A DNA stretch of 64,000 bases from Patescibacteria group bacterium (lineage in GTDB: Bacteria; Patescibacteriota; Microgenomatia; UBA1400; PJMF01), in contig JAZQJV010000018.1 in the NCBI GenBank assembly GCA_045541795.1, positions 118,236-182,235 on the forward strand, given 5' to 3'. Made by a program: the position numbers and the translations under genes. Below are positions 1-64,000 of this stretch, one piece after another. How positions within the stretch are numbered: the stretch's first letter is position 1; each line of letters opens with the position of its first letter. The notes below the pieces were generated by a model. That model searched no databases. It was not told the origin of the DNA and worked only from the letters and a program-made list of their open reading frames with translations.

Positions 1-28
1 CTCAAATGTAGTGGCGGTAAACAACCCC

Positions 29-56
29 TTGACAAAACAAATATTTCTGGTATAAT
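29..56 (+). promoter_or_regulatory. sigma70-type promoter (TTGACA, 16-nt spacer, TGgTATAAT)
   Basis: TTGACA at 29-34, TG at 48-49, TATAAT at 51-56, read directly. Confidence 0.6.
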
Positions 57-62
57 CAGAGT

Positions 63-354
63 TGTTCTTTGATATTGATTGCCGCTGCCGATTGCATGGC
101 GGTTTGGCGATCCGATAAAGACAAAATCTGGTTTTGCAGGAGGTGGCGGCCAATGATTGTGCGTTTGATGACGACTATGATTACAGATTGGGCGAACATC
201 TAGCTCTCAAAAGAAGTGGGACGACAGATAGGAAAAATGCGCTTTTGGGCAGACTGATGGGCTCTACACTGTCAGTCTAGGAAGCAAAGCTGTACCATTG
301 CAAATTCGGAAATAAGGTTCAATTAGCCCCGGAAATAATCCCGGGGCTTTTTTT
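63..354 (+). ncRNA. candidate orphan transcript (unclassified ncRNA, or carrier of a 16-codon sORF at 153-203)
   Basis: Bracketed by the 29-56 promoter and the 325-354 terminator. The track lists no ORF here. It contains internal hairpins and an AGGAGG-ATG sORF. No family recognised. Confidence 0.3.
325..354 (+). terminator. intrinsic terminator
   Basis: 8-bp stem agccccgg/ccggggct, 7-nt loop, followed by a T7 run. Confidence 0.75.
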
Positions 355-388
355 ACACAGATACAGGCAGGTAAAACACACAGGTTAA

Positions 389-565
389 GTGGGTAAAGAA
401 TTATCTAGTAATCGCACTGAACACGTAATTTATTTGCTTGACGAGCCAACCACTGGTTTGCATTTTGAGGATGTACAGCGATTGCTTTCGATTTTAAGTT
501 CGCTGGTAGGACAAAACTCCAAGTCATGGACAGGTAAGTTTTTGGTCACTGAATTGGCGCGTTAG
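389..565 (+). pseudogene. uvrA: uvrA 3' relic (second ABC domain Walker-B region joined to the extreme C-terminus; most of the gene is missing)
   Basis: Translation is [58 protein letters not shown]. It matches the UvrA pattern ..[23 protein letters not shown]...LL..L..L.. and then the C-terminal S.TG.FL tail. The IEHNLDVIK...GPEGG segment is absent and an in-frame stop lies just upstream at 386-388. Confidence 0.7.
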
Positions 566-600
566 TCGCAGAGAGTAATGTTTAGTTTTTGTGATGAATT

Positions 601-622
601 ACCCCGACCTTACGGTCGGGGT
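601..622 (+). terminator. GC hairpin after the uvrA relic (possible terminator, weak U tract)
   Basis: accccgacc / ggtcggggt stem with a ttac loop. Confidence 0.35.
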
Positions 623-834
623 TATGGACAAATGTGATATGAATTATTTTGAACAATTATGTCTACTCAAAATTATAGTGACTACGCCCAGATTAACCTG
701 ATAACACCTATTGAATATGATCACTATTCAATTAGTTTGTTTAGGTTTTATCAATGTGAAAATTAATAAGTTGCCCAGCACGAGTTTGTTATAATCGGCT
801 TTAGGTTAATAATTTGTCTGGTCACCAGGCATAA

Positions 835-1374
835 GTGCCAACATTATTAACTGGAGGTTATATCACTTTTGCCTGGAAATCCATATGCGACCATCATGAC
901 TATAATCGTATTGATTTGCATGCCTTTAGACTGGACAATAGCTTTACTTATACAGTTTCACTTACAGTCAATTATGACAAGGTTAATCTTTTAGAGAAAC
1001 TGCCAGTCTTACCAAAGTTCGAACAATTATTTATAACTTTCAATCAACCACAAATGCTACTGACCGATACTTTATTGTGGCACGCTGATCGTTGTTACCA
1101 ATTTCAGGGACAAACATTCAATTATGTCCTCATCAGAGCACTGGTAAAAGCCAATGGAGAAATTCCCTGGAACGATCAGCTGCTGCTGATGTATGATCCT
1201 GGTCCTCTTCATCTAAGTAGCTCGAAAATAGATGATAGAAGTACTTTAATTTGTCGTGCTATAGATGACCTTAACTTGGAGCTCAAACAAAAACTTAAAA
1301 TGAATTTTACACCGATACACAGACGTAAAAATAAATTTATTAAATTTGATAAACAAATTATACTATCGACATAG
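835..1374 (+). CDS. hypothetical protein (possible OmpR/CadC-like winged-helix at the C-terminus)
   Basis: 179-aa ORF with a GTG start in the AT-rich region. The stretch ..RSTLICRAIDDLNLELKQKL...FIKF weakly resembles a Trans_reg_C recognition helix and wing. Confidence 0.4.
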   Translation: MPTLLTGGYITFAWKSICDHHDYNRIDLHAFRLDNSFTYTVSLTVNYDKVNLLEKLPVLPKFEQLFITFNQPQMLLTDTLLWHADRCYQFQGQTFNYVLIRALVKANGEIPWNDQLLLMYDPGPLHLSSSKIDDRSTLICRAIDDLNLELKQKLKMNFTPIHRRKNKFIKFDKQIILST

Positions 1375-1469
1375 ACTCACTTAGCTGGAGTTACTCTAGG
1401 CTCAGTTTTTGCTTCTCTGGTAGTTTAATATCCCTGTCTAGAAATTAGTCGAGGCTATTAAACGACCGC

Positions 1470-1679
1470 ATGAGACAGAGCACAATAGTAGTACCAGCTC
1501 GCACCGACATCGGGAAAAAATATCGTACTAGCTACGACCCTATATCAGAGCAGGACGTTCACGATTTTATTGCTGCCGTTAAGGCAGATAGTGGATGGGT
1601 ATTGAAGTTTGATGAGGCAAAACAAACAGCCAATGATTTAATAGAGTTGGCCAAATTAGTCAATAAATATCAGGAATAA
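1470..1679 (+). CDS. hypothetical small protein
   Basis: 69-aa ORF; no recognisable motif. Confidence 0.35.
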   Translation: MRQSTIVVPARTDIGKKYRTSYDPISEQDVHDFIAAVKADSGWVLKFDEAKQTANDLIELAKLVNKYQE

Positions 1680-1735
1680 CTGTCTTAAAAGTCTTGCATT
1701 TTTAATCAATTTGTGATATAAAGACCACATTAATT

Positions 1736-2824
1736 ATGACAAACACAAAAAAGATCCAGACAGTTACTAGTAACGATATGTCGATGTCTAATGATCAAGA
1801 GTATCGGGAATGGTTAGTCGACTTAAAAACAAGATATCAACATAGTCGCATTAAAGCATCTATAAAAATTAATTATGAGGTCATTTTTTATTACTGGTCT
1901 GTTGGTCGTGACATTGTGATTAAAAAAGCCGAATCAAAATGGGGTAGTGGTTTTTATGATAATTTGAGTCGCGATCTACGACGAGAATTACCTGGTATAC
2001 AGGGATTATCAAAAACAAATCTCAAATACATGAAGTACTTTTATGATCTTTTTCCAGATGTGTTTACTGATAAGTCAATTCGTCCACAAGTTGTGGACGA
2101 ATTGGAGCAAATACCTTGGGGACATATCCGATATATTATAGATAAGTGTCGCGGTGATCAACAAAAGGTGATATTTTTCATCAATAAGACCGTGGAAAAC
2201 AACTGGTCGAGAGCAATGCTGCTAAATTTCCTGGATACAGATCTTTACGAGAGGCAAGGGAAGGCGATTACGAATTTTACCAATAAGTTAGCTTCGCCTC
2301 AAGGAGAATTAGCTCAACAGCTTACCAAAGATCCTTACAGTTTTGACTTTCTTACTATGAGAGAAAACTATCAAGAAAAAGAGCTTAAGGATGCCCTGAT
2401 TGCTAATATTGAAAGATTTCTGCTGGAACTTGGCAAAGGTTTTGCTTATATGGGACGGGAATACCGCTTACAAATCGGTGAAACTGAAAAATTTATAGAT
2501 ATGCTCTTTTACAACACTGTCCTGCGTTGTTACGTGGTAGTAGAAGTCAAAGTGGAGAAATTTGAATCCGGACATTTAGGGCAATTGGGATTGTATGTGA
2601 CCGCGGTTAATCATCAGCTCAAAAACGAAACTGACAATCCCACTATCGGTCTGTTGATTTGCAAGAGCAAAGAGAATGTGGTGGCGAAATACTCGCTAGA
2701 AAGCATGGCGGTGCCGATCGGAATATCAGAATATGAGTTGCAAAAAATCTATCCCGCTGATTTCAAGAGTAGTTTGCCAACGATAGAGGAGATAGAGAAT
2801 GAGCTGGCTGATAATAACGATTAG
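1736..2824 (+). CDS. YhcG/DUF1016 family PD-(D/E)xK nuclease (paralog a)
   Basis: KAESKWGSGFYDNLSRDL, PWGHIRYI, FAYMGREYRLQIGE..FIDMLFYN..CYVVVEVK (D..E.K core), PTIGLLIC. A TTGCAT-17-TATAAA promoter lies upstream near 1693-1721. Confidence 0.85.
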   Translation: MTNTKKIQTVTSNDMSMSNDQEYREWLVDLKTRYQHSRIKASIKINYEVIFYYWSVGRDIVIKKAESKWGSGFYDNLSRDLRRELPGIQGLSKTNLKYMKYFYDLFPDVFTDKSIRPQVVDELEQIPWGHIRYIIDKCRGDQQKVIFFINKTVENNWSRAMLLNFLDTDLYERQGKAITNFTNKLASPQGELAQQLTKDPYSFDFLTMRENYQEKELKDALIANIERFLLELGKGFAYMGREYRLQIGETEKFIDMLFYNTVLRCYVVVEVKVEKFESGHLGQLGLYVTAVNHQLKNETDNPTIGLLICKSKENVVAKYSLESMAVPIGISEYELQKIYPADFKSSLPTIEEIENELADNND

Positions 2825-2845
2825 TAAAAATTAAGGTAATAACAT

Positions 2846-4273
2846 ATGTTCACACCTTTTGGCAAGAATCTCGACAATCTAAGTTTTGAAGACATTCAAA
2901 AATTTTGCGATAAAGGTGTTGCTGAAAATATTTATATTGATTACAAGAAAGAAATTAATCAGAAGAATGATCATCTTGCCAAAACTATTGCGTCCTTTGC
3001 TAATACACATGGCGGCTGGATAATAATTGGAGTAGAAGATAAGAATGATCGTCCAAACTCTCCATTTAACGGGATTGACTATACAGATGGAATAGAGTCT
3101 AGTATAACTACTATAATTGTTGACAATATTTATCCATATGTCGAAGTTACATCAAAGGTTATTGTCAACCATGATAATAAAAGAGCTTTTGTTGTAGTGT
3201 ATGTCCCAGAAAGTCATAAAACACCACATTGGATTAACAGCAGAAGGGATCTTTATATTAGAGCTAATACTAGAACAAAAACTGGCAGAGATGATATTAA
3301 GAATAAAAACGAAGACTTGGATATTTACGCCACTTCTGAAAATTGGGAATTCTTAAGAAATAAAAGGGAAAGGTCTCAACAACTGGCAATAGAATTGGAA
3401 ACAGCTTTAAATCGTTTGTTTCTATCATATAAAGATAAAGAAGAACGTTTGTGGTATCAAAATAACGAAAAAGTTAAAAATAATCCGTCGCTGCAAAGTA
3501 TAATATCTGAAGATATGGATACACTCGACTGTGCAGATCCAAGTATCACAACAATTAAAAATAGGCGAGAGTTCAGAAGCGAATGTTATCATGATAACAT
3601 TAGTATTATTGTCCAGCCAGTTTTCCCATCATACGCTATTTCTTCACCGCGTGATTTGAGAGAACACTATTCGTCTAACAGCGGTGCAAACCTCACTAAC
3701 GTTGGTTCACTTGACGAAAACTACAAACTTGATTATTTTCAAAACGGGATAGTAACTTTTTTTACTCCCGACAATAAGACAGGCAACCATTGCGCATTTT
3801 TTGCTCAAGACATCTTTGGTTCGTGCATGGTAAAACACAAGATAGTTCAACACAATCGAAAGAAGATTGATAACTACCAGGGTTATGAAGTGCCGCCAAA
3901 TAGTAACATTATTGACTTTGAATACTTGATAGTTTATATTGAACAATTTTTAAAATATGCATCAGTTTTTTATAAACAAATTGGTTATTTAGGCGAACTT
4001 AGACTTAAGGTGGTCATGAATGTGCCAGAATGGTCATATATGATAATTCATGATTCAACCAAGAATTTTCCGCTTGCATATAGTAATTCTGATAAATATT
4101 TTCTTTGGGAGAAAGTTTTTATTAATGCTGATTTTGTTAACGATCAAGAACGAAATAAAATACTAAATACTATGTATGAAAGTATTGGATTCTTTTTTAA
4201 TTGTGACGAAATTCCTAAACAAATAATTAATAATCTGAGAAAGAATCCAAATAATGCTAATGAGCAACTTTAA
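2846..4273 (+). CDS. AlbA_2 (Schlafen-like, putative DNA-binding) domain protein with an uncharacterised ~330-aa C-terminal region
   Basis: The N-terminus reads ENIYIDYKKEIN...LAKTIASFANTHGGWIIIGVED...FVVVYVPES...YIRANTRT, which fits the AlbA_2 pattern. It starts 21 nt after the DUF1016a stop. Confidence 0.75.
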   Translation: MFTPFGKNLDNLSFEDIQKFCDKGVAENIYIDYKKEINQKNDHLAKTIASFANTHGGWIIIGVEDKNDRPNSPFNGIDYTDGIESSITTIIVDNIYPYVEVTSKVIVNHDNKRAFVVVYVPESHKTPHWINSRRDLYIRANTRTKTGRDDIKNKNEDLDIYATSENWEFLRNKRERSQQLAIELETALNRLFLSYKDKEERLWYQNNEKVKNNPSLQSIISEDMDTLDCADPSITTIKNRREFRSECYHDNISIIVQPVFPSYAISSPRDLREHYSSNSGANLTNVGSLDENYKLDYFQNGIVTFFTPDNKTGNHCAFFAQDIFGSCMVKHKIVQHNRKKIDNYQGYEVPPNSNIIDFEYLIVYIEQFLKYASVFYKQIGYLGELRLKVVMNVPEWSYMIIHDSTKNFPLAYSNSDKYFLWEKVFINADFVNDQERNKILNTMYESIGFFFNCDEIPKQIINNLRKNPNNANEQL

Positions 4274-4297
4274 CTTCCCGTCTCAAAAACTCCCCAA

Positions 4298-4364
4298 TCA
4301 TGCTATAATCAACCTCAAGTAACTGGGTTCGGATTTCCCGCCAGAAACCACCAAAAAATAGGAT
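4298..4364 (+). repeat. promoter-plus-leader repeat, copy 1 (TGcTATAAT 4301-4309; conserved 29-nt core 4324-4352)
   Basis: The core tgggtTcggatttcccgccagaaaccacc differs at one base from the copy at 6859-6887. Both cores lie 14 nt after their -10 box. No ORF follows this copy. Confidence 0.7.
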
Positions 4365-4423
4365 ATTGAAGTACGCAAATTATATCCATATAAAAACGAT
4401 ATTTTAAGCAAATTATTTGGTAT

Positions 4424-5590
4424 TTAATCATTATTGTTAATGTTTAAAAGTAATTGTAATCTTTTCATGATTTCATCGAATGTTATTATTATATTTCTGG
4501 AAACACTCTTTCTGAATAAGTTGAACGATCTTTCTTGTTCTTCAAGAAGTCCTGATTTGTTACCGATAATAATTATTCCTAATGGATCAAGAGCATTCAA
4601 GCGGTTATCTTCATAATCTTTTCCAATAAGAGTTGAAAAATTATCACTCGCAATTCTAATTTGATTTTCTAGTTGAACTATCGCACCACTCAATTCGTCA
4701 GACATGGAATAGCACACATTCTCTCCAACGGCATCTGAATTGCCTCTATATTGATGTCCAATAATGGCACTTTGCGGTGTTTTAATTTCAATAACTGCAA
4801 AGCTTTTATTTGAAAGATTTTGCAAAAGAAAATCAGCGGCGACTCCTCCTTGGCCGTTTCTTCCACGACTGTTCTTTCCTCCTAGATATGTTTCGCCATT
4901 CAAATAACAGACTGGACAATAAAACAAACTCTCAAAAATCCACTGATTTTCTGTGAAGAATGCTTGCCAAAAGTTTTCTTTTTGGTTATTATTCATATTT
5001 TTCGCAATTGTATTAATTGCATTCTGCAATTTGGCTAGTAATATAATATTTTCTAATACTCTGATGTTTCCTTTTCCTAAATCTCTTAACTTGGTAATAA
5101 CCATTTCCTTATTTTTAATATCGCCAATTTGCAATAAAACACTTTCTATATTTCCTTCTCCAATAGATATTGTTGTGGTTCCAAATTTAATACCGTTTTC
5201 ATTTAGAGTCTCTCTAATTAACGGTAAATGCTCAAAGAGATTTTTCATGGCTTCACCATCAAGGTTGAGATCATAAAATTCTCCTTTTCTTAACTTAGTA
5301 ACAGATAGGCCTTTATAACTTTGCCAGTTGTCATTAATTCCTTTTCTTTCCCATCTGAAACCTCCTCGCAATGGTTTGTCAGTTTGAGATGGGTCTACCC
5401 ACTTTGGGTAAAAAAGTAATCTTGTGCTTTCAGTTTCTTTTAGTATAATTGGGGAAATATCAGCGGTTTTATTGGAAGTAGATTTTATTGTTATATCTTT
5501 TGATTCTTTCTGTTTGTCTGTAAATCCCTTGCGAGGTAGCGTGAAATCTATTTCTCCTGAAATATTGCTAAAATCATATTTTGGAGTCAT
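4424..5590 (-). CDS. sduA: Shedu-like DUF4263 (SduA-type) PD-(D/E)xK nuclease
   Basis: The C-terminal half reads NFWQAFFTENQWIFESLF...GVAADFLLQN...FAVIEIKTP...SDELSGAIVQLENQI, which fits the DUF4263 pattern at ~390 aa. The track start is a TTG at 5602. The ATG at 5590 preceded by GAAAG is more likely. Confidence 0.7.
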   Translation of the reverse strand: MTPKYDFSNISGEIDFTLPRKGFTDKQKESKDITIKSTSNKTADISPIILKETESTRLLFYPKWVDPSQTDKPLRGGFRWERKGINDNWQSYKGLSVTKLRKGEFYDLNLDGEAMKNLFEHLPLIRETLNENGIKFGTTTISIGEGNIESVLLQIGDIKNKEMVITKLRDLGKGNIRVLENIILLAKLQNAINTIAKNMNNNQKENFWQAFFTENQWIFESLFYCPVCYLNGETYLGGKNSRGRNGQGGVAADFLLQNLSNKSFAVIEIKTPQSAIIGHQYRGNSDAVGENVCYSMSDELSGAIVQLENQIRIASDNFSTLIGKDYEDNRLNALDPLGIIIIGNKSGLLEEQERSFNLFRKSVSRNIIITFDEIMKRLQLLLNINNND

Positions 5591-5608
5591 GGTGGCTTTC
5601 AATCAAAA

Positions 5609-6736
5609 TTACCTATTTGCTTCTAGCAACTTTTTCTCTATCTCCTCTATCGTCGGCATCGTTCCTTCCACCTTTTGCGGATACAACTTCTCCAGTTCGT
5701 ACTCCGAAATTCCCAATGGTTGATTGCTAGATTCCAAAGCATACTGAGCGATTAAATTATCTTTTTGCTTGCAAATGAGCAAACCGATAGTCGGATTATC
5801 TCGTCCTTCTTTTTGTAAAAGGTGATTGCAAGAAACCACGTAACCGCCAAGTTGCCCCAAATCGGCAAAATCAAATTCGCCAATTTTCACTTCAACCACA
5901 ACGTAACAAGACAACTGTAAATTATAGAAAAGCAAATCAATAAATTTTTCTTTCTCGCCGATTTGCAGTCGATACTCTTTTCCCACATACGCGAAGCCCG
6001 TGCCAAGTTCTAATAAAAATTTGGTTATATTTTCTAGCAGGGCATCTTTTAATTTACGTTCATTGTATTTATCGGTAATACCAGTAAAAGCAAAATTATA
6101 TGGATCTTTTGTTAATTCCTGAGCTAAATCGCTAGTAACATTGGGTAAGGTTTTGCCAAAATTCGTCAATGCTTTTCCTCGTCGATCATAAAGATCGGTT
6201 TCAATAAAATTGAGTAGCATATCTCGGCTCCAACCATTTTCTATTGTTTGGTGAACAAAAAAGAGTGCTTTTTGTGGTTCTGTTTTGAATTTATCAATTA
6301 ACAGCTTATGATGGCCCCACGGAACAGAAAAAATGTCGCTTTCAATTTTCTCAATGACTTGCTGAGTAATTACATTACTTTCTATTTGCTCCCCAACTTG
6401 GGGAGCAATTTCGAAATATTGATGGTAAAGTATATAAAAGTTTTTCATGTACAACAAATTTGTCGGCGAAAAACACGTTGCGTCAGGATTGAGAGTTTTA
6501 AGGTCTCGGCTGAGATTTTTCATGAAACCACTGCTCCATTTACTTTCGGCTTTCATTACCACAATGTCTCTGCCCAAATCATAGTAAAAACGAAGCATTT
6601 CCCGATTAACTTTTACTGCTGCTCTAACTTGGCTCAAGCGATAACGAGAAGAAAGCTTCCCAATCCACGAGGCATAATTTTCATCTAGAATTGTTAGTGA
6701 CTGAACTTGTTTTGCAACCTGTTTTTTCTCTGTCAT
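5609..6736 (-). CDS. YhcG/DUF1016 family PD-(D/E)xK nuclease (paralog b)
   Basis: KAESKWSSGFMKNLSRDL, PWGHHKLL, FAYVGKEYRLQIGE..FIDLLFYN..CYVVVEVK, PTIGLLIC. It is colinear with 1736-2824 over its whole length. Confidence 0.85.
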   Translation of the reverse strand: MTEKKQVAKQVQSLTILDENYASWIGKLSSRYRLSQVRAAVKVNREMLRFYYDLGRDIVVMKAESKWSSGFMKNLSRDLKTLNPDATCFSPTNLLYMKNFYILYHQYFEIAPQVGEQIESNVITQQVIEKIESDIFSVPWGHHKLLIDKFKTEPQKALFFVHQTIENGWSRDMLLNFIETDLYDRRGKALTNFGKTLPNVTSDLAQELTKDPYNFAFTGITDKYNERKLKDALLENITKFLLELGTGFAYVGKEYRLQIGEKEKFIDLLFYNLQLSCYVVVEVKIGEFDFADLGQLGGYVVSCNHLLQKEGRDNPTIGLLICKQKDNLIAQYALESSNQPLGISEYELEKLYPQKVEGTMPTIEEIEKKLLEANR

Positions 6737-6815
6737 AGTGGCTATTACTTATAGCACAATAACGCTATTTTGTCAATACTGATAATTAATTATTATTGGC
6801 ATTTATTTTCAATTC

Positions 6816-6903
6816 TTGCAAAAACAACTTCATACTGTTATAATCAGTTTCAAATAATTGGGTGCGGATTTCCCGCCAGAAACCACCCCAAAAAGATGGG
6901 ATT
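6816..6903 (+). promoter_or_regulatory. promoter-plus-leader repeat, copy 2 (TTGCAA 6816-6821, 17-nt spacer, TGtTATAAT 6836-6844; core 6859-6887)
   Basis: Consensus-like promoter followed by the conserved core tgggtGcggatttcccgccagaaaccacc. Possible helix GGGTG 6860-6864 / CACCC 6884-6888 and inner hairpin GCGG-atttc-CCGC. It precedes the zinc-ribbon/TM2 gene. Confidence 0.6.
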
Positions 6904-6922
6904 ACTGCGATGAAAGTGAAAC

Positions 6923-7256
6923 ATGACAGATGAAAAAACAAAATACTGTAAACATTGCGGTTCGCTTATTGATGTAGAATTGCATAATATGCCCGAAGTG
7001 TGGCAAGCAGGTCGAACAAGTAAAAGCCGAGCTTCCAAATGTAGTGATCAATAACAATAACACCAATTCGAATATAAACTATGCTGGTGCTGTGGGGAGC
7101 GGGCGGCCTATCAATAAGTGGATAGCTTTGGGTTTATGTCTTTTTCTGGGCATATTCGGTGCTCATAAGTTTTATGAAGGAAAGATTGGCATGGGAATAT
7201 TGTATTTGTTTACATTTGGTTTGTTTAGTCTTGGTTGGTTTTTAGATATTTTTTAA
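6923..7256 (+). pseudogene. zinc-ribbon + TM2 domain protein, interrupted by a +1 frameshift
   Basis: Frame A from ATG 6923 gives MTDEKTKYCKHCGSLIDVE... Frame B gives ..CIICPKCGKQVEQVKAELPNVV.. and continues into the 7044-7256 ORF with the TM2 motif (INKWIALGLCLFLGIFGAHKFYEGK). The two CxxC halves of the ribbon therefore sit in different frames, and a TAG at 6975-6977 blocks frame B upstream. Confidence 0.6.
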
Positions 7257-7355
7257 TCCTAACAAAGCCTAATCCTTATTACATATAATACTTTTACATT
7301 TGCGTTTTTATTATAACTACGTTATAATAACACAAACTTTAAGGAAAATATAAAC

Positions 7356-8429
7356 ATGAAAAATCATCGAAAATTCCATCCTCGCATTATTGTCAATATC
7401 ATCTGTCTTTTTTCATTGGCATTATCTCACATTATTTTTTCGCTACCGATTAAAATAATTGATACAGTTTATGCCGTCGAGCGTGAAACTGTCACTGTGA
7501 GCCGTGTGATTGATGGTGATACAATCGTTTTGAATGATGGGCGAAAGGTTAGATATATTGGAATTGATACACCAGAAACAGTTCATCCAACAAAAAATGT
7601 GCAGTGTTTTGGGAAACAAGCCAGTAACAAAAATAGAGAATTAGTCCTTGGTAAAACTGTGGAACTGGAAAAAGATATCAGTGAAACTGATCGCTATGGA
7701 CGTTTACTCAGATATGTATATTTGGATGGCGTCATGATTAATCATAAATTAGTCGCTGAAGGTTATGCCACAACCGTAACCTATCCTCCAGATGTTAAGT
7801 ATAAAGAAGAATTCTCCAAAGCTCAGGCGCAGGCAAGACAAGCAAGACTTGGGCTATGGGGTAATGAATGCAACGAAAGCAGCAGCACTCACGCATCCTC
7901 AAACAACAATGCTAGCTCAAATACAAATAAAATGGATTCGTCAAGCACATCGTCATCATCTCAAAACAACAAAACTCAAAATGACCATGAAGGCAACCAA
8001 GCTTCTACTCAACCAACTAACACTAGCGCACAAAAATGTCCATCAAATTGTAGTGAGGCCAAAAGCATGGGAATGGTTAACATTACACCGTCGCATCCAT
8101 GCTGGCAAGAAAAATTTGATGGCGATAAAGATGGCGTGGGTTGTGAAAGTGACAACCGGTCTACCAATACAAAAACAACTAACAAATCCAATAATGTCAA
8201 TAAACAGACCAGTGCTACGCCGGCACCCACGCCAGTGCCAAGTCGCGCCCCAACGCCAGAACCAACCCCACCGCCTACGTCAGTGCCAGCTCCAGCTGCG
8301 CCAACCCAATCTTGTCCAAATAACTGTACCCAAGCAAAGGCAATGGGAATGGCCAATATGACACCTTCTCATCCTTGTTGGCAATCTAAATTTGACCGAG
8401 ATAAAGACGGTATTGGTTGCGAAGACTAG
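7356..8429 (+). CDS. secreted/anchored thermonuclease (SNase family) with two C-terminal Excalibur Ca-binding domains
   Basis: VIDGDTIVL..GRKVRYIGIDTPE...RYGRLLRYVY...LGLWG, plus two copies of CP.NC..AK.MGM.N.TPSHPCWQ.KFD.DKDG.GCE separated by a PT-rich linker. It has an N-terminal hydrophobic anchor. Confidence 0.85.
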   Translation: MKNHRKFHPRIIVNIICLFSLALSHIIFSLPIKIIDTVYAVERETVTVSRVIDGDTIVLNDGRKVRYIGIDTPETVHPTKNVQCFGKQASNKNRELVLGKTVELEKDISETDRYGRLLRYVYLDGVMINHKLVAEGYATTVTYPPDVKYKEEFSKAQAQARQARLGLWGNECNESSSTHASSNNNASSNTNKMDSSSTSSSSQNNKTQNDHEGNQASTQPTNTSAQKCPSNCSEAKSMGMVNITPSHPCWQEKFDGDKDGVGCESDNRSTNTKTTNKSNNVNKQTSATPAPTPVPSRAPTPEPTPPPTSVPAPAAPTQSCPNNCTQAKAMGMANMTPSHPCWQSKFDRDKDGIGCED

Positions 8430-8438
8430 AAAGTAAAA

Positions 8439-9119
8439 ATGTCACAAAAAGATAATAGCAAACATTCTTGCAGAATAATCATGGCCGCATTGCTAGTGCT
8501 TCTAAGCATTGCATTGCTGCATAAATCTTTTTTTGCTGCCGCCTTCACTATCTGCTACGCATATCTCATCTCGCCACTATCAATTCAATTGGTAAGTAAA
8601 ATATGTAAGAAAGAAAATGAGAAATGGCTATATTCAACCATGACTTTTATTTTTGCTCTTTGCTGGATGACCACAATTCAAACTGGTCAGCCACAAATGG
8701 ATAATGTGTTAACGCAAAATAGTGAAAAAAACGCATCGCTAGAGAATGCGTCAACACAAAATAATGAAAAAATCGCTTCACTAGAAAAAGAGCTCCAATC
8801 AGTTAAGAACGAAAGAGATGAAATTCAAGCAAACAACCAAAAAAGAGCCATTTCAGCTGCCAAATCATATTTGGAATACAGTCCAATGTCGAGCCGAGAG
8901 TTGATTAAGCAACTCGAGTTAGAAGAATTTTCTCATGAAGACGCAGCATACGGTGTAGAGCATGCTGATATCAATTGGAACGATCAAGCATCACGGTCAG
9001 CAGTCCTCTTTATTGAGTTTGCTAATCCGTCAACCGAAGAATTAAAAAAACAACTTGAGTACGAAGGTTTCACAAGCAACGAAATAAAATTCGCCATTGA
9101 GCATAATAGTAATGGGTAA
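8439..9119 (+). CDS. membrane protein with two Ltp-type (host cell surface-exposed lipoprotein) repeats
   Basis: AISAAKSYLEYSPMSSRELIKQLELEEFSHEDAAYGVEH and ASRSAVLFIEFANPSTEELKKQLEYEGFTSNEIKFAIEH fit the Ltp repeat pattern. It also has N-terminal TM segments and a short coiled-coil repeat. Confidence 0.7.
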   Translation: MSQKDNSKHSCRIIMAALLVLLSIALLHKSFFAAAFTICYAYLISPLSIQLVSKICKKENEKWLYSTMTFIFALCWMTTIQTGQPQMDNVLTQNSEKNASLENASTQNNEKIASLEKELQSVKNERDEIQANNQKRAISAAKSYLEYSPMSSRELIKQLELEEFSHEDAAYGVEHADINWNDQASRSAVLFIEFANPSTEELKKQLEYEGFTSNEIKFAIEHNSNG

Positions 9120-9148
9120 ATGACTCTATTGCTTCCAGTAAGGAAAGT

Positions 9149-9490
9149 ATGCCATCTACCAAAAGTTACCTTAATCACCTTCTAACTCAATTCTCGCAGT
9201 TGGATGATATTTCTTACCGCTCGATGATGGGGGAGTATATCATTTATTTCAAAGGCAAAGTAGTAGGTGGAATTTATGATGATCGATTTTTGGTCAAGAC
9301 AACAAAATCTGCACTCGCGTTGATGCCAAACACAAGCAAAGAATTACCATATCCCGGTGCGAAAGAAATGTTGTTGGTAGACGATACGGGAGACAAAGTA
9401 TTTTTACGCGAGCTGCTGACCGCGATATATGAGGAGCTGTCAGTGGTAAAGAAAAAAGAAAGCACATTAAAACGTTTATTAACGAATTGA
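9149..9490 (+). CDS. TfoX N-terminal domain protein
   Basis: L..L..L..ISYRSMMGEYIIYFKGKVVGGIYDDRFLVK fits the TfoX_N pattern. Confidence 0.65.
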   Translation: MPSTKSYLNHLLTQFSQLDDISYRSMMGEYIIYFKGKVVGGIYDDRFLVKTTKSALALMPNTSKELPYPGAKEMLLVDDTGDKVFLRELLTAIYEELSVVKKKESTLKRLLTN

Positions 9491-9502
9491 CATTCATTGT
9501 CC

Positions 9503-10165
9503 TCATCTTTGACGTCTCGCTCTCTCCATATACTCTCTTTGCACCCGCATAAATAATTCCTTATCTGCCAAAAGCGTCCGGATCTCATTTAAAAAACGCT
9601 CGTACTCCGGATCAGAAAAAAAGTATTTCGCATAGCCGCCCTCACCAAATTTTTCTTTCAGGTGTTGCCAACTTCTCACAAACAATTGCTCGTCACTAAA
9701 ATCCGGATGTAAATTTTTACCATACACAAAACTTCGATACAAACAATCTTCTACGCTCGTATTTCTGTCCGCCGTGGACACAATTTTCCCGTACACGCTC
9801 CGGGGCTCGTGATTGCTTGAAGCACGATGATCTTCGATTGCCTCTTTAATCAGTTTTAATTGTTTACCGCTAAAAAAATCAGGCAAATGCTTATCCTCAC
9901 TCATCATCCGCGCAGAAATAATCTCATGCTTGGCTGGATCAATGTGATGTCCCAGATCATGATAAGCAGCCACAGTGTAGACAATGTCTAAGTTAACGTC
10001 GGTCAGTTTTTGCGCCAAGTTAATACTTCTTTCAATGACATATTTAATGTGTTTTAAATTATGAGCTGGCTCATTTTGAGCGTACTGCGGGAAAACATTT
10101 TGCTGGATGTATGTTTGTAATTTTCTATTGACGGTAGGATAAAAATTATTTTCTAACATAAACAT
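9503..10165 (-). CDS. HD-domain phosphohydrolase
   Basis: AAYHDLGHHID and STADR motifs. The start is moved to the ATG at 10165, which lies 6 nt after a TATAAT box (plus-strand 10172-10177), so the gene is probably leaderless. Confidence 0.75.
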   Translation of the reverse strand: MFMLENNFYPTVNRKLQTYIQQNVFPQYAQNEPAHNLKHIKYVIERSINLAQKLTDVNLDIVYTVAAYHDLGHHIDPAKHEIISARMMSEDKHLPDFFSGKQLKLIKEAIEDHRASSNHEPRSVYGKIVSTADRNTSVEDCLYRSFVYGKNLHPDFSDEQLFVRSWQHLKEKFGEGGYAKYFFSDPEYERFLNEIRTLLADKELFMRVQREYMERARRQR

Positions 10166-10269
10166 TACTATATTATAACACGAGCAGACATTTTGAAAGC
10201 TCAAAAATATAGCGTCCAGTTTTTACAACTTTCGCTCATTTCACCTTACCGGTATGGTATAATACCCCT

Positions 10270-10695
10270 ATGCAAAAATCAAATAATCTTATTTCAATTA
10301 TTTTGTGTGTGATCGCGGTGGTGAGTCTCGCTCTCAATGTCTACTGTGTCAATCAAAAACACACTCAGCCGGCGCCATCAAGTCAACTTGCCGAGGCACA
10401 GGCGGCCTACAAACTTTACATCGTCATCCCAGATAGTGTCACTGATACAGATAATTACATCCGTGAGCTGGAAACAATACTTGCCAATCGTGTCCCCGGC
10501 TACACGATGTATCCCACTCGTGGCGGCTCGCATGAAGACGACGGCAGCATGAGTTATCAGACCACTTTGGTCTGCGAGCTTTACGGCACTGATAAACAAA
10601 CTGTCACCCAAATTGCCCATCAAGTGATGACCAGTTTTAATGTGAACAGTGTGCCGGTGGCAACTCTTAGTTCACAGTGGGAAATAATTCGTTGA
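10270..10695 (+). CDS. hypothetical membrane-anchored protein
   Basis: 141-aa ORF with an N-terminal TM segment. TGgTATAAT (10255-10263) lies 6 nt before the ATG. Confidence 0.55.
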   Translation: MQKSNNLISIILCVIAVVSLALNVYCVNQKHTQPAPSSQLAEAQAAYKLYIVIPDSVTDTDNYIRELETILANRVPGYTMYPTRGGSHEDDGSMSYQTTLVCELYGTDKQTVTQIAHQVMTSFNVNSVPVATLSSQWEIIR

Positions 10696-10735
10696 CGATC
10701 ATTACTGTGTAAAACTGGTACAAAACGCTACAGGT

Positions 10736-11833
10736 ATGGTGCAAACATTGATTAGGCGCTATTGGCAAACTGCATTCGCTGTTGTCCTCGTGTGTCTGTC
10801 ACTGTGGCAGCTGAGGTCTTTGTGGACTCTTCACCAATTAGATTTTCACGTTTATTATCAAGCTGGTAAAGCTTGGCGAGATGGCGGTGATCCTTATGGC
10901 GATCTAGGTCTTGGTGAAAGTTTGACCTTCCTTTATCCCGCCCCTGCTTTGCTTATCTTTTGGCCGCTTTCATTTTTGGATCTGGAGACAGCACAAAAAG
11001 TGTGGTTGCTCATCAATCTGAGTTTGATTTTTGCCAGTGTTTATTTGTGTCTCACGCTCCATCGCACGAAAATTGCCTTAGCATCAGTAATGCTGTTTTA
11101 TGCTTTTGTCCTGCAAACATTTAGCGTCAAGTATAATCTTGGCATGGGGCAGATTAATGTTTTAGTGTTATTTTTGGTTTTATCCACCTGTCACTTGCTT
11201 TCTCGCCAGCATACAAGGTTAGCGGGTTTCTTTTTAGGGCTGGCGGGCGTCGTTAAAATCTGGCCTTTGGCCTTGTTGCCGTTTTTGTTATCTAAAAAAC
11301 AGTGGACAGTGTCTATAGTCGCCATTCTCACATTTTTGCTGCTTCAATTGCCTTGGTGGCAGACGACGGCGCGCAGTTTTGCCGCTGTCAGCGCGCACTT
11401 ACATACGGCAGGGTCAATCAGCGATGACGTCTACGACCAGTCGTTTATTGTTGCCCTTAATCGTCTGATGAATTGGTCGGGATGGAAAATAGTAGTGCCG
11501 GCCGCGATGATCGCCATTTACGCCTTTGTAAGCTATCGCTTTGGCCAATGCTTACCAATTGATGAAGTTTGCTTGTTTCTAATCATTCCCATCATTTTTG
11601 CGGCGTCGCCGGTGTACGCTCACTATCTGATTTATCTTTATCCGTGCTTATATCTATTACTCCGGCGCCATTGGCTGGCTTTGCTGTGTGCTTGGTTGTC
11701 GGTGCAAATTAAAATTGGTACGGATACAGTGTGGTATTTACGCTCGTATTATGCATGGTGGGCAGCATTGCTTTGTATTATAGCATTGGTTTATGGCGGC
11801 AGCAAAAAGAATTGGCATCGACTTCCCGTATAA
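10736..11833 (+). CDS. GT87/DUF2029-like polytopic membrane glycosyltransferase
   Basis: Multi-TM protein with GQINVLVLFLV and KIWPLALLPFLL motifs typical of DUF2029/GT87. Confidence 0.6.
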   Translation: MVQTLIRRYWQTAFAVVLVCLSLWQLRSLWTLHQLDFHVYYQAGKAWRDGGDPYGDLGLGESLTFLYPAPALLIFWPLSFLDLETAQKVWLLINLSLIFASVYLCLTLHRTKIALASVMLFYAFVLQTFSVKYNLGMGQINVLVLFLVLSTCHLLSRQHTRLAGFFLGLAGVVKIWPLALLPFLLSKKQWTVSIVAILTFLLLQLPWWQTTARSFAAVSAHLHTAGSISDDVYDQSFIVALNRLMNWSGWKIVVPAAMIAIYAFVSYRFGQCLPIDEVCLFLIIPIIFAASPVYAHYLIYLYPCLYLLLRRHWLALLCAWLSVQIKIGTDTVWYLRSYYAWWAALLCIIALVYGGSKKNWHRLPV

Positions 11834-12024
11834 ATTTTCTCCTGGTGTCGCGTTTCGGGTTTGTACCTAGGTAATTCCAATTTCCTTTTCGCATTTTTTA
11901 TGGTATAATCACGCATCTTACTCACTTTCACGGTCAGATCATCACGGTTTTGCTCGTGGAGGCGGGTGAAATCAGATCTTTGACAAGTGAAGTGAAATCA
12001 TACATCCTTAAAGGAGGAATTTCC

Positions 12025-14049
12025 ATGAAGTTGAAGTTTTGGGTTTTGAGTTTGGCAGCAGTGTTGTGTTTCCCCGCTCTTGCGTCTGGTGCGAGCATCG
12101 AACAGATCTTGGCTAGCATGAGTACTAGCGATAAGATCTGTCAGCTCCTGATCCCAGCCTACCGCAAGACGGCCAGTAATGACGCCACTGTCTTAAGCAG
12201 CGACGCGGCGGCACTCATCAGTCAGTATCCTTTTGGTGGTTTTATCGTTTACGGCGAAAATCTTGTCGACAATGACGCCGGCGTCCGGTTCATCCATGAC
12301 GTCCAACGTGCTAATATCAGCGCTGATACCGGCCGGCCGCAATTGCTCGTAATGACCGATCAGGAAGGAGGCCTAGTCTATAGGCTTACTCACGGCACAA
12401 GCGGCATCTCGCCGATGGCTATGGGTGCGGCTAGAGACAGCACTGCCACTCAGACGATCGCCAAAATCCTAGGCACTGAAGTGTCGGCCCTCGGCATTAA
12501 TTGTAACCTCGCTCCAGTACTCGACGTCGTCACCAATCCGCGCGGTTATATCGGCCTGCGGGGTTTCGGCATTGATCCGCAGCTGGTAGCCGATCAAGCC
12601 AGTAGCTATCTGCGCGGCCTGCGGGAGGCGGGTGTCCTAGGGGCAGTCAAACATTTCCCCGGCACAGGCAGCGCTCAGGAAAACACAGATGGGGCCAATT
12701 TGCCCGTCGTCATTAGTAAGACCCTTGAAGAGCTAGAGTCTTGCGATCTCATTCCTTTCCGCCAGGTGATCAAGCAGGGCCTGGTAGACATCGTGATGGT
12801 TTGCAATGACAGTTTTTCAAGTATAGAAACGCGCCAATTTACCGGCTCTGACGGCCAGCAATATGCCCTCCCTGCTTCAGTTTCCCCGGCGATTATCAAT
12901 GACCTGCTGCGCTGTGGGCTCGGCTTTGACGGCCTGGTGCTCACTGATGCACTCTTGGGCACAGTCATGGCCGCACAGTTTAGTGCCGTGCAAGTCTTAG
13001 AGTTGGCTTTGCAGGCAGGCGCCGACATGATGCCGTACGCTTTAGACCTCAACTCAGTCGCGAGTGTGGCGGCATTCCAGCAGGCCCTGGAGACTTTCAC
13101 TGCACGGGTGGACGCGGATCAACAATTGCAAGGTCTACTAGACACTGCTGTCAGGAGGATTTTGACGTTTAAAAGTCGCCATGAACTCCTGACTCCGTAT
13201 GCTCGCTCAGATTCTTGGGCGGCTAGTCAGGCACAGACGGTACTCCAGAATGTCAGCAACCAGGCTCATCACGACCTCCAGTGGCCGGTTGCTTTGAGTG
13301 CGGTCACGCTGGTGGAAAACCGTAATCAGGCTTTGCCGCTTAGCGGTGATGAGAGAGTGGCCATCCTCTATTATTACGCTAGTCAGGAAGCATCAGTGCA
13401 ACTTGCTCTTGACCGGCTTGTAGCTGACGGTCAGCTGACAAGCAGCCAGGCGGCAGACGTCCTTAATCTAGACGTCCACGACGAAAACTTAAGCGAACTG
13501 CTCACCGGCGTGGACACCGTAGTCATTTTAAGCTCTGTCTATTATGAATCGGAGTTGAGCCCAGATTCTCCCTCTCCTTACAGCGACGAAATCAGTATCG
13601 TGCTGCCACTCCTGTCAGAACTCGCTGGTCGTGGAGTCAAAATCATTCACGCCAGTTGTCATCTTCCTTACGACATCGGGCTGTATCTGGGGCGAGTGGA
13701 TGCCATCCTGGCTTGCTATTTGGCCAACGGGATCTCCCTTCCTATCACCACACCAGATAATCAGCCTCGTTACGGCGTTATGGTACCGGCACTCGTTTAC
13801 AAGCTTTTTGATCAGCGGGGAGATTTTTCCGCCCGACTGCCCGTAGACATTTACACTATTAATGGCGGGCAGTATCAGCTAGACGATGTCCTTTTGTCTC
13901 GCGGCTGGGGTCTGACACTGGCTGGTGACGTCATCACTGATCCGGTAGCGACTCACCAGAGCTCTAGCGGCGGCTGTAATGCTTTGTCGGGATTGTGGCT
14001 GTGGACGGGCATTCTTGTTTTCGCCTCTAGCAAAAAGTACCACTGCTGA
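12025..14049 (+). CDS. glycoside hydrolase family 3 (NagZ-like beta-hexosaminidase/glucosidase), secreted
   Basis: MTDQEGG and KHFPGTGS motifs. AAGGAGG lies 7 nt before the ATG at 12025 and a signal peptide MKLKFWVLSLAAVLCFPALASGA follows. The track start at 11950 is probably an upstream extension. Confidence 0.8.
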   Translation: MKLKFWVLSLAAVLCFPALASGASIEQILASMSTSDKICQLLIPAYRKTASNDATVLSSDAAALISQYPFGGFIVYGENLVDNDAGVRFIHDVQRANISADTGRPQLLVMTDQEGGLVYRLTHGTSGISPMAMGAARDSTATQTIAKILGTEVSALGINCNLAPVLDVVTNPRGYIGLRGFGIDPQLVADQASSYLRGLREAGVLGAVKHFPGTGSAQENTDGANLPVVISKTLEELESCDLIPFRQVIKQGLVDIVMVCNDSFSSIETRQFTGSDGQQYALPASVSPAIINDLLRCGLGFDGLVLTDALLGTVMAAQFSAVQVLELALQAGADMMPYALDLNSVASVAAFQQALETFTARVDADQQLQGLLDTAVRRILTFKSRHELLTPYARSDSWAASQAQTVLQNVSNQAHHDLQWPVALSAVTLVENRNQALPLSGDERVAILYYYASQEASVQLALDRLVADGQLTSSQAADVLNLDVHDENLSELLTGVDTVVILSSVYYESELSPDSPSPYSDEISIVLPLLSELAGRGVKIIHASCHLPYDIGLYLGRVDAILACYLANGISLPITTPDNQPRYGVMVPALVYKLFDQRGDFSARLPVDIYTINGGQYQLDDVLLSRGWGLTLAGDVITDPVATHQSSSGGCNALSGLWLWTGILVFASSKKYHC

Positions 14050-14088
14050 TTTCACCAGTCTAGCCAAACTAGACATCTTGTCAATCGC

Positions 14089-14112
14089 GCCGCCCTGTAT
14101 AGGGCGGCTTTT
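14089..14112. terminator. bidirectional intrinsic terminator between convergent genes
   Basis: gccgccct / agggcggc stem with a gtat loop, followed by tttt. Confidence 0.65.
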
Positions 14113-14125
14113 ACGGTGTTAATTA

Positions 14126-15724
14126 CTATTTGGCCCCAAGTTTAGCTTCACTAGTGGCTGGTTTTTGCTCCCACAAAATAAACTCTTCTCCCCGCTGCAG
14201 GATTTGATAATTACTCAGCAATGCTGCCGGGAAAAAATAACCTTCATCATCTATCGTATAAGCAGCATACTCATATTCGGGAGCGTATTCATGCTGCATC
14301 TCACTGCTACCGTAGCGTGTTACTATCAGGTCTGGTGTCCGCTTGGCTATCATTTCGATGATCTCACTAAATACTTCTGGCGCCCCGGCGCGTGATAGTG
14401 TTGGCACCATGTAGTAACGCCCAGCATTGACAGCATTTGTCCCGTGGAAAAACGTATACCAACTATACGGATACAAAGCCAAAAGTTTTGGCGCGGGCGC
14501 ATAGCTCATGATGGCCGTCATGACATCTTGTTTTTCGGCGTAGATAAAATCCCTCGTGCTCTGGTAATTACGACTCAAAACAGCTGCTGTCGCCAGCACG
14601 CAGATCACACTATAAGCGGCAAATTCTGGCAAGTGAGGTTGCAAAATTTTCTCGTCCAATACCAATATTAGCATCAGCGCCAAAATCCCCATCACCCAAA
14701 ACCAATCATAAAAATGCCCGAAAACACCGTTAAAAACGATCCCGCCAACCAACAATGAGATCAGCAACACTTTAAACTGTACCGGGCACTTTTTCAAAGT
14801 TAAAAATAGCACGCTCACGAGTAAGTACACGAGCGACCAGGTGTGATTGGCTGGCAAATTCCACATCAAAGCCAATTGCTCCATGATTTTGAGGATTTTA
14901 GCCACCAAACTACCACCGGCTTGATTACCATAAGCACGAAAGGGAAGAAGAAAATAATGATAAATCAAATCAGCCCAAGCTCCATGAACGGTATACCAGG
15001 CAGCAACCAACAAACACACGCCCAAAAAACCGCCACCAAAGCCGGCCCAGAGCCTTATTTGGTCGCCCGCGCGCCGCTTAGAAATCCAGCCTAGGTAACC
15101 CAGTGTCACCAAAAAAATCCCAATATCTGTGTACTTACACCAAAAAACAACTCCAGCTAGCAAGCCCAAAATGACACTAGCTACCAATTTAGACTTGCTA
15201 GGCAATTTGGTCCAGTTTTGCGCCAGGAGCACACATCCCAAAGTGCATGTTAAAAGCAAACTCCCGATCGAACCCAAAGCGGGTGCAATCGGCTGTGGCG
15301 GTAGACCTAGATATACCAATACTGTGGCTAAAAGCGCCAGAACCAGCCGATATTTTTCTTGTACCCGCACTGACACTAAAATTTGGTGCAGCAAAAAGAA
15401 ATTGACTAAAGCGAGACTGCATTGCACCAAAAACATCCCCCGGAAGACATCACCAGGGTAAAGCAGACCTATAAGACCCCACCAATACATCCATATCGGG
15501 CCTTTCATGTCAAAAAAGTCCCGGTGTGGGAGCTCTCCACGCCGGATAAAATCACTATAAGTAGCGTAAATGCCAAAATCATCACCCAGACCAAAAACTG
15601 ACTGCAACGGCGAGAAAGGACTGGCAAGCGTCACCACGCCTAAAATAGCAAAGCAAGTAATGAAAATACCGAAACACAGCCGAAATTTTGTGTTTTCTTG
15701 CCAATAAGTAATTAGTTTGTGCAT
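14126..15724 (-). CDS. polytopic membrane protein, probable GT-C fold glycosyltransferase
   Basis: More than 10 predicted TM stretches, with an acidic loop DDFGIYATYSDF after TM1. The start is moved to the ATG at 15724 (MHKLITYW), 7 nt after TGaTATAAT on the minus strand. Confidence 0.5.
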   Translation of the reverse strand: MHKLITYWQENTKFRLCFGIFITCFAILGVVTLASPFSPLQSVFGLGDDFGIYATYSDFIRRGELPHRDFFDMKGPIWMYWWGLIGLLYPGDVFRGMFLVQCSLALVNFFLLHQILVSVRVQEKYRLVLALLATVLVYLGLPPQPIAPALGSIGSLLLTCTLGCVLLAQNWTKLPSKSKLVASVILGLLAGVVFWCKYTDIGIFLVTLGYLGWISKRRAGDQIRLWAGFGGGFLGVCLLVAAWYTVHGAWADLIYHYFLLPFRAYGNQAGGSLVAKILKIMEQLALMWNLPANHTWSLVYLLVSVLFLTLKKCPVQFKVLLISLLVGGIVFNGVFGHFYDWFWVMGILALMLILVLDEKILQPHLPEFAAYSVICVLATAAVLSRNYQSTRDFIYAEKQDVMTAIMSYAPAPKLLALYPYSWYTFFHGTNAVNAGRYYMVPTLSRAGAPEVFSEIIEMIAKRTPDLIVTRYGSSEMQHEYAPEYEYAAYTIDDEGYFFPAALLSNYQILQRGEEFILWEQKPATSEAKLGAK

Positions 15725-15817
15725 ATTTGCTATTATATCATACCAAGTATTCTTCACGCTTAGCAATTAGCGCTCGCTTCAAACTACCCAAGATAGTCGC
15801 TTTCGCCCGGTTGGGTC

Positions 15818-15845
15818 TTGACAAATAGCGATTTTATGGTATAAT
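15818..15845 (+). promoter_or_regulatory. consensus promoter of infA (TTGACA, 16 nt, TGgTATAAT), leaderless geometry
   Basis: TTGACA 15818-15823 and TATAAT 15840-15845. The ATG at 15852 is only 6 nt downstream. Confidence 0.65.
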
Positions 15846-15851
15846 AAGAAT

Positions 15852-16175
15852 ATGGGTAAGGTACAAGCACATAAAAGAGCAGAAAAAGCCAAAAGACAGG
15901 TGAATTTTCAGCTGGATAAAGTCAAGAATCCAGACATGTTTGAATTTGAAGGCATTGTGGAGGACTGTCTGCCCAATACCAGTTTCCGCCTTAGCGTCAC
16001 CAGTTCCTCGCTCGAACCGCTTGTAGGTAAAAAACTGCTGGCGACACTAGCCGGCAAAATGCGCCTCTACCGCATCCGGGTGATGCCCGGTGATCAGGTC
16101 AAAGGATATGTGTCAAAATATGATCTAACTAAGGCAAAAATCACCTATAGATCCACAAAAAAGACTTCGGCGTAA
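15852..16175 (+). CDS. infA: translation initiation factor IF-1 with a ~35-aa basic N-terminal extension
   Basis: FEGIVEDCLPNTSFRLSV...GKMRLYRIRVMPGDQVKGYVSKYDLTKAKITYR matches the IF-1 S1-like core. Confidence 0.85.
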   Translation: MGKVQAHKRAEKAKRQVNFQLDKVKNPDMFEFEGIVEDCLPNTSFRLSVTSSSLEPLVGKKLLATLAGKMRLYRIRVMPGDQVKGYVSKYDLTKAKITYRSTKKTSA

Positions 16176-16245
16176 ATTGGATGTACATTCTTGATAAATT
16201 GTGATATAATAGCGATTCTTAACAGGGAAAAAATGAGAAAGAAAA

Positions 16246-16359
16246 ATGAAAGTCAGATCGTCAGTTAAACCACTCTGCAATAAGTGTAAAGTAGTCAAGC
16301 GTCGTGGCGTCGTGCGTGTAGTCTGCACGAATCCAAAACACAAACAAAGACAAGGTTAA
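16246..16359 (+). CDS. rpmJ: 50S ribosomal protein L36
   Basis: Not in the track (37 aa). Translation is [37 protein letters not shown], translated by hand. Confidence 0.9.
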
Positions 16360-16367
16360 AGGTCAAT

Positions 16368-16778
16368 ATGTTGCGCATTTCAGGTGTTGATATCCCAGAA
16401 CAAAAGAAAGTGGCGTTTGCCCTCAGATACATTCATGGTGTCGGTCCTAAAGTGGCCGCAGACGTGATTCATCGCTCTAATATTGATGAAAACAAGCGCG
16501 CTCGTGATCTGACCTCAGAAGAGATCGGCCGTATCCAGACTGTATTAGAACAATATGTAATCGAGGGTGACCTCAAGCGCAAAGTAGCTGACGACATCGA
16601 CCGGCTCAAACGTATCCGTTCTTATCGCGGTTTACGGCATATCGCTGGCTTGCCGGTACGCGGACAACGTACCCGCACCAATTCTCGCTCAGTGCGCGGC
16701 AATAAGCGGACTACTATCGGTTCCATGACTAAGGAAATGGCGGCTAAACTGGAGGAAGCCAAAAATAAAAAAGGCTAA
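16368..16778 (+). CDS. rpsM: 30S ribosomal protein S13
   Basis: MLRISGVDIPEQKKVAFALRYIHGVG..; conserved operon position. Confidence 0.95.
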   Translation: MLRISGVDIPEQKKVAFALRYIHGVGPKVAADVIHRSNIDENKRARDLTSEEIGRIQTVLEQYVIEGDLKRKVADDIDRLKRIRSYRGLRHIAGLPVRGQRTRTNSRSVRGNKRTTIGSMTKEMAAKLEEAKNKKG

Positions 16779-16784
16779 TAGACT

Positions 16785-17186
16785 ATGAGAAAAAACCACA
16801 ATAATCGTCGTAATTTTAAGAAGAAAAGCAACAGAGTCGTTTCTAAAGGCCGGTTGTATGTGAGCGCTACCTTTAATAGTACCTTGGCCACCGTCACCGA
16901 CGAAAAAGGCAATGCGCTTTGCTGGTCATCCACTGGTGAATCTGGATTTTCTGGCGGTCGCAAATCTACACCTTTTGCCGCCACTGTCGCCGTGGAAAAC
17001 GCGCTCAATAAATCTAAGGCTTTTGGCATGAATGAAATTGATGTCTACATCAAAGGCATCGGCCCGGGGCGTGATGTCGTGCTCAATGTGCTGCGCGCCT
17101 CCAAAATGAAAGTAGGCATGATCGTGGACCGCACTCCTATTCCGCACAACGGTACTCGTTCACGCAAGGCAAAACATAATCGCTAA
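16785..17186 (+). CDS. rpsK: 30S ribosomal protein S11
   Basis: GRLYVSATFNSTLATVTDEKGNALCWSSTG..GFSGGRKSTPFAA. Confidence 0.95.
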   Translation: MRKNHNNRRNFKKKSNRVVSKGRLYVSATFNSTLATVTDEKGNALCWSSTGESGFSGGRKSTPFAATVAVENALNKSKAFGMNEIDVYIKGIGPGRDVVLNVLRASKMKVGMIVDRTPIPHNGTRSRKAKHNR

Positions 17187-17197
17187 GGAATACTAAT

Positions 17198-17806
17198 ATG
17201 TCAAGATATACCGGACCAAAAACAAGAATTTCTCGCAAATTTAATGAAGACTTGTCGCTCAAGACAAATGCAGCTAAGACGGCACGCCGTCTCATGCAAG
17301 CTCCTGGTCAGCATGGTGCCAAAATGCGCCGCAAGCTCTCCCAGTACGGCATGCAGCTCAAAGAAAAGCAAAAAGTCAAAGCCATTTATGGTGTCAGCGA
17401 GAAGCAACTCGTACGTCTTTATAAGGAAGCTGCCAGCAAGCAGACCAATACGGGTATGACTTTGCTTTCATACTTAGAGCGCCGTCTCGATAATGTGATT
17501 TATCGCGCTGGTTTCGCTCCTACTCGTGCTGCCGCCAGACAGATAGTCAATCATGCTCACATCTGTGTCAATGGTCGTAAGCTAGATATTCCTTCATATA
17601 GAGTACAGGTGGGTGACGTGGTGACTATTGCTCCACGCTCCAATAAAATCAAAATTATCGCTGAAGCGATCAAAAATAGTGAAGTTCCTGAAATGGAATG
17701 GCTACAGGTCAAGGCTGGAGCAATCAAGATTGCTAGCTTGCCCAAGCGCGAAAACACCATGGAAAATATTGAAGAGCAGCTAATTGTGGAGTTCTATTCT
17801 CGATAG
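17198..17806 (+). CDS. rpsD: 30S ribosomal protein S4
   Basis: MSRYTGPKTRISRKF...YGMQLKEKQK..LERRLDNVIYR.. Confidence 0.95.
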   Translation: MSRYTGPKTRISRKFNEDLSLKTNAAKTARRLMQAPGQHGAKMRRKLSQYGMQLKEKQKVKAIYGVSEKQLVRLYKEAASKQTNTGMTLLSYLERRLDNVIYRAGFAPTRAAARQIVNHAHICVNGRKLDIPSYRVQVGDVVTIAPRSNKIKIIAEAIKNSEVPEMEWLQVKAGAIKIASLPKRENTMENIEEQLIVEFYSR

Positions 17807-17818
17807 AGGGGAGTGTGT

Positions 17819-18772
17819 ATGAGAGATTTAAGTCAATATGAAGTATTAAATCCAGGTTTTGAGACGAAAGTTCTTGAAGAGTTAGAACCCAATCAAGCAG
17901 TGATTGAGATCTCGCCGCTGATGAATGGCTACGGTCACACCATCGGTAATGCTCTCCGCCGTGTTTTGCTGACCTCCTTAGTGGGCAGTGCGATCACGAG
18001 CGTGAAATTTGCTGATTCTGACCATCCCTATACTGGTGTGGATGGCTTGAGCGATGATTTGCTCAACATTATCCTTAATCTCAAGCAAGTAGTCATCCGT
18101 GGTGATTCTGACGAACGAGTCAATATCAGTCTAGATGTAGTCGGTCCCAAAGTCGTCACTGCTGGCGATATTCAAGTGCCGGCTGGCTTTGAGATCATCA
18201 ATAAAGATCTGGTGATTACCGAAATTGTCACTGATAAAGCTTTCAATGTCGAAATGGAAGTAGAAAGTGGCTTCGGCTATCGTATGGCTCCGGAAAAAGC
18301 CAAATCCTTGATCGGCCAGATAGATATTGATGCGCTCTTTTCTCCTGTCGCGACTGTGTCTTACAAAGTGGAAGAAACTCGTGTCGGCCGTCAGACTGAC
18401 TATGATCGTCTACTTTTAACTGTCAAGACCAAAGGTACGCTCACACCCTTAGAAGCGGTACAGCAGGGCGCACAGATCTTGGCGAAGCAATTCACTCAGA
18501 TCTTTGACCCAGTGGCCTTAGATCCAAGCAAACAAGATTTCTCGCAACGCAAATTTGATCCTAAGGAGGCTAAGATTATGCTCTTGACGGTGGAAGAGTT
18601 GGAACTGCCCACTAGATTGAGTAATGCCTTGCGGCGTGCTGGCTTTAAGACAGTCTATGATTTACTAAGTACCCAAAAGAGCGTTATTGCTAAGGTTAAA
18701 AACCTCGGTGCCAAGAGTATTGGCATCATTGAAGAAGCCTTAGCTGCTCACGGAGTGAAGCTGGAGGATTAA
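17819..18772 (+). CDS. rpoA: DNA-directed RNA polymerase alpha subunit
   Basis: GYGHTIGNALRRVLLTSL.G.A, plus a C-terminal domain with ELELPTRLSNALRRAG. The ATG at 17819 lies 8 nt after GAGGGGA; the track start is a GTG at 17813. Confidence 0.9.
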   Translation: MRDLSQYEVLNPGFETKVLEELEPNQAVIEISPLMNGYGHTIGNALRRVLLTSLVGSAITSVKFADSDHPYTGVDGLSDDLLNIILNLKQVVIRGDSDERVNISLDVVGPKVVTAGDIQVPAGFEIINKDLVITEIVTDKAFNVEMEVESGFGYRMAPEKAKSLIGQIDIDALFSPVATVSYKVEETRVGRQTDYDRLLLTVKTKGTLTPLEAVQQGAQILAKQFTQIFDPVALDPSKQDFSQRKFDPKEAKIMLLTVEELELPTRLSNALRRAGFKTVYDLLSTQKSVIAKVKNLGAKSIGIIEEALAAHGVKLED

Positions 18773-18774
18773 TT

Positions 18775-19353
18775 ATGAGACACCGCCTAAATAAAAAATC
18801 ATTCAATCGTGACACCAAATCCAGAAGAGCACTTTTGCACGGCGTTGCTGTCGCTGTCTTAGAACATGGCGAAATTATCACCACCAAACCCAAGGGTAAG
18901 GAGGCAAGTAAACTGATTGACAAGGTCATTTCTAAAGCCAAAAAAGGCGATCTGGCCTCCCGCCGACAACTACACCGCATTTTCGGCAGCCGTCAAGTGG
19001 TCAATAATCTGTGCGATCGGGTAGCTCCTGTGTTTGCCAATCGGCAATCTGGCTTTTCTCGCTTGGTATTTTACGGCAATCGTCGCGGTGATAACACGCC
19101 GATGTACCGTTTGAGCCTGGTGGAAGTATTACCCGCTCCCAAGAAAAGTGAAAAGCAAACTTCGCCGGTAAAAACAGCTAAGGCAACTAGTAAGTCAACC
19201 GCGAGCGCTCATGTCCATGACGACCAGGCAAAAAAGGCAGTTAAGACTGACCAAGGCAAGGCAGAAAAAGTGACCAATAAAATCGGTAATCTAGTGCGCC
19301 GTTCTACCAATCGGAATCGGTCTACAGCTAGCGGCGGTGGCAGAGGGAAATAA
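18775..19353 (+). CDS. rplQ: 50S ribosomal protein L17 with a long basic/Ala-Lys-rich C-terminal extension
   Basis: MRHRLNKKSFNRDTKSRRALL..TTKPKGKE.... Confidence 0.9.
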   Translation: MRHRLNKKSFNRDTKSRRALLHGVAVAVLEHGEIITTKPKGKEASKLIDKVISKAKKGDLASRRQLHRIFGSRQVVNNLCDRVAPVFANRQSGFSRLVFYGNRRGDNTPMYRLSLVEVLPAPKKSEKQTSPVKTAKATSKSTASAHVHDDQAKKAVKTDQGKAEKVTNKIGNLVRRSTNRNRSTASGGGRGK

Positions 19354-19355
19354 CT

Positions 19356-19787
19356 ATGCAAATCAGACATCAAAAAACGACAACGCTTAAACAAAAACAA
19401 GTGAAAAGAAATTGGCACTTGCTTGACGGCGATAATAAAGTCTTAGGACAGTTAGCCACTCAAATTGTGGAGTTACTTATGGGTAAACAAAAACCCACTT
19501 ATACTCCTAATATTGACGATGGCGACTACGTGGTGGTGGTGAATGCCTCAAACGTGGTCGTTACCGGCAACAAAGCTGATAAGAAAATCTACACTCACCA
19601 CTCCAATTATCCTGGGGGGCTAGTTAGCGAGAGCTTCCGCTCTTTGCAATCTCGTGACCCGGAGGCGGTTATCCGCTTGGCTGTCAAACGGATGCTACCA
19701 GATAACAAATTGCGCGACGTCCGCTTGGGACGGCTCAAGGTTTTTCCGGGATCGGAGCATTCTTATCAGAATTTTATAAAGGAATAA
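19356..19787 (+). CDS. rplM: 50S ribosomal protein L13
   Basis: W.LLDGDNKVLGQLATQIVELLMGKQKPTYTP..D.GDYVVVVNA. Confidence 0.9.
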   Translation: MQIRHQKTTTLKQKQVKRNWHLLDGDNKVLGQLATQIVELLMGKQKPTYTPNIDDGDYVVVVNASNVVVTGNKADKKIYTHHSNYPGGLVSESFRSLQSRDPEAVIRLAVKRMLPDNKLRDVRLGRLKVFPGSEHSYQNFIKE

Positions 19788-19793
19788 AAGCGT

Positions 19794-20297
19794 ATGGCGA
19801 TCAAGAAAAACAAAAAATCAGTAGCGCAAAAAGTGGTCAAGAAAGAAAAACCAAAAATCATGACTAAATCTGGTCGTGGCGCGGTAGCTATGGCTTCGCC
19901 CAAGGGCGAATACGTGGCTGCGGTGGGTCGCAGACGTACCTCTACAGCTCGCATCCGCCTCTATCCTCGTCCTGGTGATTTTGTCGTTAACGGCGTGCCC
20001 GCAGGCAAGTATTTTGAGAATATTCCCAATGCGGCCACATATTACAATCGCCCGTTTGCAATCACCAATTGTCTGGGACGTTTTGCGGTGACAGTCAAAG
20101 TCACTGGCGGCGGTAAAAACGGCCAACTGGGCGCGCTTGCTCACGGCTTGGCTCGAGCTTTGGTAAAAATGAATCCAGATTATCATGAATTATTTAAAGA
20201 TTCTTCCTTGCTTACACGTGATGACCGGATGAAAGAAAGCCGCAAGATCGGCACTGGCGGTAAGGCTCGCCGCAAACGGCAATCTCCAAAGCGCTAA
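19794..20297 (+). CDS. rpsI: 30S ribosomal protein S9 with an N-terminal Lys-rich extension
   Basis: GRRRTSTARIRLYPG.G...NG...YF......GGG..GQ.GA..HG.ARAL...D.R..ESRK.G..GKARRKRQSPKR. Confidence 0.9.
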   Translation: MAIKKNKKSVAQKVVKKEKPKIMTKSGRGAVAMASPKGEYVAAVGRRRTSTARIRLYPRPGDFVVNGVPAGKYFENIPNAATYYNRPFAITNCLGRFAVTVKVTGGGKNGQLGALAHGLARALVKMNPDYHELFKDSSLLTRDDRMKESRKIGTGGKARRKRQSPKR

Positions 20298-20318
20298 TAC
20301 ATTGCAAAAGCCAACATC

Positions 20319-20345
20319 AAAACCCACCAGATACGGTGGGTTTTT
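20319..20345 (+). terminator. intrinsic terminator after rpsI
   Basis: cccacc / ggtggg stem flanked by aaaa...ttttt. Confidence 0.7.
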
Positions 20346-20389
20346 AAATTGCCTGCCCACAGCCCGCTTTTTGTGGTACAATCAGGAGT

Positions 20390-22195
20390 ATGCAGTTTAG
20401 TAAATTAAGCCAGACGCTACTTGACATCGAAGCAATCAACGCGCGCTTGCAAATCACTCAGATTTTATCAAAACTCTGGCCGCAGCTGGACGAGCGTGAA
20501 TTATGGCAAGCTGCCAACCTTATCCAGGGACAATTACAACCGCCCTATGAACAGCTTGTTTTTAGTCTGTCCGTGAAAATGATCGCCCGCGCTCTGGTGC
20601 AGCTGGCGCTCGCCAATGGTGGCTTGGCTGGCGGCGTAAGTGTGGATTTATTTGGGCAAGCTGATGAACAGTCACTTACTGATCAAATTAAAGCGATACA
20701 TCGCCGTTTTGGTGACTGGGGCGAGACGGCAGCGTCAGTGCACACCGAGCTTTTTGGTGCAAAAGGCTCTAATTTGAGCATTAATGATGTGTATACCAGA
20801 CTGACCGCGATTGCCAAGATCAGTGGCGACGGTTCACAACAGGCTAAGCTTGATGCCTTGGTCTCTTTACTGTCTGCAATTGATGCCTCGAGTGCTAAAT
20901 TTGTGATCAGGATGGTGATCGGCAAACTGCGTTTGGGTTTTTCTACGATGACGATTTTAGACAGCCTTTCGTGGGCGGTTTGCGGTGATAAATCCGAAAG
21001 CAAACTGCTAGAAAGCGCCTGGCAAAAAAAAGCTGATGTTGGCTTACTGGCGGCCGCCTACTTGCCACTGCAAAACCTCACGCCGCTCAAGCGCCGGGAA
21101 AAATTAGCTGCAGACTATCACGCGAGCGTGGGCGTACCTTTAGTGCCGGCTTTGTGCCAACGGCTCAATTCTACCACTGACATCATCGAAAAGGTGGGCG
21201 CTACCATCGCTGAGCCTAAATATGATGGCATGCGCATCCAAATTCACGTCCGCCGTCAGGGTGGGCTGCAAGTTTTTGCTTTCACCAGGAGTTTGGAAAA
21301 TGTTTCTCACATGTTTCCAGAGCTACAAGAATTTGCCAGTAGCCTCGATGTGGATGCCGCCATTTTTGACTCAGAAGCTGTGGGCTTTAATGCTCACACC
21401 GGGCAGATGTTGCCTTTCCAAGAGACCATTAGTCGGCGTCGGCTTCACGACGTCGATCAAAAAGCTCAGTCCATCAAAATGAAATTTTTCATTTTTGACG
21501 TTTTACTTTTAAATGAGCAGGAACTCATCACGACGCCCTTGGCTGAGCGCAAAAAACTACTGCGCCAAACAGTTGCCGATAGCGACGTCGCGCAGGTGAC
21601 GAGTTTTATCGTCACTAGTGATCCCGGACAGCTGCGCCAGTTCCATGAACGCCAGCTCCAGCTTGGTCTGGAGGGGATGGTGGCCAAAGGGGAGAGCAGT
21701 GATTATCAAAGCGGCCGCAAAGGCTGGCACTGGGTCAAGATTAAAGAAGCAGAAGGTACTCGTGGCAAGCTCAATGACACCCTTGATTTAGTAGTCATGG
21801 GTTATTATTATGGTCAGGGCCGGCGGCATGATATGGGCGTGGGAGCGATTCTTACAGGCGTGTTGGCAGATAATGGTGATATTGTCACGATCAGCAAAAT
21901 CGGCACCGGCTTTACTGATGAAAATCTTTCTTCCTTCCACTCTCAAGCAGAAAATTACCGTACAGATACCAAGCCCACCGACTACCAAGTAGGCAAGCAG
22001 CTGATACCGGATGTGTGGTTGAGGCCGCACCTAGTAGCCGAAATTGCTGCTGACGAGCTTACTCGCTCTACCATGCATACAAGCGGCTACGGCCTCCGTT
22101 TCCCCCGCATTATCCGGTGGCGAGACGATAAAACCGCTGCTCAAGCTACCACCCGCAGCGAGCTGGCATCCATTACTATAGATAAAGGAGATTAA
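20390..22195 (+). CDS. lig: ATP-dependent DNA ligase (Lig1/archaeal-type three-domain architecture)
   Basis: Adenylation motif AEPKYDGMRIQIH (KxDG), then FDSEAV, EGMVAK and WVKIK motifs. The ~230-aa N-terminal region is consistent with a DNA-binding domain. Confidence 0.85.
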   Translation: MQFSKLSQTLLDIEAINARLQITQILSKLWPQLDERELWQAANLIQGQLQPPYEQLVFSLSVKMIARALVQLALANGGLAGGVSVDLFGQADEQSLTDQIKAIHRRFGDWGETAASVHTELFGAKGSNLSINDVYTRLTAIAKISGDGSQQAKLDALVSLLSAIDASSAKFVIRMVIGKLRLGFSTMTILDSLSWAVCGDKSESKLLESAWQKKADVGLLAAAYLPLQNLTPLKRREKLAADYHASVGVPLVPALCQRLNSTTDIIEKVGATIAEPKYDGMRIQIHVRRQGGLQVFAFTRSLENVSHMFPELQEFASSLDVDAAIFDSEAVGFNAHTGQMLPFQETISRRRLHDVDQKAQSIKMKFFIFDVLLLNEQELITTPLAERKKLLRQTVADSDVAQVTSFIVTSDPGQLRQFHERQLQLGLEGMVAKGESSDYQSGRKGWHWVKIKEAEGTRGKLNDTLDLVVMGYYYGQGRRHDMGVGAILTGVLADNGDIVTISKIGTGFTDENLSSFHSQAENYRTDTKPTDYQVGKQLIPDVWLRPHLVAEIAADELTRSTMHTSGYGLRFPRIIRWRDDKTAAQATTRSELASITIDKGD

Positions 22196-22196
22196 A

Positions 22197-23384
22197 ATGC
22201 GCATTGCGATGTTTACTGATACCTTTTACCCCAAAAATGATGGCATGTCTACCAGTACGCAGCATCTGGCCGTCAGTTTAGCTGCCTCTGGTCATCAGGT
22301 CTTGATTGTCGCTCCCAAAGTTCACCGTTCTTCCCTCGATTTTACTCTTCCTGGCGTGCAAATCGTCTGGCTTACTTCCATTCCCGCGGGATTATATCCT
22401 GATCTACGCCTTGCTTCCTGGTCACCGCGCCTCCACAAAAAGCTCCACGACTTCGCGCCAGAAGTTATCCACGTCATGTCACCGATGCCAGTTAGTCTGA
22501 CGGGCATGGCTTACGCCAAAGTACAGCGCCTACCTATCGTCATGACTTTTCACACTTATTTTATGGATCCCGAATACCTCAAAGTCATTCATATAGATAA
22601 ATCCAGTCGGTCAAAATTTGTGGAAGAACTGGGCTGGGATTTGGCCAAAACTGTCCACGCTCGCGCCGATGTCACTATTGCTCCCACAGACTTTGTCGCC
22701 GCCGACCTCAAAAAGCGCAATTTCAAGCAGCCCATCCTCACTATCCCCAGCGGCGTGCAGATCAAAAAAAAACCTCTCTCACGAGAAAAAATCGCCAACC
22801 TGCGTCAATCACTAGGGATTAGTGATGATAAACGGGTGATAGTTAGTATTGGGCGTGTCAGTCAAGAAAAAAACCTGCGCGGTCTGCTGCGGGTGTTTCA
22901 AGCAGCACACCGTGAAGTCCCAGAAGCTTGCCTGCTGGTAGTCGGCGGCGGGCCTGATCTCGAAGCTGTCAAAAAGTACGCCGCTAAACTCGATCTTGCA
23001 GATAGTGTCATTTTCACCGGCGATGTCCCTCACGAAAAAGTTTTGAGCGCTGGTTATTACGCACTGGGTGAATTTTTCACCACCGCCAGCATGAGCGAAA
23101 CTCAAGGCATGACGAGCGTCGAAGCTCAGATATACGGTTTACCAGTAGTGGCTTATCACTCTAAAGGCTTACCTTTTGTCATCGGTCAAGCGGGCGTCAT
23201 GGTGACGGAAAATGACGAGTCAGCTTTGGCGAGGGCAATGATAGATTTGCTGTGTCAGCCGCATCAACTGGAAGCGTTGCGTGAAAAAGTCACTGCCAAC
23301 TTAGCTCGCTTTGACATTAACCATACTACTAAACAAATTGTAGAAGGCTACGAGCTGGCGCTGACAATTAATCATTCCCAATAA
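22197..23384 (+). CDS. glycosyltransferase family 4
   Basis: MRIAMFTDTFYPKNDGMS...; C-terminal E..G....EA...G.PVV pattern (SETQGMTSVEAQIYGLPVVA). Confidence 0.8.
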   Translation: MRIAMFTDTFYPKNDGMSTSTQHLAVSLAASGHQVLIVAPKVHRSSLDFTLPGVQIVWLTSIPAGLYPDLRLASWSPRLHKKLHDFAPEVIHVMSPMPVSLTGMAYAKVQRLPIVMTFHTYFMDPEYLKVIHIDKSSRSKFVEELGWDLAKTVHARADVTIAPTDFVAADLKKRNFKQPILTIPSGVQIKKKPLSREKIANLRQSLGISDDKRVIVSIGRVSQEKNLRGLLRVFQAAHREVPEACLLVVGGGPDLEAVKKYAAKLDLADSVIFTGDVPHEKVLSAGYYALGEFFTTASMSETQGMTSVEAQIYGLPVVAYHSKGLPFVIGQAGVMVTENDESALARAMIDLLCQPHQLEALREKVTANLARFDINHTTKQIVEGYELALTINHSQ

Positions 23385-23694
23385 GATCGGCAAGACTGTC
23401 AACTTTTTTCGGCATAGTCTTGCTCATCACTGTCCACATCCGGATTTGTTTGGGATCTTCGCTAAAGTCAGCGTCAGTGACCTCACTGGTGGCGACTGCA
23501 AGACTATCGCTGCTGTCCTGCACTGCTACTTCTACCCGGCACATCCCCAGCGGGTGCAAATCACTGGCAAAAGTTCGCAAGAAAATCAGTTTACCACCTT
23601 TTTTCTGATAAGCAAAACGTTCCGGCTTAGTGACGGTACTAGCTATTCTTTCAATGAACTCATCAGGATCTTGATTGGCGTTAATGGCGATCAT
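23368..23694 (-). CDS. hypothetical protein
   Basis: The start is moved to the ATG at 23694 (MIAINANQ), preceded by AAGGA. The longer track ORF would have to translate through a palindromic repeat array. Confidence 0.45.
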   Translation of the reverse strand: MIAINANQDPDEFIERIASTVTKPERFAYQKKGGKLIFLRTFASDLHPLGMCRVEVAVQDSSDSLAVATSEVTDADFSEDPKQIRMWTVMSKTMPKKVDSLADLIGND

Positions 23695-23749
23695 TTTGTC
23701 CTTTTTGTGCGCAATTTGTAAAATTATGTTCACTTTTTCCAGATGTAGG

Positions 23750-23780
23750 TGTTTAACATTTGTTAAACATTTGTTTAACA
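23750..23780. promoter_or_regulatory. alternating inverted 9-mer array (possible operator)
   Basis: tgtttaaca-tt-tgttaaaca-tt-tgtttaaca. The middle unit is the exact reverse complement of the two outer units. Confidence 0.5.
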
Positions 23781-23816
23781 AACTGCCAAACGCATTGATA
23801 AATTTTACCTACCAAT

Positions 23817-23893
23817 TGGTGACTCCAGAGGGATTCGAACCCTCGATCTTTTGGATGAAAACCAAATATCCTGGACCGCTAGACGATGGAGCC
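23817..23893 (-). tRNA. tRNA-Glu (anticodon UUC), CCA encoded
   Basis: The reverse complement is GGCUCCAUCGUCUAGCGGUCCAGGAUAUUUGGUUUUCAUCCAAAAGAUCGAGGGUUCGAAUCCCUCUGGAGUCACCA. It folds by hand into a cloverleaf with a 7-bp acceptor stem, a GUUCGAAUC T-loop and anticodon loop UUUUCAU. TGaTATAAT lies upstream on the minus strand. Confidence 0.9.
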
Positions 23894-23956
23894 AGCTTTC
23901 AAAGAACTCACATATTATATCACATTTCCTGCCAAAAGCAAGAGGAAAAACGAAGA

Positions 23957-26050
23957 TTATGGCTTATTTTTGGTTTTGACCGCTGATTTGCTTTTTAGCG
24001 CAAATAGTAAACTGAGCACGCACTCCTTAATGCTTGGCCGATGATAGGCACGAGCACACACATTTTTTTTATCAAATGTCAGCCGTCGAAACGTAAAATG
24101 ACGTTCGCGTTCCAATAAAAAACGTAAAATTTTCTCGCTGGCCACTCCGGCGGCCACATATGCAGTACTGCCGAGCTGCGGCATCGCGACGCCAAAAGGA
24201 GTAATTTTTTGTCCTCGCACATACAAACCCATTTCATCACGCACGGCATTTTCTAGTCCCACCATCCGTGCTGCCACTTGCAAAAAATCACCTGAGAGCA
24301 TAGCTTGGAGTTTATCGTCACCAAGCCCAAACACCAGCGACTCACCACGCTTAGCGGCATCACTATTTTGGAAGGTAAGCTGAGCGATAGAGCCTACGTC
24401 AGATACCGCCACCACCGCCACGTTTTCTTTCCGGGCAATTTCGAGAATCGCCAATTTATCTTTGAGCGTATCTATCGCTTCTACCACTACGTCCACTTTT
24501 TGACCGGTAATGCCACCGGTCAGCCAGACAGTAAGGTTTTCTCGGTGAAAGCCATCGGCAGATAAATAAATGATTTGCGTGGGGTCTTGACGATGCAGAC
24601 GTCTGGCAAAATCCACACTTTTGGTGTCATGACTGGCGGCATCCAAAACGTCATAATTGGTGCGGTTAAAATTGGTAACATTTGGTCCTTTGGGATCACC
24701 GATACTTAGGTATCCGATCCGGCCGTCGCGGATCAAGTTTTCTGCCGTGGCGCTAGCCACACTTGCTCCGGCCACCAGTACGTGGGCCCGTGCAAAAATC
24801 AAACGAGCCTCCAGCCAAGAAATCGAGTAGGCACGGTCTTGTAGCAGCTGACCTGGGCTGGAGTTGAGTGCCAATTTCCAGGCCGGCAAAGGAGGGAATT
24901 GTACAACTGCTTCCAGTTGTCCGGTACGCGTAAAATAAAAGCCAAAAAACCCGTAATTCATTTTGTCGGTCAAATGCTCCCAAGCACTAAATTGCTCCGC
25001 TAAATATCGTGCCACCGGACCTTTGTCTGTAGAGAGGTTCTCTTTGAGTTTAGCGTAAGTACTCTCGACTAAAGTATAAAACTTGCCGCCTACATTTTCA
25101 AAAGTTTGCCCGGCAAAATTGACACTTAAATGCTGATCGCTCAGATCAAAAATCCGCGCGCTGGCTACTTCTTCCCATGACATCAAAATCGGACGTCCGG
25201 GATAAAAAGTGGCTGGATGAGCGAGTTTGTCTCGTACAAAGCTCAAATTCCATTCGTTGGTAATCAGCTCCTGCCAGATGTACTCGTCGCCAGCTGACGG
25301 CATATTAGTTGTATTTTCGCCTTGATTTTCGGTTTTATTTATACGGTCACTGCGTAAAGCAATTTCGTATGGTCTGCAGTTGTGGAAGTATCGCGGCCAA
25401 TGTGCCAGCATAAATCTCGTCTGCTCGTTGTCTGCAAGTTTGGCCTGCGCCATTTCCCGAGCCTCAATCCCGCACCGATCCATAAATGCTTTCACATTGG
25501 TGCTCATCGTGCAAGCCAACCATGATTTGGGCATATCTAAGTCTGCTGTTAAAGTCTGCACGAGACCATGTAAAATCTGGATTCTTAGCTCGTCATCATG
25601 AGTGAGGTCAAAATAAGGATGAAAGGCCAGTCGTTCAAATTCATAAGGTACTTGCCCGGTTTTTTGGTACGGCCAGCCGTCAGGCATTGTAAAAAACTGG
25701 AAGAGTTCAAGCCTCTCGTGCACTAGTCGTAGTGTCCCCAAAATTACACCTTGGCTGCAAGCAACTGCCGTTTTGATGTGGGCGTCACTGCCTGTTTCGT
25801 TAAAAGTCATGCGTTTGGGATCACTATTTGTCGCATAGCGGCCATTGTAAGCGACGCTTATAAGCGGTTGCAATAAAATGTAATCTGCGGGTTGGGCCAA
25901 ACGGTAAGAAATTCCCGCTTGCGCAAACGAGTTTTTTAAATTGCCCAAATTGCTAATTAAAGCCGCCGCATCCGCTAAAACTGCCTCGTCACTAGTGTGC
26001 TGTTTTAGCTTATTTAGATATAGTTGAGTGGTAGTTGGTGCAAAATTCAT
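23957..26050 (-). CDS. fusion protein: N-terminal FeeM/OlsB/LuxI-like N-acyltransferase-like domain + central unknown region + C-terminal ThiF/E1-like domain
   Basis: The N-terminus has DAHIKTAVACSQGVILGTLRLV...YEFERLAFHP, an acyl-N-acyltransferase-like pattern. The C-terminus has HVLVAGASVASATAENLIRDGRIGYLSIGDPKGPNVTNFNRT...VVEAIDTLKDKLAILEIARKENVAVVAVSDVG, a ThiF-type Rossmann pattern with a degenerate glycine loop. The start is set at the ATG at 26050 (MNFAPTTT). Confidence 0.55.
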   Translation of the reverse strand: MNFAPTTTQLYLNKLKQHTSDEAVLADAAALISNLGNLKNSFAQAGISYRLAQPADYILLQPLISVAYNGRYATNSDPKRMTFNETGSDAHIKTAVACSQGVILGTLRLVHERLELFQFFTMPDGWPYQKTGQVPYEFERLAFHPYFDLTHDDELRIQILHGLVQTLTADLDMPKSWLACTMSTNVKAFMDRCGIEAREMAQAKLADNEQTRFMLAHWPRYFHNCRPYEIALRSDRINKTENQGENTTNMPSAGDEYIWQELITNEWNLSFVRDKLAHPATFYPGRPILMSWEEVASARIFDLSDQHLSVNFAGQTFENVGGKFYTLVESTYAKLKENLSTDKGPVARYLAEQFSAWEHLTDKMNYGFFGFYFTRTGQLEAVVQFPPLPAWKLALNSSPGQLLQDRAYSISWLEARLIFARAHVLVAGASVASATAENLIRDGRIGYLSIGDPKGPNVTNFNRTNYDVLDAASHDTKSVDFARRLHRQDPTQIIYLSADGFHRENLTVWLTGGITGQKVDVVVEAIDTLKDKLAILEIARKENVAVVAVSDVGSIAQLTFQNSDAAKRGESLVFGLGDDKLQAMLSGDFLQVAARMVGLENAVRDEMGLYVRGQKITPFGVAMPQLGSTAYVAAGVASEKILRFLLERERHFTFRRLTFDKKNVCARAYHRPSIKECVLSLLFALKSKSAVKTKNKP

Positions 26051-26126
26051 ATTTGACTTTCTGTAAAATTTGTAGTACAACATTAACAATCATAAATTAG
26101 TGATGATTATAAACGAGGAACGTTAT

Positions 26127-27791
26127 ATGTCAAGGACTAAATATGAATTTGAATTATATCAGGCTGAGCCGATGGCCGACCTGAGAGAAGTTATTAATTA
26201 TGCCGCCCAAAGTTACGCCGATAAACCGGCGTTTATTTTTCAGCAGCACCTTGAGGATGAGCCAGAAAAGATCACTTTTGCTCAGTATCGGCAAGATATT
26301 AAAGAAGTCGCCTGCGGGTTGATTAGCGCGCTCCGGATTGACGTTAGTCGTCGTGACAGCAAAAAAATCGCACTGCTTGCGCCTAATAGTTACTGGTGGT
26401 CAGTCTGCTACCTGGCCGTCACTACCATCGGTCATGTCATCGTGCCTCTAGATCCTAATTTGCCTAGTGATGATTTACTATCATTTATGAAGCGCGCGGG
26501 AGTAAGTTCGGTCATTTTCACGCCTACTATCAATGATAAAATTGCCAGCCTTAAAAATTCTTTGGTCAAAATGAAGCATTACATCGCCATGGGCGAAGCC
26601 AGTGAGGCCACAATTACACTAGAAAAAGTGCGCGCTGCCGGCATCAAGCAACTGCAAAAAAATCCGGGTCTTTATGATGAGATCACTATTTTCCCAGATA
26701 GCCTGTCGACTTTGCTTTTTACCTCTGGTACCACTTCTACACCCAAAGCAGTAATGCTCACTCACAAAAACCTCGCCTCAGAGTTGGCTGGTATGCGCCA
26801 GTTTAACGACTTCCAAAACGAACGCCTACTTTCGGTACTTCCACTTTACCACTCGTATGAGTTTATGGTAGGGTTACTTTTCCCGATCTACTGCGGCTGC
26901 ACTATTTACTATTTGCCGGGCGGCTTGCGCGCTTTCACCGATCAACTCGAGCGTGTTCGGCCGACAGTGATGGTCTTAGTACCTTTGGTGATCGAGGAAG
27001 CCTACCGCCGGGTACGAGCAAGTTTGGATGATCCCGAAGATCACGAGGCCTTGGCGGCAGCCCTAAAAAATTACTACGGCGGACAACTGACGAGAATCAT
27101 TGATGGCGGCGCGCCTATCAATAGTGACATCGCCGAGATTTACGACCGCTCCGGCATCAAGCTCCTGCAAGGCTACGGCATCACGGAATGCTCACCAGTA
27201 GTTTCCATGAATCCAGACCGCTATTACAAACCACGCAGTATCGGTATGCCGTTGCCCAATATCCGGGTGAAGATTTTTGAGCCCGATAGTGAGGGAGTGG
27301 GGGAAGTCATCGTGCGCGGGCTCACAGTCATGCTTGGCTACTATAAAGATGAGCGCAAAACTGATCAAGCCATCATTGACAATTGGTTGCACACGGGTGA
27401 TTATGGCCGCTTCGATGAAGATGGTTTTCTCTATGTGGTGGGGCGCAAAAAAAACGTTATCATCGGTAAAAACGCCAAGAAAATCTACCCGGAAGAAGTA
27501 GAATATCATCTCACCTGCTGCCCGGAAATTCGTGAGGCGATGGTTTACGGTCAGGCAGTAGATGATGATACCAAAGTCGCGGCTTTACTGGTGATTGACG
27601 AGGATAATTTCCGCCGTTACCACAGCGAACTCGGCTCTAAGCCGACACCTGAACAAATCCAAAAAGTGATGGCGGGAGTAATTGAAGCTGTCAACCAGGC
27701 GAATGTCAAATACAAGCGCATCTATAATTGGCAGATTGTCACCGCCTTACCGCGGACAGCAACAGGTAAAATAAAAAGGAATCAAGTTTGA
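26127..27791 (+). CDS. AMP-dependent synthetase/ligase (long-chain acyl-CoA/acyl-AMP ligase, FadD-like)
   Basis: TSGTTSTPKAVMLTHKNL, QGYGITE, TGDYG..DEDGFLYVVGRKK and a terminal GKIKR. The ATG at 26127 follows GAGGA. Confidence 0.85.
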   Translation: MSRTKYEFELYQAEPMADLREVINYAAQSYADKPAFIFQQHLEDEPEKITFAQYRQDIKEVACGLISALRIDVSRRDSKKIALLAPNSYWWSVCYLAVTTIGHVIVPLDPNLPSDDLLSFMKRAGVSSVIFTPTINDKIASLKNSLVKMKHYIAMGEASEATITLEKVRAAGIKQLQKNPGLYDEITIFPDSLSTLLFTSGTTSTPKAVMLTHKNLASELAGMRQFNDFQNERLLSVLPLYHSYEFMVGLLFPIYCGCTIYYLPGGLRAFTDQLERVRPTVMVLVPLVIEEAYRRVRASLDDPEDHEALAAALKNYYGGQLTRIIDGGAPINSDIAEIYDRSGIKLLQGYGITECSPVVSMNPDRYYKPRSIGMPLPNIRVKIFEPDSEGVGEVIVRGLTVMLGYYKDERKTDQAIIDNWLHTGDYGRFDEDGFLYVVGRKKNVIIGKNAKKIYPEEVEYHLTCCPEIREAMVYGQAVDDDTKVAALLVIDEDNFRRYHSELGSKPTPEQIQKVMAGVIEAVNQANVKYKRIYNWQIVTALPRTATGKIKRNQV

Positions 27792-27847
27792 GCTTGCATT
27801 TTGCGCGCAAACGTTATATAATATTAAAAAGTTGTCTGAAAGGGGTT

Positions 27848-28243
27848 ATGTCAGATAATGCAAAAAAAATCTTACTCGTAGAAGATGAAACAGAACTGCG
27901 AGAGCTATACAAAATCCTCTTACAAGGGGAGAATTATCAGGTAGATGCTGTCGGTGACGGCAAAGCCGGACTGGAAGCAATGAGTCGCGGCGGCTATGAT
28001 TTGGTCCTTTTGGATATCATGCTGCCATTCATTGACGGACTAGATGTGCTTGAGCGCAATGCTAAATCGGATATTGCTACCAAGCAGCCCAATAAATCCG
28101 TGGTTTTGCTTACCAATTTGGCTCAAGACCAGACCATTGCCAAGGGGCTGGAGTACGGCGTGCGTGGTTACATGATCAAAAGTGACTACAACCCAGAACA
28201 GCTATTGGAAGCGGTCGCTGATTTCATCGCCAATCCGGCTTAG
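27848..28243 (+). CDS. stand-alone response-regulator receiver domain (CheY-like)
   Basis: KKILLVEDE...DLVLLDIMLPFIDGLDVL...LLTNL....GYMIK. No output domain, and no histidine kinase in the window. Confidence 0.8.
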   Translation: MSDNAKKILLVEDETELRELYKILLQGENYQVDAVGDGKAGLEAMSRGGYDLVLLDIMLPFIDGLDVLERNAKSDIATKQPNKSVVLLTNLAQDQTIAKGLEYGVRGYMIKSDYNPEQLLEAVADFIANPA

Positions 28244-28250
28244 GTGCCGT

Positions 28251-28631
28251 TTACATCCCATCTACCAATGTGGGGACACTGATGCCACTAGCATCTGTGC
28301 CGAAGGCCACCGTCAGGACGAGCTGGAAAACGGCCCAGGTGCATGCCAACACTAAAATACCGATAATGGCGGCTAAAATCTGATTACGGGCGTCTTCGAC
28401 TTTACCCTTATCGCCGCCAGAAGCGATCCAGTGAATGGCGCCCATGATGAGGTGATAAAGAGTTAGTAAAGCCGCTACCATGATAGTGAGCGTAAACACG
28501 TTATGCAAAAGCGAGCCAGCACTGGGGTTGATTTTCAGACCGCCGACGCCATTGGGATCGAGATCGTTGAGATTAAAAACCCCCGCCGAAAACAGCGGAA
28601 TACTTGCCAGTTGACCGTACTTTTTATTCAT
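28251..28631 (-). CDS. small TrbC/VirB2-like (CPR T4SS-pilin-type) membrane protein, paralog 1
   Basis: Two hydrophobic helices flank an I.SGGD.GK.E.A...I loop (HWIASGGDKGKVEDARNQILAAIIGILVL). Same architecture as 40090-40563. Confidence 0.55.
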   Translation of the reverse strand: MNKKYGQLASIPLFSAGVFNLNDLDPNGVGGLKINPSAGSLLHNVFTLTIMVAALLTLYHLIMGAIHWIASGGDKGKVEDARNQILAAIIGILVLACTWAVFQLVLTVAFGTDASGISVPTLVDGM

Positions 28632-28655
28632 TTACACTTTCTAACAATAAGTACT

Positions 28656-28684
28656 ATTATATACCCATTTGATCATTTTGTCAA
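28656..28684 (-). promoter_or_regulatory. consensus promoter of the pilin-like gene
   Basis: On the minus strand: TTGACA (28684-28679), 17-nt spacer, TATAAT (28661-28656). Confidence 0.6.
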
Positions 28685-28880
28685 GAGGGGAAACGCATTC
28701 CGCTGTCACCAAGATTATCGGAACTGTATCCCATCTAGTAAATACGGATTGGCTGGCGCCGTGGCTTCATCAGCCGTCAGATTAAAACGTTTCACCGTAT
28801 TCCATAAAAGATATAGTTTGTCAAAGGTGAATGCAACTGCCACCCACATTGTCATCCAAGCGTGATATAATAAGATGTAG

Positions 28881-29546
28881 ATGCAAAAAATTTGGCAAGC
28901 AATTGGTGATTTTTTGGTAGGGTTGATCTATCCACCTTTTTGCGTACGTTGCGGGCAAATCGGCACTCTTTTTTGCGATCGCTGCTATACTCATCTCAAT
29001 TTCATCACCACCAAAAACCTAGTGCCATCACTTTTTCGTGACGAAAAAAACCCGGTGTATCTGGAAAATGTGACAGCCCTGTGCGTCTACGACGCTGTAC
29101 TGAAAAAAGTTTTACATCAATACAAATACGGCGGCGTGCGCGATCTTTTCCGGTCATTGGCTTACTGGCTTTATGAATTTACATCCTGGGACGCAGACAT
29201 TATCACTTACATTCCCATTCATAAAAAAAGGAAAGTGGAGCGCGGCTATAATCAAGCCCAACTTCTAGCACAGGAATTGTCGCGCTTGTCCGGCATTCCT
29301 TGCGTCAGCCTGCTCGCTCGTCCCGTCTACAAACAAAAGCAAGCCTTAAGCAAAAATAAAGCCGAGCGTCTTGCCAAAACTAAAAACATTTTTGCCGCCC
29401 GCGAAAATGACCTCGATCGTCGTCTTAGAGTTCTAATAATTGATGACGTAGTCACTTCTGGCGCTACTCTCAATGAAGCGGCGCGGATTCTGCATGATGC
29501 CGGTTTCCAGCACATCCAAGCCTTGGCAGTAGCGCATGGAGATTGA
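28881..29546 (+). CDS. comFC: ComF family phosphoribosyltransferase-domain protein
   Basis: N-terminal Cys4 (CVRCG...CDRC), YKYGG, RGYNQA and LIIDDVVTSGATLNEAA. Confidence 0.85.
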   Translation: MQKIWQAIGDFLVGLIYPPFCVRCGQIGTLFCDRCYTHLNFITTKNLVPSLFRDEKNPVYLENVTALCVYDAVLKKVLHQYKYGGVRDLFRSLAYWLYEFTSWDADIITYIPIHKKRKVERGYNQAQLLAQELSRLSGIPCVSLLARPVYKQKQALSKNKAERLAKTKNIFAARENDLDRRLRVLIIDDVVTSGATLNEAARILHDAGFQHIQALAVAHGD

Positions 29547-29547
29547 T

Positions 29548-31344
29548 ATGTCAGAGATTCAAGACATCAAAGATCGGGTGGTTTTAAGTGAAATTATAGG
29601 CCGTCACGTCAAGCTTACTCCGGCTGGCACTTACCTCAAGGGCCTTTGCCCTTTTCACCATGAAAAATCTCCTAGCTTCCACGTCAACGACCAGCTCGGC
29701 TTTTATAAGTGTTTTGGTTGCGGTGAGGGAGGGGATGTCTTTAATTTCCTGGAAAAATACGAAGGTATGACTTTCCGCGAAGCACTAGAGTATTTGGCAG
29801 AAATGACCGGCGTCCAGCTTGTCAACCGTCAAAGCTCGCCCGAAGACAAACTGCGCGAACGCGTCCTTAAATGCCTAGAGGAAGCCGCTAACTGGTATCA
29901 AAAAAACCTCTCTGAGCCGGTAGGTGAGCAAGCCCGAAAATATCTGCAAACGCGCGGTACTAGTAGCACACTGATCAAAGATTTCAAACTCGGTGCCGCT
30001 CCTGATGATTGGCAAGCACTCTGTACTTTCTTGCGCCGTCAAAAATTTAGTGATGAAGAAATTGTCGCCGCCGGCCTTGCTAGGAAAAAAGATACTGGCC
30101 GGATTTACGATGCTTTCCGTGGTCGGCTGATGTTTCCACTGCGCAACCATCGTGGTCAGGTAGTTGGTTTTTCCGGTCGTCAGCTCGTCACCAATCCCAA
30201 CGAAGGTAAATACATCAATACCCCAGAAACTATGGTCTATCACAAAGGCAAAATGTTATACGGTCTTTATGAACATGCGGGGCCGATCCGCAAAAATAAG
30301 ACCATGCTGATCGTGGAGGGCGAGTTTGACATGCTGTCTAGTACTCAGGCTGGAGTGGACTTTGTCTGCGCGATCAAAGGCTCAGCGCTTACGGCCGATC
30401 ATGCCACACTAATATCCCGGTACACCAATAAAGTTTTGCTCTCGCTTGACAGCGATAATGCCGGCATTAATGCCACCAAAAAAGCCATCAAAGCGCTGCG
30501 TCCGCAAGGAGTAGAACTGCGCGTAGTAATGATAGAAGGCGGCAAAGACCCAGATGAGCTTGCCCGGAGTAATCCTGCCTCATGGCGTGAACAGGTCAAA
30601 AAAGCAGTGAGTGTTTATGAATTTTTCATTCAAGTCATCACGACCCAAAACGATATTCGTACGATCGACGGCCAAAAACACGTCCTCCAGGAACTCGGGC
30701 AAATTTTCCCGCTGATAGACAACCGCCTGGAGTACGAATTCTACCTCAAAAAAGTCGCCTCCATCCTCAATCAAGACCTCGAAGTGGTGCGCGCTGACAT
30801 CCAGCAATACGGCCAACTCTTGCCAAAAGATCCGCCATCATCTCCTAAGCTCCAGGCTCATCCCCCCAAAAAATCCTCTGGCACTCCCAAGCTCAAGCGT
30901 CAGGAGGCCTATGTCTGGTTTCTTTTCTTGCAATGTCTGGCTCGGAGCGAGCAAATTGCCGATGCTAGTACTTACGTCATTCATGCTGACTGGCAGACGC
31001 CGTTTTTGCGCCAACTTGCCAGTGCCTATCAGGATTATTATCAAAAAAATCCTCAAGCCACGCTCAAGGGTTTTCATCAATCACTACCAGAGGATTTCCA
31101 GGATAAAGTCGCACTTTTGAGCCTTAATCAAAATTTCCTCACGCTGGCGGGCAAAACCAATCTCCAGACAGAATGGCTCAAGCAATCAAAAGCTCATGAA
31201 CGCCTGGTGGCGACCCAAAAAATTGCCGTACTTGCGGCGGAAATCGCTGCCTTGGATAAAATTGATGACCCCACTCTGGAGCAAGAAAAACACAAAAATG
31301 AGCTCCTCCAACAGGTGGTCGAGCTGCGCAGATTTAAACTCTAA
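29548..31344 (+). CDS. dnaG: DNA primase
   Basis: CPFHHEKSPSFHVN...YKCFGCGEGGDVFNFL zinc finger, plus a Toprim region EGEFD...DSDNAG. The ATG at 29548 lies 7 nt after GGAG; the track start is 29536. Confidence 0.9.
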   Translation: MSEIQDIKDRVVLSEIIGRHVKLTPAGTYLKGLCPFHHEKSPSFHVNDQLGFYKCFGCGEGGDVFNFLEKYEGMTFREALEYLAEMTGVQLVNRQSSPEDKLRERVLKCLEEAANWYQKNLSEPVGEQARKYLQTRGTSSTLIKDFKLGAAPDDWQALCTFLRRQKFSDEEIVAAGLARKKDTGRIYDAFRGRLMFPLRNHRGQVVGFSGRQLVTNPNEGKYINTPETMVYHKGKMLYGLYEHAGPIRKNKTMLIVEGEFDMLSSTQAGVDFVCAIKGSALTADHATLISRYTNKVLLSLDSDNAGINATKKAIKALRPQGVELRVVMIEGGKDPDELARSNPASWREQVKKAVSVYEFFIQVITTQNDIRTIDGQKHVLQELGQIFPLIDNRLEYEFYLKKVASILNQDLEVVRADIQQYGQLLPKDPPSSPKLQAHPPKKSSGTPKLKRQEAYVWFLFLQCLARSEQIADASTYVIHADWQTPFLRQLASAYQDYYQKNPQATLKGFHQSLPEDFQDKVALLSLNQNFLTLAGKTNLQTEWLKQSKAHERLVATQKIAVLAAEIAALDKIDDPTLEQEKHKNELLQQVVELRRFKL

Positions 31345-31389
31345 AAAATTGCCAGCCAAACTGCCCAAAAGTGTGATATAATATAGCAT

Positions 31390-31632
31390 ATGCCAATTTT
31401 GAAAAACGCAAAAAAAGCTTTACGTAGTAGTGAACGCAAACGGGTCATCAACCGCCGCGTCAAAACCCAAGTGAAGACTTTCATGGACAAAGTCAAAAAA
31501 TCTGGTTTGGCCGCTGATGGCAATGCTGCTTATTCCGCTATTGATAAAGCCGTCAAGAAAAACTTGATCCATCACAATAAAGCTGCCAGGCTTAAAGCCC
31601 ACGTCGCCAAGGCCATCAAAGCCAGCAAGTGA
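31390..31632 (+). CDS. rpsT: 30S ribosomal protein S20
   Basis: MPILKNAKKALRSSERKRVINRRVKTQVKT. TGaTATAAT (31374-31382) lies 7 nt before the ATG. Confidence 0.9.
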   Translation: MPILKNAKKALRSSERKRVINRRVKTQVKTFMDKVKKSGLAADGNAAYSAIDKAVKKNLIHHNKAARLKAHVAKAIKASK

Positions 31633-31672
31633 GCCCTGTCCTGCTTGCCTGATACAGCCAGAAAGGTGTGGT

Positions 31673-33496
31673 ATGAACTCTGATACTTTACCAGTGTCTA
31701 GTGATAAGATCCGCAACTTTTCTATAATTGCTCATATTGATCACGGCAAGACCACGCTGACCGATCGTCTTTTGGAGCTCACGGGCAACGTCACTCGGGG
31801 ACAGGCGGAGCGAGTCATGGATTCCAATCCCATCGAAAAGGAGCGCGGCATCACCATTAAATTAGCTCCGGTCAGGCTTAATTACCGCGGCTTTCAGCTC
31901 AATTTGATTGATACACCAGGGCATGTAGACTTTAATTACGAGGTTTCCCGGTCTCTGGCAGCCTGCGAAGGCGCGCTCCTCGTGGTGGACGCTACTCAGG
32001 GAGTGCAGGCTCAGACTCTTTCAAATTATTACAAAGCCGCCCGGCTCGGCCTCAAAATCATCCCCGTCATTAATAAAATCGATCTACCAGTGGCCGATGT
32101 GGAAAAAACCACGCTCGAACTGATGGAAGCCTTTGATTTTGCTCCCGAAGATGTGATCGCTGTCTCGGCCAAATCTGGCGTCGGCGTCGAGAAAATCTTA
32201 GACGCCATCATCCGGCAAATCCCGCCACCCTCAAGTAGTCAATACGCCGGAGCGCCGGATGATCCCGCTTGCGGCTCTATCATCACTGCCACTTTTGACC
32301 GCCATCGTGGTGCTGTCGCTTATGTCCGCATGTACCAAGGACAAATCCATCATGATGACAAACTCATCTTCTTGGCCAACGGTCAGACCTGCCATCCGCT
32401 GGAAATTGGCTGCTTTTCGCCGTCAATGACGCCACTGTCGACACTAAGCGCCGGTGAGGTCGGCTATATTTGTACTGGTCTCAAAGACATCCGTCAGCTA
32501 GCCATCGGCGATAGTTTTACCACTTTTCCCGCTGATCCCGCCGTCCAGCCACTGCCGGGATTTAAAAAAGTCCAGCCAGTAGTCTTCATGGAAGTTTATC
32601 CTATTGATGCCGATCTTTTCCCGTCGCTCCAGGATGCCGTCATTAAACTTTCTTATCACGATGCCGCCCTCACTTATTCCACCACTCATTCCAACGCTTT
32701 GGGATCGGGGATCAAAGTGGGTTTTTTGGGAATTTTACATGCTGAGATCGTCCTTGAGCGCCTTAGTCAAGAATTTAATCTCGATCTGATCGCTACCGCG
32801 CCCACCGTGGATTATAAAGTAACTCTCACCACGGGTGAGCAGTTGCACGTCTTCACGCCTTCGGATCTACCGGATCCGTCGCAAATCGCCCAGATCGAAG
32901 AACCGATCGTCCGCCTCGAAATTTTCACGCCTGAGCTTTACGGCAGCGACATTATCCAATTTGTCCGTTCTCGGCGCGGCGAGCTGACCAGTAGCGAGTT
33001 TACCGCTGGCAACCTCAAAATTATTTTTAAGCTCCCCCTAAGCGAACTCATCACCGATTTTCACGATCAGCTCAAATCATTAAGTTCTGGTTTTGCTTCT
33101 CTTGAGTACGAACAAATTGGTTACCGGGCAGTAGACGCTGTCAAAGTCAGTATCCTTTTGGCCGGTGAGCCAGTGGAAGCCCTCAGTTTTATTGCCCTCG
33201 AGTCACAAGCAGAAGCCAAAGGTCGAGCAATGGTGGAAAAACTCAAAAAAGTTGTCCCGCGCCAGATGTTTGAAATCCCCATCCAAGCCGCCATCGGGGC
33301 CAAAGTTATCGCTCGCGAGACAATCAAAGCCTACCGCAAAGACGTGACAGCTAAACTTTACGGCGGCGACGTCACTAGGCGTCAAAAACTCCTCAAAAAG
33401 CAAGCTCGCGGCAAAAAACGGATGAAGCAATTTGGCAAAGTCAATCTCGATCAGGATGTATTTTTAAGCCTTTTGCGCCAAAACACGAATGAGTAG
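31673..33496 (+). CDS. lepA: elongation factor 4
   Basis: IRNFSIIAHIDHGKTTLTDRLL, DTPGHVDF, NKIDLP, and the C-terminal LepA-specific KAYRKDVTAKLYGGDVTRRQKLLKKQ. Confidence 0.95.
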   Translation: MNSDTLPVSSDKIRNFSIIAHIDHGKTTLTDRLLELTGNVTRGQAERVMDSNPIEKERGITIKLAPVRLNYRGFQLNLIDTPGHVDFNYEVSRSLAACEGALLVVDATQGVQAQTLSNYYKAARLGLKIIPVINKIDLPVADVEKTTLELMEAFDFAPEDVIAVSAKSGVGVEKILDAIIRQIPPPSSSQYAGAPDDPACGSIITATFDRHRGAVAYVRMYQGQIHHDDKLIFLANGQTCHPLEIGCFSPSMTPLSTLSAGEVGYICTGLKDIRQLAIGDSFTTFPADPAVQPLPGFKKVQPVVFMEVYPIDADLFPSLQDAVIKLSYHDAALTYSTTHSNALGSGIKVGFLGILHAEIVLERLSQEFNLDLIATAPTVDYKVTLTTGEQLHVFTPSDLPDPSQIAQIEEPIVRLEIFTPELYGSDIIQFVRSRRGELTSSEFTAGNLKIIFKLPLSELITDFHDQLKSLSSGFASLEYEQIGYRAVDAVKVSILLAGEPVEALSFIALESQAEAKGRAMVEKLKKVVPRQMFEIPIQAAIGAKVIARETIKAYRKDVTAKLYGGDVTRRQKLLKKQARGKKRMKQFGKVNLDQDVFLSLLRQNTNE

Positions 33497-33512
33497 ATGA
33501 TATAATAGTACC

Positions 33513-34127
33513 ATGCAAGATAAAGATGGACGCCAACTTGATCAAAAAACTATTGCCGCTAAAGTGAGCCGCCGGTTGCAGGCGTATTGGCTAGAATTTG
33601 TCACTGGTTTTTTATGGTGGTTCGTCGGTCATATCCCGTTTCACACCGTCCGCAAACTTTTTTACCGTCTTTCTGGCATACGTATCGGCCGTCATTCCAC
33701 CATTCATATGCGCGCGCGCATTTTTGATCCCCGTTTTATCACTATCGGCGATGACACGATTATTGGCGAACGCGCGACGCTTGATGGTCGCCGTCAACTG
33801 CCGGGCTCTGACAGCTATCTGTGCATCGGCAATCATGTGGATATTGCCTCGGAAGTGATGATTTGGAATAGTGAACATGATCTAAAAAGCCCTACTTGGG
33901 CGGCTCGTGAAGAGCCGGTAATCATTGATGATTATGTTTTTATCGGCCCGCGCGCCATCATCTTGCCGGGGGTCAGGCTGGGGCGGGGGAGTGTGGTCGC
34001 CGCGGGGGCGGTGGTCACCAAAGACGTGCCAGCCATGACCATTGTCGCTGGCGTCCCCGCCAAAAAAATCGGCGAACGTCAGGGAGCGCTTGATTATCAG
34101 CTCGGCCGGTATCGGCTGTGGCAATAG
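33513..34127 (+). CDS. hexapeptide-repeat (LbH) O-acetyltransferase with an N-terminal TM segment
   Basis: IGDDTIIGERA...IGNHVDIASEV...IDDYVFIGPRAIILPGVRLGRGSVVAAGAVVTKDVP..TIVAGVPAK. The ATG lies 6 nt after TGaTATAAT. Confidence 0.8.
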   Translation: MQDKDGRQLDQKTIAAKVSRRLQAYWLEFVTGFLWWFVGHIPFHTVRKLFYRLSGIRIGRHSTIHMRARIFDPRFITIGDDTIIGERATLDGRRQLPGSDSYLCIGNHVDIASEVMIWNSEHDLKSPTWAAREEPVIIDDYVFIGPRAIILPGVRLGRGSVVAAGAVVTKDVPAMTIVAGVPAKKIGERQGALDYQLGRYRLWQ

Positions 34128-34208
34128 TCATTCCCAATCAGTGACAGATTGGCAGGAATTTGGAATGGGAGAGCCAGCAAAATTGCGTCCCCTCATTTCC
34201 CTTTCTTG

Positions 34209-34217
34209 TGTTATAAT
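34209..34217 (+). promoter_or_regulatory. extended -10 promoter (TGtTATAAT)
   Basis: TG at 34209-34210 and TATAAT at 34212-34217. No ATG lies at leaderless distance. Confidence 0.5.
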
Positions 34218-34221
34218 AGCG

Positions 34222-34440
34222 ACAGCACAAGTACAAATTATTGCTGAAGGGAGACGTGAAGAGTTAACAGAAGAAAAATGAACCGCACCAACACGAAATT
34301 ACGATGGATGGCAATCGAAAGCGGAAAGAAGCGAGTGACGTATTCTGGCTTAAGTATAGGTTTTCGATTGAGGAAGCTGTTATAGCGACTCCTGAGATAA
34401 TTTGTGCTTGTGCGGGTCGGAGAGTCGCTCGTTTCTTTGC
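34222..34440 (+). ncRNA. unclassified structured RNA element (6S-like rod, cis-regulatory leader, or MITE-like inverted repeat)
   Basis: A 17-bp long-range helix joins 34225-34241 to 34397-34413 (16 Watson-Crick pairs plus 1 G-U). Supporting helices are 34250-34256/34386-34392, 34265-34270/34377-34382 and a 9-bp pair 34312-34320/34362-34370. A competing 8-bp hairpin 34384-34391/34422-34429 is followed by cgtttcttt. Confidence 0.45.
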
Positions 34441-34472
34441 GTCAGCATACCTTTTGCAGCTAGAAAGCACGT

Positions 34473-35684
34473 ATGAACGGGAAAATAGTGCCGGTGTTTT
34501 TGGCGGCAGTTTTACTTCTCCCCTTATGGAGGGGAGATAGGCATACCACAGGTACAGCCAGAGGGGAGGTGCAAGCAGCCAGTAGTGCCACCACCAAAAA
34601 ACTCAAAGACGTGGCGCTTGGTGAGGTTATCCAAATTGGTGTTACTAAGTACGTCAAGATCGCTGCCAATAGCTATCAGGCGGTAAAGCCGTATACCTGT
34701 GCTGACCCAGTACTCACTTATGCCGGTGCTAGCAAAAGTTTCACTTATACGGGGAACTATCAGACATTTACGGCATATGCTGGGTGCCAGTACCAGGTGG
34801 AGCTGTGGGGTGCACAGGGCAATGACAACGGTTCAGTACTTGGCGGCAGAGGCAGTTACACTGCCGGATTATTTACGCCAGACGGCACAAGCTCACTTTA
34901 CGTTTATGTCGGCCAACATCAACAGTCAGTGCTAGCAGCTTCCTTTAATTGCGGTTCTACCGGCCCCTTAAATCACGGCGGCGATGCTGTTGGCTACGGG
35001 GGCGGCGGTGCTACAGATATTCGCACCGTAAGCGGAACTTGGGATAATGAAAACTCACTGCGTTCCCGGATCATTGTCGCCGCCGGCGGTGGTGGCAGTA
35101 AAATCTGGGGCGGTTGTAATTCAGTCGGATCTCAAGAAGGGATTTTTGCTGGCGGTATTAGCGGCTATACTGGTCCAGGCTCTGGTTACGCACCCAATGC
35201 TTGCGTCGCCGGGACTGGCGGTACTCAAGTGGCTGGTGGCAGTGCCTCTACGTGTACTGGTAATGGTGGCACCAGAGCGAGTGCGGGCAGCTTTGGTAAA
35301 GGCGGCAATCCTGGCAGTACATATAGCGCCGGTGGTGGCGGCGGCTGGTATGGTGGGGGCGGCGGCACTGCTAGTCACTGTTATATTGCCTGCGGCGGTT
35401 CTGGTTCCTCTTACATCTCCGGCCACACTGGCTGCGTCGGCGTCACTTCACTAAGCGACACTACTCCCAAATCCGGCTGCACCACCGGTACGACTAATAA
35501 TGCCTGTTCGCTTAGCCCTACTGGTCTGAGCTTCACTGACACCGTGATGATTGACGGTGCTGGTTATTCCTGGACAAATGTAAAAGGATCACTTCAACAA
35601 ATGCCCAATCCTGCCGGCGGTTACTACGCGAGCGGCGTGGGTCATACCGGCAATGGTGCCGCCCGTATCACCCGCCTTAATTAA
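34473..35684 (+). CDS. secreted glycine-rich domain protein (Gly_rich family, ALK/LTK GRD-like)
   Basis: FTYTGNYQTFTAYAGCQYQVELWGAQG...GGRGSYTAG...LYVYVGQ...GYGGGGATDIRT...RIIVAAGGGGS...GGGGGWYGGGGG. It has an N-terminal hydrophobic signal or anchor. Confidence 0.7.
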   Translation: MNGKIVPVFLAAVLLLPLWRGDRHTTGTARGEVQAASSATTKKLKDVALGEVIQIGVTKYVKIAANSYQAVKPYTCADPVLTYAGASKSFTYTGNYQTFTAYAGCQYQVELWGAQGNDNGSVLGGRGSYTAGLFTPDGTSSLYVYVGQHQQSVLAASFNCGSTGPLNHGGDAVGYGGGGATDIRTVSGTWDNENSLRSRIIVAAGGGGSKIWGGCNSVGSQEGIFAGGISGYTGPGSGYAPNACVAGTGGTQVAGGSASTCTGNGGTRASAGSFGKGGNPGSTYSAGGGGGWYGGGGGTASHCYIACGGSGSSYISGHTGCVGVTSLSDTTPKSGCTTGTTNNACSLSPTGLSFTDTVMIDGAGYSWTNVKGSLQQMPNPAGGYYASGVGHTGNGAARITRLN

Positions 35685-35718
35685 TCACTTACCACTCTTT
35701 CTACCTTTTAGATGTGCT

Positions 35719-35748
35719 CACGCCCGCGAAAGCGGGCGCGGGTTTTTT
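35719..35748 (+). terminator. intrinsic terminator
   Basis: cgcccgc-gaaa-gcgggcg followed by gggtttttt. Confidence 0.75.
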
Positions 35749-35841
35749 AATCTCGTATTTTGTACACAAAACATACCCATTTAACCCCTTGCAATGTGCA
35801 CCACACGATGATAAAATAAAAACGAGAAAGAAAGAATTTTT

Positions 35842-37059
35842 ATGCTCAACAACCGCAAACTGATTTACTTCATCTTAGTACTCGCCATTGCCATCGTGAG
35901 CGCCGGCATCGGCGCCTGGTTCGGCTACGGCCAAAAAGTAAGCACCGGCACCAAACTGCTAACTGCCAATCATGTTGCTCCCGCAGACTCATCACTTGCC
36001 GAAAGTCAAGAATACGAATCGCTGCTGGCCGATATCGAGGCTGGTAACTTTGCACAAACCGAGGCAGCTCCAACGACACCGGCCTCAATTGCTCCTGTCA
36101 TGTCTGGCAGCGTCGAGCCGTCAGGCACAGTTCCCAAAACCGTCTCCATCCCCACGCTGGGAGAAGCCAACGCCATCAGCTACACGAGCAGGGATCTCGG
36201 TGGCGGCAACTGGGAGAGTCACTTTTACATCTATACGGTGGATTTTGGCGGCGATGTCTTTAACTTTTTGGATCTGTCGCTTCCCGTCCATGCTGCCGCT
36301 TACGTGGGCGCCGTGCCAGGATTTAGTGACCACACCATGGTTTTCAGCTCTTCAGATGACGCTGGTATGCCGATCATTTATGCTGTCGACCTGGCAGAAA
36401 ATCCGGATCAATACGTCACTTTCGCCAGCGTCGCCGATCAGAAGGCCTTTTGTCAGTTGGTGCCTAACTGCGATCTTGGTTCCTCGATTTTTGCGCTGCA
36501 AAAAGTAAACGGCCGGCTCGCTTTTAACACCGGCGTAGATTGCTACGCTAATTCCTGTCCTACTTATTATATCGATTTGTTTAAAGGCGGTCACCTGGAA
36601 AACGCTACCAGTCAACCAGCAAACGCACCATTAGCTTATCCCAATAGCCTTTCTGCCAGTGACGGTTTCAGCGTCCAGCGGGAGGGCGGCAGCTTATATT
36701 TAACCGATCCTTCTGGTAAATCAAGCGAAGTTCTAAGCGGTGTCATTAGTTACTTTTTCTGGCGCAATCACATTTTTTACCTGCTCAATAACGACCGCAC
36801 CAACGTCTACCGTTTTGATATCCGCTCTGGCAAGTCGGACTCAATCTATACAGTCACTGGCGGCCGCTTGCTTGGTCTGTCCACCATGGGTCAAAATAAA
36901 ATCTTGCTCACCTTCCAACCCGATGGCTCCAATCAGTGGCAGTCCCGGATCATTGATCATGATGGTCAAGCGGCGAGCTTCACCTATTACCAAGCTGGCG
37001 CAGCTGTACCCGTAGATTTCAGCGACACTCACAGTATTACGGTGCAGTACTTTGAGTAG
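35842..37059 (+). CDS. hypothetical membrane-anchored extracellular protein (possibly beta-propeller-like)
   Basis: 405-aa ORF with an N-terminal TM. A TTGCAA-17-TAAAAT promoter lies upstream. No firm motif. Confidence 0.6.
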   Translation: MLNNRKLIYFILVLAIAIVSAGIGAWFGYGQKVSTGTKLLTANHVAPADSSLAESQEYESLLADIEAGNFAQTEAAPTTPASIAPVMSGSVEPSGTVPKTVSIPTLGEANAISYTSRDLGGGNWESHFYIYTVDFGGDVFNFLDLSLPVHAAAYVGAVPGFSDHTMVFSSSDDAGMPIIYAVDLAENPDQYVTFASVADQKAFCQLVPNCDLGSSIFALQKVNGRLAFNTGVDCYANSCPTYYIDLFKGGHLENATSQPANAPLAYPNSLSASDGFSVQREGGSLYLTDPSGKSSEVLSGVISYFFWRNHIFYLLNNDRTNVYRFDIRSGKSDSIYTVTGGRLLGLSTMGQNKILLTFQPDGSNQWQSRIIDHDGQAASFTYYQAGAAVPVDFSDTHSITVQYFE

Positions 37060-37112
37060 TCACTAGCAAAATTGCAGAGTGCATCAACGCTCACAAAAAT
37101 GTCAGCGCAAAA

Positions 37113-37147
37113 ATTAGCAGTCTCATGTCTACTCTGCTAATGATTTT
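37113..37147 (+). terminator. probable terminator hairpin
   Basis: attagcag / ctgctaat 8-bp stem followed by gatttt. Confidence 0.45.
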
Positions 37148-37212
37148 AATGGTGTTAAAAAATACTGAAACACAAAGCAAAATTCATTTATTGTACACAA
37201 TAAATACTCAAT

Positions 37213-38655
37213 TTAATCTTCCACCACGTATGCCACCAGCTCATCACCAGCTTGGAAGTCGAGCTTTTTTTGCCGGAAAGTGATACCACCCTCAGTTGGC
37301 GCTTTAAAATGATCCACTTCGAGTTTACCGTGCATCATTGACGAGACAATGGGATCGGCGATGATCTGTCCGTCACGCTTGAGATGGTATTTATCATTTT
37401 TCTTGAGTTCACCACTGGTCACTTTCACGCCCGCAATCCGCAAGCCTTTCATCTCAAAAATTTCTTGGATCGTAGCCGTGCCCGTCACTACCTCATCAAT
37501 GGTTGGCTCCAAAAGCTTGAGCATCTTTTTTTGGATGTATTCAATCAACTCATAAATAATGTCATATGATTTAATCTTGACACCATGCGCTTTGGCCACT
37601 TGGGTGATATGTGGACTGACTTTCACTTGGAAACTTAAAATCTTTGCCCCGGCAGTGTGTGCTAATTCTACATCTGTATCCGTCACTTCGCCCACACCTT
37701 GGCTAATGATCTCGACACTGTCCGGATCGCAGTTGGCAGCAATTGCCTCCAGCGTTCCCTGGGTGTCAGCTTTGAGGATAAATTTGAGCTTGTTGCTATC
37801 GCCTAAAACAGAAAAATCAATTCCGGCATAAGGATCATTACTGACACTTTGCTTCTCCACTGCTGGGCTGTGGTCTTGAGGATGGCACGTGACGATCGAA
37901 CCGACGGCAGGCACATCTTTGAAACCAATTATTTGTCCCGGCTCACCAGGAAGAAGTTGCTGTACCGGTTTACCAAAATCATTGAGGATGTTTTTGACTT
38001 TACCACTCGTCTCTGCCGTGTAAATATCATCACGCACTTTGAGCGTGCCCGACTGGACGATAATATTAGCGACCGCTCCCCGGCGTGGATCTTTGGCCGA
38101 CTCAATCACTACAGCCTGGAAGTCATCATTTGGATCGGCTTGCAGCTCTAGCAAATCAGCCGTAATGACCAAAGTTTCCAATAGCTTGTCAATTCCTTTG
38201 CCGGTTTTGGCGGATATTTCTACTGCTTCGGTGTCGCCGCCAAAATCAGTCACCACTACATCATGCTCGGCCAGCTGTGACTTGACGTTGATCACATTAA
38301 TGTCTGGTAAATCAATTTTATTGATGGCTACCACCACCGGTACACCAGCCGTTTTGATGTGACGGATAGACTCGATGGTTTGCGGTTTGACGCCATCATT
38401 AGCGGCCACTACTAGTACTACAATATCCGTGATCGCTGCACCTCGCTCCCGCATCGCGCTAAAAGCAGCGTGGCCTGGTGTATCAATAAAAGTCAGCTGA
38501 GCATCGCCCACCTTTACCTGGTAAGCGCCGATATGCTGAGTGATCCCCCCTTGTTCTTTGGCCGTGAGCCGCGAGCGGCGCAAGAAGTCCAAAAGCGTCG
38601 TCTTACCGTGGTCTACATGGCCCATGATGGTGATGACTGGGGATCTTTTGCTCAT
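37213..38655 (-). CDS. infB: translation initiation factor IF-2, short form lacking the N-terminal region
   Basis: It begins directly at the G domain: [34 protein letters not shown]. Only 480 aa. Its ATG overlaps the nusA TGA (ATGA). Confidence 0.9.
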
Positions 38656-39959
38656 GCTTTCTTTGCTAAAGGATTCGGGGTCAGAAGCGACGGCGAATTC
38701 TGATAATCAGTTTCTACTTGCTTGGTCGCGCGCTCAATGATTGCTTGCTTGTCTTCGGCTGAAAGCACTTCATTATCCTGCAAGCGGTTTTGGAAACGCA
38801 CGATGTCGTTACTATTGGTCAGCTTAAGGTTGACGAGCTCTTCGCGGACTTGCGGGCTTAGTCCAAAACTATCAATTTCATATTCCTCGCTACCGCTCAC
38901 TTGCTTGGCCACGTCGCCAGCTTCATCCACGATCGTGATCGACATGCCCAAAAGTTTGCCGGCTAAACGCACGTTTTGCCCACTGCGACCGATCGCGAGA
39001 GAAATTTGATCCGCCGGTGCTTTTACCGTGGCGGTATTAGTCTTGGCATCATAGTTGATGGTTAAGTTTTCGGCTGGCGCCAAAGCCGCAGCAATTAGCT
39101 GTGTCTTATCATCATAAAAGGGGATAATGTCAATTTTTTCGTTATTTAGTTCCTTGATGATTTCTTGTACTCGGACACCACGCTGGCCGACACAAGAACC
39201 TACCGGATCTACGCCTTGAGGCTGGTTGCTGGAGACCGCCAACTTGGTGCGGATACCCGCTTCCCGGGCGATCATACGGATCTGGACGGCCCCACTGGCA
39301 ATTTCTGGGACTTCTCGCTCAAATAGTAACTCTACCAAGCGGGCATCGGCCCTGGAGACGATAATCGTCCGGTGACCAGCCACCTCACCAATCTCCTTGA
39401 TGAGTACGGCCAGCCGAGCGTTACTCTTGTAAAACTCACCGCGCATCTGCTCGCGTGGCGGCATCGCAGCATAACCACGTCCCACATCCATCCAGACCAC
39501 ACCCCGCTCCATCCGGACTACTTGCGCCGTAATCATCTGACCGATTTGATTTTGGTATTCACCAATGATCTGGTCACGCTCGGCATCACGCATCCGGGCA
39601 ATAATAATTTGCTTAGCCAACTGTGCTGCAATCCGCCCAAAACCAGACGGCGTAACGTCTTCGGCTTGCGTCTCATCATAGCTTTCGTCTTCGGGATCAT
39701 CAGGATGAAGCCGTGGCGCACGGAAAACATACATCTCGCCAGTAAGCCGGTCCACTTGACCCCAATAATAAAAAGCGGGATCTAGAGGGATGTCATTTTC
39801 TCCGCCTGCCTGCTTGCGGTAAGCACCGACAAGGCCCGCTTCAATCGCCAGATAAACTTGCTCTGGATCAATTTTGCGTTCGGCAGACACCTGGGCGATG
39901 GCCGCGGCAAATTCTGTTCTCTGGGATTTTTTTGCTTTTAGATCGTTTTTTCTTGCCAT
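38652..39959 (-). CDS. nusA: transcription termination/antitermination factor NusA
   Basis: S1 and two KH regions (GHRTIIVSRAD, GIRTKLAV.S....DPVGSCVGQRGVRVQ.I..EL..EKIDII, RLAGKLLG). Classical nusA-infB order. Confidence 0.9.
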   Translation of the reverse strand: MARKNDLKAKKSQRTEFAAAIAQVSAERKIDPEQVYLAIEAGLVGAYRKQAGGENDIPLDPAFYYWGQVDRLTGEMYVFRAPRLHPDDPEDESYDETQAEDVTPSGFGRIAAQLAKQIIIARMRDAERDQIIGEYQNQIGQMITAQVVRMERGVVWMDVGRGYAAMPPREQMRGEFYKSNARLAVLIKEIGEVAGHRTIIVSRADARLVELLFEREVPEIASGAVQIRMIAREAGIRTKLAVSSNQPQGVDPVGSCVGQRGVRVQEIIKELNNEKIDIIPFYDDKTQLIAAALAPAENLTINYDAKTNTATVKAPADQISLAIGRSGQNVRLAGKLLGMSITIVDEAGDVAKQVSGSEEYEIDSFGLSPQVREELVNLKLTNSNDIVRFQNRLQDNEVLSAEDKQAIIERATKQVETDYQNSPSLLTPNPLAKKA

Positions 39960-40029
39960 GTTATCCTTGCTTGCTTACTAAAAATCGGCAACTGGGAGGA
40001 TGCCGAGCTTGGCTAAGGTCAATAACTAC

Positions 40030-40058
40030 ATTATATCACAAAAACTGCTTCTTGTCAA
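40030..40058 (-). promoter_or_regulatory. consensus promoter of nusA-infB
   Basis: On the minus strand: TTGACA (40058-40053), 17-nt spacer, TGaTATAAT (-10 at 40035-40030). Confidence 0.6.
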
Positions 40059-40079
40059 GGGCTAATTTTGGTGTATAAT
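40052..40079 (+). promoter_or_regulatory. promoter of the pilin-like/giant-protein operon; its -35 overlaps the nusA -35 on the other strand
   Basis: TTGTCA at 40052-40057, 16-nt spacer, TATAAT at 40074-40079. Confidence 0.5.
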
Positions 40080-40089
40080 TGGGGAACTT

Positions 40090-40563
40090 ATGAAAAAATG
40101 GAGTGTGATCGCAGTTTTAATTTTGAGCCTGTTTGCGGGACGGCCAGCACATGCTGCCCCTTACGAAAGTTGGAAGAGTTCCAAAATGTGCACAGGCGCT
40201 AAAGACACGCTTTCTGAAGACGTTGCCACTATCGCTGGTATCGTTTGCCTGATCGCCAATGCCTTAAATGCCGTCCTGACGCTGTTTTCCTTCGTCGGCT
40301 TCCTCATGTTTGTGTATGCCAGTTTTATGCTCATGATCTCTGGCGGTAATCCCAGCGGCTTTGAAACAGCGAAAAATACCTTTACTTACGCAATTTTTGG
40401 CTTCGTGCTGGCTTTATCATCATTTGTGATCATCAATCTTATTTCTTATTACACTGGCCTCAATAGCTTCTTTGTCATCAAATTCTTGCCCAATACTATT
40501 TCTGGCAGCGCCAGCAGTGGCGGTACAGGCGGTAGCGGTACGGGAGGTACAAGCGGGCCATAA
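40090..40563 (+). CDS. small TrbC/VirB2-like (CPR T4SS-pilin-type) membrane protein, paralog 2, with a Gly/Ser/Thr-rich tail
   Basis: Signal peptide MKKWSVIAVLILSLFAGRPAHA, then two TM helices flanking MISGGNPSGFETAKNTF, and the tail GSASSGGTGGSGTGGTSGP. Confidence 0.6.
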   Translation: MKKWSVIAVLILSLFAGRPAHAAPYESWKSSKMCTGAKDTLSEDVATIAGIVCLIANALNAVLTLFSFVGFLMFVYASFMLMISGGNPSGFETAKNTFTYAIFGFVLALSSFVIINLISYYTGLNSFFVIKFLPNTISGSASSGGTGGSGTGGTSGP

Positions 40564-40564
40564 T

Positions 40565-43500
40565 ATGCGCATTGATAAATTCTTACCGGCAAAACGTTGG
40601 CAAACTGTTATCATTGGGGTCAGTTTGGTTTTTGGCTGCATGATGTCGCTGCAAAATTTGCACCTAGACCTAGTTTCTGACGTCTGGAGTGCGCAGTATC
40701 AGGATGTTTATAGTCAAGTGATGAGTATTTTCCAGTCACGAGGTGAGACCATCCCTACTAATGTCGCCGCCGACATCATCGAGCGTTCTGGCGGTGATCA
40801 AAATCAAGCTATAGCTACTCTGGAAAAGTATCTCAACGTCTACAAAGCTTTGCAAGCGCGTAATCCTGATGTCTCTTCTCTAGTCATCAGTTTGATCGCC
40901 AAACAGTACCCAGATAATTACTCACAGGCCAGCACAGCTTTGTCGCAGACGGTCTCGACAGCTAAGCAGATCCAGGACTACCAAAATATAAATACTATTG
41001 CGGCGCAAATTGTGGCCGCTTTAGGGATTAATAATAGTTTCACGCAGACACTCTCAGACGCTTATGACGTCGTCAATAATGCCAGTAATATGGGCCAGCA
41101 GATGAACGTCAACAATATCGCCGCTCAAATTTTGTCTGCGCTCGATCTTACCGGAGAACTATCCTCGGGTTTTGGCAGCCAGGCTGATTTGCAAAATACG
41201 CTTCAAAGCATGACTAGATCGTCCCTCTTGCAAAGTCAAGACGCTAAGGATGTCCTCGGTGCCTTAGACATTTTCACGCCGGGTAATTTCTCGTCTGATG
41301 CCGGCAGCGTGAGTAAAATTGCCAGTGATCTTTTAGGCGGAAAACTTTCAGACACGGTCAAAAGTGTGGTAGATAAAGAAATTGCCGAAAGTTTGGGCGC
41401 GCTTAATCTAGGTAGTTTGTCTGGTCTTAGCGAAGGTAAAGGGAATTTTTCTGGCATTCTTGAGCAGGTGACATCTAAAACTGCCGGTGAAGCTGGCAAA
41501 TACAAGGATGTCTACGAAACCGTCACCAAAGGTATGAGCACTCAGGACATCGTCAAAATGGGCACCGACAAAATCAAAGACAGTATCTTAGATAATTCTA
41601 CCCTCGACCAGGAAAAAGCCGCTCAGGAAACCAAAAAAGAACTTGACCAAGAGGCAAAAAAAGCCGTAGACGAGGAAAAAAAACTACAGGATGAAGGATT
41701 GATTGATCCGTCGAGCGTACCAAGCAGTAGCCCTTCGCCTTCTTCAACTCCCGATCCTTCAGCCAGTCCTTCACCATCACCTTCCGCAAGTCCTTCTCCT
41801 GGTGCCAGCCCGTCGCCAGGGGCGAGCCCGAGTCCCTCTCCGTCTGCTAGTCCGTCACCGAGCGCTTCGCCGTCGCCGTCAGCGTCACCGAAAGCAACTG
41901 AATACATCAGAAGTGGTGCACAGGGATCCTTTATCACCGCTATCATAGATAAACTCAGAATGAGCGGCACGGCCGAAAATATTAAGGAAGGTTTTGCTGC
42001 TAAAATGATCGCCAAGAATTTATCGCTGGAGGGATATGAAGCCTATCATATCAAAACTGTCAGCCGTTTGCAGCCCTATATGAATTTTTCTCATCGCCGT
42101 AACAATGTAGATTTTAGCCAAGCCAAAGTACCCCTCATGCGCAATAGTAACTACAAACCTGAACGGCTTAATTCTGCCGAAAATTATTACGGCTATAATG
42201 CCCGGGTAGGAGTGAATGACACTGATATCCTTACTGAGTCAGCCTGGGTCGCCAAAATGTCGCAGCCTGTCAAATGCAGCCTCAAAGCCGCCAATCTTGC
42301 CTATATCGTGCGCACTTGCGACATTCTTCATGAAGACACATGCGAAGGTCTATACCTGACCGCTGATGGCAGTGAAACCATCAAAGATACTAAGATCAAA
42401 GTCCATGATTTGGCTCTTGCGGTGACAGCCATTCTCATCACTGATGGCAGCCAACGTGACGAGTTAATCAATGCGGTGGCGCTCGCTTTGGCGACGGGCA
42501 AAGGCGATCTTAGCGGCATCATGGGACAAGTAACCAATATTATTAATAGTATTGGCGGTGAGAATTCAGATGTACTGTCGCGTTTGCTGGCTATGGCTTC
42601 AGATAAAGTCATGGAACCTATCTATGATAACCGGATTCCTTTTTGTGAGACACTTTATAATACTCCAGCCACAGCGGCTACGGATGAGACGGGCTTACTG
42701 CTAGAAATGGCCAAAGGCAACATCCAAGCGGAGGATATGGGCAAAATTTATCTGCGCTGGGCGATGGAAAAATTGGACTTTTACCTGGCACGTGAATACC
42801 GCACTGCATACCTAGTGCAAACTACAAGAATCTGCCCGGTACGTCGGCAATTTATCTGCTCTAAATCCTCACCCGTATATAAGTATGCACCAGCACCCAC
42901 AGGCACCTGCTTAGTACAACTCCCCTGTATACCTGGTATCACCCCAGATCAGGTGCGTGTATATCCATTCAAAATCCCAGATCTTTTCACCAATAAGAAT
43001 TTTTGCAAAACGTCTGATCTAGAATATCCTGGGCTCTTGAATGACGTCAAATGTGAGCCCTCTGAGCAATTCCAATATGCAGACATGATACAAGAATATC
43101 ACGATCCGGCACTTTTACAAAAAAATTTCCTCATGAATATGGAGCAGATCCGCGCTGAACGTGAAGAGTTTTTAGCAAAACGCAAAACTCGCGCCCAGCA
43201 CTCTGCCGAAGCCTGTACGGCCAATAGTGCTACCACTCTTGCCAAAATGCAAGAGGCCGACTTAACATGCACCGACAAAAATGTGCTTAGCGGTGATCTG
43301 ATTGACTGTGAAAACTGCAATGGCGAAGCCAGACGAGTCAAAGCGGCTCTAGTGAAAGTCATCAACGGTGCCATCAAACATGGCGAACTTTACAAAATCG
43401 AAAATCCCAACGGCAACTCGCCGGGTACTGATGATGTCAGCGGCGGGCTTAGTAGTTCCGCCATTACCACTTCTGCCGTGAATCCGCTCGAACCAGCTAT

Positions 43501-44137
43501 CACTGATGTCAACTATTTTAATGATTTCTGCTTATGTCGGGAAAAAATGTTCCTTTGGGTCCCGTGGTTTGCCTACGCTAAACTTGATTACTTTGTCGTC
43601 GAGCCGATCAGTGATGAGGTGGAAAGTATTGAGGAGCACATTGTCTCGCCGTTTTTCCGCACTAGTCAATACCAGCAATTCCTCAAAAATGACAGCCGTC
43701 AAAATCGTAAAATCCAAGTCACTGGCGCCAAGAGTAACCTGAGTGACATCCCGATTTGGCTGCCTGCTGGCGGGCCGATCAGTAATGTCTTTTTGCAGCA
43801 GCAAGTTTTATACAATCAAGATCAAGACATTTATAAGAACTTTAAAAAATGCGTTTCCGCCGCCTCATATTTTGAGTCACAGTGCATGGGTGCGGATAGC
43901 GGCAAAGAGGATGAGGCTTTTGACGAGGCTAAAAGTCAGTGCATATTGCGTGCGGAAGCTGGCTGTACTCGTGGCTGTGGCGAGAACGGAGTGATTTCGC
44001 TTACCTATGGTAGCGAGGACGGTAAGACTATTATTGACTGTGAATGCGGCAATACTGGCGGTGAAGACAGTAGCGGGCCAAGAAATTATCATTATGAATG
44101 TGAAAATTCCACCGATACTGAATGGGATGACGTCTAA
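40565..44137 (+). CDS. 1190-aa N-terminally anchored surface protein: degenerate helical repeats, coiled coil, Pro/Ser linker, large Cys-rich C-terminal region; function unknown
   Basis: The ATG at 40565 lies 1 nt after the pilin-like TAA (MRIDKFLPAKRWQTVIIGVSLVFGCMM). The track ORF extends upstream in the same frame across the pilin 3' end. Confidence 0.75.
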   Translation: MRIDKFLPAKRWQTVIIGVSLVFGCMMSLQNLHLDLVSDVWSAQYQDVYSQVMSIFQSRGETIPTNVAADIIERSGGDQNQAIATLEKYLNVYKALQARNPDVSSLVISLIAKQYPDNYSQASTALSQTVSTAKQIQDYQNINTIAAQIVAALGINNSFTQTLSDAYDVVNNASNMGQQMNVNNIAAQILSALDLTGELSSGFGSQADLQNTLQSMTRSSLLQSQDAKDVLGALDIFTPGNFSSDAGSVSKIASDLLGGKLSDTVKSVVDKEIAESLGALNLGSLSGLSEGKGNFSGILEQVTSKTAGEAGKYKDVYETVTKGMSTQDIVKMGTDKIKDSILDNSTLDQEKAAQETKKELDQEAKKAVDEEKKLQDEGLIDPSSVPSSSPSPSSTPDPSASPSPSPSASPSPGASPSPGASPSPSPSASPSPSASPSPSASPKATEYIRSGAQGSFITAIIDKLRMSGTAENIKEGFAAKMIAKNLSLEGYEAYHIKTVSRLQPYMNFSHRRNNVDFSQAKVPLMRNSNYKPERLNSAENYYGYNARVGVNDTDILTESAWVAKMSQPVKCSLKAANLAYIVRTCDILHEDTCEGLYLTADGSETIKDTKIKVHDLALAVTAILITDGSQRDELINAVALALATGKGDLSGIMGQVTNIINSIGGENSDVLSRLLAMASDKVMEPIYDNRIPFCETLYNTPATAATDETGLLLEMAKGNIQAEDMGKIYLRWAMEKLDFYLAREYRTAYLVQTTRICPVRRQFICSKSSPVYKYAPAPTGTCLVQLPCIPGITPDQVRVYPFKIPDLFTNKNFCKTSDLEYPGLLNDVKCEPSEQFQYADMIQEYHDPALLQKNFLMNMEQIRAEREEFLAKRKTRAQHSAEACTANSATTLAKMQEADLTCTDKNVLSGDLIDCENCNGEARRVKAALVKVINGAIKHGELYKIENPNGNSPGTDDVSGGLSSSAITTSAVNPLEPAITDVNYFNDFCLCREKMFLWVPWFAYAKLDYFVVEPISDEVESIEEHIVSPFFRTSQYQQFLKNDSRQNRKIQVTGAKSNLSDIPIWLPAGGPISNVFLQQQVLYNQDQDIYKNFKKCVSAASYFESQCMGADSGKEDEAFDEAKSQCILRAEAGCTRGCGENGVISLTYGSEDGKTIIDCECGNTGGEDSSGPRNYHYECENSTDTEWDDV
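41708..41890 (+). repeat. low-complexity (A/G)SPSPS coding repeat (Pro/Ser linker)
   Basis: It encodes PSSVPSSSPSPSSTPDPSASPSPSPSASPSPGASPSPGASPSPSPSASPSPSASPSPSASP. Confidence 0.8.
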
Positions 44138-45725
44138 ATGGCGCCAACTTCAATCTTGGCGCTGCTGGCTGCCATACCTGGTTTTGGCACTAGCGATGGC
44201 GATCGCCATCGCCCTCAAAAAGGATTATTACATTGATGAAATTTACAGCTATGGTCTCGCCAATAGTCTGACGCCGCAAATAGATATTAGCAATCCTGGT
44301 ATTTTCCGGCCGGCTTGGTCAGTGTTTCGCCCGTACGTGACCGCTTCCTGGTGGCACGTGCTTGATTTACCTTCTGTGTGGCAAAATCAGGCCGCTGATG
44401 TCCATCCTCCATTTTACTATTTGTTGCTGCATGTGGTTTCCTCACTTGCGCCAGGTATTTTCTCGCGTGGCTTTGCGGGCTTGATTAATATCATTTCTGC
44501 TCTAGTGTGCCTTTATTTTGTGGGGAGTATCTTGCGTCGTCTGGAAGTCAGCCCAGCTGCTCGGCATTGGATCAGCCTGTGTCTCTCGCTCCATCCAGCC
44601 ATCATTGGCGCTGGTAGCTTTTTGCGGATGTACTTGTTGCTGTCAGCACTCCTTTTGGCCATTACTGATCAAACGCTTGCCCTCATCCAAAATCCTGTGT
44701 CAATCAAATCCTGGTATCGCACTCCGCTTACGTGGCTTGTCACCGCCGCTTGCCTTACCCATTACTATGCATACGTCTATCTGATTGGACTTGTCGGTGC
44801 CGCTCTCATTTTGTTTTGGCGGCGTGGTCAAAAACAAGCCTGTCGCCATTTGTTGGCTTGTGCCGTTGCTGGCGTCGCCAGCGCCTTAATACTATTCCCG
44901 TATGCGCTGCGCCATGTATTTTTTGCTGACCGCGGGACTCAGTCATGGAGCAACTTTTTGCAGCTGTCTGCCTTTCGCGCGCGTTTAGATCTTTATACGA
45001 ATTTGCTCAATAGACAGCTTTTTGGCGGTTTTGGCTGGTTGCTTATTGGTATGATCGGTATTGCTTTGGCGGTTTATCTTTGGCAAGGAAGACGCCGGCT
45101 CCAAGCGAGTGTAAATAAACTTGGTCTTTGGCTGGTGGTGACGGCGCCAGCGTGTGCTTACCTGATTCTTGTTGGTATTTCTTCAGTCTTTACTGTGGAC
45201 CGGTACATGCAGCCGCTGTATTTCCCCGTTATCACCATTGTGTACGGCAGTTTGGCACTACTAATTTGGCGCCATGCGCCTTCTCGTTGGCGATCAGGAC
45301 TATTAATAGCAGTACTCAGCGTGTGTACTGTTTTTTCTTGGCGCGTACAAGAATGGCCCTATCTTTATTGGGAGAGAGAGCAAGAAATTGCCAGAGCACG
45401 CGCTCACGAGGGCTTAGATTGCCTCTTCCTGTATCAAGATCGTTGGACCGCTCTTTACTATTTTGAGGAATTGCGTCATTACCGTTCTGTCACCTTTATC
45501 CCTGTAGAGGCCAATGACCGCATCCGTTATTATATGGAAGTCATCAAGCACGCCCATATAGATGAATTAGTAGTCGCTTTTGGTTTGGGTGATGACGATC
45601 CTCGTGAACCAGAAGCAGTTCTTAATAAATTCCTTGATATATCGGGATTTTTAGAGTACAAGCAAACAATTTGGCAGCATAGCCCCAAATCAGCAAGTTA
45701 TCTAGTGGGCAGTAAAGTCGACTGA
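44127..45725 (+). CDS. GT-C fold membrane glycosyltransferase (ArnT/PMT, GT39/83-like)
   Basis: A DE-containing first loop (KKDYYIDEIYSYGLANS) and more than 10 TM segments. The ATG at 44127 overlaps the end of the preceding gene. Confidence 0.6.
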   Translation: MTSKWRQLQSWRCWLPYLVLALAMAIAIALKKDYYIDEIYSYGLANSLTPQIDISNPGIFRPAWSVFRPYVTASWWHVLDLPSVWQNQAADVHPPFYYLLLHVVSSLAPGIFSRGFAGLINIISALVCLYFVGSILRRLEVSPAARHWISLCLSLHPAIIGAGSFLRMYLLLSALLLAITDQTLALIQNPVSIKSWYRTPLTWLVTAACLTHYYAYVYLIGLVGAALILFWRRGQKQACRHLLACAVAGVASALILFPYALRHVFFADRGTQSWSNFLQLSAFRARLDLYTNLLNRQLFGGFGWLLIGMIGIALAVYLWQGRRRLQASVNKLGLWLVVTAPACAYLILVGISSVFTVDRYMQPLYFPVITIVYGSLALLIWRHAPSRWRSGLLIAVLSVCTVFSWRVQEWPYLYWEREQEIARARAHEGLDCLFLYQDRWTALYYFEELRHYRSVTFIPVEANDRIRYYMEVIKHAHIDELVVAFGLGDDDPREPEAVLNKFLDISGFLEYKQTIWQHSPKSASYLVGSKVD

Positions 45726-47348
45726 TTATTTTAGCCGCCACACTTGTAGTGTTGGCGCATCTGCCTGTGGTCGCTCATACTCCTGTACCAATGCGACGGG
45801 CTTGATGTCCTCATCCAAATCCAGCCGGTGCGAATTAGCGACCAGTAAGACCTCGTCATATTCATCCCAGTTTGGCTGGGGAGAAAGTTTATCAAAATTG
45901 TGTATCGGCGGCGCACCCAAACCTAGGACTTTGATGTTGTCACGCACACTACTTTTCCATAAATATATCTGCAAACCGTCGGGTAATGTCCCCACAAAAC
46001 CTTCAGTAAGAACCAACAGCTTCTTACTCGCCGCCAACTCTTGTAAATATTCGGCCGTTTGCTTGATCCCATGTCCGGAAGACCAGTCCCAAAATAATTG
46101 CTGTCTGTCGGCTGGCAGTAGCGGCAGTTTAAATGGATTGGTATGAATCCGCCAGCTCCAATAATGGCCAGTAACTAATACAATTAAAATTAACGCGAGT
46201 TTAAAATTTATCAATTCAATCCGACGAATCAGGGATAAGCACACCACAAAGCTGACGATAATAAACGGTACCACCGGTAGAAAATAACGCGGGTAGACGA
46301 CTTTACCCAGCATGATGATAGGCAAAGCATAGGCGAATCCTGAGATTAAAATCAAAAGCGGTAACGCTGTCCGTGAACGCCGGCGACAAACATAAATCAA
46401 AGCCATACACAAAGTAGTGACAGTCATCGTGAGTCCAGTATAATTTGTAATTACGCGGGCAAAGTTGAGCACATTGTAAGTTAAAATCGCAAACGGTTGA
46501 CGCAAAAAGTCACCCACGCTATATAAAAAGTCACCACCGCGACTAAATAGCATCGGGAATGCGGGGCTGATTTTTAAGACAGCAAAAATTATCACTCCGA
46601 TCGCACTAATGACAAAAAGTGGCATTAACTGCGAGGCAAGCGAGCGCCAAAAACTTTCTCGGTTTTGTTTGTTTTTTATCTTTGACCACTGCGCGTGGTA
46701 AAACGGCACAGTGGCTAAAACTGGCGCCAACAAAAGACAGGAAAACTTTGTCCACATCGCCAGTCCCCACGAGGTGCCAGCAGCCAGCGTCCACCAGTAC
46801 CAACTGTTTTTGTCCTTGTCTCGGCTCAAATATGCGCCAGTCGCTTGATAAGTAAGGATGAACGTGAGACTGATGAAAAAAGACACGGCGCTGTCCATCA
46901 GTGCCAAACGATTAGTCAGCATTAATCCAGGCGAGAAAATTACCAGCAACCCTGCTAAAAGTTGATAACGCCTTTTATGGACGAAAACTTTGACCATATA
47001 AATCGTCACGAGCAATTGACCCAGACCAAAAAGAATCGCCGCCACCCGTCCTGCCACCAGCGGATCGGCAAAAATTTTGATCAAAGGTATCGCCGTCCAA
47101 ATGACCAGCGGCGTTTTACCATCATTGAGAGCAAAAAAACTATACTGCTGCCAATCAGAAATAGCCAGCTGCGACCAATAAATATAAATTGCTTCATCCA
47201 CAAAAACAGGGATGGATTGCAGTTTGGCCAGCCGCTGCCAACAAAAGATTACAATGATTATTCCTAAAAGATAATAGTACCAATACCGAGCTAAATGAAT
47301 GCTAGCCTTGAGCGTTTTTTTCAATTTTGTATACCAATCCCACCACAT
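45726..47348 (-). CDS. GT-C fold membrane glycosyltransferase (ArnT/PMT, GT39/83-like)
   Basis: First loop PVFVDEAIYIYWSQ; polytopic. On the minus strand TATAAT lies 7 nt before the ATG. Its stop codon abuts the stop of the convergent gene. Confidence 0.6.
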   Translation of the reverse strand: MWWDWYTKLKKTLKASIHLARYWYYYLLGIIIVIFCWQRLAKLQSIPVFVDEAIYIYWSQLAISDWQQYSFFALNDGKTPLVIWTAIPLIKIFADPLVAGRVAAILFGLGQLLVTIYMVKVFVHKRRYQLLAGLLVIFSPGLMLTNRLALMDSAVSFFISLTFILTYQATGAYLSRDKDKNSWYWWTLAAGTSWGLAMWTKFSCLLLAPVLATVPFYHAQWSKIKNKQNRESFWRSLASQLMPLFVISAIGVIIFAVLKISPAFPMLFSRGGDFLYSVGDFLRQPFAILTYNVLNFARVITNYTGLTMTVTTLCMALIYVCRRRSRTALPLLILISGFAYALPIIMLGKVVYPRYFLPVVPFIIVSFVVCLSLIRRIELINFKLALILIVLVTGHYWSWRIHTNPFKLPLLPADRQQLFWDWSSGHGIKQTAEYLQELAASKKLLVLTEGFVGTLPDGLQIYLWKSSVRDNIKVLGLGAPPIHNFDKLSPQPNWDEYDEVLLVANSHRLDLDEDIKPVALVQEYERPQADAPTLQVWRLK

Positions 47349-47419
47349 ATCACTTATTATACCCTAGATTTTGCAAAATTTCCCTGCGATTACACTTATA
47401 AGTGTGGTAAAATACAACC

Positions 47420-48238
47420 ATGTCAAAAAACGCCAAAAAATTACTTGTTATTGCAGTTTCGTTGTTTGTTTTGGCAGCTGTCTTTTACTGGACGAAAACC
47501 CAGCAGCCTGCTCCAGATCGCCTTTCACGACAAACTGCTATCACTCCGCAAACCCGCTATTTATCTACACTTGAAAGTCTCGATACATTTGTGGTCCGCC
47601 ACACAGCAATTTTTACCTCTCCCGACGAAACTTCTGACGGCACACCGTTTACCATTACCGAAACTGTCCGCCATGAATACTCACTCTCACCCAATCTGCG
47701 CGTCGAGACGAGCTTGCCCGCTTCTGTCAGTGCTAGTTTGAGCAGTAATCCTCAAGTGCAATCGCGCGTCGCCCAAATCTCCCAAGCTTACACTGACCAA
47801 GAGAATTTTCCACTTTATATCGTCACTGATCATCAAGCACAAACCATCACTTACTACGAAAACTTTGGCGGTGACTGGACGTATTCCACTAAACCCCTTT
47901 ATCAAGTGGACCGTCAGCATTTTTACGGCGGACTGTGGGAGACCAACCAGACGCCAAAGTTAATCAGTGATGGCGTCTTACAGGCTCGCGATAGTGCCGA
48001 CACTGGTACTTACAACTTTTATTTCAATGATCAAGATCAGCTCACAATGGTGGAATTCATTGAAGACGGCGACATGATGAGTGAAGAGTATCAGATTTTA
48101 GACGAACTTCCTATAGTCACGATCCCAGCCACAGTAATGGAAAGCGCTGTAGAATTCCAGCCGGAAATAATTTTTGAGGACACTAGTGAGTATTTGCCTA
48201 CAGTCGGTGAGAGTGTCTATGTTCCTGACATGGAGTAG
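47420..48238 (+). CDS. hypothetical membrane-anchored protein
   Basis: 272-aa ORF with an N-terminal TM. TAAAAT lies 6 nt before the ATG. Confidence 0.55.
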   Translation: MSKNAKKLLVIAVSLFVLAAVFYWTKTQQPAPDRLSRQTAITPQTRYLSTLESLDTFVVRHTAIFTSPDETSDGTPFTITETVRHEYSLSPNLRVETSLPASVSASLSSNPQVQSRVAQISQAYTDQENFPLYIVTDHQAQTITYYENFGGDWTYSTKPLYQVDRQHFYGGLWETNQTPKLISDGVLQARDSADTGTYNFYFNDQDQLTMVEFIEDGDMMSEEYQILDELPIVTIPATVMESAVEFQPEIIFEDTSEYLPTVGESVYVPDME

Positions 48239-48253
48239 GGCAGACGCTATCGT

Positions 48254-50089
48254 TTATATCCACCGTTGCAGGTGTCCCACTATTGCGCTGGCGAGCTCGC
48301 TATCGAGTAATCCTCTCCGGGCAAAATCCAGACAGTATTCTCGCACTAAGTGATACTGCGATAGCTTGTAATAGCGATCCAGAAGTAAGCGTGCAAACTG
48401 CCAGCTCCAGCGTCTATCACGCATGAGTAATGTCCACTCATCTTCTTCATTCCAAGTCAAAAGTTGACTCTCACCGCTCGCTTCCCGATTATAACTAAAT
48501 GTCATGTTGACTCCTTCATTAATCCGCAGCGTCTCTTCATGATAAGTGGCTACCTCACCATGAGTATTGTAAGCAAAAAGACTAAAAGTCGCTCCCGGAT
48601 CGCCGCTCGAGAGTGCGAGTCGATATTTTTCATCCCTGGGCTTAGGTAGTAGATACTGATACCCCACCTGCTTGCCGGTGTCTTGATCATAAAAAGGTGC
48701 TTTGATACCACCAACTTCCACGCCGTTTGTATTATAGACACCGATTTCACTCTCGCCGATTACATTTACGATTAAGTAACTTTGGTCAGTAAATGATGGC
48801 ACAAAACGCCTTCGGGAAATAATTTTGCCAGCATATGTCTTTAAGCTTCGCTTGCCATAATAAGGATCATTGATTTGCGCCTCCAAATTATTTATCGCGA
48901 CACCGCTGCCTACTACAAAGTGCCCCGTTACTTCCTGGATGAATGGCTCATATTTGAGCAGTCCTATAGGCGCGCTTGCATAGAGAAAGTCACTTTTTTC
49001 AAAACGGTATTCAAATTTGGGGAAAGACATGTCCCAAGCTTGATAATAGTCATGTAGCCAATTTGACAGTCTCATGATTGCTGCCATATTGAGATAAGTT
49101 TTATTGACGTAACCATCTTTTTGCCCCTTAAGCCATTCATTTAAGTGTGGCACATCTAGTTGCTGACTATTAGGAAATTGCAAGTAACCGTACGAGTTGA
49201 GCAGCATTACGACACTGGTAAGTAAGCACCCATGACTGCCGATGGTGAGCGTATCTGAGTGACCCAACTTAATGTCGCGCCAGCGTTCATCTGTTTGGAA
49301 TAATTGAGGCACGTTTAAATTGAGCTGGTAATTATCTGGAGTGTAGGCTACCCAGTGTAAATTAAAGCTTGATGTATCGGGATGCGTCAGCATACTGCTG
49401 TCAATCAAAAAACTTGGGTGCGCAAGTGTTGGCTCTAAGTGCACCGTCTTTGACTCAATCACCTGACCGTGAGCGTAATACTCGCGGTGCGCCTCATCCG
49501 TAGGGTACATTTTAATCAGTCTGTTATCTGCAAACTCCTGGATCGTGACGATGAAATGTTCTCCTTCAGGCACGGCATACACAGTTAAGCGTTCATGACT
49601 GCTGACGGTTTCGAGTCCTTCGGCATCACGATTACCAGTCAGACAATAAAAAGCGGTATCCCGCCTGTCTTCGCCCAAATCTAGCCGACAACGCAAAAAA
49701 TCTACACTCCCGTCCTCATGAGTGCGCCAGTCGACCTCCCAGCGGTCGCCAAGCTGATAATCCGTCACAGAAAACTCAAACGTGAGCGCATACTCCACTG
49801 GCAAACCGATCGACTGACCATCGTAACCATGTATCTGCGATCGCGCCAAATCATTTTCACCAGGCCTTAGATGCAGTGTCCCGGTAGCCAAGGGATTGCG
49901 AGTTTTATCGGGCGGCTCTACCCAGACATCTCCAGTCTTACTCCAGTTAGTGTCACTTGCAAAAAAATCCAGCAAAAAAGCTCGTGGTGATTCCTGCGCT
50001 CCTGCGGACTGACTCGTGATCAGCAGCCAGACAAGTGCCGCCCACATTACTACTATATTTTGTATCATTTGTTTTAATTTGTTTTGCAT
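48254..50089 (-). CDS. secreted protein with a probable peptidase C39-like (papain-fold) domain
   Basis: QTDERWRDIKLGHSDTLTIGSHGCLLTSVVMLLNSYGY resembles the Cys region of C39-like domains. The signal peptide begins at MQNKLKQMIQNIVVMWAALVWLL. The start could instead be 50128. Confidence 0.5.
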   Translation of the reverse strand: MQNKLKQMIQNIVVMWAALVWLLITSQSAGAQESPRAFLLDFFASDTNWSKTGDVWVEPPDKTRNPLATGTLHLRPGENDLARSQIHGYDGQSIGLPVEYALTFEFSVTDYQLGDRWEVDWRTHEDGSVDFLRCRLDLGEDRRDTAFYCLTGNRDAEGLETVSSHERLTVYAVPEGEHFIVTIQEFADNRLIKMYPTDEAHREYYAHGQVIESKTVHLEPTLAHPSFLIDSSMLTHPDTSSFNLHWVAYTPDNYQLNLNVPQLFQTDERWRDIKLGHSDTLTIGSHGCLLTSVVMLLNSYGYLQFPNSQQLDVPHLNEWLKGQKDGYVNKTYLNMAAIMRLSNWLHDYYQAWDMSFPKFEYRFEKSDFLYASAPIGLLKYEPFIQEVTGHFVVGSGVAINNLEAQINDPYYGKRSLKTYAGKIISRRRFVPSFTDQSYLIVNVIGESEIGVYNTNGVEVGGIKAPFYDQDTGKQVGYQYLLPKPRDEKYRLALSSGDPGATFSLFAYNTHGEVATYHEETLRINEGVNMTFSYNREASGESQLLTWNEEDEWTLLMRDRRWSWQFARLLLDRYYKLSQYHLVREYCLDFARRGLLDSELASAIVGHLQRWI

Positions 50090-50280
50090 ATTGGCAAATA
50101 TACACACAATTCTTTCAAATTCTTTCATCTTTTTACCGCAAAATATGCGGTAATAACCAATTTACCTGCGTTCACCAGCAATATTCATCAGTCAAAATCT
50201 ATCATAATTTGCTACCACCACCTGCAAAAAATACCAATATAACAGCACATTTTTCTCTTATAATGACTAAAAGTGACGGC

Positions 50281-50314
50281 GGGAAAAATTTCGACCTTAG
50301 TCGAAATTTTTCCC
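50281..50314. promoter_or_regulatory. perfect 15-bp inverted repeat (operator or stable hairpin) in a divergent intergenic region
   Basis: gggaaaaatttcgac-ctta-gtcgaaatttttccc, verified base by base. A TATAAT lies at 50259-50264 upstream. Confidence 0.5.
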
Positions 50315-50370
50315 CAAACCCCTCACTAAATTGCCCCGCCAACTTCAAGAATTTGTGCTATAATAACCTC

Positions 50371-50781
50371 ATGATTACAAAATTCATTCGCAATTATATA
50401 ATTATTGTCCTGGCTTTATTTGTCACTGACTGGCTGATGAATAACATCTCTTTCGGCTATCCCACCGGCAAAAATTTTTCATTTGCTGTTTTTTGGGACG
50501 GCTTGCCCGTGCTTTTGGTCACCGCACTCGTGCTCACATTACTTTCATTGATCGCCAAGCCTATTCTCAAAATTCTTTCTGCGCCCATTAATTTTGTCAC
50601 TCTCGGCCTATTTAATGTCGTTATTGATGTCCTGATTTTTTGGCTGACGGCATATTTGGTGTCTGGCTTTAGCATTGGTGAGCTCTCACTCGGGCAGATT
50701 CACCTCGGCGCCTTCTTTTCGTATGCCGCAGTTTCTCTCGTTTTTGGCTTTTTACAGGGGCTTTTGGCTTTGATTTTGTGA
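50371..50781 (+). CDS. YvlD/Phage_holin_4_2 family membrane protein
   Basis: LIAKPILKILSAPINFVTLGLFNVVIDVLIFWLTAYLVSGFSI fits the family pattern. TGcTATAAT lies 6 nt before the ATG at 50371. The track ORF start at 50035 runs through intergenic signals. Confidence 0.65.
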   Translation: MITKFIRNYIIIVLALFVTDWLMNNISFGYPTGKNFSFAVFWDGLPVLLVTALVLTLLSLIAKPILKILSAPINFVTLGLFNVVIDVLIFWLTAYLVSGFSIGELSLGQIHLGAFFSYAAVSLVFGFLQGLLALIL

Positions 50782-50846
50782 CATTGCCCATTTTGTACCT
50801 TTAAGATAGGGTTGATTTTTGTGGCGGCTTAGATTACAATGAAACT

Positions 50847-52145
50847 ATGGCAATACTTACAGCACAAAATAATAGCGTTACAATTAGTAGCTTGATTGCA
50901 AGGGAAATTCTTGACTCGCGTGGCATTCCCACCATCGAATGCTCCCTTACCCTCTCGAACGGAGTGATGGTCGTCACCAGCGTCTCTACTGCCAATCTGA
51001 CCGGCAATGTGGGCTATCATGAACTTCGTGATCATGATCCCAATCGCATGCTCGGCATGGGCGTCACCAAAGCTGTAGACATCATCAATACTCAAATTGC
51101 CGGACGGCTAATCGGCAAAAATCCTATTGACCAAGAAAGCATTGATGCTCTGCTCATTAGTCTTGATTCCTCCAAAAGTCTCGAAAACATCGGCGCTAAT
51201 ACAACTATGGTCGTTTCTCAAGCAGTGCTCAAAGCTGCGGCTTTATCCTACGGCTGGCCGCCATACTATTATATTTTCAAACGTTACGCTCTTTCGAGCG
51301 TGCTGGCTGTGCCTACCTGTATTTACGGCCTGATTGATGGCGGAAAACACGGCACTGATAATCTTGATTTCCAAGAATTTCAAGTCATCCCCGCCAATCA
51401 TCTCAATTTCCAGCGTTCACTGGAAATTGCTGTTTCTCTTTTTAAAGCACTAGGCGATCTGCTCAAATCCAAAGGTGCCATCCGCTCAGTCGGGCCAAAT
51501 GGCGGTTATACGCCAAATTTGTACAAAAACACTGATGCCTTCGATTTGATGTCTGAAGCCGCCCGTCAAATCAGTCTCATTATCGGCCGTGATATTTTCT
51601 TTGGTGCGGATTTCAACGCCGATAGCTTTTATTCTGCTGGCCGCTACAAGATCAAAGACAAAACCGAAGCCTTTAGCGCGAAACAATGGATGGATTATCT
51701 CAAAGATCTCAATAAACTTTACGCTCTGTACTCATTCGAGGATCCATTTGCCAGTGCAGATTTGGGCTCTTGGCGTGAATTTACCAATGAATTTGACAAA
51801 GCCGCACGCATTGTCTCGGATTCCATGACTCGCACTGATGCCAAGCTGACTGCGGGCGCCATCAAAGAGCGTATCGGCAACACTCTTATCGTCAAGACGG
51901 GTCAAGTGCCCACGATCACTGATCTGATCGAGGCCGTCAAAACCGCTCGTCAGGCCAACTGGCAGATCGTCGTCTCTAATCGCGAAGGTGAAACTATGGA
52001 TGACTTTATCGCTGATTTGGGCGTAGGTTTGGGTGCAGAATTTGTCAAATTTGGCCCGCCTAATCGTGGTGAGCGCATTATCAAGTACAACCGCTTGCTC
52101 CAGATCAATAACGAATTGCAGATGATCAATCAGGCAAGTAAATAG
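50847..52145 (+). CDS. eno: enolase
   Basis: IAREILDSRGIPTIE at the N-terminus, with length and C-terminal pattern consistent with enolase. Confidence 0.9.
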   Translation: MAILTAQNNSVTISSLIAREILDSRGIPTIECSLTLSNGVMVVTSVSTANLTGNVGYHELRDHDPNRMLGMGVTKAVDIINTQIAGRLIGKNPIDQESIDALLISLDSSKSLENIGANTTMVVSQAVLKAAALSYGWPPYYYIFKRYALSSVLAVPTCIYGLIDGGKHGTDNLDFQEFQVIPANHLNFQRSLEIAVSLFKALGDLLKSKGAIRSVGPNGGYTPNLYKNTDAFDLMSEAARQISLIIGRDIFFGADFNADSFYSAGRYKIKDKTEAFSAKQWMDYLKDLNKLYALYSFEDPFASADLGSWREFTNEFDKAARIVSDSMTRTDAKLTAGAIKERIGNTLIVKTGQVPTITDLIEAVKTARQANWQIVVSNREGETMDDFIADLGVGLGAEFVKFGPPNRGERIIKYNRLLQINNELQMINQASK

Positions 52146-52147
52146 TT

Positions 52148-53842
52148 ATGCTCAAAGTTAACAAACACATCATCCAGCCAATGCTCTCCGGTAAAGATTT
52201 TACTGATGAGTTTCCGCGTAAACCGTACGGTCGCCCGCCCACTGTCCTCCTGATTCTTGATGGCTGGGGGATTGGCCCCAATAATGCCGGTAATGCAATT
52301 TCTTTGGGCAAAACACCCAACATGGATCTTTTTTGGTTATCATTTCCGCATACCCAACTAGCAGCTTCTGGTGAGGCCGTCGGCTTGCCTAAAGGTGAAG
52401 ACGGTAATAGTGAGACTGGGCACGTCAATATCGGTGCTGGCAATATCGTGTATCAGGATTTACCGCGGGTTAATATGTCGATTAATGATGGCAGTTTCCA
52501 GCGTAATACCGCTTTCCTAGGCGCTTTTGAGCACGTCAAAAAAAATAATTCTGCTCTCCACATTATGGGATTAGCCGGCAGCGGCGGAGTGCATGCCAAC
52601 CTCCAACACATGCTTACCTTAATCGAAATGGCGGCCGCTCACAATGTCCCACACGTGTACTTACATCTTTTTACTGACGGCCGTGATTCACCGCCCTATC
52701 AATCACCAGATATTATCCAGACTGTGCTCAATAAATGCCAGCAGGTAGGTAAAGGTGAAATTGTCTCGGTGATGGGTCGTTTTTACGCTATGGATCGTGA
52801 TTTACGCTGGGATCGGGTAGAAGCTGCATATGACTGCCTTACCTCTGGCATCGGCGAAAAGGCCAACGATCCTTTTGCCGCTATCAATCTCGAACATCAA
52901 AAAGGCAATACTGATGAGTTCGTCACTCCTACCAATATTCTTGACAGCGAGGGTAAGCTCATTACCATCACTGACAACGACGCCGTCATTTTCACCAATT
53001 ACCGTATTGACCGGCCGCGCGAACTCACACGTGCTTTTGTGTTGCAAGAATTTGGTGAGCAGACAGTGAGTTTTGATCCTTATGCTGAAAAGTACGAAAA
53101 AACCAATCTTCACCAAAACCAGGTCTCCGTCGCCTTCCCTCGCAAACGCTATCTGCAAAATCTGTATTTCGTCACGATGACGCGTTATGAGGATAACTTG
53201 CCAGTGGTAGAAGCATTTCCGCCTCAGCCCGTCAAAATGCCTATTGGTCGCATTTTTGCAGAAAACGGTCTCAAGCAATTACGCGTGAGTGAGACGGAAA
53301 AAGAACGTTTTGTCACTTACTACATGAATGGCCAGAAAGAATTCATTTACCCGGGTGAAGATCGCGTAATCCTGCCCTCCAAAGGTGAGCGATCTTATGA
53401 TCTCGTGCCAGAAATGAGCGCTTTTGAAATCACTGATGAAGTTTGCAGTCGTGTCACTCAGTCAGATTACGATGTGATCGTCATTAATATTGCTAATGGC
53501 GACATGGTCGGGCATACCGGCAATCTTCAAGCCGGCATTAAGGCCTGTGAATACGTGGATGAGTGCGTCGGGCGCATTGCCAAAGCAGTTTACCAAAAAG
53601 GCGGCAATCTCATCATCACTGCCGATCACGGCAACGTGGAAGAAATGATTGACATGAACACTGGCAACATGGATACCGAGCACTCCACTTTCCCAGTGCC
53701 TTTCATCGTGATCTCGCCGCAATTTTTTAATCAATCTCGCACCCTGCCCTCCGGCGTATTGGCCGATATTGCTCCCACTATGCTAGCGCTTATGGGCATT
53801 CCTCAACCCGTCTCTATGACCGGTCGCAATCTGCTGCAATAA
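52148..53842 (+). CDS. gpmI: 2,3-bisphosphoglycerate-independent phosphoglycerate mutase
   Basis: LLILDGWG, NSETGHVNIGAG, FTDGRDS, NGDMVGHTG, TADHGN. Confidence 0.9.
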   Translation: MLKVNKHIIQPMLSGKDFTDEFPRKPYGRPPTVLLILDGWGIGPNNAGNAISLGKTPNMDLFWLSFPHTQLAASGEAVGLPKGEDGNSETGHVNIGAGNIVYQDLPRVNMSINDGSFQRNTAFLGAFEHVKKNNSALHIMGLAGSGGVHANLQHMLTLIEMAAAHNVPHVYLHLFTDGRDSPPYQSPDIIQTVLNKCQQVGKGEIVSVMGRFYAMDRDLRWDRVEAAYDCLTSGIGEKANDPFAAINLEHQKGNTDEFVTPTNILDSEGKLITITDNDAVIFTNYRIDRPRELTRAFVLQEFGEQTVSFDPYAEKYEKTNLHQNQVSVAFPRKRYLQNLYFVTMTRYEDNLPVVEAFPPQPVKMPIGRIFAENGLKQLRVSETEKERFVTYYMNGQKEFIYPGEDRVILPSKGERSYDLVPEMSAFEITDEVCSRVTQSDYDVIVINIANGDMVGHTGNLQAGIKACEYVDECVGRIAKAVYQKGGNLIITADHGNVEEMIDMNTGNMDTEHSTFPVPFIVISPQFFNQSRTLPSGVLADIAPTMLALMGIPQPVSMTGRNLLQ

Positions 53843-53916
53843 GTCCAGTGACTACAGCTGAGAAGGTTTCCGGTCACAAGCCACTGCTTACGACTGCATG
53901 ATCGTAATATCAGTGC

Positions 53917-55734
53917 TTATATTTTTTTGAGTAAAGCCACGCCTTCTATATTATCCAGCCGAAATTCCCCAGTGTCATTGTCACGCTCGCCGTGCCAGTG
54001 ACTGAGCAAAACGTGCGCCTCCCAGCCGTCGAGATTTACTTTCCAGCTGGCGCCCGCACCATCTTGGAAATGTTCCAGGCCGTGCGGCTTGAGCTTTGTA
54101 AGCACCGCGCCAAAGTTTTCGCTGTCGCCGCAACCGTAAACGTACTGACTACTTTCAGCATTTGTAAGCTCACACTGCGTATTCAACTCGGCCACCAGCG
54201 GCGTCACGTCCAAAGTTAACTGCGCACTCGGACTGGCCAAAAGTAATACACCCACCTTGTCGTCTAGCGGAGTTTCACTTTCACTCCAGCGCCACGTCCA
54301 CGTCTCACCATTCCAATTTACACTTTGCATTTCATTATTGACACTCACGAGCAGATCATAATCACTCACATCTGGGTAAAACCGCAACAGCGATGTCAAA
54401 TTGCCGTAAAAGTGGACCACTTGCGCCGCCGGCTTATCATTATCTTCGCGCGTCGGGCCAGTATAATAATGCCGGTGCGGATAAAGCTCGGCCAACCACG
54501 CGTCCGCATGCAGACTTTTTTGCGACCATGCTACCACGACGGGACTAAGTAAGCATATACTCAAGGCGATCAAAGCGGTGCTCAGTAAAATGCCTATAGT
54601 CTGGCGCCGCCACCACAAATACAAAGTTGTTAAGACCCAGATTACTCCTGCTACCACCAAAAACCGCGGCTGTGTCCAGCCAAAAGCACTTATCCGAGTC
54701 CCAATCCCCCAAATCACTAAAGCCATTAATGGCACTAAGCTTACAGCCAAAATTTTGGCAAAAGTATCAGCCAAGCTTTTGCTATTTTTGCGCATGCAAT
54801 CGGTCAATATCAGCCATAGACCAGCGCCAATAGCAAACCACAACGCTAGATGTGTCATCCCGTACTCCGGCCATTGCCGGATCAGAGCCTGCTTGATTAA
54901 GTATACATATAAAATCACGTCATACAAAGCCAAAAGCGGCCCGGCCAAATAAATCCCGCAAATCCGCCAAAATTTATTCACGCGCCAGGACTCTAAATCA
55001 AAATCTTTCTCCGGCCACACCAAAAGCAGTGCTAAGCTCGGCCAGATCAACTCGCATCCTGTCAGCCACATGAGTGTCCAGTCCCATACGTGCTTCACGT
55101 CAAATAATACTTCCAAAAGGCCCAAAGCCAAAAGCACACCGATAAAAACGATGCTGCCAAAAACATACGCCAACGCTGCCTGATGTATAAAATACAGCCC
55201 TAGTTTGCCTAGCAGGCGTGGCTTTTTTACAGCCAACAACAAGTGATACCAGGCAGCGCACGCGAGCATTATCAACATACATATCCCGCCTGTCACTACG
55301 ATTCCTTCCCACCAATCCATGAGGTCTGCCGGCGGGTTTAAATCGCGCAAGTATCTAAGCAGTCCACCGCTGGCACGCTCCAAGATTAGTCCGCCCGTTA
55401 GCGCTAGTGTCGTTACCAAGCACGCCGGTGGGATTCTTCCCAAAAACTTCGGCAAACGGCAATTATCCTGTTGCAAGTAAGTCCTCGCAGTCAAGGCCAA
55501 AAGCCAGCTCCAAGTTAAAAAGTTCAACCAGATTACCAATGTCTCCACGGCGGGTTCTACCCACTCTGGCTGCGGATAATTTAAGACCTCGGTCAAATAA
55601 ACAATCGCCAAAATCACACCACTCCAAGCCGCCCACAGCATCACGGTCTCTGGCATCCGCCGGAAAAGTCGCAGCCAAGCCTGCCGCACGCGAGCGGAAA
55701 AATCATGAATAAAACCAGCAACTCTATTTGTCAT
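53917..55734 (-). CDS. large polytopic membrane protein with an extracytoplasmic C-terminal domain, unknown function
   Basis: 605-aa ORF with about 10 TM stretches. It is translationally coupled to the flippase gene (TGATG overlap). Confidence 0.6.
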   Translation of the reverse strand: MTNRVAGFIHDFSARVRQAWLRLFRRMPETVMLWAAWSGVILAIVYLTEVLNYPQPEWVEPAVETLVIWLNFLTWSWLLALTARTYLQQDNCRLPKFLGRIPPACLVTTLALTGGLILERASGGLLRYLRDLNPPADLMDWWEGIVVTGGICMLIMLACAAWYHLLLAVKKPRLLGKLGLYFIHQAALAYVFGSIVFIGVLLALGLLEVLFDVKHVWDWTLMWLTGCELIWPSLALLLVWPEKDFDLESWRVNKFWRICGIYLAGPLLALYDVILYVYLIKQALIRQWPEYGMTHLALWFAIGAGLWLILTDCMRKNSKSLADTFAKILAVSLVPLMALVIWGIGTRISAFGWTQPRFLVVAGVIWVLTTLYLWWRRQTIGILLSTALIALSICLLSPVVVAWSQKSLHADAWLAELYPHRHYYTGPTREDNDKPAAQVVHFYGNLTSLLRFYPDVSDYDLLVSVNNEMQSVNWNGETWTWRWSESETPLDDKVGVLLLASPSAQLTLDVTPLVAELNTQCELTNAESSQYVYGCGDSENFGAVLTKLKPHGLEHFQDGAGASWKVNLDGWEAHVLLSHWHGERDNDTGEFRLDNIEGVALLKKI

Positions 55735-56981
55735 CAGTTAATTATATCACTTATCACTGCCTTTGTGCTGCCCGATACCGGCGAGTTTTTACTTTTCGTC
55801 ATTTGGGCCACCAAGCAGACATTCATCAATACAAGCAGTCCCTCTCCGCCTACCATTGCCCACACGCCGCCCGAGATCCCCAAGCGCGGCACTAGCAAAT
55901 AATTAAGGCACAAATTAAAAACCGTCGAGCCTAACAAAAACGGTACGTAACGGGCGACCCCGTCACTGCTTTGCAGCACGGTATTTAGTGGAGCGTTAAA
56001 AAAGAACAAAATCACCACCACGCCAAACAGCCGCAAAATCTTGGCCGCTGGAGCGTATGCCTCACCCAAAAGTCCCGTCGTCAAAAAATTGGCGCCCAGC
56101 GCCATTCCTCCCGCCACCACAAAGCCCAGCCCACACATCACTGCGACCATTTTCGCAATTTGCAGCCTAGAAAGTCCTCCTTTTTTTGCCGCCAGCGGGA
56201 AAAGATTATGGAAAAGCGCCTGCGGGAGCAAGTTAAACGCATCCAAATATCGGTACGCCGCCGAATAAATTCCCAGACTGCTACTCGCCAAAAACCGGTT
56301 GATGATCAGCTGATCCGCCCGCGAGTAAATTACGCCCAAACTGTCAATTGCCGCATACGGCCAACTAGACCACCAGTTGATCCGTCCACTCTGCTTGTAA
56401 TGCTTGAGGCTGCGCCAACAAACCGTCACGGGGAAGTACCACGGTATCATGATCAGCCACGTCAGTAAATAAGCCAGATAAAACTTCCCGCTATCATCCG
56501 GTGTGCGGATAAAAAACAAACTCCCAAAAAGCAGCACGTTGCGGACAATCAGCTTGACACCCAGCATAAAACTGCGCTCATGACTCAAGTAATAAGCATC
56601 CGCCACCGTCACCAAGGCTTCAATTGCCAGACTGCCCAAAAAAAACGGCCAGACGCCAGCTTGCAGCCAGCCAAAATGCTGCTCAGCCACCATAAAAATC
56701 ACCGCCGAGCAGACCAGCAGCAGTCCCCGCCAAGCGGTCAGCCGCCCCAATAGTCCCGGCGTTTTGGCGAGGGCTGTTTGTTTGAGGTACCAGTTTTTGA
56801 CGCCCAAGTCCCCAATCGTCGTCACCAGCTGGATGAGCGTCACAAAAAGCATGATTTGTCCAAATTTTTCCGGCAAGACTGCCCGCGCAATGATCATAAA
56901 ATACACCGCCGAAAGCAGCTTGCCGCCCACCAAAAGTCCAAAATAAATGAGTGATTTTCCCAGTAGTCGGCGCAACATCAA
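55734..56981 (-). CDS. Wzx-like oligosaccharide flippase (polysaccharide biosynthesis protein family)
   Basis: 415 aa, about 12 TM, with an N-terminal K..........GGKLLSAVYFMIIAR.L....FG pattern. Confidence 0.7.
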   Translation of the reverse strand: MMLRRLLGKSLIYFGLLVGGKLLSAVYFMIIARAVLPEKFGQIMLFVTLIQLVTTIGDLGVKNWYLKQTALAKTPGLLGRLTAWRGLLLVCSAVIFMVAEQHFGWLQAGVWPFFLGSLAIEALVTVADAYYLSHERSFMLGVKLIVRNVLLFGSLFFIRTPDDSGKFYLAYLLTWLIMIPWYFPVTVCWRSLKHYKQSGRINWWSSWPYAAIDSLGVIYSRADQLIINRFLASSSLGIYSAAYRYLDAFNLLPQALFHNLFPLAAKKGGLSRLQIAKMVAVMCGLGFVVAGGMALGANFLTTGLLGEAYAPAAKILRLFGVVVILFFFNAPLNTVLQSSDGVARYVPFLLGSTVFNLCLNYLLVPRLGISGGVWAMVGGEGLLVLMNVCLVAQMTKSKNSPVSGSTKAVISDIIN

Positions 56982-57904
56982 GCCCTCCGGTACTCAGCCC
57001 ACAAATCCTCAGGATACACGCCGTCGGCGATCAGCTGCTTGATCGCACCCACCGTAGTCTGCTTATCGGCCGCATACGTCACGCCAAACCAGCGCTCATG
57101 AGTCGGTAACATCTGCATCTGCGCGATCCCAGCCTGGATCAAATCATTGACCACATTGGGAGTAAAAAATTCTCGGCTTTCATCGTGGCCGTACTGGGTC
57201 AAAAACGCCAGCAGCCCTTCATCTAAGTAGCTAAAAATATCCGGTGTAAAAGCGAAAAGTATCATGGATACCGGCCGATCAGGCGCGATCTCATGATCGA
57301 CGCCTTGCTTGTCTCGGCTCACGATTTTCCCGTCACACCAGCCGATCTTGGTGTGCTCGTGGATAGACGTCACCAGGCCCGCCTCATTGGTTTTTAGCAA
57401 TCCGCGCGCCACCCAACCGTTGGCAGAAAGCGTCTTGCTGATCTGGTAGCCGACGACTCCATATCGCTTGCGGCTATCCGCCGGTAAGCTGTCTATCCAC
57501 TCGGCCGCTTGGAGGAAAGCCCCCCGGCCGTAAAAATCGTCAGCGCTGATCACCGCAAACGGTTCCTGGATCGTTTTTCTGGCCGTCCAGACGGCATGAC
57601 CAGTACCCCAGGGCTTAGTCCGTCCCGGCGGAGCGCTAAAGCCCTCCGGCAAATCTGTCATTTCTTGATTTAAATATATAAGTTCTGCCTGCGCCTGTGC
57701 CCCAGTAGCGGCAAAATGCGCCTGAAAATCAGCGGCAAATTCCTGGCGGATCACAAACACCACGCGCTCAAATCCCGCCTGAAGCGCATCATACACCGAA
57801 TAATCTATCAGGTACTGTCCGCCCGGCCCCACACAGTCAATTTGCTTGAGCCCGCCATAGCGCGAACCCATCCCTGCTGCCATGATCAAAAGCGTTTTGC
57901 GCAT
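56978..57904 (-). CDS. sugar-phosphate nucleotidyltransferase
   Basis: LLIMAAGMGSRYGGLKQ (G-x-G-t-R-l signature variant). The start is moved to the ATG at 57904, 7 nt after TGgTATAAT on the minus strand. Confidence 0.7.
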   Translation of the reverse strand: MRKTLLIMAAGMGSRYGGLKQIDCVGPGGQYLIDYSVYDALQAGFERVVFVIRQEFAADFQAHFAATGAQAQAELIYLNQEMTDLPEGFSAPPGRTKPWGTGHAVWTARKTIQEPFAVISADDFYGRGAFLQAAEWIDSLPADSRKRYGVVGYQISKTLSANGWVARGLLKTNEAGLVTSIHEHTKIGWCDGKIVSRDKQGVDHEIAPDRPVSMILFAFTPDIFSYLDEGLLAFLTQYGHDESREFFTPNVVNDLIQAGIAQMQMLPTHERWFGVTYAADKQTTVGAIKQLIADGVYPEDLWAEYRRA

Positions 57905-57959
57905 ATGCGTTATTATACCATACAAAAAGCTGTCTGCATCGGTAAAATTCACCCAGGCA

Positions 57960-58000
57960 AAAATTGCCTCTTGACAAATGACCCATAATGTGATATAATA
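57960..58000 (+). repeat. duplicated consensus promoter, copy A (TTGACA 57971-57976, 17 nt, TATAAT 57994-57999)
   Basis: 41 nt match 61687-61727 with 2 mismatches. It points into the 3' end of the minus-strand glycogen operon. Confidence 0.7.
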
Positions 58001-58049
58001 TAAGATATTATGATAGAAAAAAGAATAAAGAAAAATAATTATTATAGGT

Positions 58050-59090
58050 TTAGACAAAAACTGCCCACTGCTTGGGGTTTTGCCCGGCCACAATCTGACA
58101 GCTAATTTCCAGCGCTCCGTAAACTGGGGATTTTTCCGGGATGATGAGCACGGCTGGCAGTCCTGAGTCTGCTATCATTTTGGCAAATTCCTCCCGCCAG
58201 CAAAGCAAGAAACTCCCGCCCGCCACCAAGTCAAATTGCGTCTCCGCCAGCCCCAATTTGTAAGCCAACGCCTGCACATGAGTGAACAATTGCCCCAGAC
58301 AATAATTGACGATGTGGATGGCTACCTGGTCACCAGCTAGGGCCTGCGTACTGCATACCTTAGCCAAAGCCGCGATCTCATCTTTGCCCGGGACACGGCT
58401 ATATATGACGTCTTTAAGCTCTGCCAAATTGTCCACTTCAAAATGCCGTAAAACTGGTTTTGTCAGCGTTGTCTCCATGCCGCGCCCATCGAGTGCTCGT
58501 GCCACCGCGCGCAAAGTCAGTCTACCGGCGTCAAAGCCGCTGCCTTCGTCACTCAAAAGGTAATCCAGTCCGCCCATGCGCGACCATTGACCCTCACTGC
58601 TCACGCCGATACAATTACTGCCCGTCCCGCCGATAATTACCATTGCTGGCCGCTTGCTGGTCCCGGCTGTCAGCGCCGCCACCGCGTCATTAATGATCAC
58701 GATTTTTTTAATTGGCCACTCACGCAAGGTCTCGCCCAAAACTTGCTCTGCTCGCCGCAGATCCTGCTTGGTATCCAGCCCCGCAGTCGCGATCACCGCT
58801 AATTCTATTTCTTCATCCAGTGTCTGCTGGACAAACAACGCTGGTGGCACTTGATCGCTGTCGGTGTTTGTCGCTTCTTTTTGTAAAAGTTGACGCACGC
58901 CTTCGCGCGCATTATAGCCGGCCACGCCTACGCTTACCGCTGATACATTGACACTACCACCACTGACAATTTTTTCTATCCTGCCGCTGGCGTCTGCGAG
59001 TAAGTATTCCGATCGGCTCGCGCCGCCATCTATAGCAATGATCTTGCCGCTCACGCGCACCTTTCTTGCAGATCTGCCAGTACGATACAA
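58050..59090 (-). CDS. BadF/BadG/BcrA/BcrD-type ATPase (N-acetylglucosamine/hexose kinase-like)
   Basis: IIAIDGGASRSEYLL and VIIGGTGSNC. The true start may be the GTG at 59054, which forms a GTGA overlap with the upstream stop. Confidence 0.75.
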   Translation of the reverse strand: MYRTGRSARKVRVSGKIIAIDGGASRSEYLLADASGRIEKIVSGGSVNVSAVSVGVAGYNAREGVRQLLQKEATNTDSDQVPPALFVQQTLDEEIELAVIATAGLDTKQDLRRAEQVLGETLREWPIKKIVIINDAVAALTAGTSKRPAMVIIGGTGSNCIGVSSEGQWSRMGGLDYLLSDEGSGFDAGRLTLRAVARALDGRGMETTLTKPVLRHFEVDNLAELKDVIYSRVPGKDEIAALAKVCSTQALAGDQVAIHIVNYCLGQLFTHVQALAYKLGLAETQFDLVAGGSFLLCWREEFAKMIADSGLPAVLIIPEKSPVYGALEISCQIVAGQNPKQWAVFV

Positions 59091-60274
59091 TAGCGCCGGT
59101 AAGCCTCATACGGCGAATCATAAGCACTAAAGTAAGCGTGCACATCACCGTCAGCAAAGTATTTGGTGCACATATAATAAAAATGATCACTCGTCTGCAA
59201 ACGACGCCAGTCAGTCAGCAAACGCTCATCTTTTTTGCGCCACACCGCTTTTTCTAAGTCATAAATTTTCCGGAGGGTGTCCCATTGCAAATCATTTGAC
59301 CGCCACGCGGATAAGTCGCGGTCTTCATCTGCCCACGAGATCGGCTCATCCACATTATAAACTGGTAAAGTTTTCACCCACGCTGCCCAGTCTTTTTTGG
59401 TCCGGTATTTTTTGGGCGTCAGTTCATCGCGCGGATTGACGAAATTAATGTGCTCATCATTGCAGCCCAGCTCTACAAACTTTTCAAAAAAAGGAAAGAT
59501 ACCCGTGCTCGCCCACTGATGTTCGCCAAAAGTTTCAAAGTCCATGAAAAGATTAATAATTTCTTCATCGCGGTAGTCATGTAGCCAACGGCAATATTTG
59601 TCTGCGGTCAATGGCCACTCACTCCAGCTTTTTTGCGAAAAACGGAAAGCAATATCATCACTTAAAGGAGCATGCTTGAGCAACATCGGCAGTGCTGGGT
59701 CGCAATTTGCCCGGTAAACCTGTGTTTTTGGCCGGCCGGCCATTAGCCTGTCCACTCCTTCCACCAAAATCCCGCGGAAACCCAAATTAGCCACCTGCCA
59801 GCCGATATAATTACTGTAAATCATTTCGGTATTGCGGAAAACCACCGGTTTGACGTCAAAGAGTTCCCGCAGTAAATCCTTGTGCATTTTTACCTGACGT
59901 TTAAATTCCGTCTCTGAGTAAAGCGCTGACAAAGAGTGATAATAGTTTTCGCCCACAATTTCTACTTGACCGCGATGCTGGCTCAAGCGATAAAGCAAAT
60001 CCAAAACGTCCTGACCCCAAGCTTGACATTGCTCCAAAAATACTCCCGAGCACGAAAACGCAAATTTAAAATCCGGATATTTTTCCACTAGTTTTAAAAG
60101 TAAGCCCAGCATCGGCCGGTAGCTTTTTTCGGCCACCTTCAAAAAGACCTCATGATTTTGGTCGCGGCAATCATCACAAAAATAACGATGCCGCTCATCC
60201 CCGAGATCCGTCACCGCAAAATTTGTCAACCGGTAAGGCTGATGGAGCAAAAAATAAAAACAAACTTTCGGCAT
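59051..60274 (-). CDS. glycoside hydrolase family 57 protein
   Basis: N-terminal FYFLLHQPYR, with size and Trp-rich pattern typical of GH57 amylase/branching enzymes. Confidence 0.75.
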   Translation of the reverse strand: MPKVCFYFLLHQPYRLTNFAVTDLGDERHRYFCDDCRDQNHEVFLKVAEKSYRPMLGLLLKLVEKYPDFKFAFSCSGVFLEQCQAWGQDVLDLLYRLSQHRGQVEIVGENYYHSLSALYSETEFKRQVKMHKDLLRELFDVKPVVFRNTEMIYSNYIGWQVANLGFRGILVEGVDRLMAGRPKTQVYRANCDPALPMLLKHAPLSDDIAFRFSQKSWSEWPLTADKYCRWLHDYRDEEIINLFMDFETFGEHQWASTGIFPFFEKFVELGCNDEHINFVNPRDELTPKKYRTKKDWAAWVKTLPVYNVDEPISWADEDRDLSAWRSNDLQWDTLRKIYDLEKAVWRKKDERLLTDWRRLQTSDHFYYMCTKYFADGDVHAYFSAYDSPYEAYRRYCIVLADLQERCA

Positions 60275-61557
60275 TAACTCGTTTTCCTTTTTTTGGTCGT
60301 CACCTTACGTTTACGGGATGTTTTTTTCTTAGCGTCACTGGCCACTTTTTGATATACTTTTTCAATTTTGGCCGCCGACTTTTTCCAGGTGTTTTGGTCT
60401 AGGTGCGCCAACTGATCGCTCACTACTTGTTCGCGGTAAGCGTGATCATTGATCAAATGTAACACTTCCGCCGCCATCGCGTCTACGTCCCAAAAATCAA
60501 ATTTCGGGCTGCCGGTCATCACTTCTACCACTCCAGAATTTTTGGAAGCAATCACCGGCGTGTGTGCCATGGCCGCCTCCGCCGCCGACAGCCCAAAAGG
60601 CTCACTTACACTCGGCATCACAAACACATCCGCTCGCCGCAAAATTGCTTGCTGCGCTCCGCCGCGCACAAATCCCGAAAACAGCAAATTGGCAGACAAA
60701 GATTTACTGGCGGTGCTCAAAAGTAAATGCTGGTACATGTCGCCCATGCCCGAAACAATAAACAAGATGTCTGGCCGCACCGTCATCAGTTTTTCGGCCA
60801 ACTGTACGAAGTAATCCGGGCCTTTTTGCATCGTCAGCCGCCCCATGAACACCACTACCGGCCGGCCGGTGGCAAATACTTTCTCGCCGCCGCTCATTTT
60901 TTGTAAGAAACGCACCACGCCGTTGTGCACTACGTCGATTTTGCAAGGATCAATCCCGTACTGCTCTACCAACACCCGTTTGGTGTAATAGCTCACGGCT
61001 AACACTCTGTCGGCCAGCCGCATTCCGGTCACCTCACACTGTCCGATATAAGTAGCTAAGTCTGCTCCACCACTGCGGTCATATTCGGTAGAATGGATAT
61101 GAGCAATGAAAGGCTTGCCGAGTTTTTGTTTGATCCGGATCGCCGCTGGCATACTCATCCAGTCGTGGGCATGCACCACATCAAACTCATCAATGTGGGC
61201 CAGGGCATAATCAAAAACTTTGGCCGCGTATTCTTCTACTCGGTCTTCCATCCATGATCCCGGGCGCGGGCAAAATTCAGTCTCAGCACTATCGGTATTT
61301 TTGCTATTGGCGTAAGCATTAAAAGGCGGGCGAGAATTTGAGTCTTCCGGCAAGAAATCAGCCCAACTACTATTATAACAGTCCACCACATCGATGTTTT
61401 CCGGCACATCCTGGGCGATGTAGGGCAGAGTAAACTTTACGCTCACACCATCAGCATGCAGCGCTTGTGCCATCTGCGCACAGGCAGTGCCCAAACCGCC
61501 ACTATTGTGTGGTGGTAACTCCCAGCCGATCATTAATACTCTTGGTTTTTCTTGCAC
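60274..61557 (-). CDS. glycogen/starch synthase-like GT-B glycosyltransferase
   Basis: VLMIGWELPPHNSGGLGTA...HAHDW...; C-terminal SEPFGLSAAEAAMAHTPVIAS. Confidence 0.75.
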   Translation of the reverse strand: MQEKPRVLMIGWELPPHNSGGLGTACAQMAQALHADGVSVKFTLPYIAQDVPENIDVVDCYNSSWADFLPEDSNSRPPFNAYANSKNTDSAETEFCPRPGSWMEDRVEEYAAKVFDYALAHIDEFDVVHAHDWMSMPAAIRIKQKLGKPFIAHIHSTEYDRSGGADLATYIGQCEVTGMRLADRVLAVSYYTKRVLVEQYGIDPCKIDVVHNGVVRFLQKMSGGEKVFATGRPVVVFMGRLTMQKGPDYFVQLAEKLMTVRPDILFIVSGMGDMYQHLLLSTASKSLSANLLFSGFVRGGAQQAILRRADVFVMPSVSEPFGLSAAEAAMAHTPVIASKNSGVVEVMTGSPKFDFWDVDAMAAEVLHLINDHAYREQVVSDQLAHLDQNTWKKSAAKIEKVYQKVASDAKKKTSRKRKVTTKKRKTS

Positions 61558-61686
61558 GGACTTATGTTATCACGAATTGGGATGTCCTGCAAGTAGATAT
61601 TTTATACTCATAAGGGGTCAGATTTTTATAGGTCCTAAACTTAAAATATTATAGGGTATGCAAATTTAGGCCTATAATATTAAATC

Positions 61687-61727
61687 AAAATTGACTCTTG
61701 ACAAATGACCCATAATGTGGTATAATA
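61687..61727 (+). repeat. duplicated consensus promoter, copy B (TTGACA 61698-61703, 17 nt, TATAAT 61721-61726)
   Basis: See copy A. It is followed by a 27-codon sORF (61735-61818) and by a second promoter (TTGACA 61805-61810, TGgTAAAAT 61824-61832). Confidence 0.7.
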
Positions 61728-61839
61728 GGTAATTATGAAAGGTAAACAGGTGATAAAAAACAGTCAAAAATACTCGCGAATGTGGTCGGCGTGGATTTTG
61801 GGGGTTGACAATATGTGAATTGATGGTAAAATGCACACC

Positions 61840-62334
61840 ATGGAAGAAAGATATACACCCATCATTACAATTAGCGTCGTGATTGCAGCTTTGTTTGCGA
61901 CTTTGGTCTTTGTCCGGCTACATCGTACCCCGCTCGCCACCCCAGAGACATATAATGAAGTTTCACCCAGTGCTGAGCTGGCATTAGATTTTAATGCTCA
62001 CCGTCATTATATCTTTAGTCGTGACGACTGCATCCACTGTCAAAACCTAGAAAGCTACCTTGATAGTCATGAAGGCAGCCGTTCTCGTCTCGACATCGAG
62101 ATAGCCAATCTCTCTCAAACGGCCACTGCCAACTACTTCTATAATAAAGCCGTGGAATTTAGTGAAGTTTGCGGCCAGGATTCCAGCCAGTTGGGTACAC
62201 CGTTCCTCTATATCAATGATGAGAGTGTGCCCATGAGTGAACGTTGCATCGCTGGCGATACGCCGATCATGGCTTACTTTGACGGTTTGCTCGCGCCAGA
62301 GACAGCCAGTATGCCTGCTGCCGATAATCAATGA
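61840..62334 (+). CDS. membrane-anchored thioredoxin/glutaredoxin-fold-like protein (CxxC)
   Basis: IFSRDDCIHCQNLESYL. The ATG at 61840 lies 7 nt after TAAAAT. The track start at 61831 overlaps the -10 box. Confidence 0.5.
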   Translation: MEERYTPIITISVVIAALFATLVFVRLHRTPLATPETYNEVSPSAELALDFNAHRHYIFSRDDCIHCQNLESYLDSHEGSRSRLDIEIANLSQTATANYFYNKAVEFSEVCGQDSSQLGTPFLYINDESVPMSERCIAGDTPIMAYFDGLLAPETASMPAADNQ

Positions 62335-62381
62335 CTATTAGTGAATTAGCCGTGGTAAGTAGTGAGTAGAAATGGGGTTTT

Positions 62382-63368
62382 GTGAAAAAAGTGATCTGGG
62401 CAGCATTGATTTTAGGTTTGGTCGTAGTTTTTGGCGGATTCTTTGGTCTGGTGTGGTATGTGCAAGCTCTATTTGCTCCCATCAATCCTGCCGACCAGAC
62501 AGAAATTCACTATGTGGTGGCAAAGGGTAGCTCACTGGGGGCGGTGGCCGCTGATCTGGAAGCTCAAGGCATTGTCAAGAGTGCGGAAGGCTTGCGGCTT
62601 TATGCCCGGATTTTCCATGTGGGCGATAGCGTCCAGGCTGGAGAGCATATCTTGCATCGCAGTGATGATGCCGCCGGGATTATCTCGAGCCTAGAAATGC
62701 CACCCGCTCAGGTGACGTTTACCATTTTGCCCGGGTGGCGGCGTGAAGAAATCGCTGCTTATCTGAGCACTGCTGGTTTGAGCGAATTTGATGACAAGCA
62801 GTTTTTGGCGCTCACTGCCGATCTGGAAGGTCAGCTCATGCCCGAAACCTACAAAATTGCTCCCTTGAGTGATACAGCGACCATCGTGGATGTGCTCCAT
62901 GGACAATTTGTACACGACATCCTAGAAAACCCCGAGCTGCAGCCACAGTTTGCCGCCTCCAGCTATAGTCAAAATGAAATCATTACTCTCGCCTCCTTGC
63001 TCCAGCGCGAGGGCAAATCTCTATCCGAAATGAAAATGATCGCCGGGATCTTGTATTCCCGTCTGGAAGACCATTATCCGCTTCAGCTGTGCGCTAGTGC
63101 GCAATACGCCACGGGTCAAGACAGTGAGAGTGGCAAATGGTGGGAACCGCCCACCCTGGCCGATACTCAGTTTGACTCACCATACAATACTTACGTCAAC
63201 AAGGGGCTGCCACCAGGGCCGATCAGTACTGTCAGCGTGGATGCCGTGCGCGCCGCTCTGGATCCCACGCCGAGTGACTATTATTACTATTTACATGATA
63301 GTGATGGGCAGATTCACTATGCCACCACGCTTGATGGTCACGAACGTAATAAAAGTTTATATTTATAG
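62382..63368 (+). CDS. mltG: endolytic murein transglycosylase MltG (YceG family)
   Basis: LPGWRREEIA, EGQLMPETY, LASLLQREG, YNTY...GLPPGPIS. Confidence 0.85.
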   Translation: MKKVIWAALILGLVVVFGGFFGLVWYVQALFAPINPADQTEIHYVVAKGSSLGAVAADLEAQGIVKSAEGLRLYARIFHVGDSVQAGEHILHRSDDAAGIISSLEMPPAQVTFTILPGWRREEIAAYLSTAGLSEFDDKQFLALTADLEGQLMPETYKIAPLSDTATIVDVLHGQFVHDILENPELQPQFAASSYSQNEIITLASLLQREGKSLSEMKMIAGILYSRLEDHYPLQLCASAQYATGQDSESGKWWEPPTLADTQFDSPYNTYVNKGLPPGPISTVSVDAVRAALDPTPSDYYYYLHDSDGQIHYATTLDGHERNKSLYL

Positions 63369-63370
63369 TC

Positions 63371-64000
63371 ATGAAAAAAACCGTCTTGGCACTCGTTTTT
63401 TCGCTTACATGGGTAAGCAGCGTGCAGGCGGCCGAATTTGACGCGGATTTACAGGCGGAGTATAGTTTTGCACCCAGTAGTCCGGCTAAAGTTACCCTTG
63501 ATTATACCCTGACCAACACCAACGCTGCCGTCTTTGTCCAAAATTACCAGGTGATTTTGCCTGGCAGCGCGGCCAGTATTGTCGTCCAAAACAAAGACGA
63601 GGATATTACGAAAGAAGTGCATACCGATCACGATCGGCAGGTTTTAGACCTCGCTTTTCAAAATGATACCGTGGGTCAAGGCAAAAAAAGAAAGTTTGCC
63701 CTTGAATACATAGACAGCAAGCTCCTCGGGCGCCGGGGCGGCAGTCAGCTGATCCGGATCCCAGCTCTTGAAGGCTACGAAAACCTCACAACGTACAAAA
63801 CTATCGTCCGCTTGCCGCTAGGCTTTGGCAGCCCAGATCTACTCACCCCGCAGCCGAGTAAGGTGGGCACGGCTTCTGGGCAACTGGTATATACCTTTGA
63901 CCAAAAAGACGGCCAGACGATTAATATCGGTTTTGGGCAAAAACAAGTCCTCCAGTTTAATTACGAGCGGATCTTGACCAACCTCAGTAATTATCCGGCC
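63371..64000 (+). CDS. secreted hypothetical protein, 5' partial view (runs off the window)
   Basis: Not in the track because no stop lies within the window. ATG at 63371, signal peptide MKKTVLALVFSLTWVSSVQA, open to position 64000 (210 codons, hand translated). Confidence 0.6.
   Translation, partial: MKKTVLALVFSLTWVSSVQAAEFDADLQAEYSFAPSSPAKVTLDYTLTNTNAAVFVQNYQVILPGSAASIVVQNKDEDITKEVHTDHDRQVLDLAFQNDTVGQGKKRKFALEYIDSKLLGRRGGSQLIRIPALEGYENLTTYKTIVRLPLGFGSPDLLTPQPSKVGTASGQLVYTFDQKDGQTINIGFGQKQVLQFNYERILTNLSNYPA

What the first reader, a model, noticed from the sequence alone, without database searches (positions are those of the whole stretch)
40565..44137. 1190-aa Cys-rich surface protein translationally coupled to a pilin-like gene
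The ATG at 40565 lies 1 nt after the pilin-like TAA. The architecture reads as follows:
- an N-terminal TM anchor
- five or more degenerate helical repeats (..NIAAQI(V/L)(A/S)AL.., ..DVLGALD.., ..IASDLLGG.., ..IAESLGALNLG..)
- a Lys/Glu coiled coil
- a 61-residue Pro/Ser linker
- a ~720-aa C-terminal region with many cysteines (for example CENCNGEARRVKA and CTRGCGENG...DCECGN) and an acidic tail
I recognise no known domain. Its position after a VirB2-like pilin, and before two GT-C glycosyltransferases, suggests a glycosylated adhesin, tip or host-interaction protein.
Basis: inference. Interest (0 to 1): 0.6.

Follow-up and report, generated by a model that had tools for sequence, protein, structure and literature searches.

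The report
Pilin-partnered cysteine-rich secreted giant protein
A 1190-residue secreted protein of a previously undescribed family is always encoded right after a type-IV-secretion-like pilin gene in a small group of uncultivated bacteria, and its relatives carry cell-wall-cutting enzymes, so it probably acts at the cell envelope or at a contact with another cell.

Summary
ATG 40565 lies 1 nt after the TAA of a 157-aa PF18895 (T4SS_pilin) gene and opens a 1190-aa ORF. Its parts are an N-terminal hydrophobic segment, about six helical repeats, a Lys/Glu helix, a 61-residue Pro/Ser linker and a 746-aa C-terminal region with 24 Cys.

No Pfam, NCBIfam, PHROGs or PDB match exists. The structure models are low-confidence and found no fold match.

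An exhaustive search of 1.84 billion proteins found 13 strong related clusters, and a later profile search added two more. All 12 relatives whose locus could be read have a pilin homologue immediately upstream. Wherever the contig reaches, divergent nusA(-infB) lies beyond it. In the 8 intergenic regions examined, the two divergent promoters share one palindromic -35.

The conserved unit is a ~650-aa Cys-rich core. In eight relatives it is fused to peptidoglycan-active domains (SLT, 3D, SpoIID, M23). The window protein has none and carries helical repeats and a spacer instead.

Best reading: an extracytoplasmic partner of a VirB2-like pilin that targets the cell envelope, here in a non-enzymatic, adhesin-like form. 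The glycosylation link is weak, because the adjacent membrane-protein/PMT pair recurs only in the closest relative. Function is inferred, not shown.

The parts
40030..40079 (.). Bidirectional promoter. The minus-strand site is TTGACA-17-TATAAT (12/12) towards nusA-infB. The plus-strand site is TTGTCA-16-TATAAT (11/12) towards the pilin gene. The two -35 hexamers overlap in the palindrome CTTGTCAAG.
   Evidence: Promoter scan. The same pair was found in all 8 related loci examined that hold this intergenic region. CTTGTCAAG and ATTATA are invariant in the alignment of six of these regions. Only 10 nt separate the -10 hexamer from the pilin ATG in the window.
40090..40563 (+). VirB2-like pilin gene (157 aa): signal peptide, short Cys-containing segment, two hydrophobic helices, Gly/Ser/Thr tail.
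   Evidence: PF18895 T4SS_pilin E=1e-5, 26.0 bits against cut-off 26.6. NF045849 pilin-like conjugal transfer protein E=0.002. 7/7 orthologues hit PF18895. Alignment and hydropathy.
40565..44137 (+). The 1190-aa protein of the finding, stop codon included.
   Evidence: ORF list and direct reading. Full-length homologue P0001, 56% identity over 96% of the query.
40565..40666 (+). N-terminal basic stretch plus hydrophobic segment (residues 1-34): a Sec signal, either cleaved or acting as an anchor.
   Evidence: Kyte-Doolittle hydropathy above 1.5 only for windows starting at residues 14-16. Read by eye, homologues end this segment in AKA-A, TQA-A or SEA-Q type cleavage sites.
40697..41539 (+). 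Helical-repeat region (residues ~45-325): about six units of ~40 aa with motifs such as NIAAQI(V/L)(A/S)AL.
41561..41692 (+). Lys/Glu-rich single long helix (residues 333-376).
   Evidence: Model helix H333-374. 35% K+E. 16 residues shorter in P0001.
41708..41890 (+). 61-residue Pro/Ser linker (residues 382-442).
   Evidence: Composition and sequence. Replaced by an acidic stretch in P0001. Read by eye, replaced by hundreds of residues of LGDL-type or other repeats in P0026, P0027, L005 and L006.
41987..43939 (+). Family-defining Cys-rich core (residues ~475-1125), with a clade-specific helical insert at ~625-685.
   Evidence: 13 cluster representatives at E<1e-30 in 1.84 billion proteins. Alignments A2 and A3 show 21 invariant columns, including C788, D795, R798, N810, N812, C814, C830, Y845, D847, R873, C915, C918 and C989 in protein numbering. 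No Pfam, PDB or fold match.
43940..44134 (+). Cys-rich acidic C-terminal tail (residues 1126-1190; six Cys from C1126 to C1179).
   Evidence: Conserved only in P0001 and P0025. In other family members this position holds SLT, 3D, SpoIID or other domains.
44127..45725 (+). Polytopic membrane protein (532 aa). Its start overlaps the end of the big gene by 11 nt. Possibly GT-C-like, not confirmed.
   Evidence: Start inferred from the L001 orthologue. About 9-10 hydrophobic segments, with DYYIDEIYSYG after the first. No Pfam, NCBIfam or PDB hit. Homologue only in L001.
45726..47348 (-). PMT-family (GT-C) protein mannosyltransferase homologue, convergent with and abutting the previous gene.
   Evidence: PF02366 PMT E=3.5e-14, 53.4 bits against cut-off 22.7. 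Orthologue only in L001.

Best explanation
The gene encodes an exported, disulfide-stabilised protein that works together with the VirB2-like pilin encoded just upstream. The two form a two-gene operon that is fixed in one uncultivated bacterial lineage, probably related to Patescibacteria.

The functional unit is a ~650-residue Cys-rich core of a family not in the domain libraries searched. I propose that the core docks at the cell envelope, either on peptidoglycan, on the surface of another cell, or on the pilin assembly itself.

In most relatives the core delivers a peptidoglycan-active domain (lytic transglycosylase, 3D, SpoIID or M23) to that site. In the window's branch the enzyme is absent. 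The core instead hangs on a helical-repeat module and a flexible Pro/Ser spacer, so this version would act as a non-catalytic binding or spacing element, adhesin-like, at the same site.

What is shown:
- gene structure
- export signal
- family membership
- strict pairing with the pilin gene
- the domain fusions in relatives

What is inferred:
- binding to the envelope or to the pilin
- any role in contact with a host
- O-glycosylation of the linker by the neighbouring PMT
For: - **Pairing.** A pilin homologue (phmmer E 1e-24 to 1e-61) lies immediately upstream on the same strand in L001-L013, which is 12 distinct relatives. Core identity falls as low as 26%.
- **Shared transcription signal.** The plus-strand promoter in front of the pilin gene is conserved in 8/8 intergenic regions examined. 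Gene spacing is 1 nt in the window, and the two genes overlap in L002.
- **Extracytoplasmic location.** There is an N-terminal Sec-type signal in the query. Read by eye, homologues have cleavable signal peptides. All 24 Cys of the region lie in the exported part, about 11 of them conserved family-wide.
- **Fusions of the core.**
  - SLT or SLT_3 in P0028, P0029, P0033 and P0034
  - 3D in P0030
  - SpoIID in P0032
  - Peptidase_M23 in P0035 and P0036
  - also esterases, a C39-like peptidase and an EEP domain
- **Invariant polar residues beyond Cys.** D795, R798, N810, N812, Y845, D847, R873 and N934 suggest a conserved binding or active site.
- **Published context.** VirB2-like PF18895 pilins are widespread in Patescibacteria. 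A pilin array is essential for epibiotic growth of Southlakia epibionticum (PMC12102498; PMC10633639; PMC12857230).
Against: - No experiment and no structural match supports any binding activity.
- The core model is poor (mean pLDDT 56), so the negative fold searches are weak.
- All loci come from one clade in which the wider neighbourhood (infB-nusA, and a ~270-aa gene downstream) is also syntenic. Adjacency could therefore partly reflect shared ancestry.
- None of the ORFs scanned carries a VirB4, VirD4 or VirB6 domain; that covers nearly all ORFs of at least 150 aa in the 64-kb window, including every one over 500 aa. The pilin gene is thus not in a recognisable secretion cluster here.
- The window protein itself has no lytic domain, so what relatives do may not transfer to it.
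- The pilin's Pfam score is 0.6 bits below the gathering cut-off.
Confidence: 0.45

Rival explanations
1. It is the lineage's counterpart of VirB1, PrgK or TraG: a factor that remodels the cell's own wall so that the pilin structure can pass through the peptidoglycan. The core would be a scaffold or regulator of the lytic domain. The window protein would then be a non-catalytic variant, comparable to the secreted VirB1* fragment or to inactive LytM-type activators.
For: - Relatives carry SLT, M23, 3D or SpoIID domains.
- The SLT motif AESGLNP...GLFQI is intact in P0028, P0033 and P0034 (read by eye).
- virB1 lies next to virB2 in the Agrobacterium virB operon (established knowledge).
- Monoderm VirB1 homologues are large multidomain hydrolases, and in Patescibacteria most VirB2-bearing genomes lack a recognisable VirB1 (PMC12102498).
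Against: - The window protein and five relatives (P0001, P0025/L005, P0026, P0027, L006) have no hydrolase domain at all.
- The accessory enzymes are very varied and include esterases, an EEP domain and a C39-like peptidase, which is unusual for a housekeeping wall-remodelling factor.
- The core has no similarity to any VirB1 family member.
Confidence: 0.2
2. It belongs to a polymorphic effector family. A conserved trafficking core carries interchangeable enzymatic 'warheads' that attack the wall of a host or competitor cell. The pilin-like protein would serve in export or delivery. The window protein would carry an unrecognised small Cys-rich C-terminal module, or be a disarmed copy.
For: - The architecture is a conserved core plus variable C-terminal (sometimes N-terminal) enzymatic domains: SLT, 3D, SpoIID, M23, esterases, C39-like and EEP.
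- The protein diverges fast relative to housekeeping neighbours: core 26-67% identity against NusA 62-85%.
- The T4SS of Saccharibacteria is proposed to export proteins to the host (PMC10633639).
Against: - Only one copy is seen at each locus, at a fixed chromosomal position and under a conserved promoter next to nusA. That is unlike mobile, multi-copy toxin cassettes.
- No candidate immunity gene is conserved downstream.
- The proteins have ordinary Sec signals, so they need no specialised secretion.
- No relatives were found on plasmids or viral contigs.
Confidence: 0.15
3. The adjacency to the pilin gene has no functional meaning. The protein is a lineage-specific, possibly glycosylated, cell-envelope structural protein that happens to sit in a syntenic block.
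For: - All loci are from one clade with broad synteny.
- Pro/Ser-rich linkers are common in secreted proteins of this clade, for example in the L004 pilin and in P0029.
- A PMT homologue and a second polytopic membrane protein follow the gene in the window and in L001.
Against: - Genes downstream of the pair change between loci, while the pilin-core pair never separates. The pair stays on one strand with gaps from -1 to ~50 nt.
- An extra ORF inserted in L011 lies upstream of the pilin gene, not between the two genes.
- Fusion to lytic enzymes is not expected for a purely structural protein.
Confidence: 0.1

Closest known systems
VirB1 / PrgK / TraG(pIP501) / TcpG-type peptidoglycan hydrolases of type IV secretion systems
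   Same: - Exported proteins encoded beside the T4SS pilin or channel genes (virB1 precedes virB2 in Agrobacterium).
- Monoderm versions are large and multidomain, with SLT plus a peptidase.
- Relatives of the window protein carry SLT, SLT_3 or M23 domains.
   Different: - The window protein has no hydrolase domain.
- The conserved core is unrelated to any VirB1-type family.
- The gene follows the pilin gene rather than preceding it.
- No VirB4 cluster lies nearby.
VirB5 / TraC / CagL-type minor pilins and pilus-tip adhesins
   Same: An extracytoplasmic protein co-encoded with a VirB2-type pilin.
   Different: From established knowledge, VirB5 proteins are ~220-aa helical bundles. This protein is 1190 aa, with a 650-aa Cys-rich mixed alpha/beta core. 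No sequence or fold similarity was found.
VirB2-like pilin arrays of Patescibacteria (PF18895; e.g. Southlakia epibionticum SEML1_0006-0019)
   Same: The same pilin family, probably in a related group of uncultivated bacteria. The published arrays are essential for epibiotic growth (PMC10633639, PMC12102498).
   Different: Here there is a single pilin gene, not an array. It is not next to virB4. It is invariably followed by a giant Cys-rich protein and is driven by a promoter shared with nusA. This pairing is not mentioned in the three papers I read.
Polymorphic toxin and effector families (conserved trafficking region plus variable enzymatic C-terminus)
   Same: Across the family one conserved core carries different enzymatic domains at its ends.
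   Different: The family is single-copy at a fixed chromosomal position, Sec-dependent, and has no conserved immunity-like neighbour. The window member has no recognisable enzymatic end.
PMT-dependent O-mannosylated secreted proteins of Actinobacteria
   Same: A Ser/Pro-rich linker in an exported protein, with a PMT-family gene 1.6 kb downstream.
   Different: The PMT neighbour is conserved only in L001. The linker itself is not conserved in P0001. Glycosylation is untested.

Membership tests
T4SS_pilin (PF18895, VirB2-like), for the upstream gene 40090-40563 | Match to the family profile | tested here: met
   E=1e-5 and 26.0 bits against a gathering cut-off of 26.6, so marginally below it. 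All 7 orthologues match, best E=2.4e-8. Precomputed PF18895 hits are on record for the orthologues in 8 loci (L001-L004, L011-L013).
T4SS_pilin (PF18895, VirB2-like), for the upstream gene 40090-40563 | Signal peptide followed by a hairpin of two hydrophobic helices | tested here: met
   Hydrophobic segments at residues ~4-23, ~40-87 and ~97-123. Conserved in the alignment of 7 orthologues.
T4SS_pilin (PF18895, VirB2-like), for the upstream gene 40090-40563 | Encoded with the T4SS machinery (VirB4, VirB6, VirB3) | tested here: not met
   No T4SS family was found among the ORFs scanned, which covers nearly all ORFs of at least 150 aa in the 64-kb window and every one over 500 aa. The rest of the genome could not be examined.
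VirB1/PrgK-type T4SS peptidoglycan hydrolases, for the 1190-aa protein | Lytic transglycosylase (SLT) and/or CHAP/M23 catalytic domain | tested here: not met
   No Pfam or NCBIfam family of this kind matches the window protein. Such domains are present in relatives P0028, P0029, P0033, P0034 (SLT) and P0035, P0036 (M23).
VirB5-type pilus-tip adhesins, for the 1190-aa protein | Sequence or fold similarity to VirB5/TraC | tested here: not met
VirB5-type pilus-tip adhesins, for the 1190-aa protein | Location at the tip of a VirB2 filament | not testable with these tools
   Needs immuno-EM, cryo-ET, or at least multimer structure prediction.
GT-C glycosyltransferases, for the two downstream genes | Profile match to a GT-C family | tested here: inconclusive
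   45726-47348(-): PMT PF02366 E=3.5e-14, met. 44127-45725(+): no Pfam, NCBIfam or PDB hit, and no similarity to the PMT neighbour. It shows only a polytopic topology and a D-E motif after the first helix.
Polymorphic toxins/effectors, for the 1190-aa protein | Conserved N-terminal region with variable C-terminal toxin domain, followed by a cognate immunity gene | tested here: inconclusive
   Variable enzymatic ends are seen across the family. No conserved downstream small gene was found. The window member has no recognised toxin domain.

The most novel reading that the evidence does not exclude
The pilin gene and the Cys-rich core protein form a self-contained, constitutively expressed surface organelle of a previously unstudied bacterial lineage. 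A VirB2-type filament or membrane platform would carry a modular head. Depending on the species, that head is an adhesin-like spacer (as in this window) or a set of wall-cutting enzymes. The organelle would be used to attach to and breach the envelope of a host bacterium. The core would then be a new fold that couples cargo to a T4SS-type pilin without a neighbouring secretion ATPase cluster.
Probability: 0.2. Interest if true: 0.75.

Novelty: new variant of a known kind. Interest (0 to 1): 0.55.

Why it matters
VirB2-like pilins are a puzzling and, in the one tested case, essential feature of Patescibacteria. Monoderm T4SSs normally have no pilus, and nobody knows what these pilins do or what they bind (PMC10633639, PMC12102498, PMC12857230).

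This finding gives a pilin of that family a fixed, co-transcribed protein partner. The partner's relatives carry four different kinds of peptidoglycan-active domains. That yields a concrete, testable link between these pilins and cell-wall attack or remodelling.

It also defines a new ~650-residue Cys-rich domain family for structural study. On the cautious side, the family is tiny (about 16 clusters), confined to one uncultivated clade, and nothing about its activity has been shown.

Tried and rejected
**Searches that found nothing**
- Pfam, NCBIfam and PHROGs on the whole protein and on its halves.
- Pfam on all 16 core sequences, looking for weak shared hits: none.
- PDB sequence searches with single sequences and with profiles: nothing for the core, and only E>=0.1 noise for the N-terminus.
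- JGI metagenome contigs, IMG/VR viral contigs and PLSDB plasmids: no relatives.

**Structure**
- AlphaFold2 of the core (16-sequence alignment) gave mean pLDDT 56.
- AlphaFold2 of the N-terminus (4 sequences) gave mean pLDDT 57.
- Foldseek against BFVD gave nothing below E=0.35.
- The AFDB library was not available.

**Limits of the word-indexed search**
- With the single sequence it found only P0001 plus low-complexity Pro/Ser hits.
- With the profile it found only 5 members.

**Source contig**
- It could not be retrieved by exact protein look-up, although an identical LepA is on record.

**Ideas rejected**
- A split or frameshifted gene in L005: the break is a masked run of N.
- A lipoprotein signal at Cys25: the Cys is absent in P0001.
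- Paralogues of the pilin or the core elsewhere in the window: none.
- Homology between the two downstream membrane proteins: none.
- A conserved functional third gene: the ~270-aa gene downstream in 5 loci has no apparent signal peptide (read by eye) and is absent from the window, so I treat it as plain synteny.

**Left open**
- A relation between the N-terminal repeats and the C-terminal repeats of P0038/P0039 is only suggestive (hhalign probability 53%).


Full report
**1. The observation**

A 157-aa ORF (40090-40563) ends in TAA at 40561-40563, and one base later ATG 40565 opens a 1190-aa ORF ending at 44137. The mechanical ORF begins further upstream at a TTG. The best homologue aligns from the ATG-40565 start, which supports that start.

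The described anatomy is present:
- One hydrophobic segment near residues 14-34.
- About six helical units of ~40 aa between residues ~62 and 312.
- One long Lys/Glu-rich helix at 333-374.
- A Pro/Ser run of exactly 61 residues, 382-442.
- A 746-aa C-terminal region with 24 cysteines and an acidic end.

The hydrophobic core of the N-terminal segment is only ~14 residues. Most homologues, read by eye, end theirs in signal-peptidase-type sites (AKA-A, TQA-A, SEA-Q). 'Signal peptide' is therefore at least as likely as 'TM anchor'.

**2. The neighbours**

- *Upstream gene.* It matches Pfam T4SS_pilin PF18895 at E=1e-5, 0.6 bits under the gathering cut-off. Seven of seven orthologues match the same family, best E=2.4e-8. 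It has the expected layout of a signal peptide plus two hydrophobic helices.
- *First downstream gene.* A polytopic membrane protein most likely starts at ATG 44127, overlapping the big gene's end by 11 nt. It has no profile hit, so 'GT-C' is unconfirmed for it.
- *Second downstream gene.* The convergent gene 45726-47348 is a PMT-family homologue.
- *Upstream, divergent.* nusA and a short infB.
- *Wider window.* The rest holds housekeeping and glycan genes. No VirB4, VirD4 or VirB6 domain was found in the ORFs scanned, which cover nearly all ORFs of at least 150 aa and every one over 500 aa.

**3. Relatives**

The word-indexed search of 5.8 billion proteins found one true homologue, P0001 (56% identity). 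Everything else was Pro/Ser low-complexity noise.

An exhaustive HMMER search of 1.84 billion cluster representatives with the C-terminal region found 14 proteins, 13 of them at E<1e-30. A profile search added two more.

The shared unit spans residues ~475-1125 of the window protein. It has 21 invariant columns, including seven Cys and several Asp, Arg, Asn and Tyr. Its motifs include VPLLRN..Y...RLNSAETYYGY, YRTAYIVQ..RICPV, PDQVRIYPFK.PDLFTNKNFC and PGAGPITNIFIVQQSLY.

No relatives were found in JGI metagenome contigs, IMG/VR or plasmids. Five were found among GTDB species genomes.

The window's LepA is 100% identical to an NCBI protein on a 288,690-bp contig. About twenty close LepA clusters are unnamed or named only 'bacterium'. 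The nearest named relatives are the Microgenomates group (65%) and the Patescibacteria group (64%). The lineage is therefore probably Patescibacteria-related, but that is an inference. One locus (L006) is titled as a goat-jejunum MAG.

**4. Conserved context**

A pilin homologue lies directly upstream on the same strand in every locus that could be read, 12 distinct relatives in all:
- L001-L004
- L005-L009
- L010-L013

The phmmer E-values for these pilins run from 1e-24 to 1e-61. nusA, usually with infB, lies divergent upstream wherever the contig reaches.

Identity to the window falls as follows:

| Protein | Identity to the window |
|---|---|
| NusA | 62-85% |
| Pilin | 43-72% |
| Core | 26-67% |

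The pair is therefore old within the clade, and the big protein evolves fast.

The intergenic region carries two divergent sigma-70-type promoters whose -35 hexamers overlap in the palindrome CTTGTCAAG. The pair scores 12/12 and 10-11/12 in all eight loci examined. The palindrome is invariant in the alignment of six of those regions.

Genes downstream of the pair are not conserved. The membrane-protein/PMT pair recurs only in L001. L003 has an epimerase, a PTPS_related membrane protein and a flippase. Other loci have unrelated genes.

**5. Domain fusions**

The family has two layouts.

*Layout A: no recognisable enzyme domain.*
- The window protein, P0001, P0026, P0027, L005 and L006 have a signal, then the helical-repeat module, then a spacer, then the core.
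- The spacer ranges from 61 Pro/Ser residues to hundreds of residues of LGDL-type or other repeats.

*Layout B: the core follows the signal directly, or follows an N-terminal enzymatic domain, and enzymes are attached.*
- SLT or SLT_3 in P0028, P0029, P0033 and P0034
- 3D in P0030
- SpoIID in P0032
- Peptidase_M23 in P0035 and P0036
- also alpha/beta-hydrolase esterases, a C39-like peptidase and an EEP domain

In P0035 an esterase is inserted inside the core. P0038 and P0039 carry helical repeats at the C-terminus. These may be related to the window's N-terminal repeats, but hhalign probability is only 53%.

**6. Structure**

AlphaFold2 gave mean pLDDT 56 for the core (16 sequences) and 57 for the N-terminus (4 sequences). 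Only residues 45-190 of the N-terminus were confident.

- BFVD gave nothing.

With such models the absence of a match is weak evidence. Combined with the empty sequence and profile searches, the core is best called a family absent from every library searched.

**7. Interpretation**

*Shown:*
- It is a real, exported, Cys-rich protein.
- It belongs to a small family absent from Pfam, NCBIfam, PHROGs and the PDB.
- The family is invariably paired with, and probably co-transcribed with, a VirB2-like pilin gene at a fixed chromosomal site.
- Relatives of the same core carry peptidoglycan-active domains.

*Inferred:* the core is an envelope-targeting or pilin-docking module. The window's version, lacking an enzyme and mounted on repeats plus a flexible linker, would be a binding or spacing variant. 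I put this at 0.45.

*Rivals:*
- A VirB1-like remodelling factor for the cell's own wall (0.2).
- A polymorphic wall-attacking effector family (0.15).
- A structural envelope protein whose adjacency to the pilin is mere synteny (0.1).

The glycosylation idea rests only on a PMT gene that is conserved in one close relative.

**8. Comparison with what is known**

Published work describes PF18895 pilins as widespread in Patescibacteria. They often occur in arrays near virB4, and they are essential in Southlakia epibionticum. No partner protein or function is known (PMC12102498, PMC10633639, PMC12857230).

A single pilin gene hard-wired to a giant Cys-rich protein beside nusA is not mentioned in the three papers I read. 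The protein fails the membership tests for VirB1-type hydrolases and VirB5-type adhesins, although it may work like one or the other.

I rate it a new variant of a known kind (a pilin-associated envelope protein) built on a new domain family, with interest 0.55.

Noticed in passing
window 40030-40089; L001-L004, L006, L008, L009 intergenic regions: nusA-infB and the pilin operon are driven by divergent consensus-like promoters that share one palindromic -35 element (CTTGTCAAG). The pair is present in all 8 loci examined. In the window only 10 nt separate the -10 hexamer from the pilin ATG, so the pilin mRNA may be nearly leaderless.
   Followed up: partly
window 1-7000: A low-GC stretch (34-38% against ~47% elsewhere) looks like a defence island. 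It holds two YhcG/DUF1016 PDDEXK nucleases (1736-2824, 5609-6736), a Schlafen AlbA_2 protein (2846-4273) and a Shedu SduA homologue (4424-5602).
   Followed up: no
window 34473-35684 (+): A 403-aa exported protein gives a strong match to the ALK/LTK glycine-rich domain PF12810 (E=6.6e-34), a domain named after animal receptor kinases.
   Followed up: no
window 48254-50128 (-): A 624-aa exported protein gives a weak Peptidase_C39_2 match (E=5e-4, below cut-off). A C39_2 domain also occurs in family member P0034, but phmmer found no similarity between the two proteins.
   Followed up: partly
window 7356-9119: A secreted staphylococcal-type nuclease with an Excalibur domain (7356-8429) is followed by an Ltp-type surface lipoprotein (8439-9119), next to the defence island.
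   Followed up: no
window 14126-15766 (-), 35842-37059 (+), 47420-48238 (+): Three sizeable ORFs (546, 405 and 272 aa) have no significant Pfam hit. The 405-aa and 272-aa ORFs flank the pilin region and appear, by eye, to have N-terminal hydrophobic segments.
   Followed up: no
P0035 (residues ~860-1075); L005 7900-8000: In relative P0035 an esterase domain is inserted inside the Cys-rich core, splitting it in two. In L005 the gene looks split only because of a masked run of N.
   Followed up: yes
L002 6552-7382, L004 12873-13733, L007 4269-5102, L008 9313-10119, L009 13035-13862 (all minus strand): A ~270-aa protein with no apparent signal peptide (read by eye), and no Pfam hit on record for the four copies with a called gene, lies convergent just downstream of the big gene in five loci. 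It is absent from the window, where the membrane-protein/PMT pair sits instead.
   Followed up: partly
L004 9323-9952; P0039 N-terminus; L005 and L006 big proteins: Short Cys-rich modules (C.C and C..C patterns) and Pro-rich linkers recur in different positions of the pilins and big proteins of this clade. Examples are an insertion in the L004 pilin and the C-terminal tail of the window protein.
   Followed up: no
window 50035-50781 (+): A membrane protein matches Phage_holin_4_2 (PF04020, E=1.8e-15). It sits between the C39-like gene and a 432-aa ORF at 50847-52145 that reads by eye as enolase but was not scanned against any library.
   Followed up: no

Follow-up and report, generated by a model that had tools for sequence, protein, structure and literature searches.

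Most of the described families of putative mobile promoters have two members, and identity averages 92% (Matus-Garcia, Nijveen & van Passel 2012, PMC3488235; PMC3575422). [quoted passage not shown] The locus described here lies in a 64,000-nucleotide stretch of Patescibacteria DNA (the window) and shares with these families a near-identical promoter stretch at two places in one genome, followed by unrelated sequence; the identity of the two copies (39 of 41 positions, 95%) lies above the 80% limit. In contrast to the mobile promoters, the repeat is 41 nt long, under the 50-nt minimum, and one of the copies, copy A, has no co-directional gene but is aimed at the 3' end of an operon, at a rearrangement joint. 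Excludons are loci at which long, overlapping transcripts have been observed and the two units are expressed in mutual exclusion (e.g. PMC12288877, PMC5001618). The present locus resembles them, as well as cis-antisense promoters and convergent interference (PMC12288877, PMC5001618), in that a strong promoter is directed against a neighbouring operon, from which overlapping transcripts and polymerase collisions would be expected. Unlike in the excludons, the arrangement here is read from promoter orientation, and it is absent from relatives with the same module; being kept in relatives would be a supporting rather than a defining feature of an excludon.

Sharp-edged direct repeats around a discrete block of genes also recall attL/attR pairs, but here no recombinase is encoded, a young repeat goes with one ancient junction, no empty site was found, and the repeated unit is a promoter rather than a tRNA end or other usual target. 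No terminal inverted repeats were found at the edges of the 41-mer, and the bases flanking copy A differ from those flanking copy B, unlike the target-site duplications of a MITE or IS remnant. Templated insertions (filler DNA) at rearrangement junctions, made by template switching, are known from studies of break repair. The present locus may be likened to these in having a short piece from a few kilobases away inside a novel joint that otherwise lacks nearby homology; unlike in templated insertions, no microhomology is evident at the edges, and there is one junction only. As promoter duplications go, the event is fairly ordinary; it is not a new kind of element and opens no long-standing question. 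Its value is as a clean, datable case of promoter reuse: comparison with relatives tells which copy is ancestral and which derived, in which direction the copying went, and roughly when. The two copies are as follows.

57960..58000, plus strand: copy A, the derived 41-nt promoter; -35 TTGACA at 57971-57976 and -10 TATAAT at 57994-57999, with TG closing the 17-nt spacer
61687..61727, plus strand: copy B (P1), the upstream promoter of the 164-aa/MltG operon; -35 at 61698-61703, -10 at 61721-61726

The copies are 3.7 kb apart and differ at position 8 (C/A) and position 34 (A/G). The sequence-only reading had described them as a near-identical 41-nt pair with two differences, each a TTGACA-17-TATAAT promoter on the plus strand, and both descriptions are correct: each copy has sigma-70-type hexamers matching at 12 of 12 positions, a spacing within 17 +/- 1 bp, and a TG before the -10 (TTGACA-17-TGnTATAAT). 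Four perfect TTGACA-17-TATAAT sites were observed in the 64 kb, as compared with 0.04 expected. With up to 3 mismatches allowed, a 32-nt core pattern matches only copies A and B in the window and nothing in 100 shuffles, and among 12 strong promoter-like sites in the window a common spacer is found in these two alone, the other 10 having unrelated spacers. No further 41-mer was found in the window, in other loci from relatives, in viral contigs or in plasmids. Local alignment of the flanks of the two copies is no better than that of shuffles (313/1000 downstream, 377/1000 upstream). A longer, decayed duplication around the 41-mer is ruled out by this shuffle-level similarity, and the unrelated flanks indicate that only a promoter-sized piece was copied. 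Both junctions are present in independently assembled strain variants of 97% identity (JGI contigs; copy A in L019, copy B in L001 and L002), which rules out an assembly chimera at a repeated k-mer.

Genome and metagenome scans with the 20-nt core returned six contigs. In three (L003, L005, L006) the match lies in a non-promoter, chance context; the other three (L004, L007, L008) are unrelated promoters that have the core only (20-31 nt), and neither the 11 nt upstream nor the leaders. By a rough estimate well under one exact core match is expected by chance in a promoter context, so that three represent a modest excess. Phage genomes gave 28/31 near matches to the core, and these show that promoter convergence contributes. 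The phage near matches and the core in the three unrelated promoters favor the interpretation that copies A and B are independent promoters, alike by a common variant or by convergence, with no copying event. We give this interpretation almost no chance of being correct because the identity between A and B extends 11 nt upstream of the -35, which is not so in the unrelated contigs, because ten strong sites in the same window have spacers of their own, and because the P1 orthologues of relatives have drifted at 5-7 positions as compared with 1-2 between A and B. A promoter core of 27-31 nt stands verbatim in three unrelated contigs, for which purely local copying does not account; this counts against the explanation preferred below.

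The direction of the duplication is read from the surroundings of each copy, those of copy B being the following.

61622..61655: near-invariant intergenic block ATTTTTATAGGTCCTAAACTTAAAATATTATAGG, with 32 of 34 columns identical in the alignment of the window, L001, L009 and L010
61805..61832, plus strand: P2, a second promoter (TTGACA-16-TAAAAT), with 7 nt between it and the ATG at 61840; kept in L009 and L010
61840..62334, plus strand: gene of a 164-aa protein, served by P1 and P2; no Pfam family; N-terminal hydrophobic segment and CxxC motif, both read from the translation
62382-63368: MltG/YceG, after the 164-aa gene

The block at 61622-61655 probably represents the control region and the -10 of the minus-strand glycogen operon, a function that we infer; within it, AATATTATAGG pairs with 61671-61681 to form a perfect 11-nt inverted repeat. 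That the 61840 gene has a leaderless-type promoter of its own, as proposed earlier, was confirmed in P2, and with 7 nt to the ATG the P2 mRNA is probably leaderless. In three relatives (L009, L010 and L011) the order GT-GH57(-BadF), P1, P2, 164-aa gene, MltG is as in the window, and the orthologous P1 has the same position, with 34-36 of 41 nt identical to copy B. The junction of the cassette, copy B and the 164-aa gene, with the intergenic control block and tandem promoters, is an old one that is kept in relatives in which the 164-aa protein is ~65-73% identical. Because relatives at ~70% protein identity share the block, the promoter position, P2 and the 164-aa/MltG genes, copy B is, by this comparison, the ancestral copy.

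Between the two copies lies a three-gene module that is kept in relatives, and beyond copy A a junction leads to the next operon.

60274..61557, minus strand: GT4/GT5 glycogen/starch-synthase-like glycosyltransferase, first gene of the module; Pfam Glycos_transf_1 and Glyco_transf_5
59051..60274, minus strand: GH57 glycoside hydrolase; Pfam PF03065, E 3e-61
58050..59090, minus strand: BadF/BcrAD-type ATPase (sugar-kinase-like), last gene of the module; Pfam PF01869, E 8e-25
57936..58049: lineage-specific junction from the nucleotidyltransferase promoter to the BadF stop codon; ~24 nt of unique sequence, copy A, and 49 nt of A/T-rich unique sequence
57912..57920, minus strand: extended -10 (TGgTATAAT) of the nucleotidyltransferase operon itself, 7 nt before the ATG at 57904
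56978..57904, minus strand: sugar-phosphate nucleotidyltransferase of 308 aa, first gene of its operon, joined to the 3' end of the cassette; Pfam NTP_transferase

The Pfam matches bear out the minus-strand BadF/GH57/glycogen-synthase operon (58050-61557) of the sequence-only reading. Apart from the 41-mer, the junction at 57936-58049 has no significant match in any locus compared. The ~115-bp stretch with copy A is without counterpart in four relative contigs that carry the nucleotidyltransferase operon (L018, L020, L021 and L022), and in none of the four does this operon adjoin the BadF/glycogen block. In L018, which is from the same sample as L009 and has a nucleotidyltransferase 74% identical to that of the window, the operon follows an AAA/Lon-lid gene after a 25-nt gap; in the other three it is divergent from a Pro_isomerase-DUF4012-AAA group. 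Homology between the window and L018 stops just upstream of the nucleotidyltransferase -10, and TGGTATAAT-7 nt-ATG is found likewise in L018 at 9986-10003; with 7 nt to the ATG, the nucleotidyltransferase mRNA is probably leaderless. The L009 sequence ends 61 nt past BadF, and the view of the BadF 3' flank in the closest relatives extends over those 61 nt; an older element at that site is conceivable. Judged from these contigs, copy A is derived and lies at a derived rearrangement junction.

In the 97%-identical strain, position 8 of copy B is C, the base found in copy A and in the relatives; the copies therefore differed at 1 of 41 positions before the strains split (40/41 identical). Taken together, the sequence comparisons show that a complete consensus promoter has truly been duplicated, in the direction B to A, recently, and at a derived junction. 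Our reading of the locus as a whole, to which we give a probability of roughly 60%, is that P1 is ancestral and that a rearrangement within the species lineage was accompanied by copying of a 41-bp piece to the new joint, leaving an orphan antisense promoter. P1 of the 164-aa/MltG operon and the control region of the long-established GT-GH57-BadF module would have stood back-to-back when the rearrangement joined a nucleotidyltransferase/polysaccharide-flippase operon to the 3' end of the module. The 41-bp piece, which spans P1 from the A-rich stretch at its upstream edge to the first base after the -10, would then have been copied into the joint as copy A; candidate routes are a templated patch in break repair and a tandem duplication that the rearrangement itself cut back. 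The copied piece has exactly the extent of the conserved functional unit of P1, which hints at selection rather than an accidental scar and counts against this explanation.

The sequence-only reading had suggested that cassettes insert next to promoters and duplicate them. In such a scheme recombination at the promoter would have brought in the glycogen module, as a circle or on an integrative element, with a hybrid copy left on each side in the manner of attL and attR. The direct repeats do bracket a discrete three-gene module exactly, and its neighbourhood differs in more distant relatives (a Fic gene in L012, DnaE in L015, yet another context in L023), so that it moves over long times. A second block in the window is bracketed likewise: a 75-nt repeat (4284-4358 and 6819-6893, 79% identical) flanks the minus-strand genes for SduA and a YhcG nuclease. 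Here the layout reported earlier, a promoter copy, a minus-strand block, a second copy and a plus-strand gene, does recur, as one further case in the window. From its sequence, this Shedu-flanking repeat is of the same geometry as the 41-mer but is different and older, and a search for a strain without the Shedu block found none. Insertion of the glycogen module is nevertheless quite improbable, and the proposal is not supported by the comparison. The right junction, which includes the control block, P1 and P2, is older than the divergence from relatives of ~70% protein identity, whereas the repeat is only ~2% diverged, and it is the BadF/nucleotidyltransferase side that is lineage-specific; insertion would thus need loss of the module and then its re-acquisition at the same place. 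The module contains BadF, GH57 and GT genes only and no recombinase or integrase, its neighbours being the nucleotidyltransferase and the 164-aa protein, and it shows no shift in GC or composition relative to its surroundings. An empty site was not found, every relative with the 164-aa gene also having the block adjoining, and an arrangement of nucleotidyltransferase, P1 and 164-aa gene was not found among the relatives examined.

Under the preferred reading of a copied P1, the derived copy landed at a rearrangement joint facing an operon and not before a gene. Copy A faces the 3' end of the minus-strand operon as had been claimed, with only a small ORF and the convergent gene end downstream. 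Both consensus hexamers of the sigma-70 type and an extended -10 are in place, which makes antisense firing from copy A very likely as judged from sequence. RNA polymerase would bind copy A and fire from ~58006-58007, about 7 nt past the -10, into the end of BadF. The expected outcome is a cis-antisense RNA and a head-on clash with polymerases that leave the glycogen module in the direction of the nucleotidyltransferase operon. For copy B, the position and sequence kept in relatives lend indirect support to promoter activity. If copy A is active, a rearrangement can make antisense transcription at once in a small genome, here one with strong consensus promoters in which many genes look leaderless. 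Neither a conserved RNA nor a conserved protein made from copy A is evident. Copy A is most likely an orphan promoter that is tolerated or of slight use as an insulator; an evolved regulator is less likely.

A possible but unlikely alternative is selected, excludon-like antisense control, in which copy A has been kept to damp the glycogen module or to stop read-through into the nucleotidyltransferase operon, and in which its identical promoter would co-regulate it with the 164-aa/MltG operon. Copy A is a perfect promoter that is intact in both strains, with 57970-58038 unchanged, and the piece copied equals the conserved functional unit of P1; there is no convincing intrinsic terminator after BadF on the minus strand, and the antisense-facing geometry occurs twice in 64 kb, in copy A and the first Shedu-flanking copy only. 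However, at 3% divergence a mismatch-free run of 69 nt is ordinary, since in the alignment with L019 the six longest reach 139-225 nt, and constraint on copy A is not significant in the strain comparison. Copy A is also very young, so its persistence says little about selection, and its predicted transcript is unstructured (z = +1.8). No antisense promoter copy was found beyond BadF in four relative contigs that reach past it: BadF is followed by a clean terminator in L012 and by a co-directional gene in L015 and L023, and L009 has no copy in its 61 nt. These sequences weaken the suggestion that promoters firing antisense to operons recur here as a regulatory design.

A small ORF follows each copy, with the lengths given in the sequence-only reading.

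58010..58105, plus strand: small ORF A, 31 codons; shares the last ~56 nt of the BadF gene; the 97% strain variant is the sole comparator
61735..61818, plus strand: small ORF B, 27 codons; ORF not conserved

It is highly improbable that each copy expresses a leaderless small protein from these frames. The ATG is 10 nt (A) or 8 nt (B) after the -10, which is the spacing of apparently leaderless genes here, and ATTATGA is common to both copies. Against this, the ATG of small ORF B after P1 opens only 5 codons in L009 and 2 codons in L010, the two peptides are without significant DNA-level similarity, and ORF A runs into BadF; the sequence of ORF A gives no evidence of its being a gene. No known RNA family was found around either copy at gathering or permissive thresholds, and the putative transcripts downstream of either copy fold no better than shuffles.

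A broader view of the 41-bp unit would be that of a portable promoter module, copied whole into new joints of small, heavily rearranged genomes, where the bracketing repeats would impose antisense control and, by recombining with each other, make blocks excisable. We consider this speculative and very improbable. It would account for the exact promoter size and for the verbatim core in three unrelated uncultured lineages and, if true, would cover both the glycogen module and, through a repeat of its own, the Shedu block.

Copy A (57960–58000, plus strand) and copy B (61687–61727, plus strand) of the promoter repeat CTCTTGACAAATGACCCATAATGTG are identical at 39 of 41 positions and are both perfect TTGACA-17-TATAAT promoters, as the sequence-only reading had described them; in each, a TG precedes the −10 box. 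Four perfect sites of this kind are present in the 64 kb as against 0.04 expected, and copies A and B are the sole pair with a spacer in common among the window's 12 strong promoter-like sites, which also include those at 15818, 28684 and 40058. With up to three mismatches allowed, a pattern of the 32-nt core matches these two copies alone in the window and has no match in 100 shuffles. The similarity stops abruptly at both edges; local alignment of the 110 nt upstream or downstream of the two copies is no better than that of shuffles, and a BLAST search with the whole copy A junction matched nothing beyond the promoter repeat. The gene content that had been described for the locus agrees with the Pfam assignments, as listed below.

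Genes of the locus (Pfam, except the 164-aa protein)
56978–57904, minus strand, nucleotidyltransferase
58050–59090, minus strand, BadF-type ATPase
59051–60274, minus strand, GH57
60274–61557, minus strand, GT4/GT5 glycosyltransferase
61840–62334, plus strand, 164-aa protein with no Pfam family
62382–63368, plus strand, MltG/YceG

Both junctions recur in independently assembled contigs of a 97%-identical strain, that of copy A in L019 and that of copy B in L001 and L002, so an assembly artefact is excluded as the source of the layout. L001 matches the window from 60922 onward only, its residues 1–154 being unrelated, and L019 stops at window position 60869. These ends point to mosaicism at strain level, or else to a break in the assembly, within the glycosyltransferase gene.

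A homologue search with the 164-aa protein identified contigs of relatives in which this protein is 70% (L009) or 73% (L010 and L011) identical. All three have the same gene order, consisting of GT-GH57(-BadF) on the minus strand, the intergenic region, the 164-aa gene and MltG, and the synteny of L009 carries on to the end of the window. Alignment of the intergenic regions reveals four conserved elements.

Conserved elements of the intergenic alignment
61622–61655, near-invariant 34-nt block
promoter equivalent to copy B, from AAAAYTG through TATAATA
conserved ATGAAA just past the copy B-equivalent promoter
second promoter (P2), 7 nt ahead of the ATG of the 164-aa gene

Because these elements are conserved and the orthologous promoters of the relatives are identical to the window copies at 34–36 of 41 positions, copy B is an old promoter that has been retained in place, designated P1. 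It probably works in tandem with P2, which is probably leaderless. The ORF that follows P1 is not a conserved gene, having 27 codons in the window as compared with 5 (L009) and 2 (L010). Several genes of the window have a −10 box 6–8 nt ahead of the start codon and lack a Shine-Dalgarno sequence, at 15840–15854, 57902–57920 (minus strand) and 61827–61842, so that leaderless mRNAs seem to be common in this genome. The block at 61622–61655 (ATTTTTATAGGTCCTAAACTTAAAATATTATAGG) is invariant at 32 of its 34 alignment columns among relatives with ~70% protein identity. It contains AATATTATAGG, which pairs as a perfect 11-nt inverted repeat with CCTATAATATT (61671–61681), 15 nt away; the glycogen operon probably has its promoter/operator here. 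Strain-level substitutions are absent from the entire stretch 61490–61693.

The surroundings of copy A were compared in contigs obtained through a search for nucleotidyltransferase homologues. In L018, a contig from the sample that also yielded L009, with a nucleotidyltransferase 74% identical to that of the window, the nucleotidyltransferase operon follows an AAA/Lon-lid gene with a gap of 25 nt. In L020, L021 and L022 (57–64% identical), it is divergent from a Pro_isomerase-DUF4012-AAA group; in none of these four contigs is it beside the glycogen module, the minus-strand GT-GH57-BadF genes. The TGgTATAAT-7 nt-ATG promoter of the operon (window 57912–57920, minus strand) is conserved in L018, and the homology between the window and L018 ends just upstream of it. 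Because of these differing neighbors and the point at which the homology ends, the segment 57936–58049 is a lineage-specific junction, in which copy A is preceded by ~24 nt and followed by 49 nt of unique sequence, the latter A/T-rich. Overall, these genomes are heavily rearranged. L018 and the window share two separate syntenic pieces, ~27 kb apart, that differ in relative orientation, and the glycogen trio is a conserved module that has other neighborhoods in more distant relatives (L012, where it is beside a Fic gene, L015 and L023). BadF is followed by a clean hairpin terminator in L012 and by a co-directional gene in L015 and L023, and the 61 nt by which the L009 contig extends past BadF contain no copy of the promoter.

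In the 97% strain, copy B has a C at position 8, as do copy A and the relatives, and two changes close to the left end of copy A are private to that strain, giving an inferred identity of 40/41 between the two copies at the time of the strain split. Since orthologous P1 copies of the relatives have 5–7 differing positions, the copying is recent, at roughly species-level divergence. Any flanking sequence duplicated at the same time would therefore still be recognizable, and none is seen. The copied piece is promoter-sized, its edges falling where the conservation of P1 among the relatives begins and ends.

The observation of a duplicated promoter on either side of the glycogen cassette thus stands, and its proposed interpretation is partly borne out. 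That the cassette inserted and thereby duplicated its target promoter, one of the two explanations offered, conflicts with the data because the junction between cassette and P1 is ancient, whereas the repeat is young. The Pfam gene content includes no recombinase, there is no shift in composition, and an empty site is not seen among the relatives' 164-aa and nucleotidyltransferase contigs. The model survives only as loss of the cassette and its re-acquisition at the same place. The defining features of an att-type or a MITE/IS origin are likewise absent. On these comparisons, copy A is a recent duplicate, the size of a promoter, of a promoter that is itself conserved; it sits in a rearrangement joint specific to this lineage and is directed at the end of the glycogen operon. 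Among described phenomena, promoter propagation or reuse (PMC3488235; PMC3575422) comes nearest, and the reported cases are mostly highly similar pairs inferred to be recent (PMC3488235). The present repeat has 41 nt as compared with an operational minimum of 50 nt in that study, and copy A lacks a coding sequence in its own direction; for these two reasons it is promoter reuse of the same kind but not a member by that definition. Copy A is thus a fresh example of an already known type of event. That the promoter is a portable module copied into joints, also rendering blocks excisable, is very unlikely.

Scans of sequence collections turned up six further contigs with an exact match to the 20-nt core GACAAATGACCCATAATGTG, and in three of them the match has a promoter context: L004 (1413–1443, minus strand; 31 nt identical), L007 (262–288, minus strand) and L008 (1317–1339, plus strand), the last two with ~27 and ~28 nt identical. 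These three are unrelated metagenomic contigs; the core precedes a short leader that contains a hairpin and a T run and differs from one contig to the next. By a rough estimate, well under one such exact match is expected by chance, so the observed number is higher. Phage genomes alone yield near matches identical at 28 of 31 positions, and convergence of strong promoters therefore contributes.

An inverted repeat of CATAAT, in the spacer, and ATTATG, which includes the first ATG of the transcript, surrounds the −10 box in copy A (57984–58015), copy B (61709–61737) and P1 of L009 (3668–3696), with a spacing of 17 nt in copy A versus 15 nt in copy B; it could be an operator or a chance occurrence in A/T-rich sequence. 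Two divergent strong promoters at 40030–40079 overlap in one −35 region, which reads TTGACA or TTGTCA depending on the strand, and the −35 box of the 41-mer (TTGACAA) likewise gives TTGTCA on the minus strand.

Having every element of a consensus promoter as well as an extended −10, copy A should, on established promoter biology, be bound and fired by the housekeeping holoenzyme. Initiation would be at ~58006–58007, 43 nt before the BadF stop codon of the opposite strand. The sole terminator-like site ahead (58115–58129) is weak, in a region no richer in such sites than shuffles; the predicted RNA shows, if anything, less structure than shuffled sequences do (z = +1.8) and matches no Rfam family. 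Copy A very probably makes antisense RNA, and it appears to be an orphan promoter created by rearrangement. Because the minus strand has no convincing terminator in the interval from BadF to the nucleotidyltransferase promoter, read-through could be limited by head-on traffic that starts at copy A. Between strains, copy A lies in a mismatch-free run (57970–58038) that is not unusual at 3% divergence.

The other explanation offered, that antisense promoters opposite whole operons are a recurring design, would draw on two examples within the window, copy A and the 4284–4358 copy of a repeat that flanks the Shedu block; for the glycogen module, the arrangement is not common to the relatives. The Shedu-flanking repeat is real, a 75-nt direct repeat (4284–4358 and 6819–6893) with 79% identity that brackets the minus-strand genes for SduA (4424–5602) and a YhcG/DUF1016 nuclease (5609–6736). 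In both copies TGnTATAAT precedes a 28-nt core, GGGTKCGGATTTCCCGCCAGAAACCACC, that differs between them at one base. The repeat is a different and older sequence than the 41-mer, with no Rfam family, no convincing fold, and no match in viral contigs or the fetched loci; it may represent a motif of a leader RNA, a site for a protein, or an old recombination core.

The YhcG/DUF1016 PDDEXK nuclease at 5609–6736 (minus strand) and a second one at 1736–2824 (plus strand) are paralogues in opposite orientation that are 53% identical, within a cluster of defence genes that includes Schlafen/AlbA_2 (2846–4273), Shedu SduA and a secreted SNase/Excalibur nuclease (7356–8429). The gene after the second Shedu-flanking copy (6923–7256) resembles one for a zinc-ribbon/TM2-domain protein, apparently split by a frameshift into ORFs 6923–7054 and 7044–7256, the alternative frame giving NCIICPKCGKQVEQ, and would be either a pseudogene or the product of a sequencing error.
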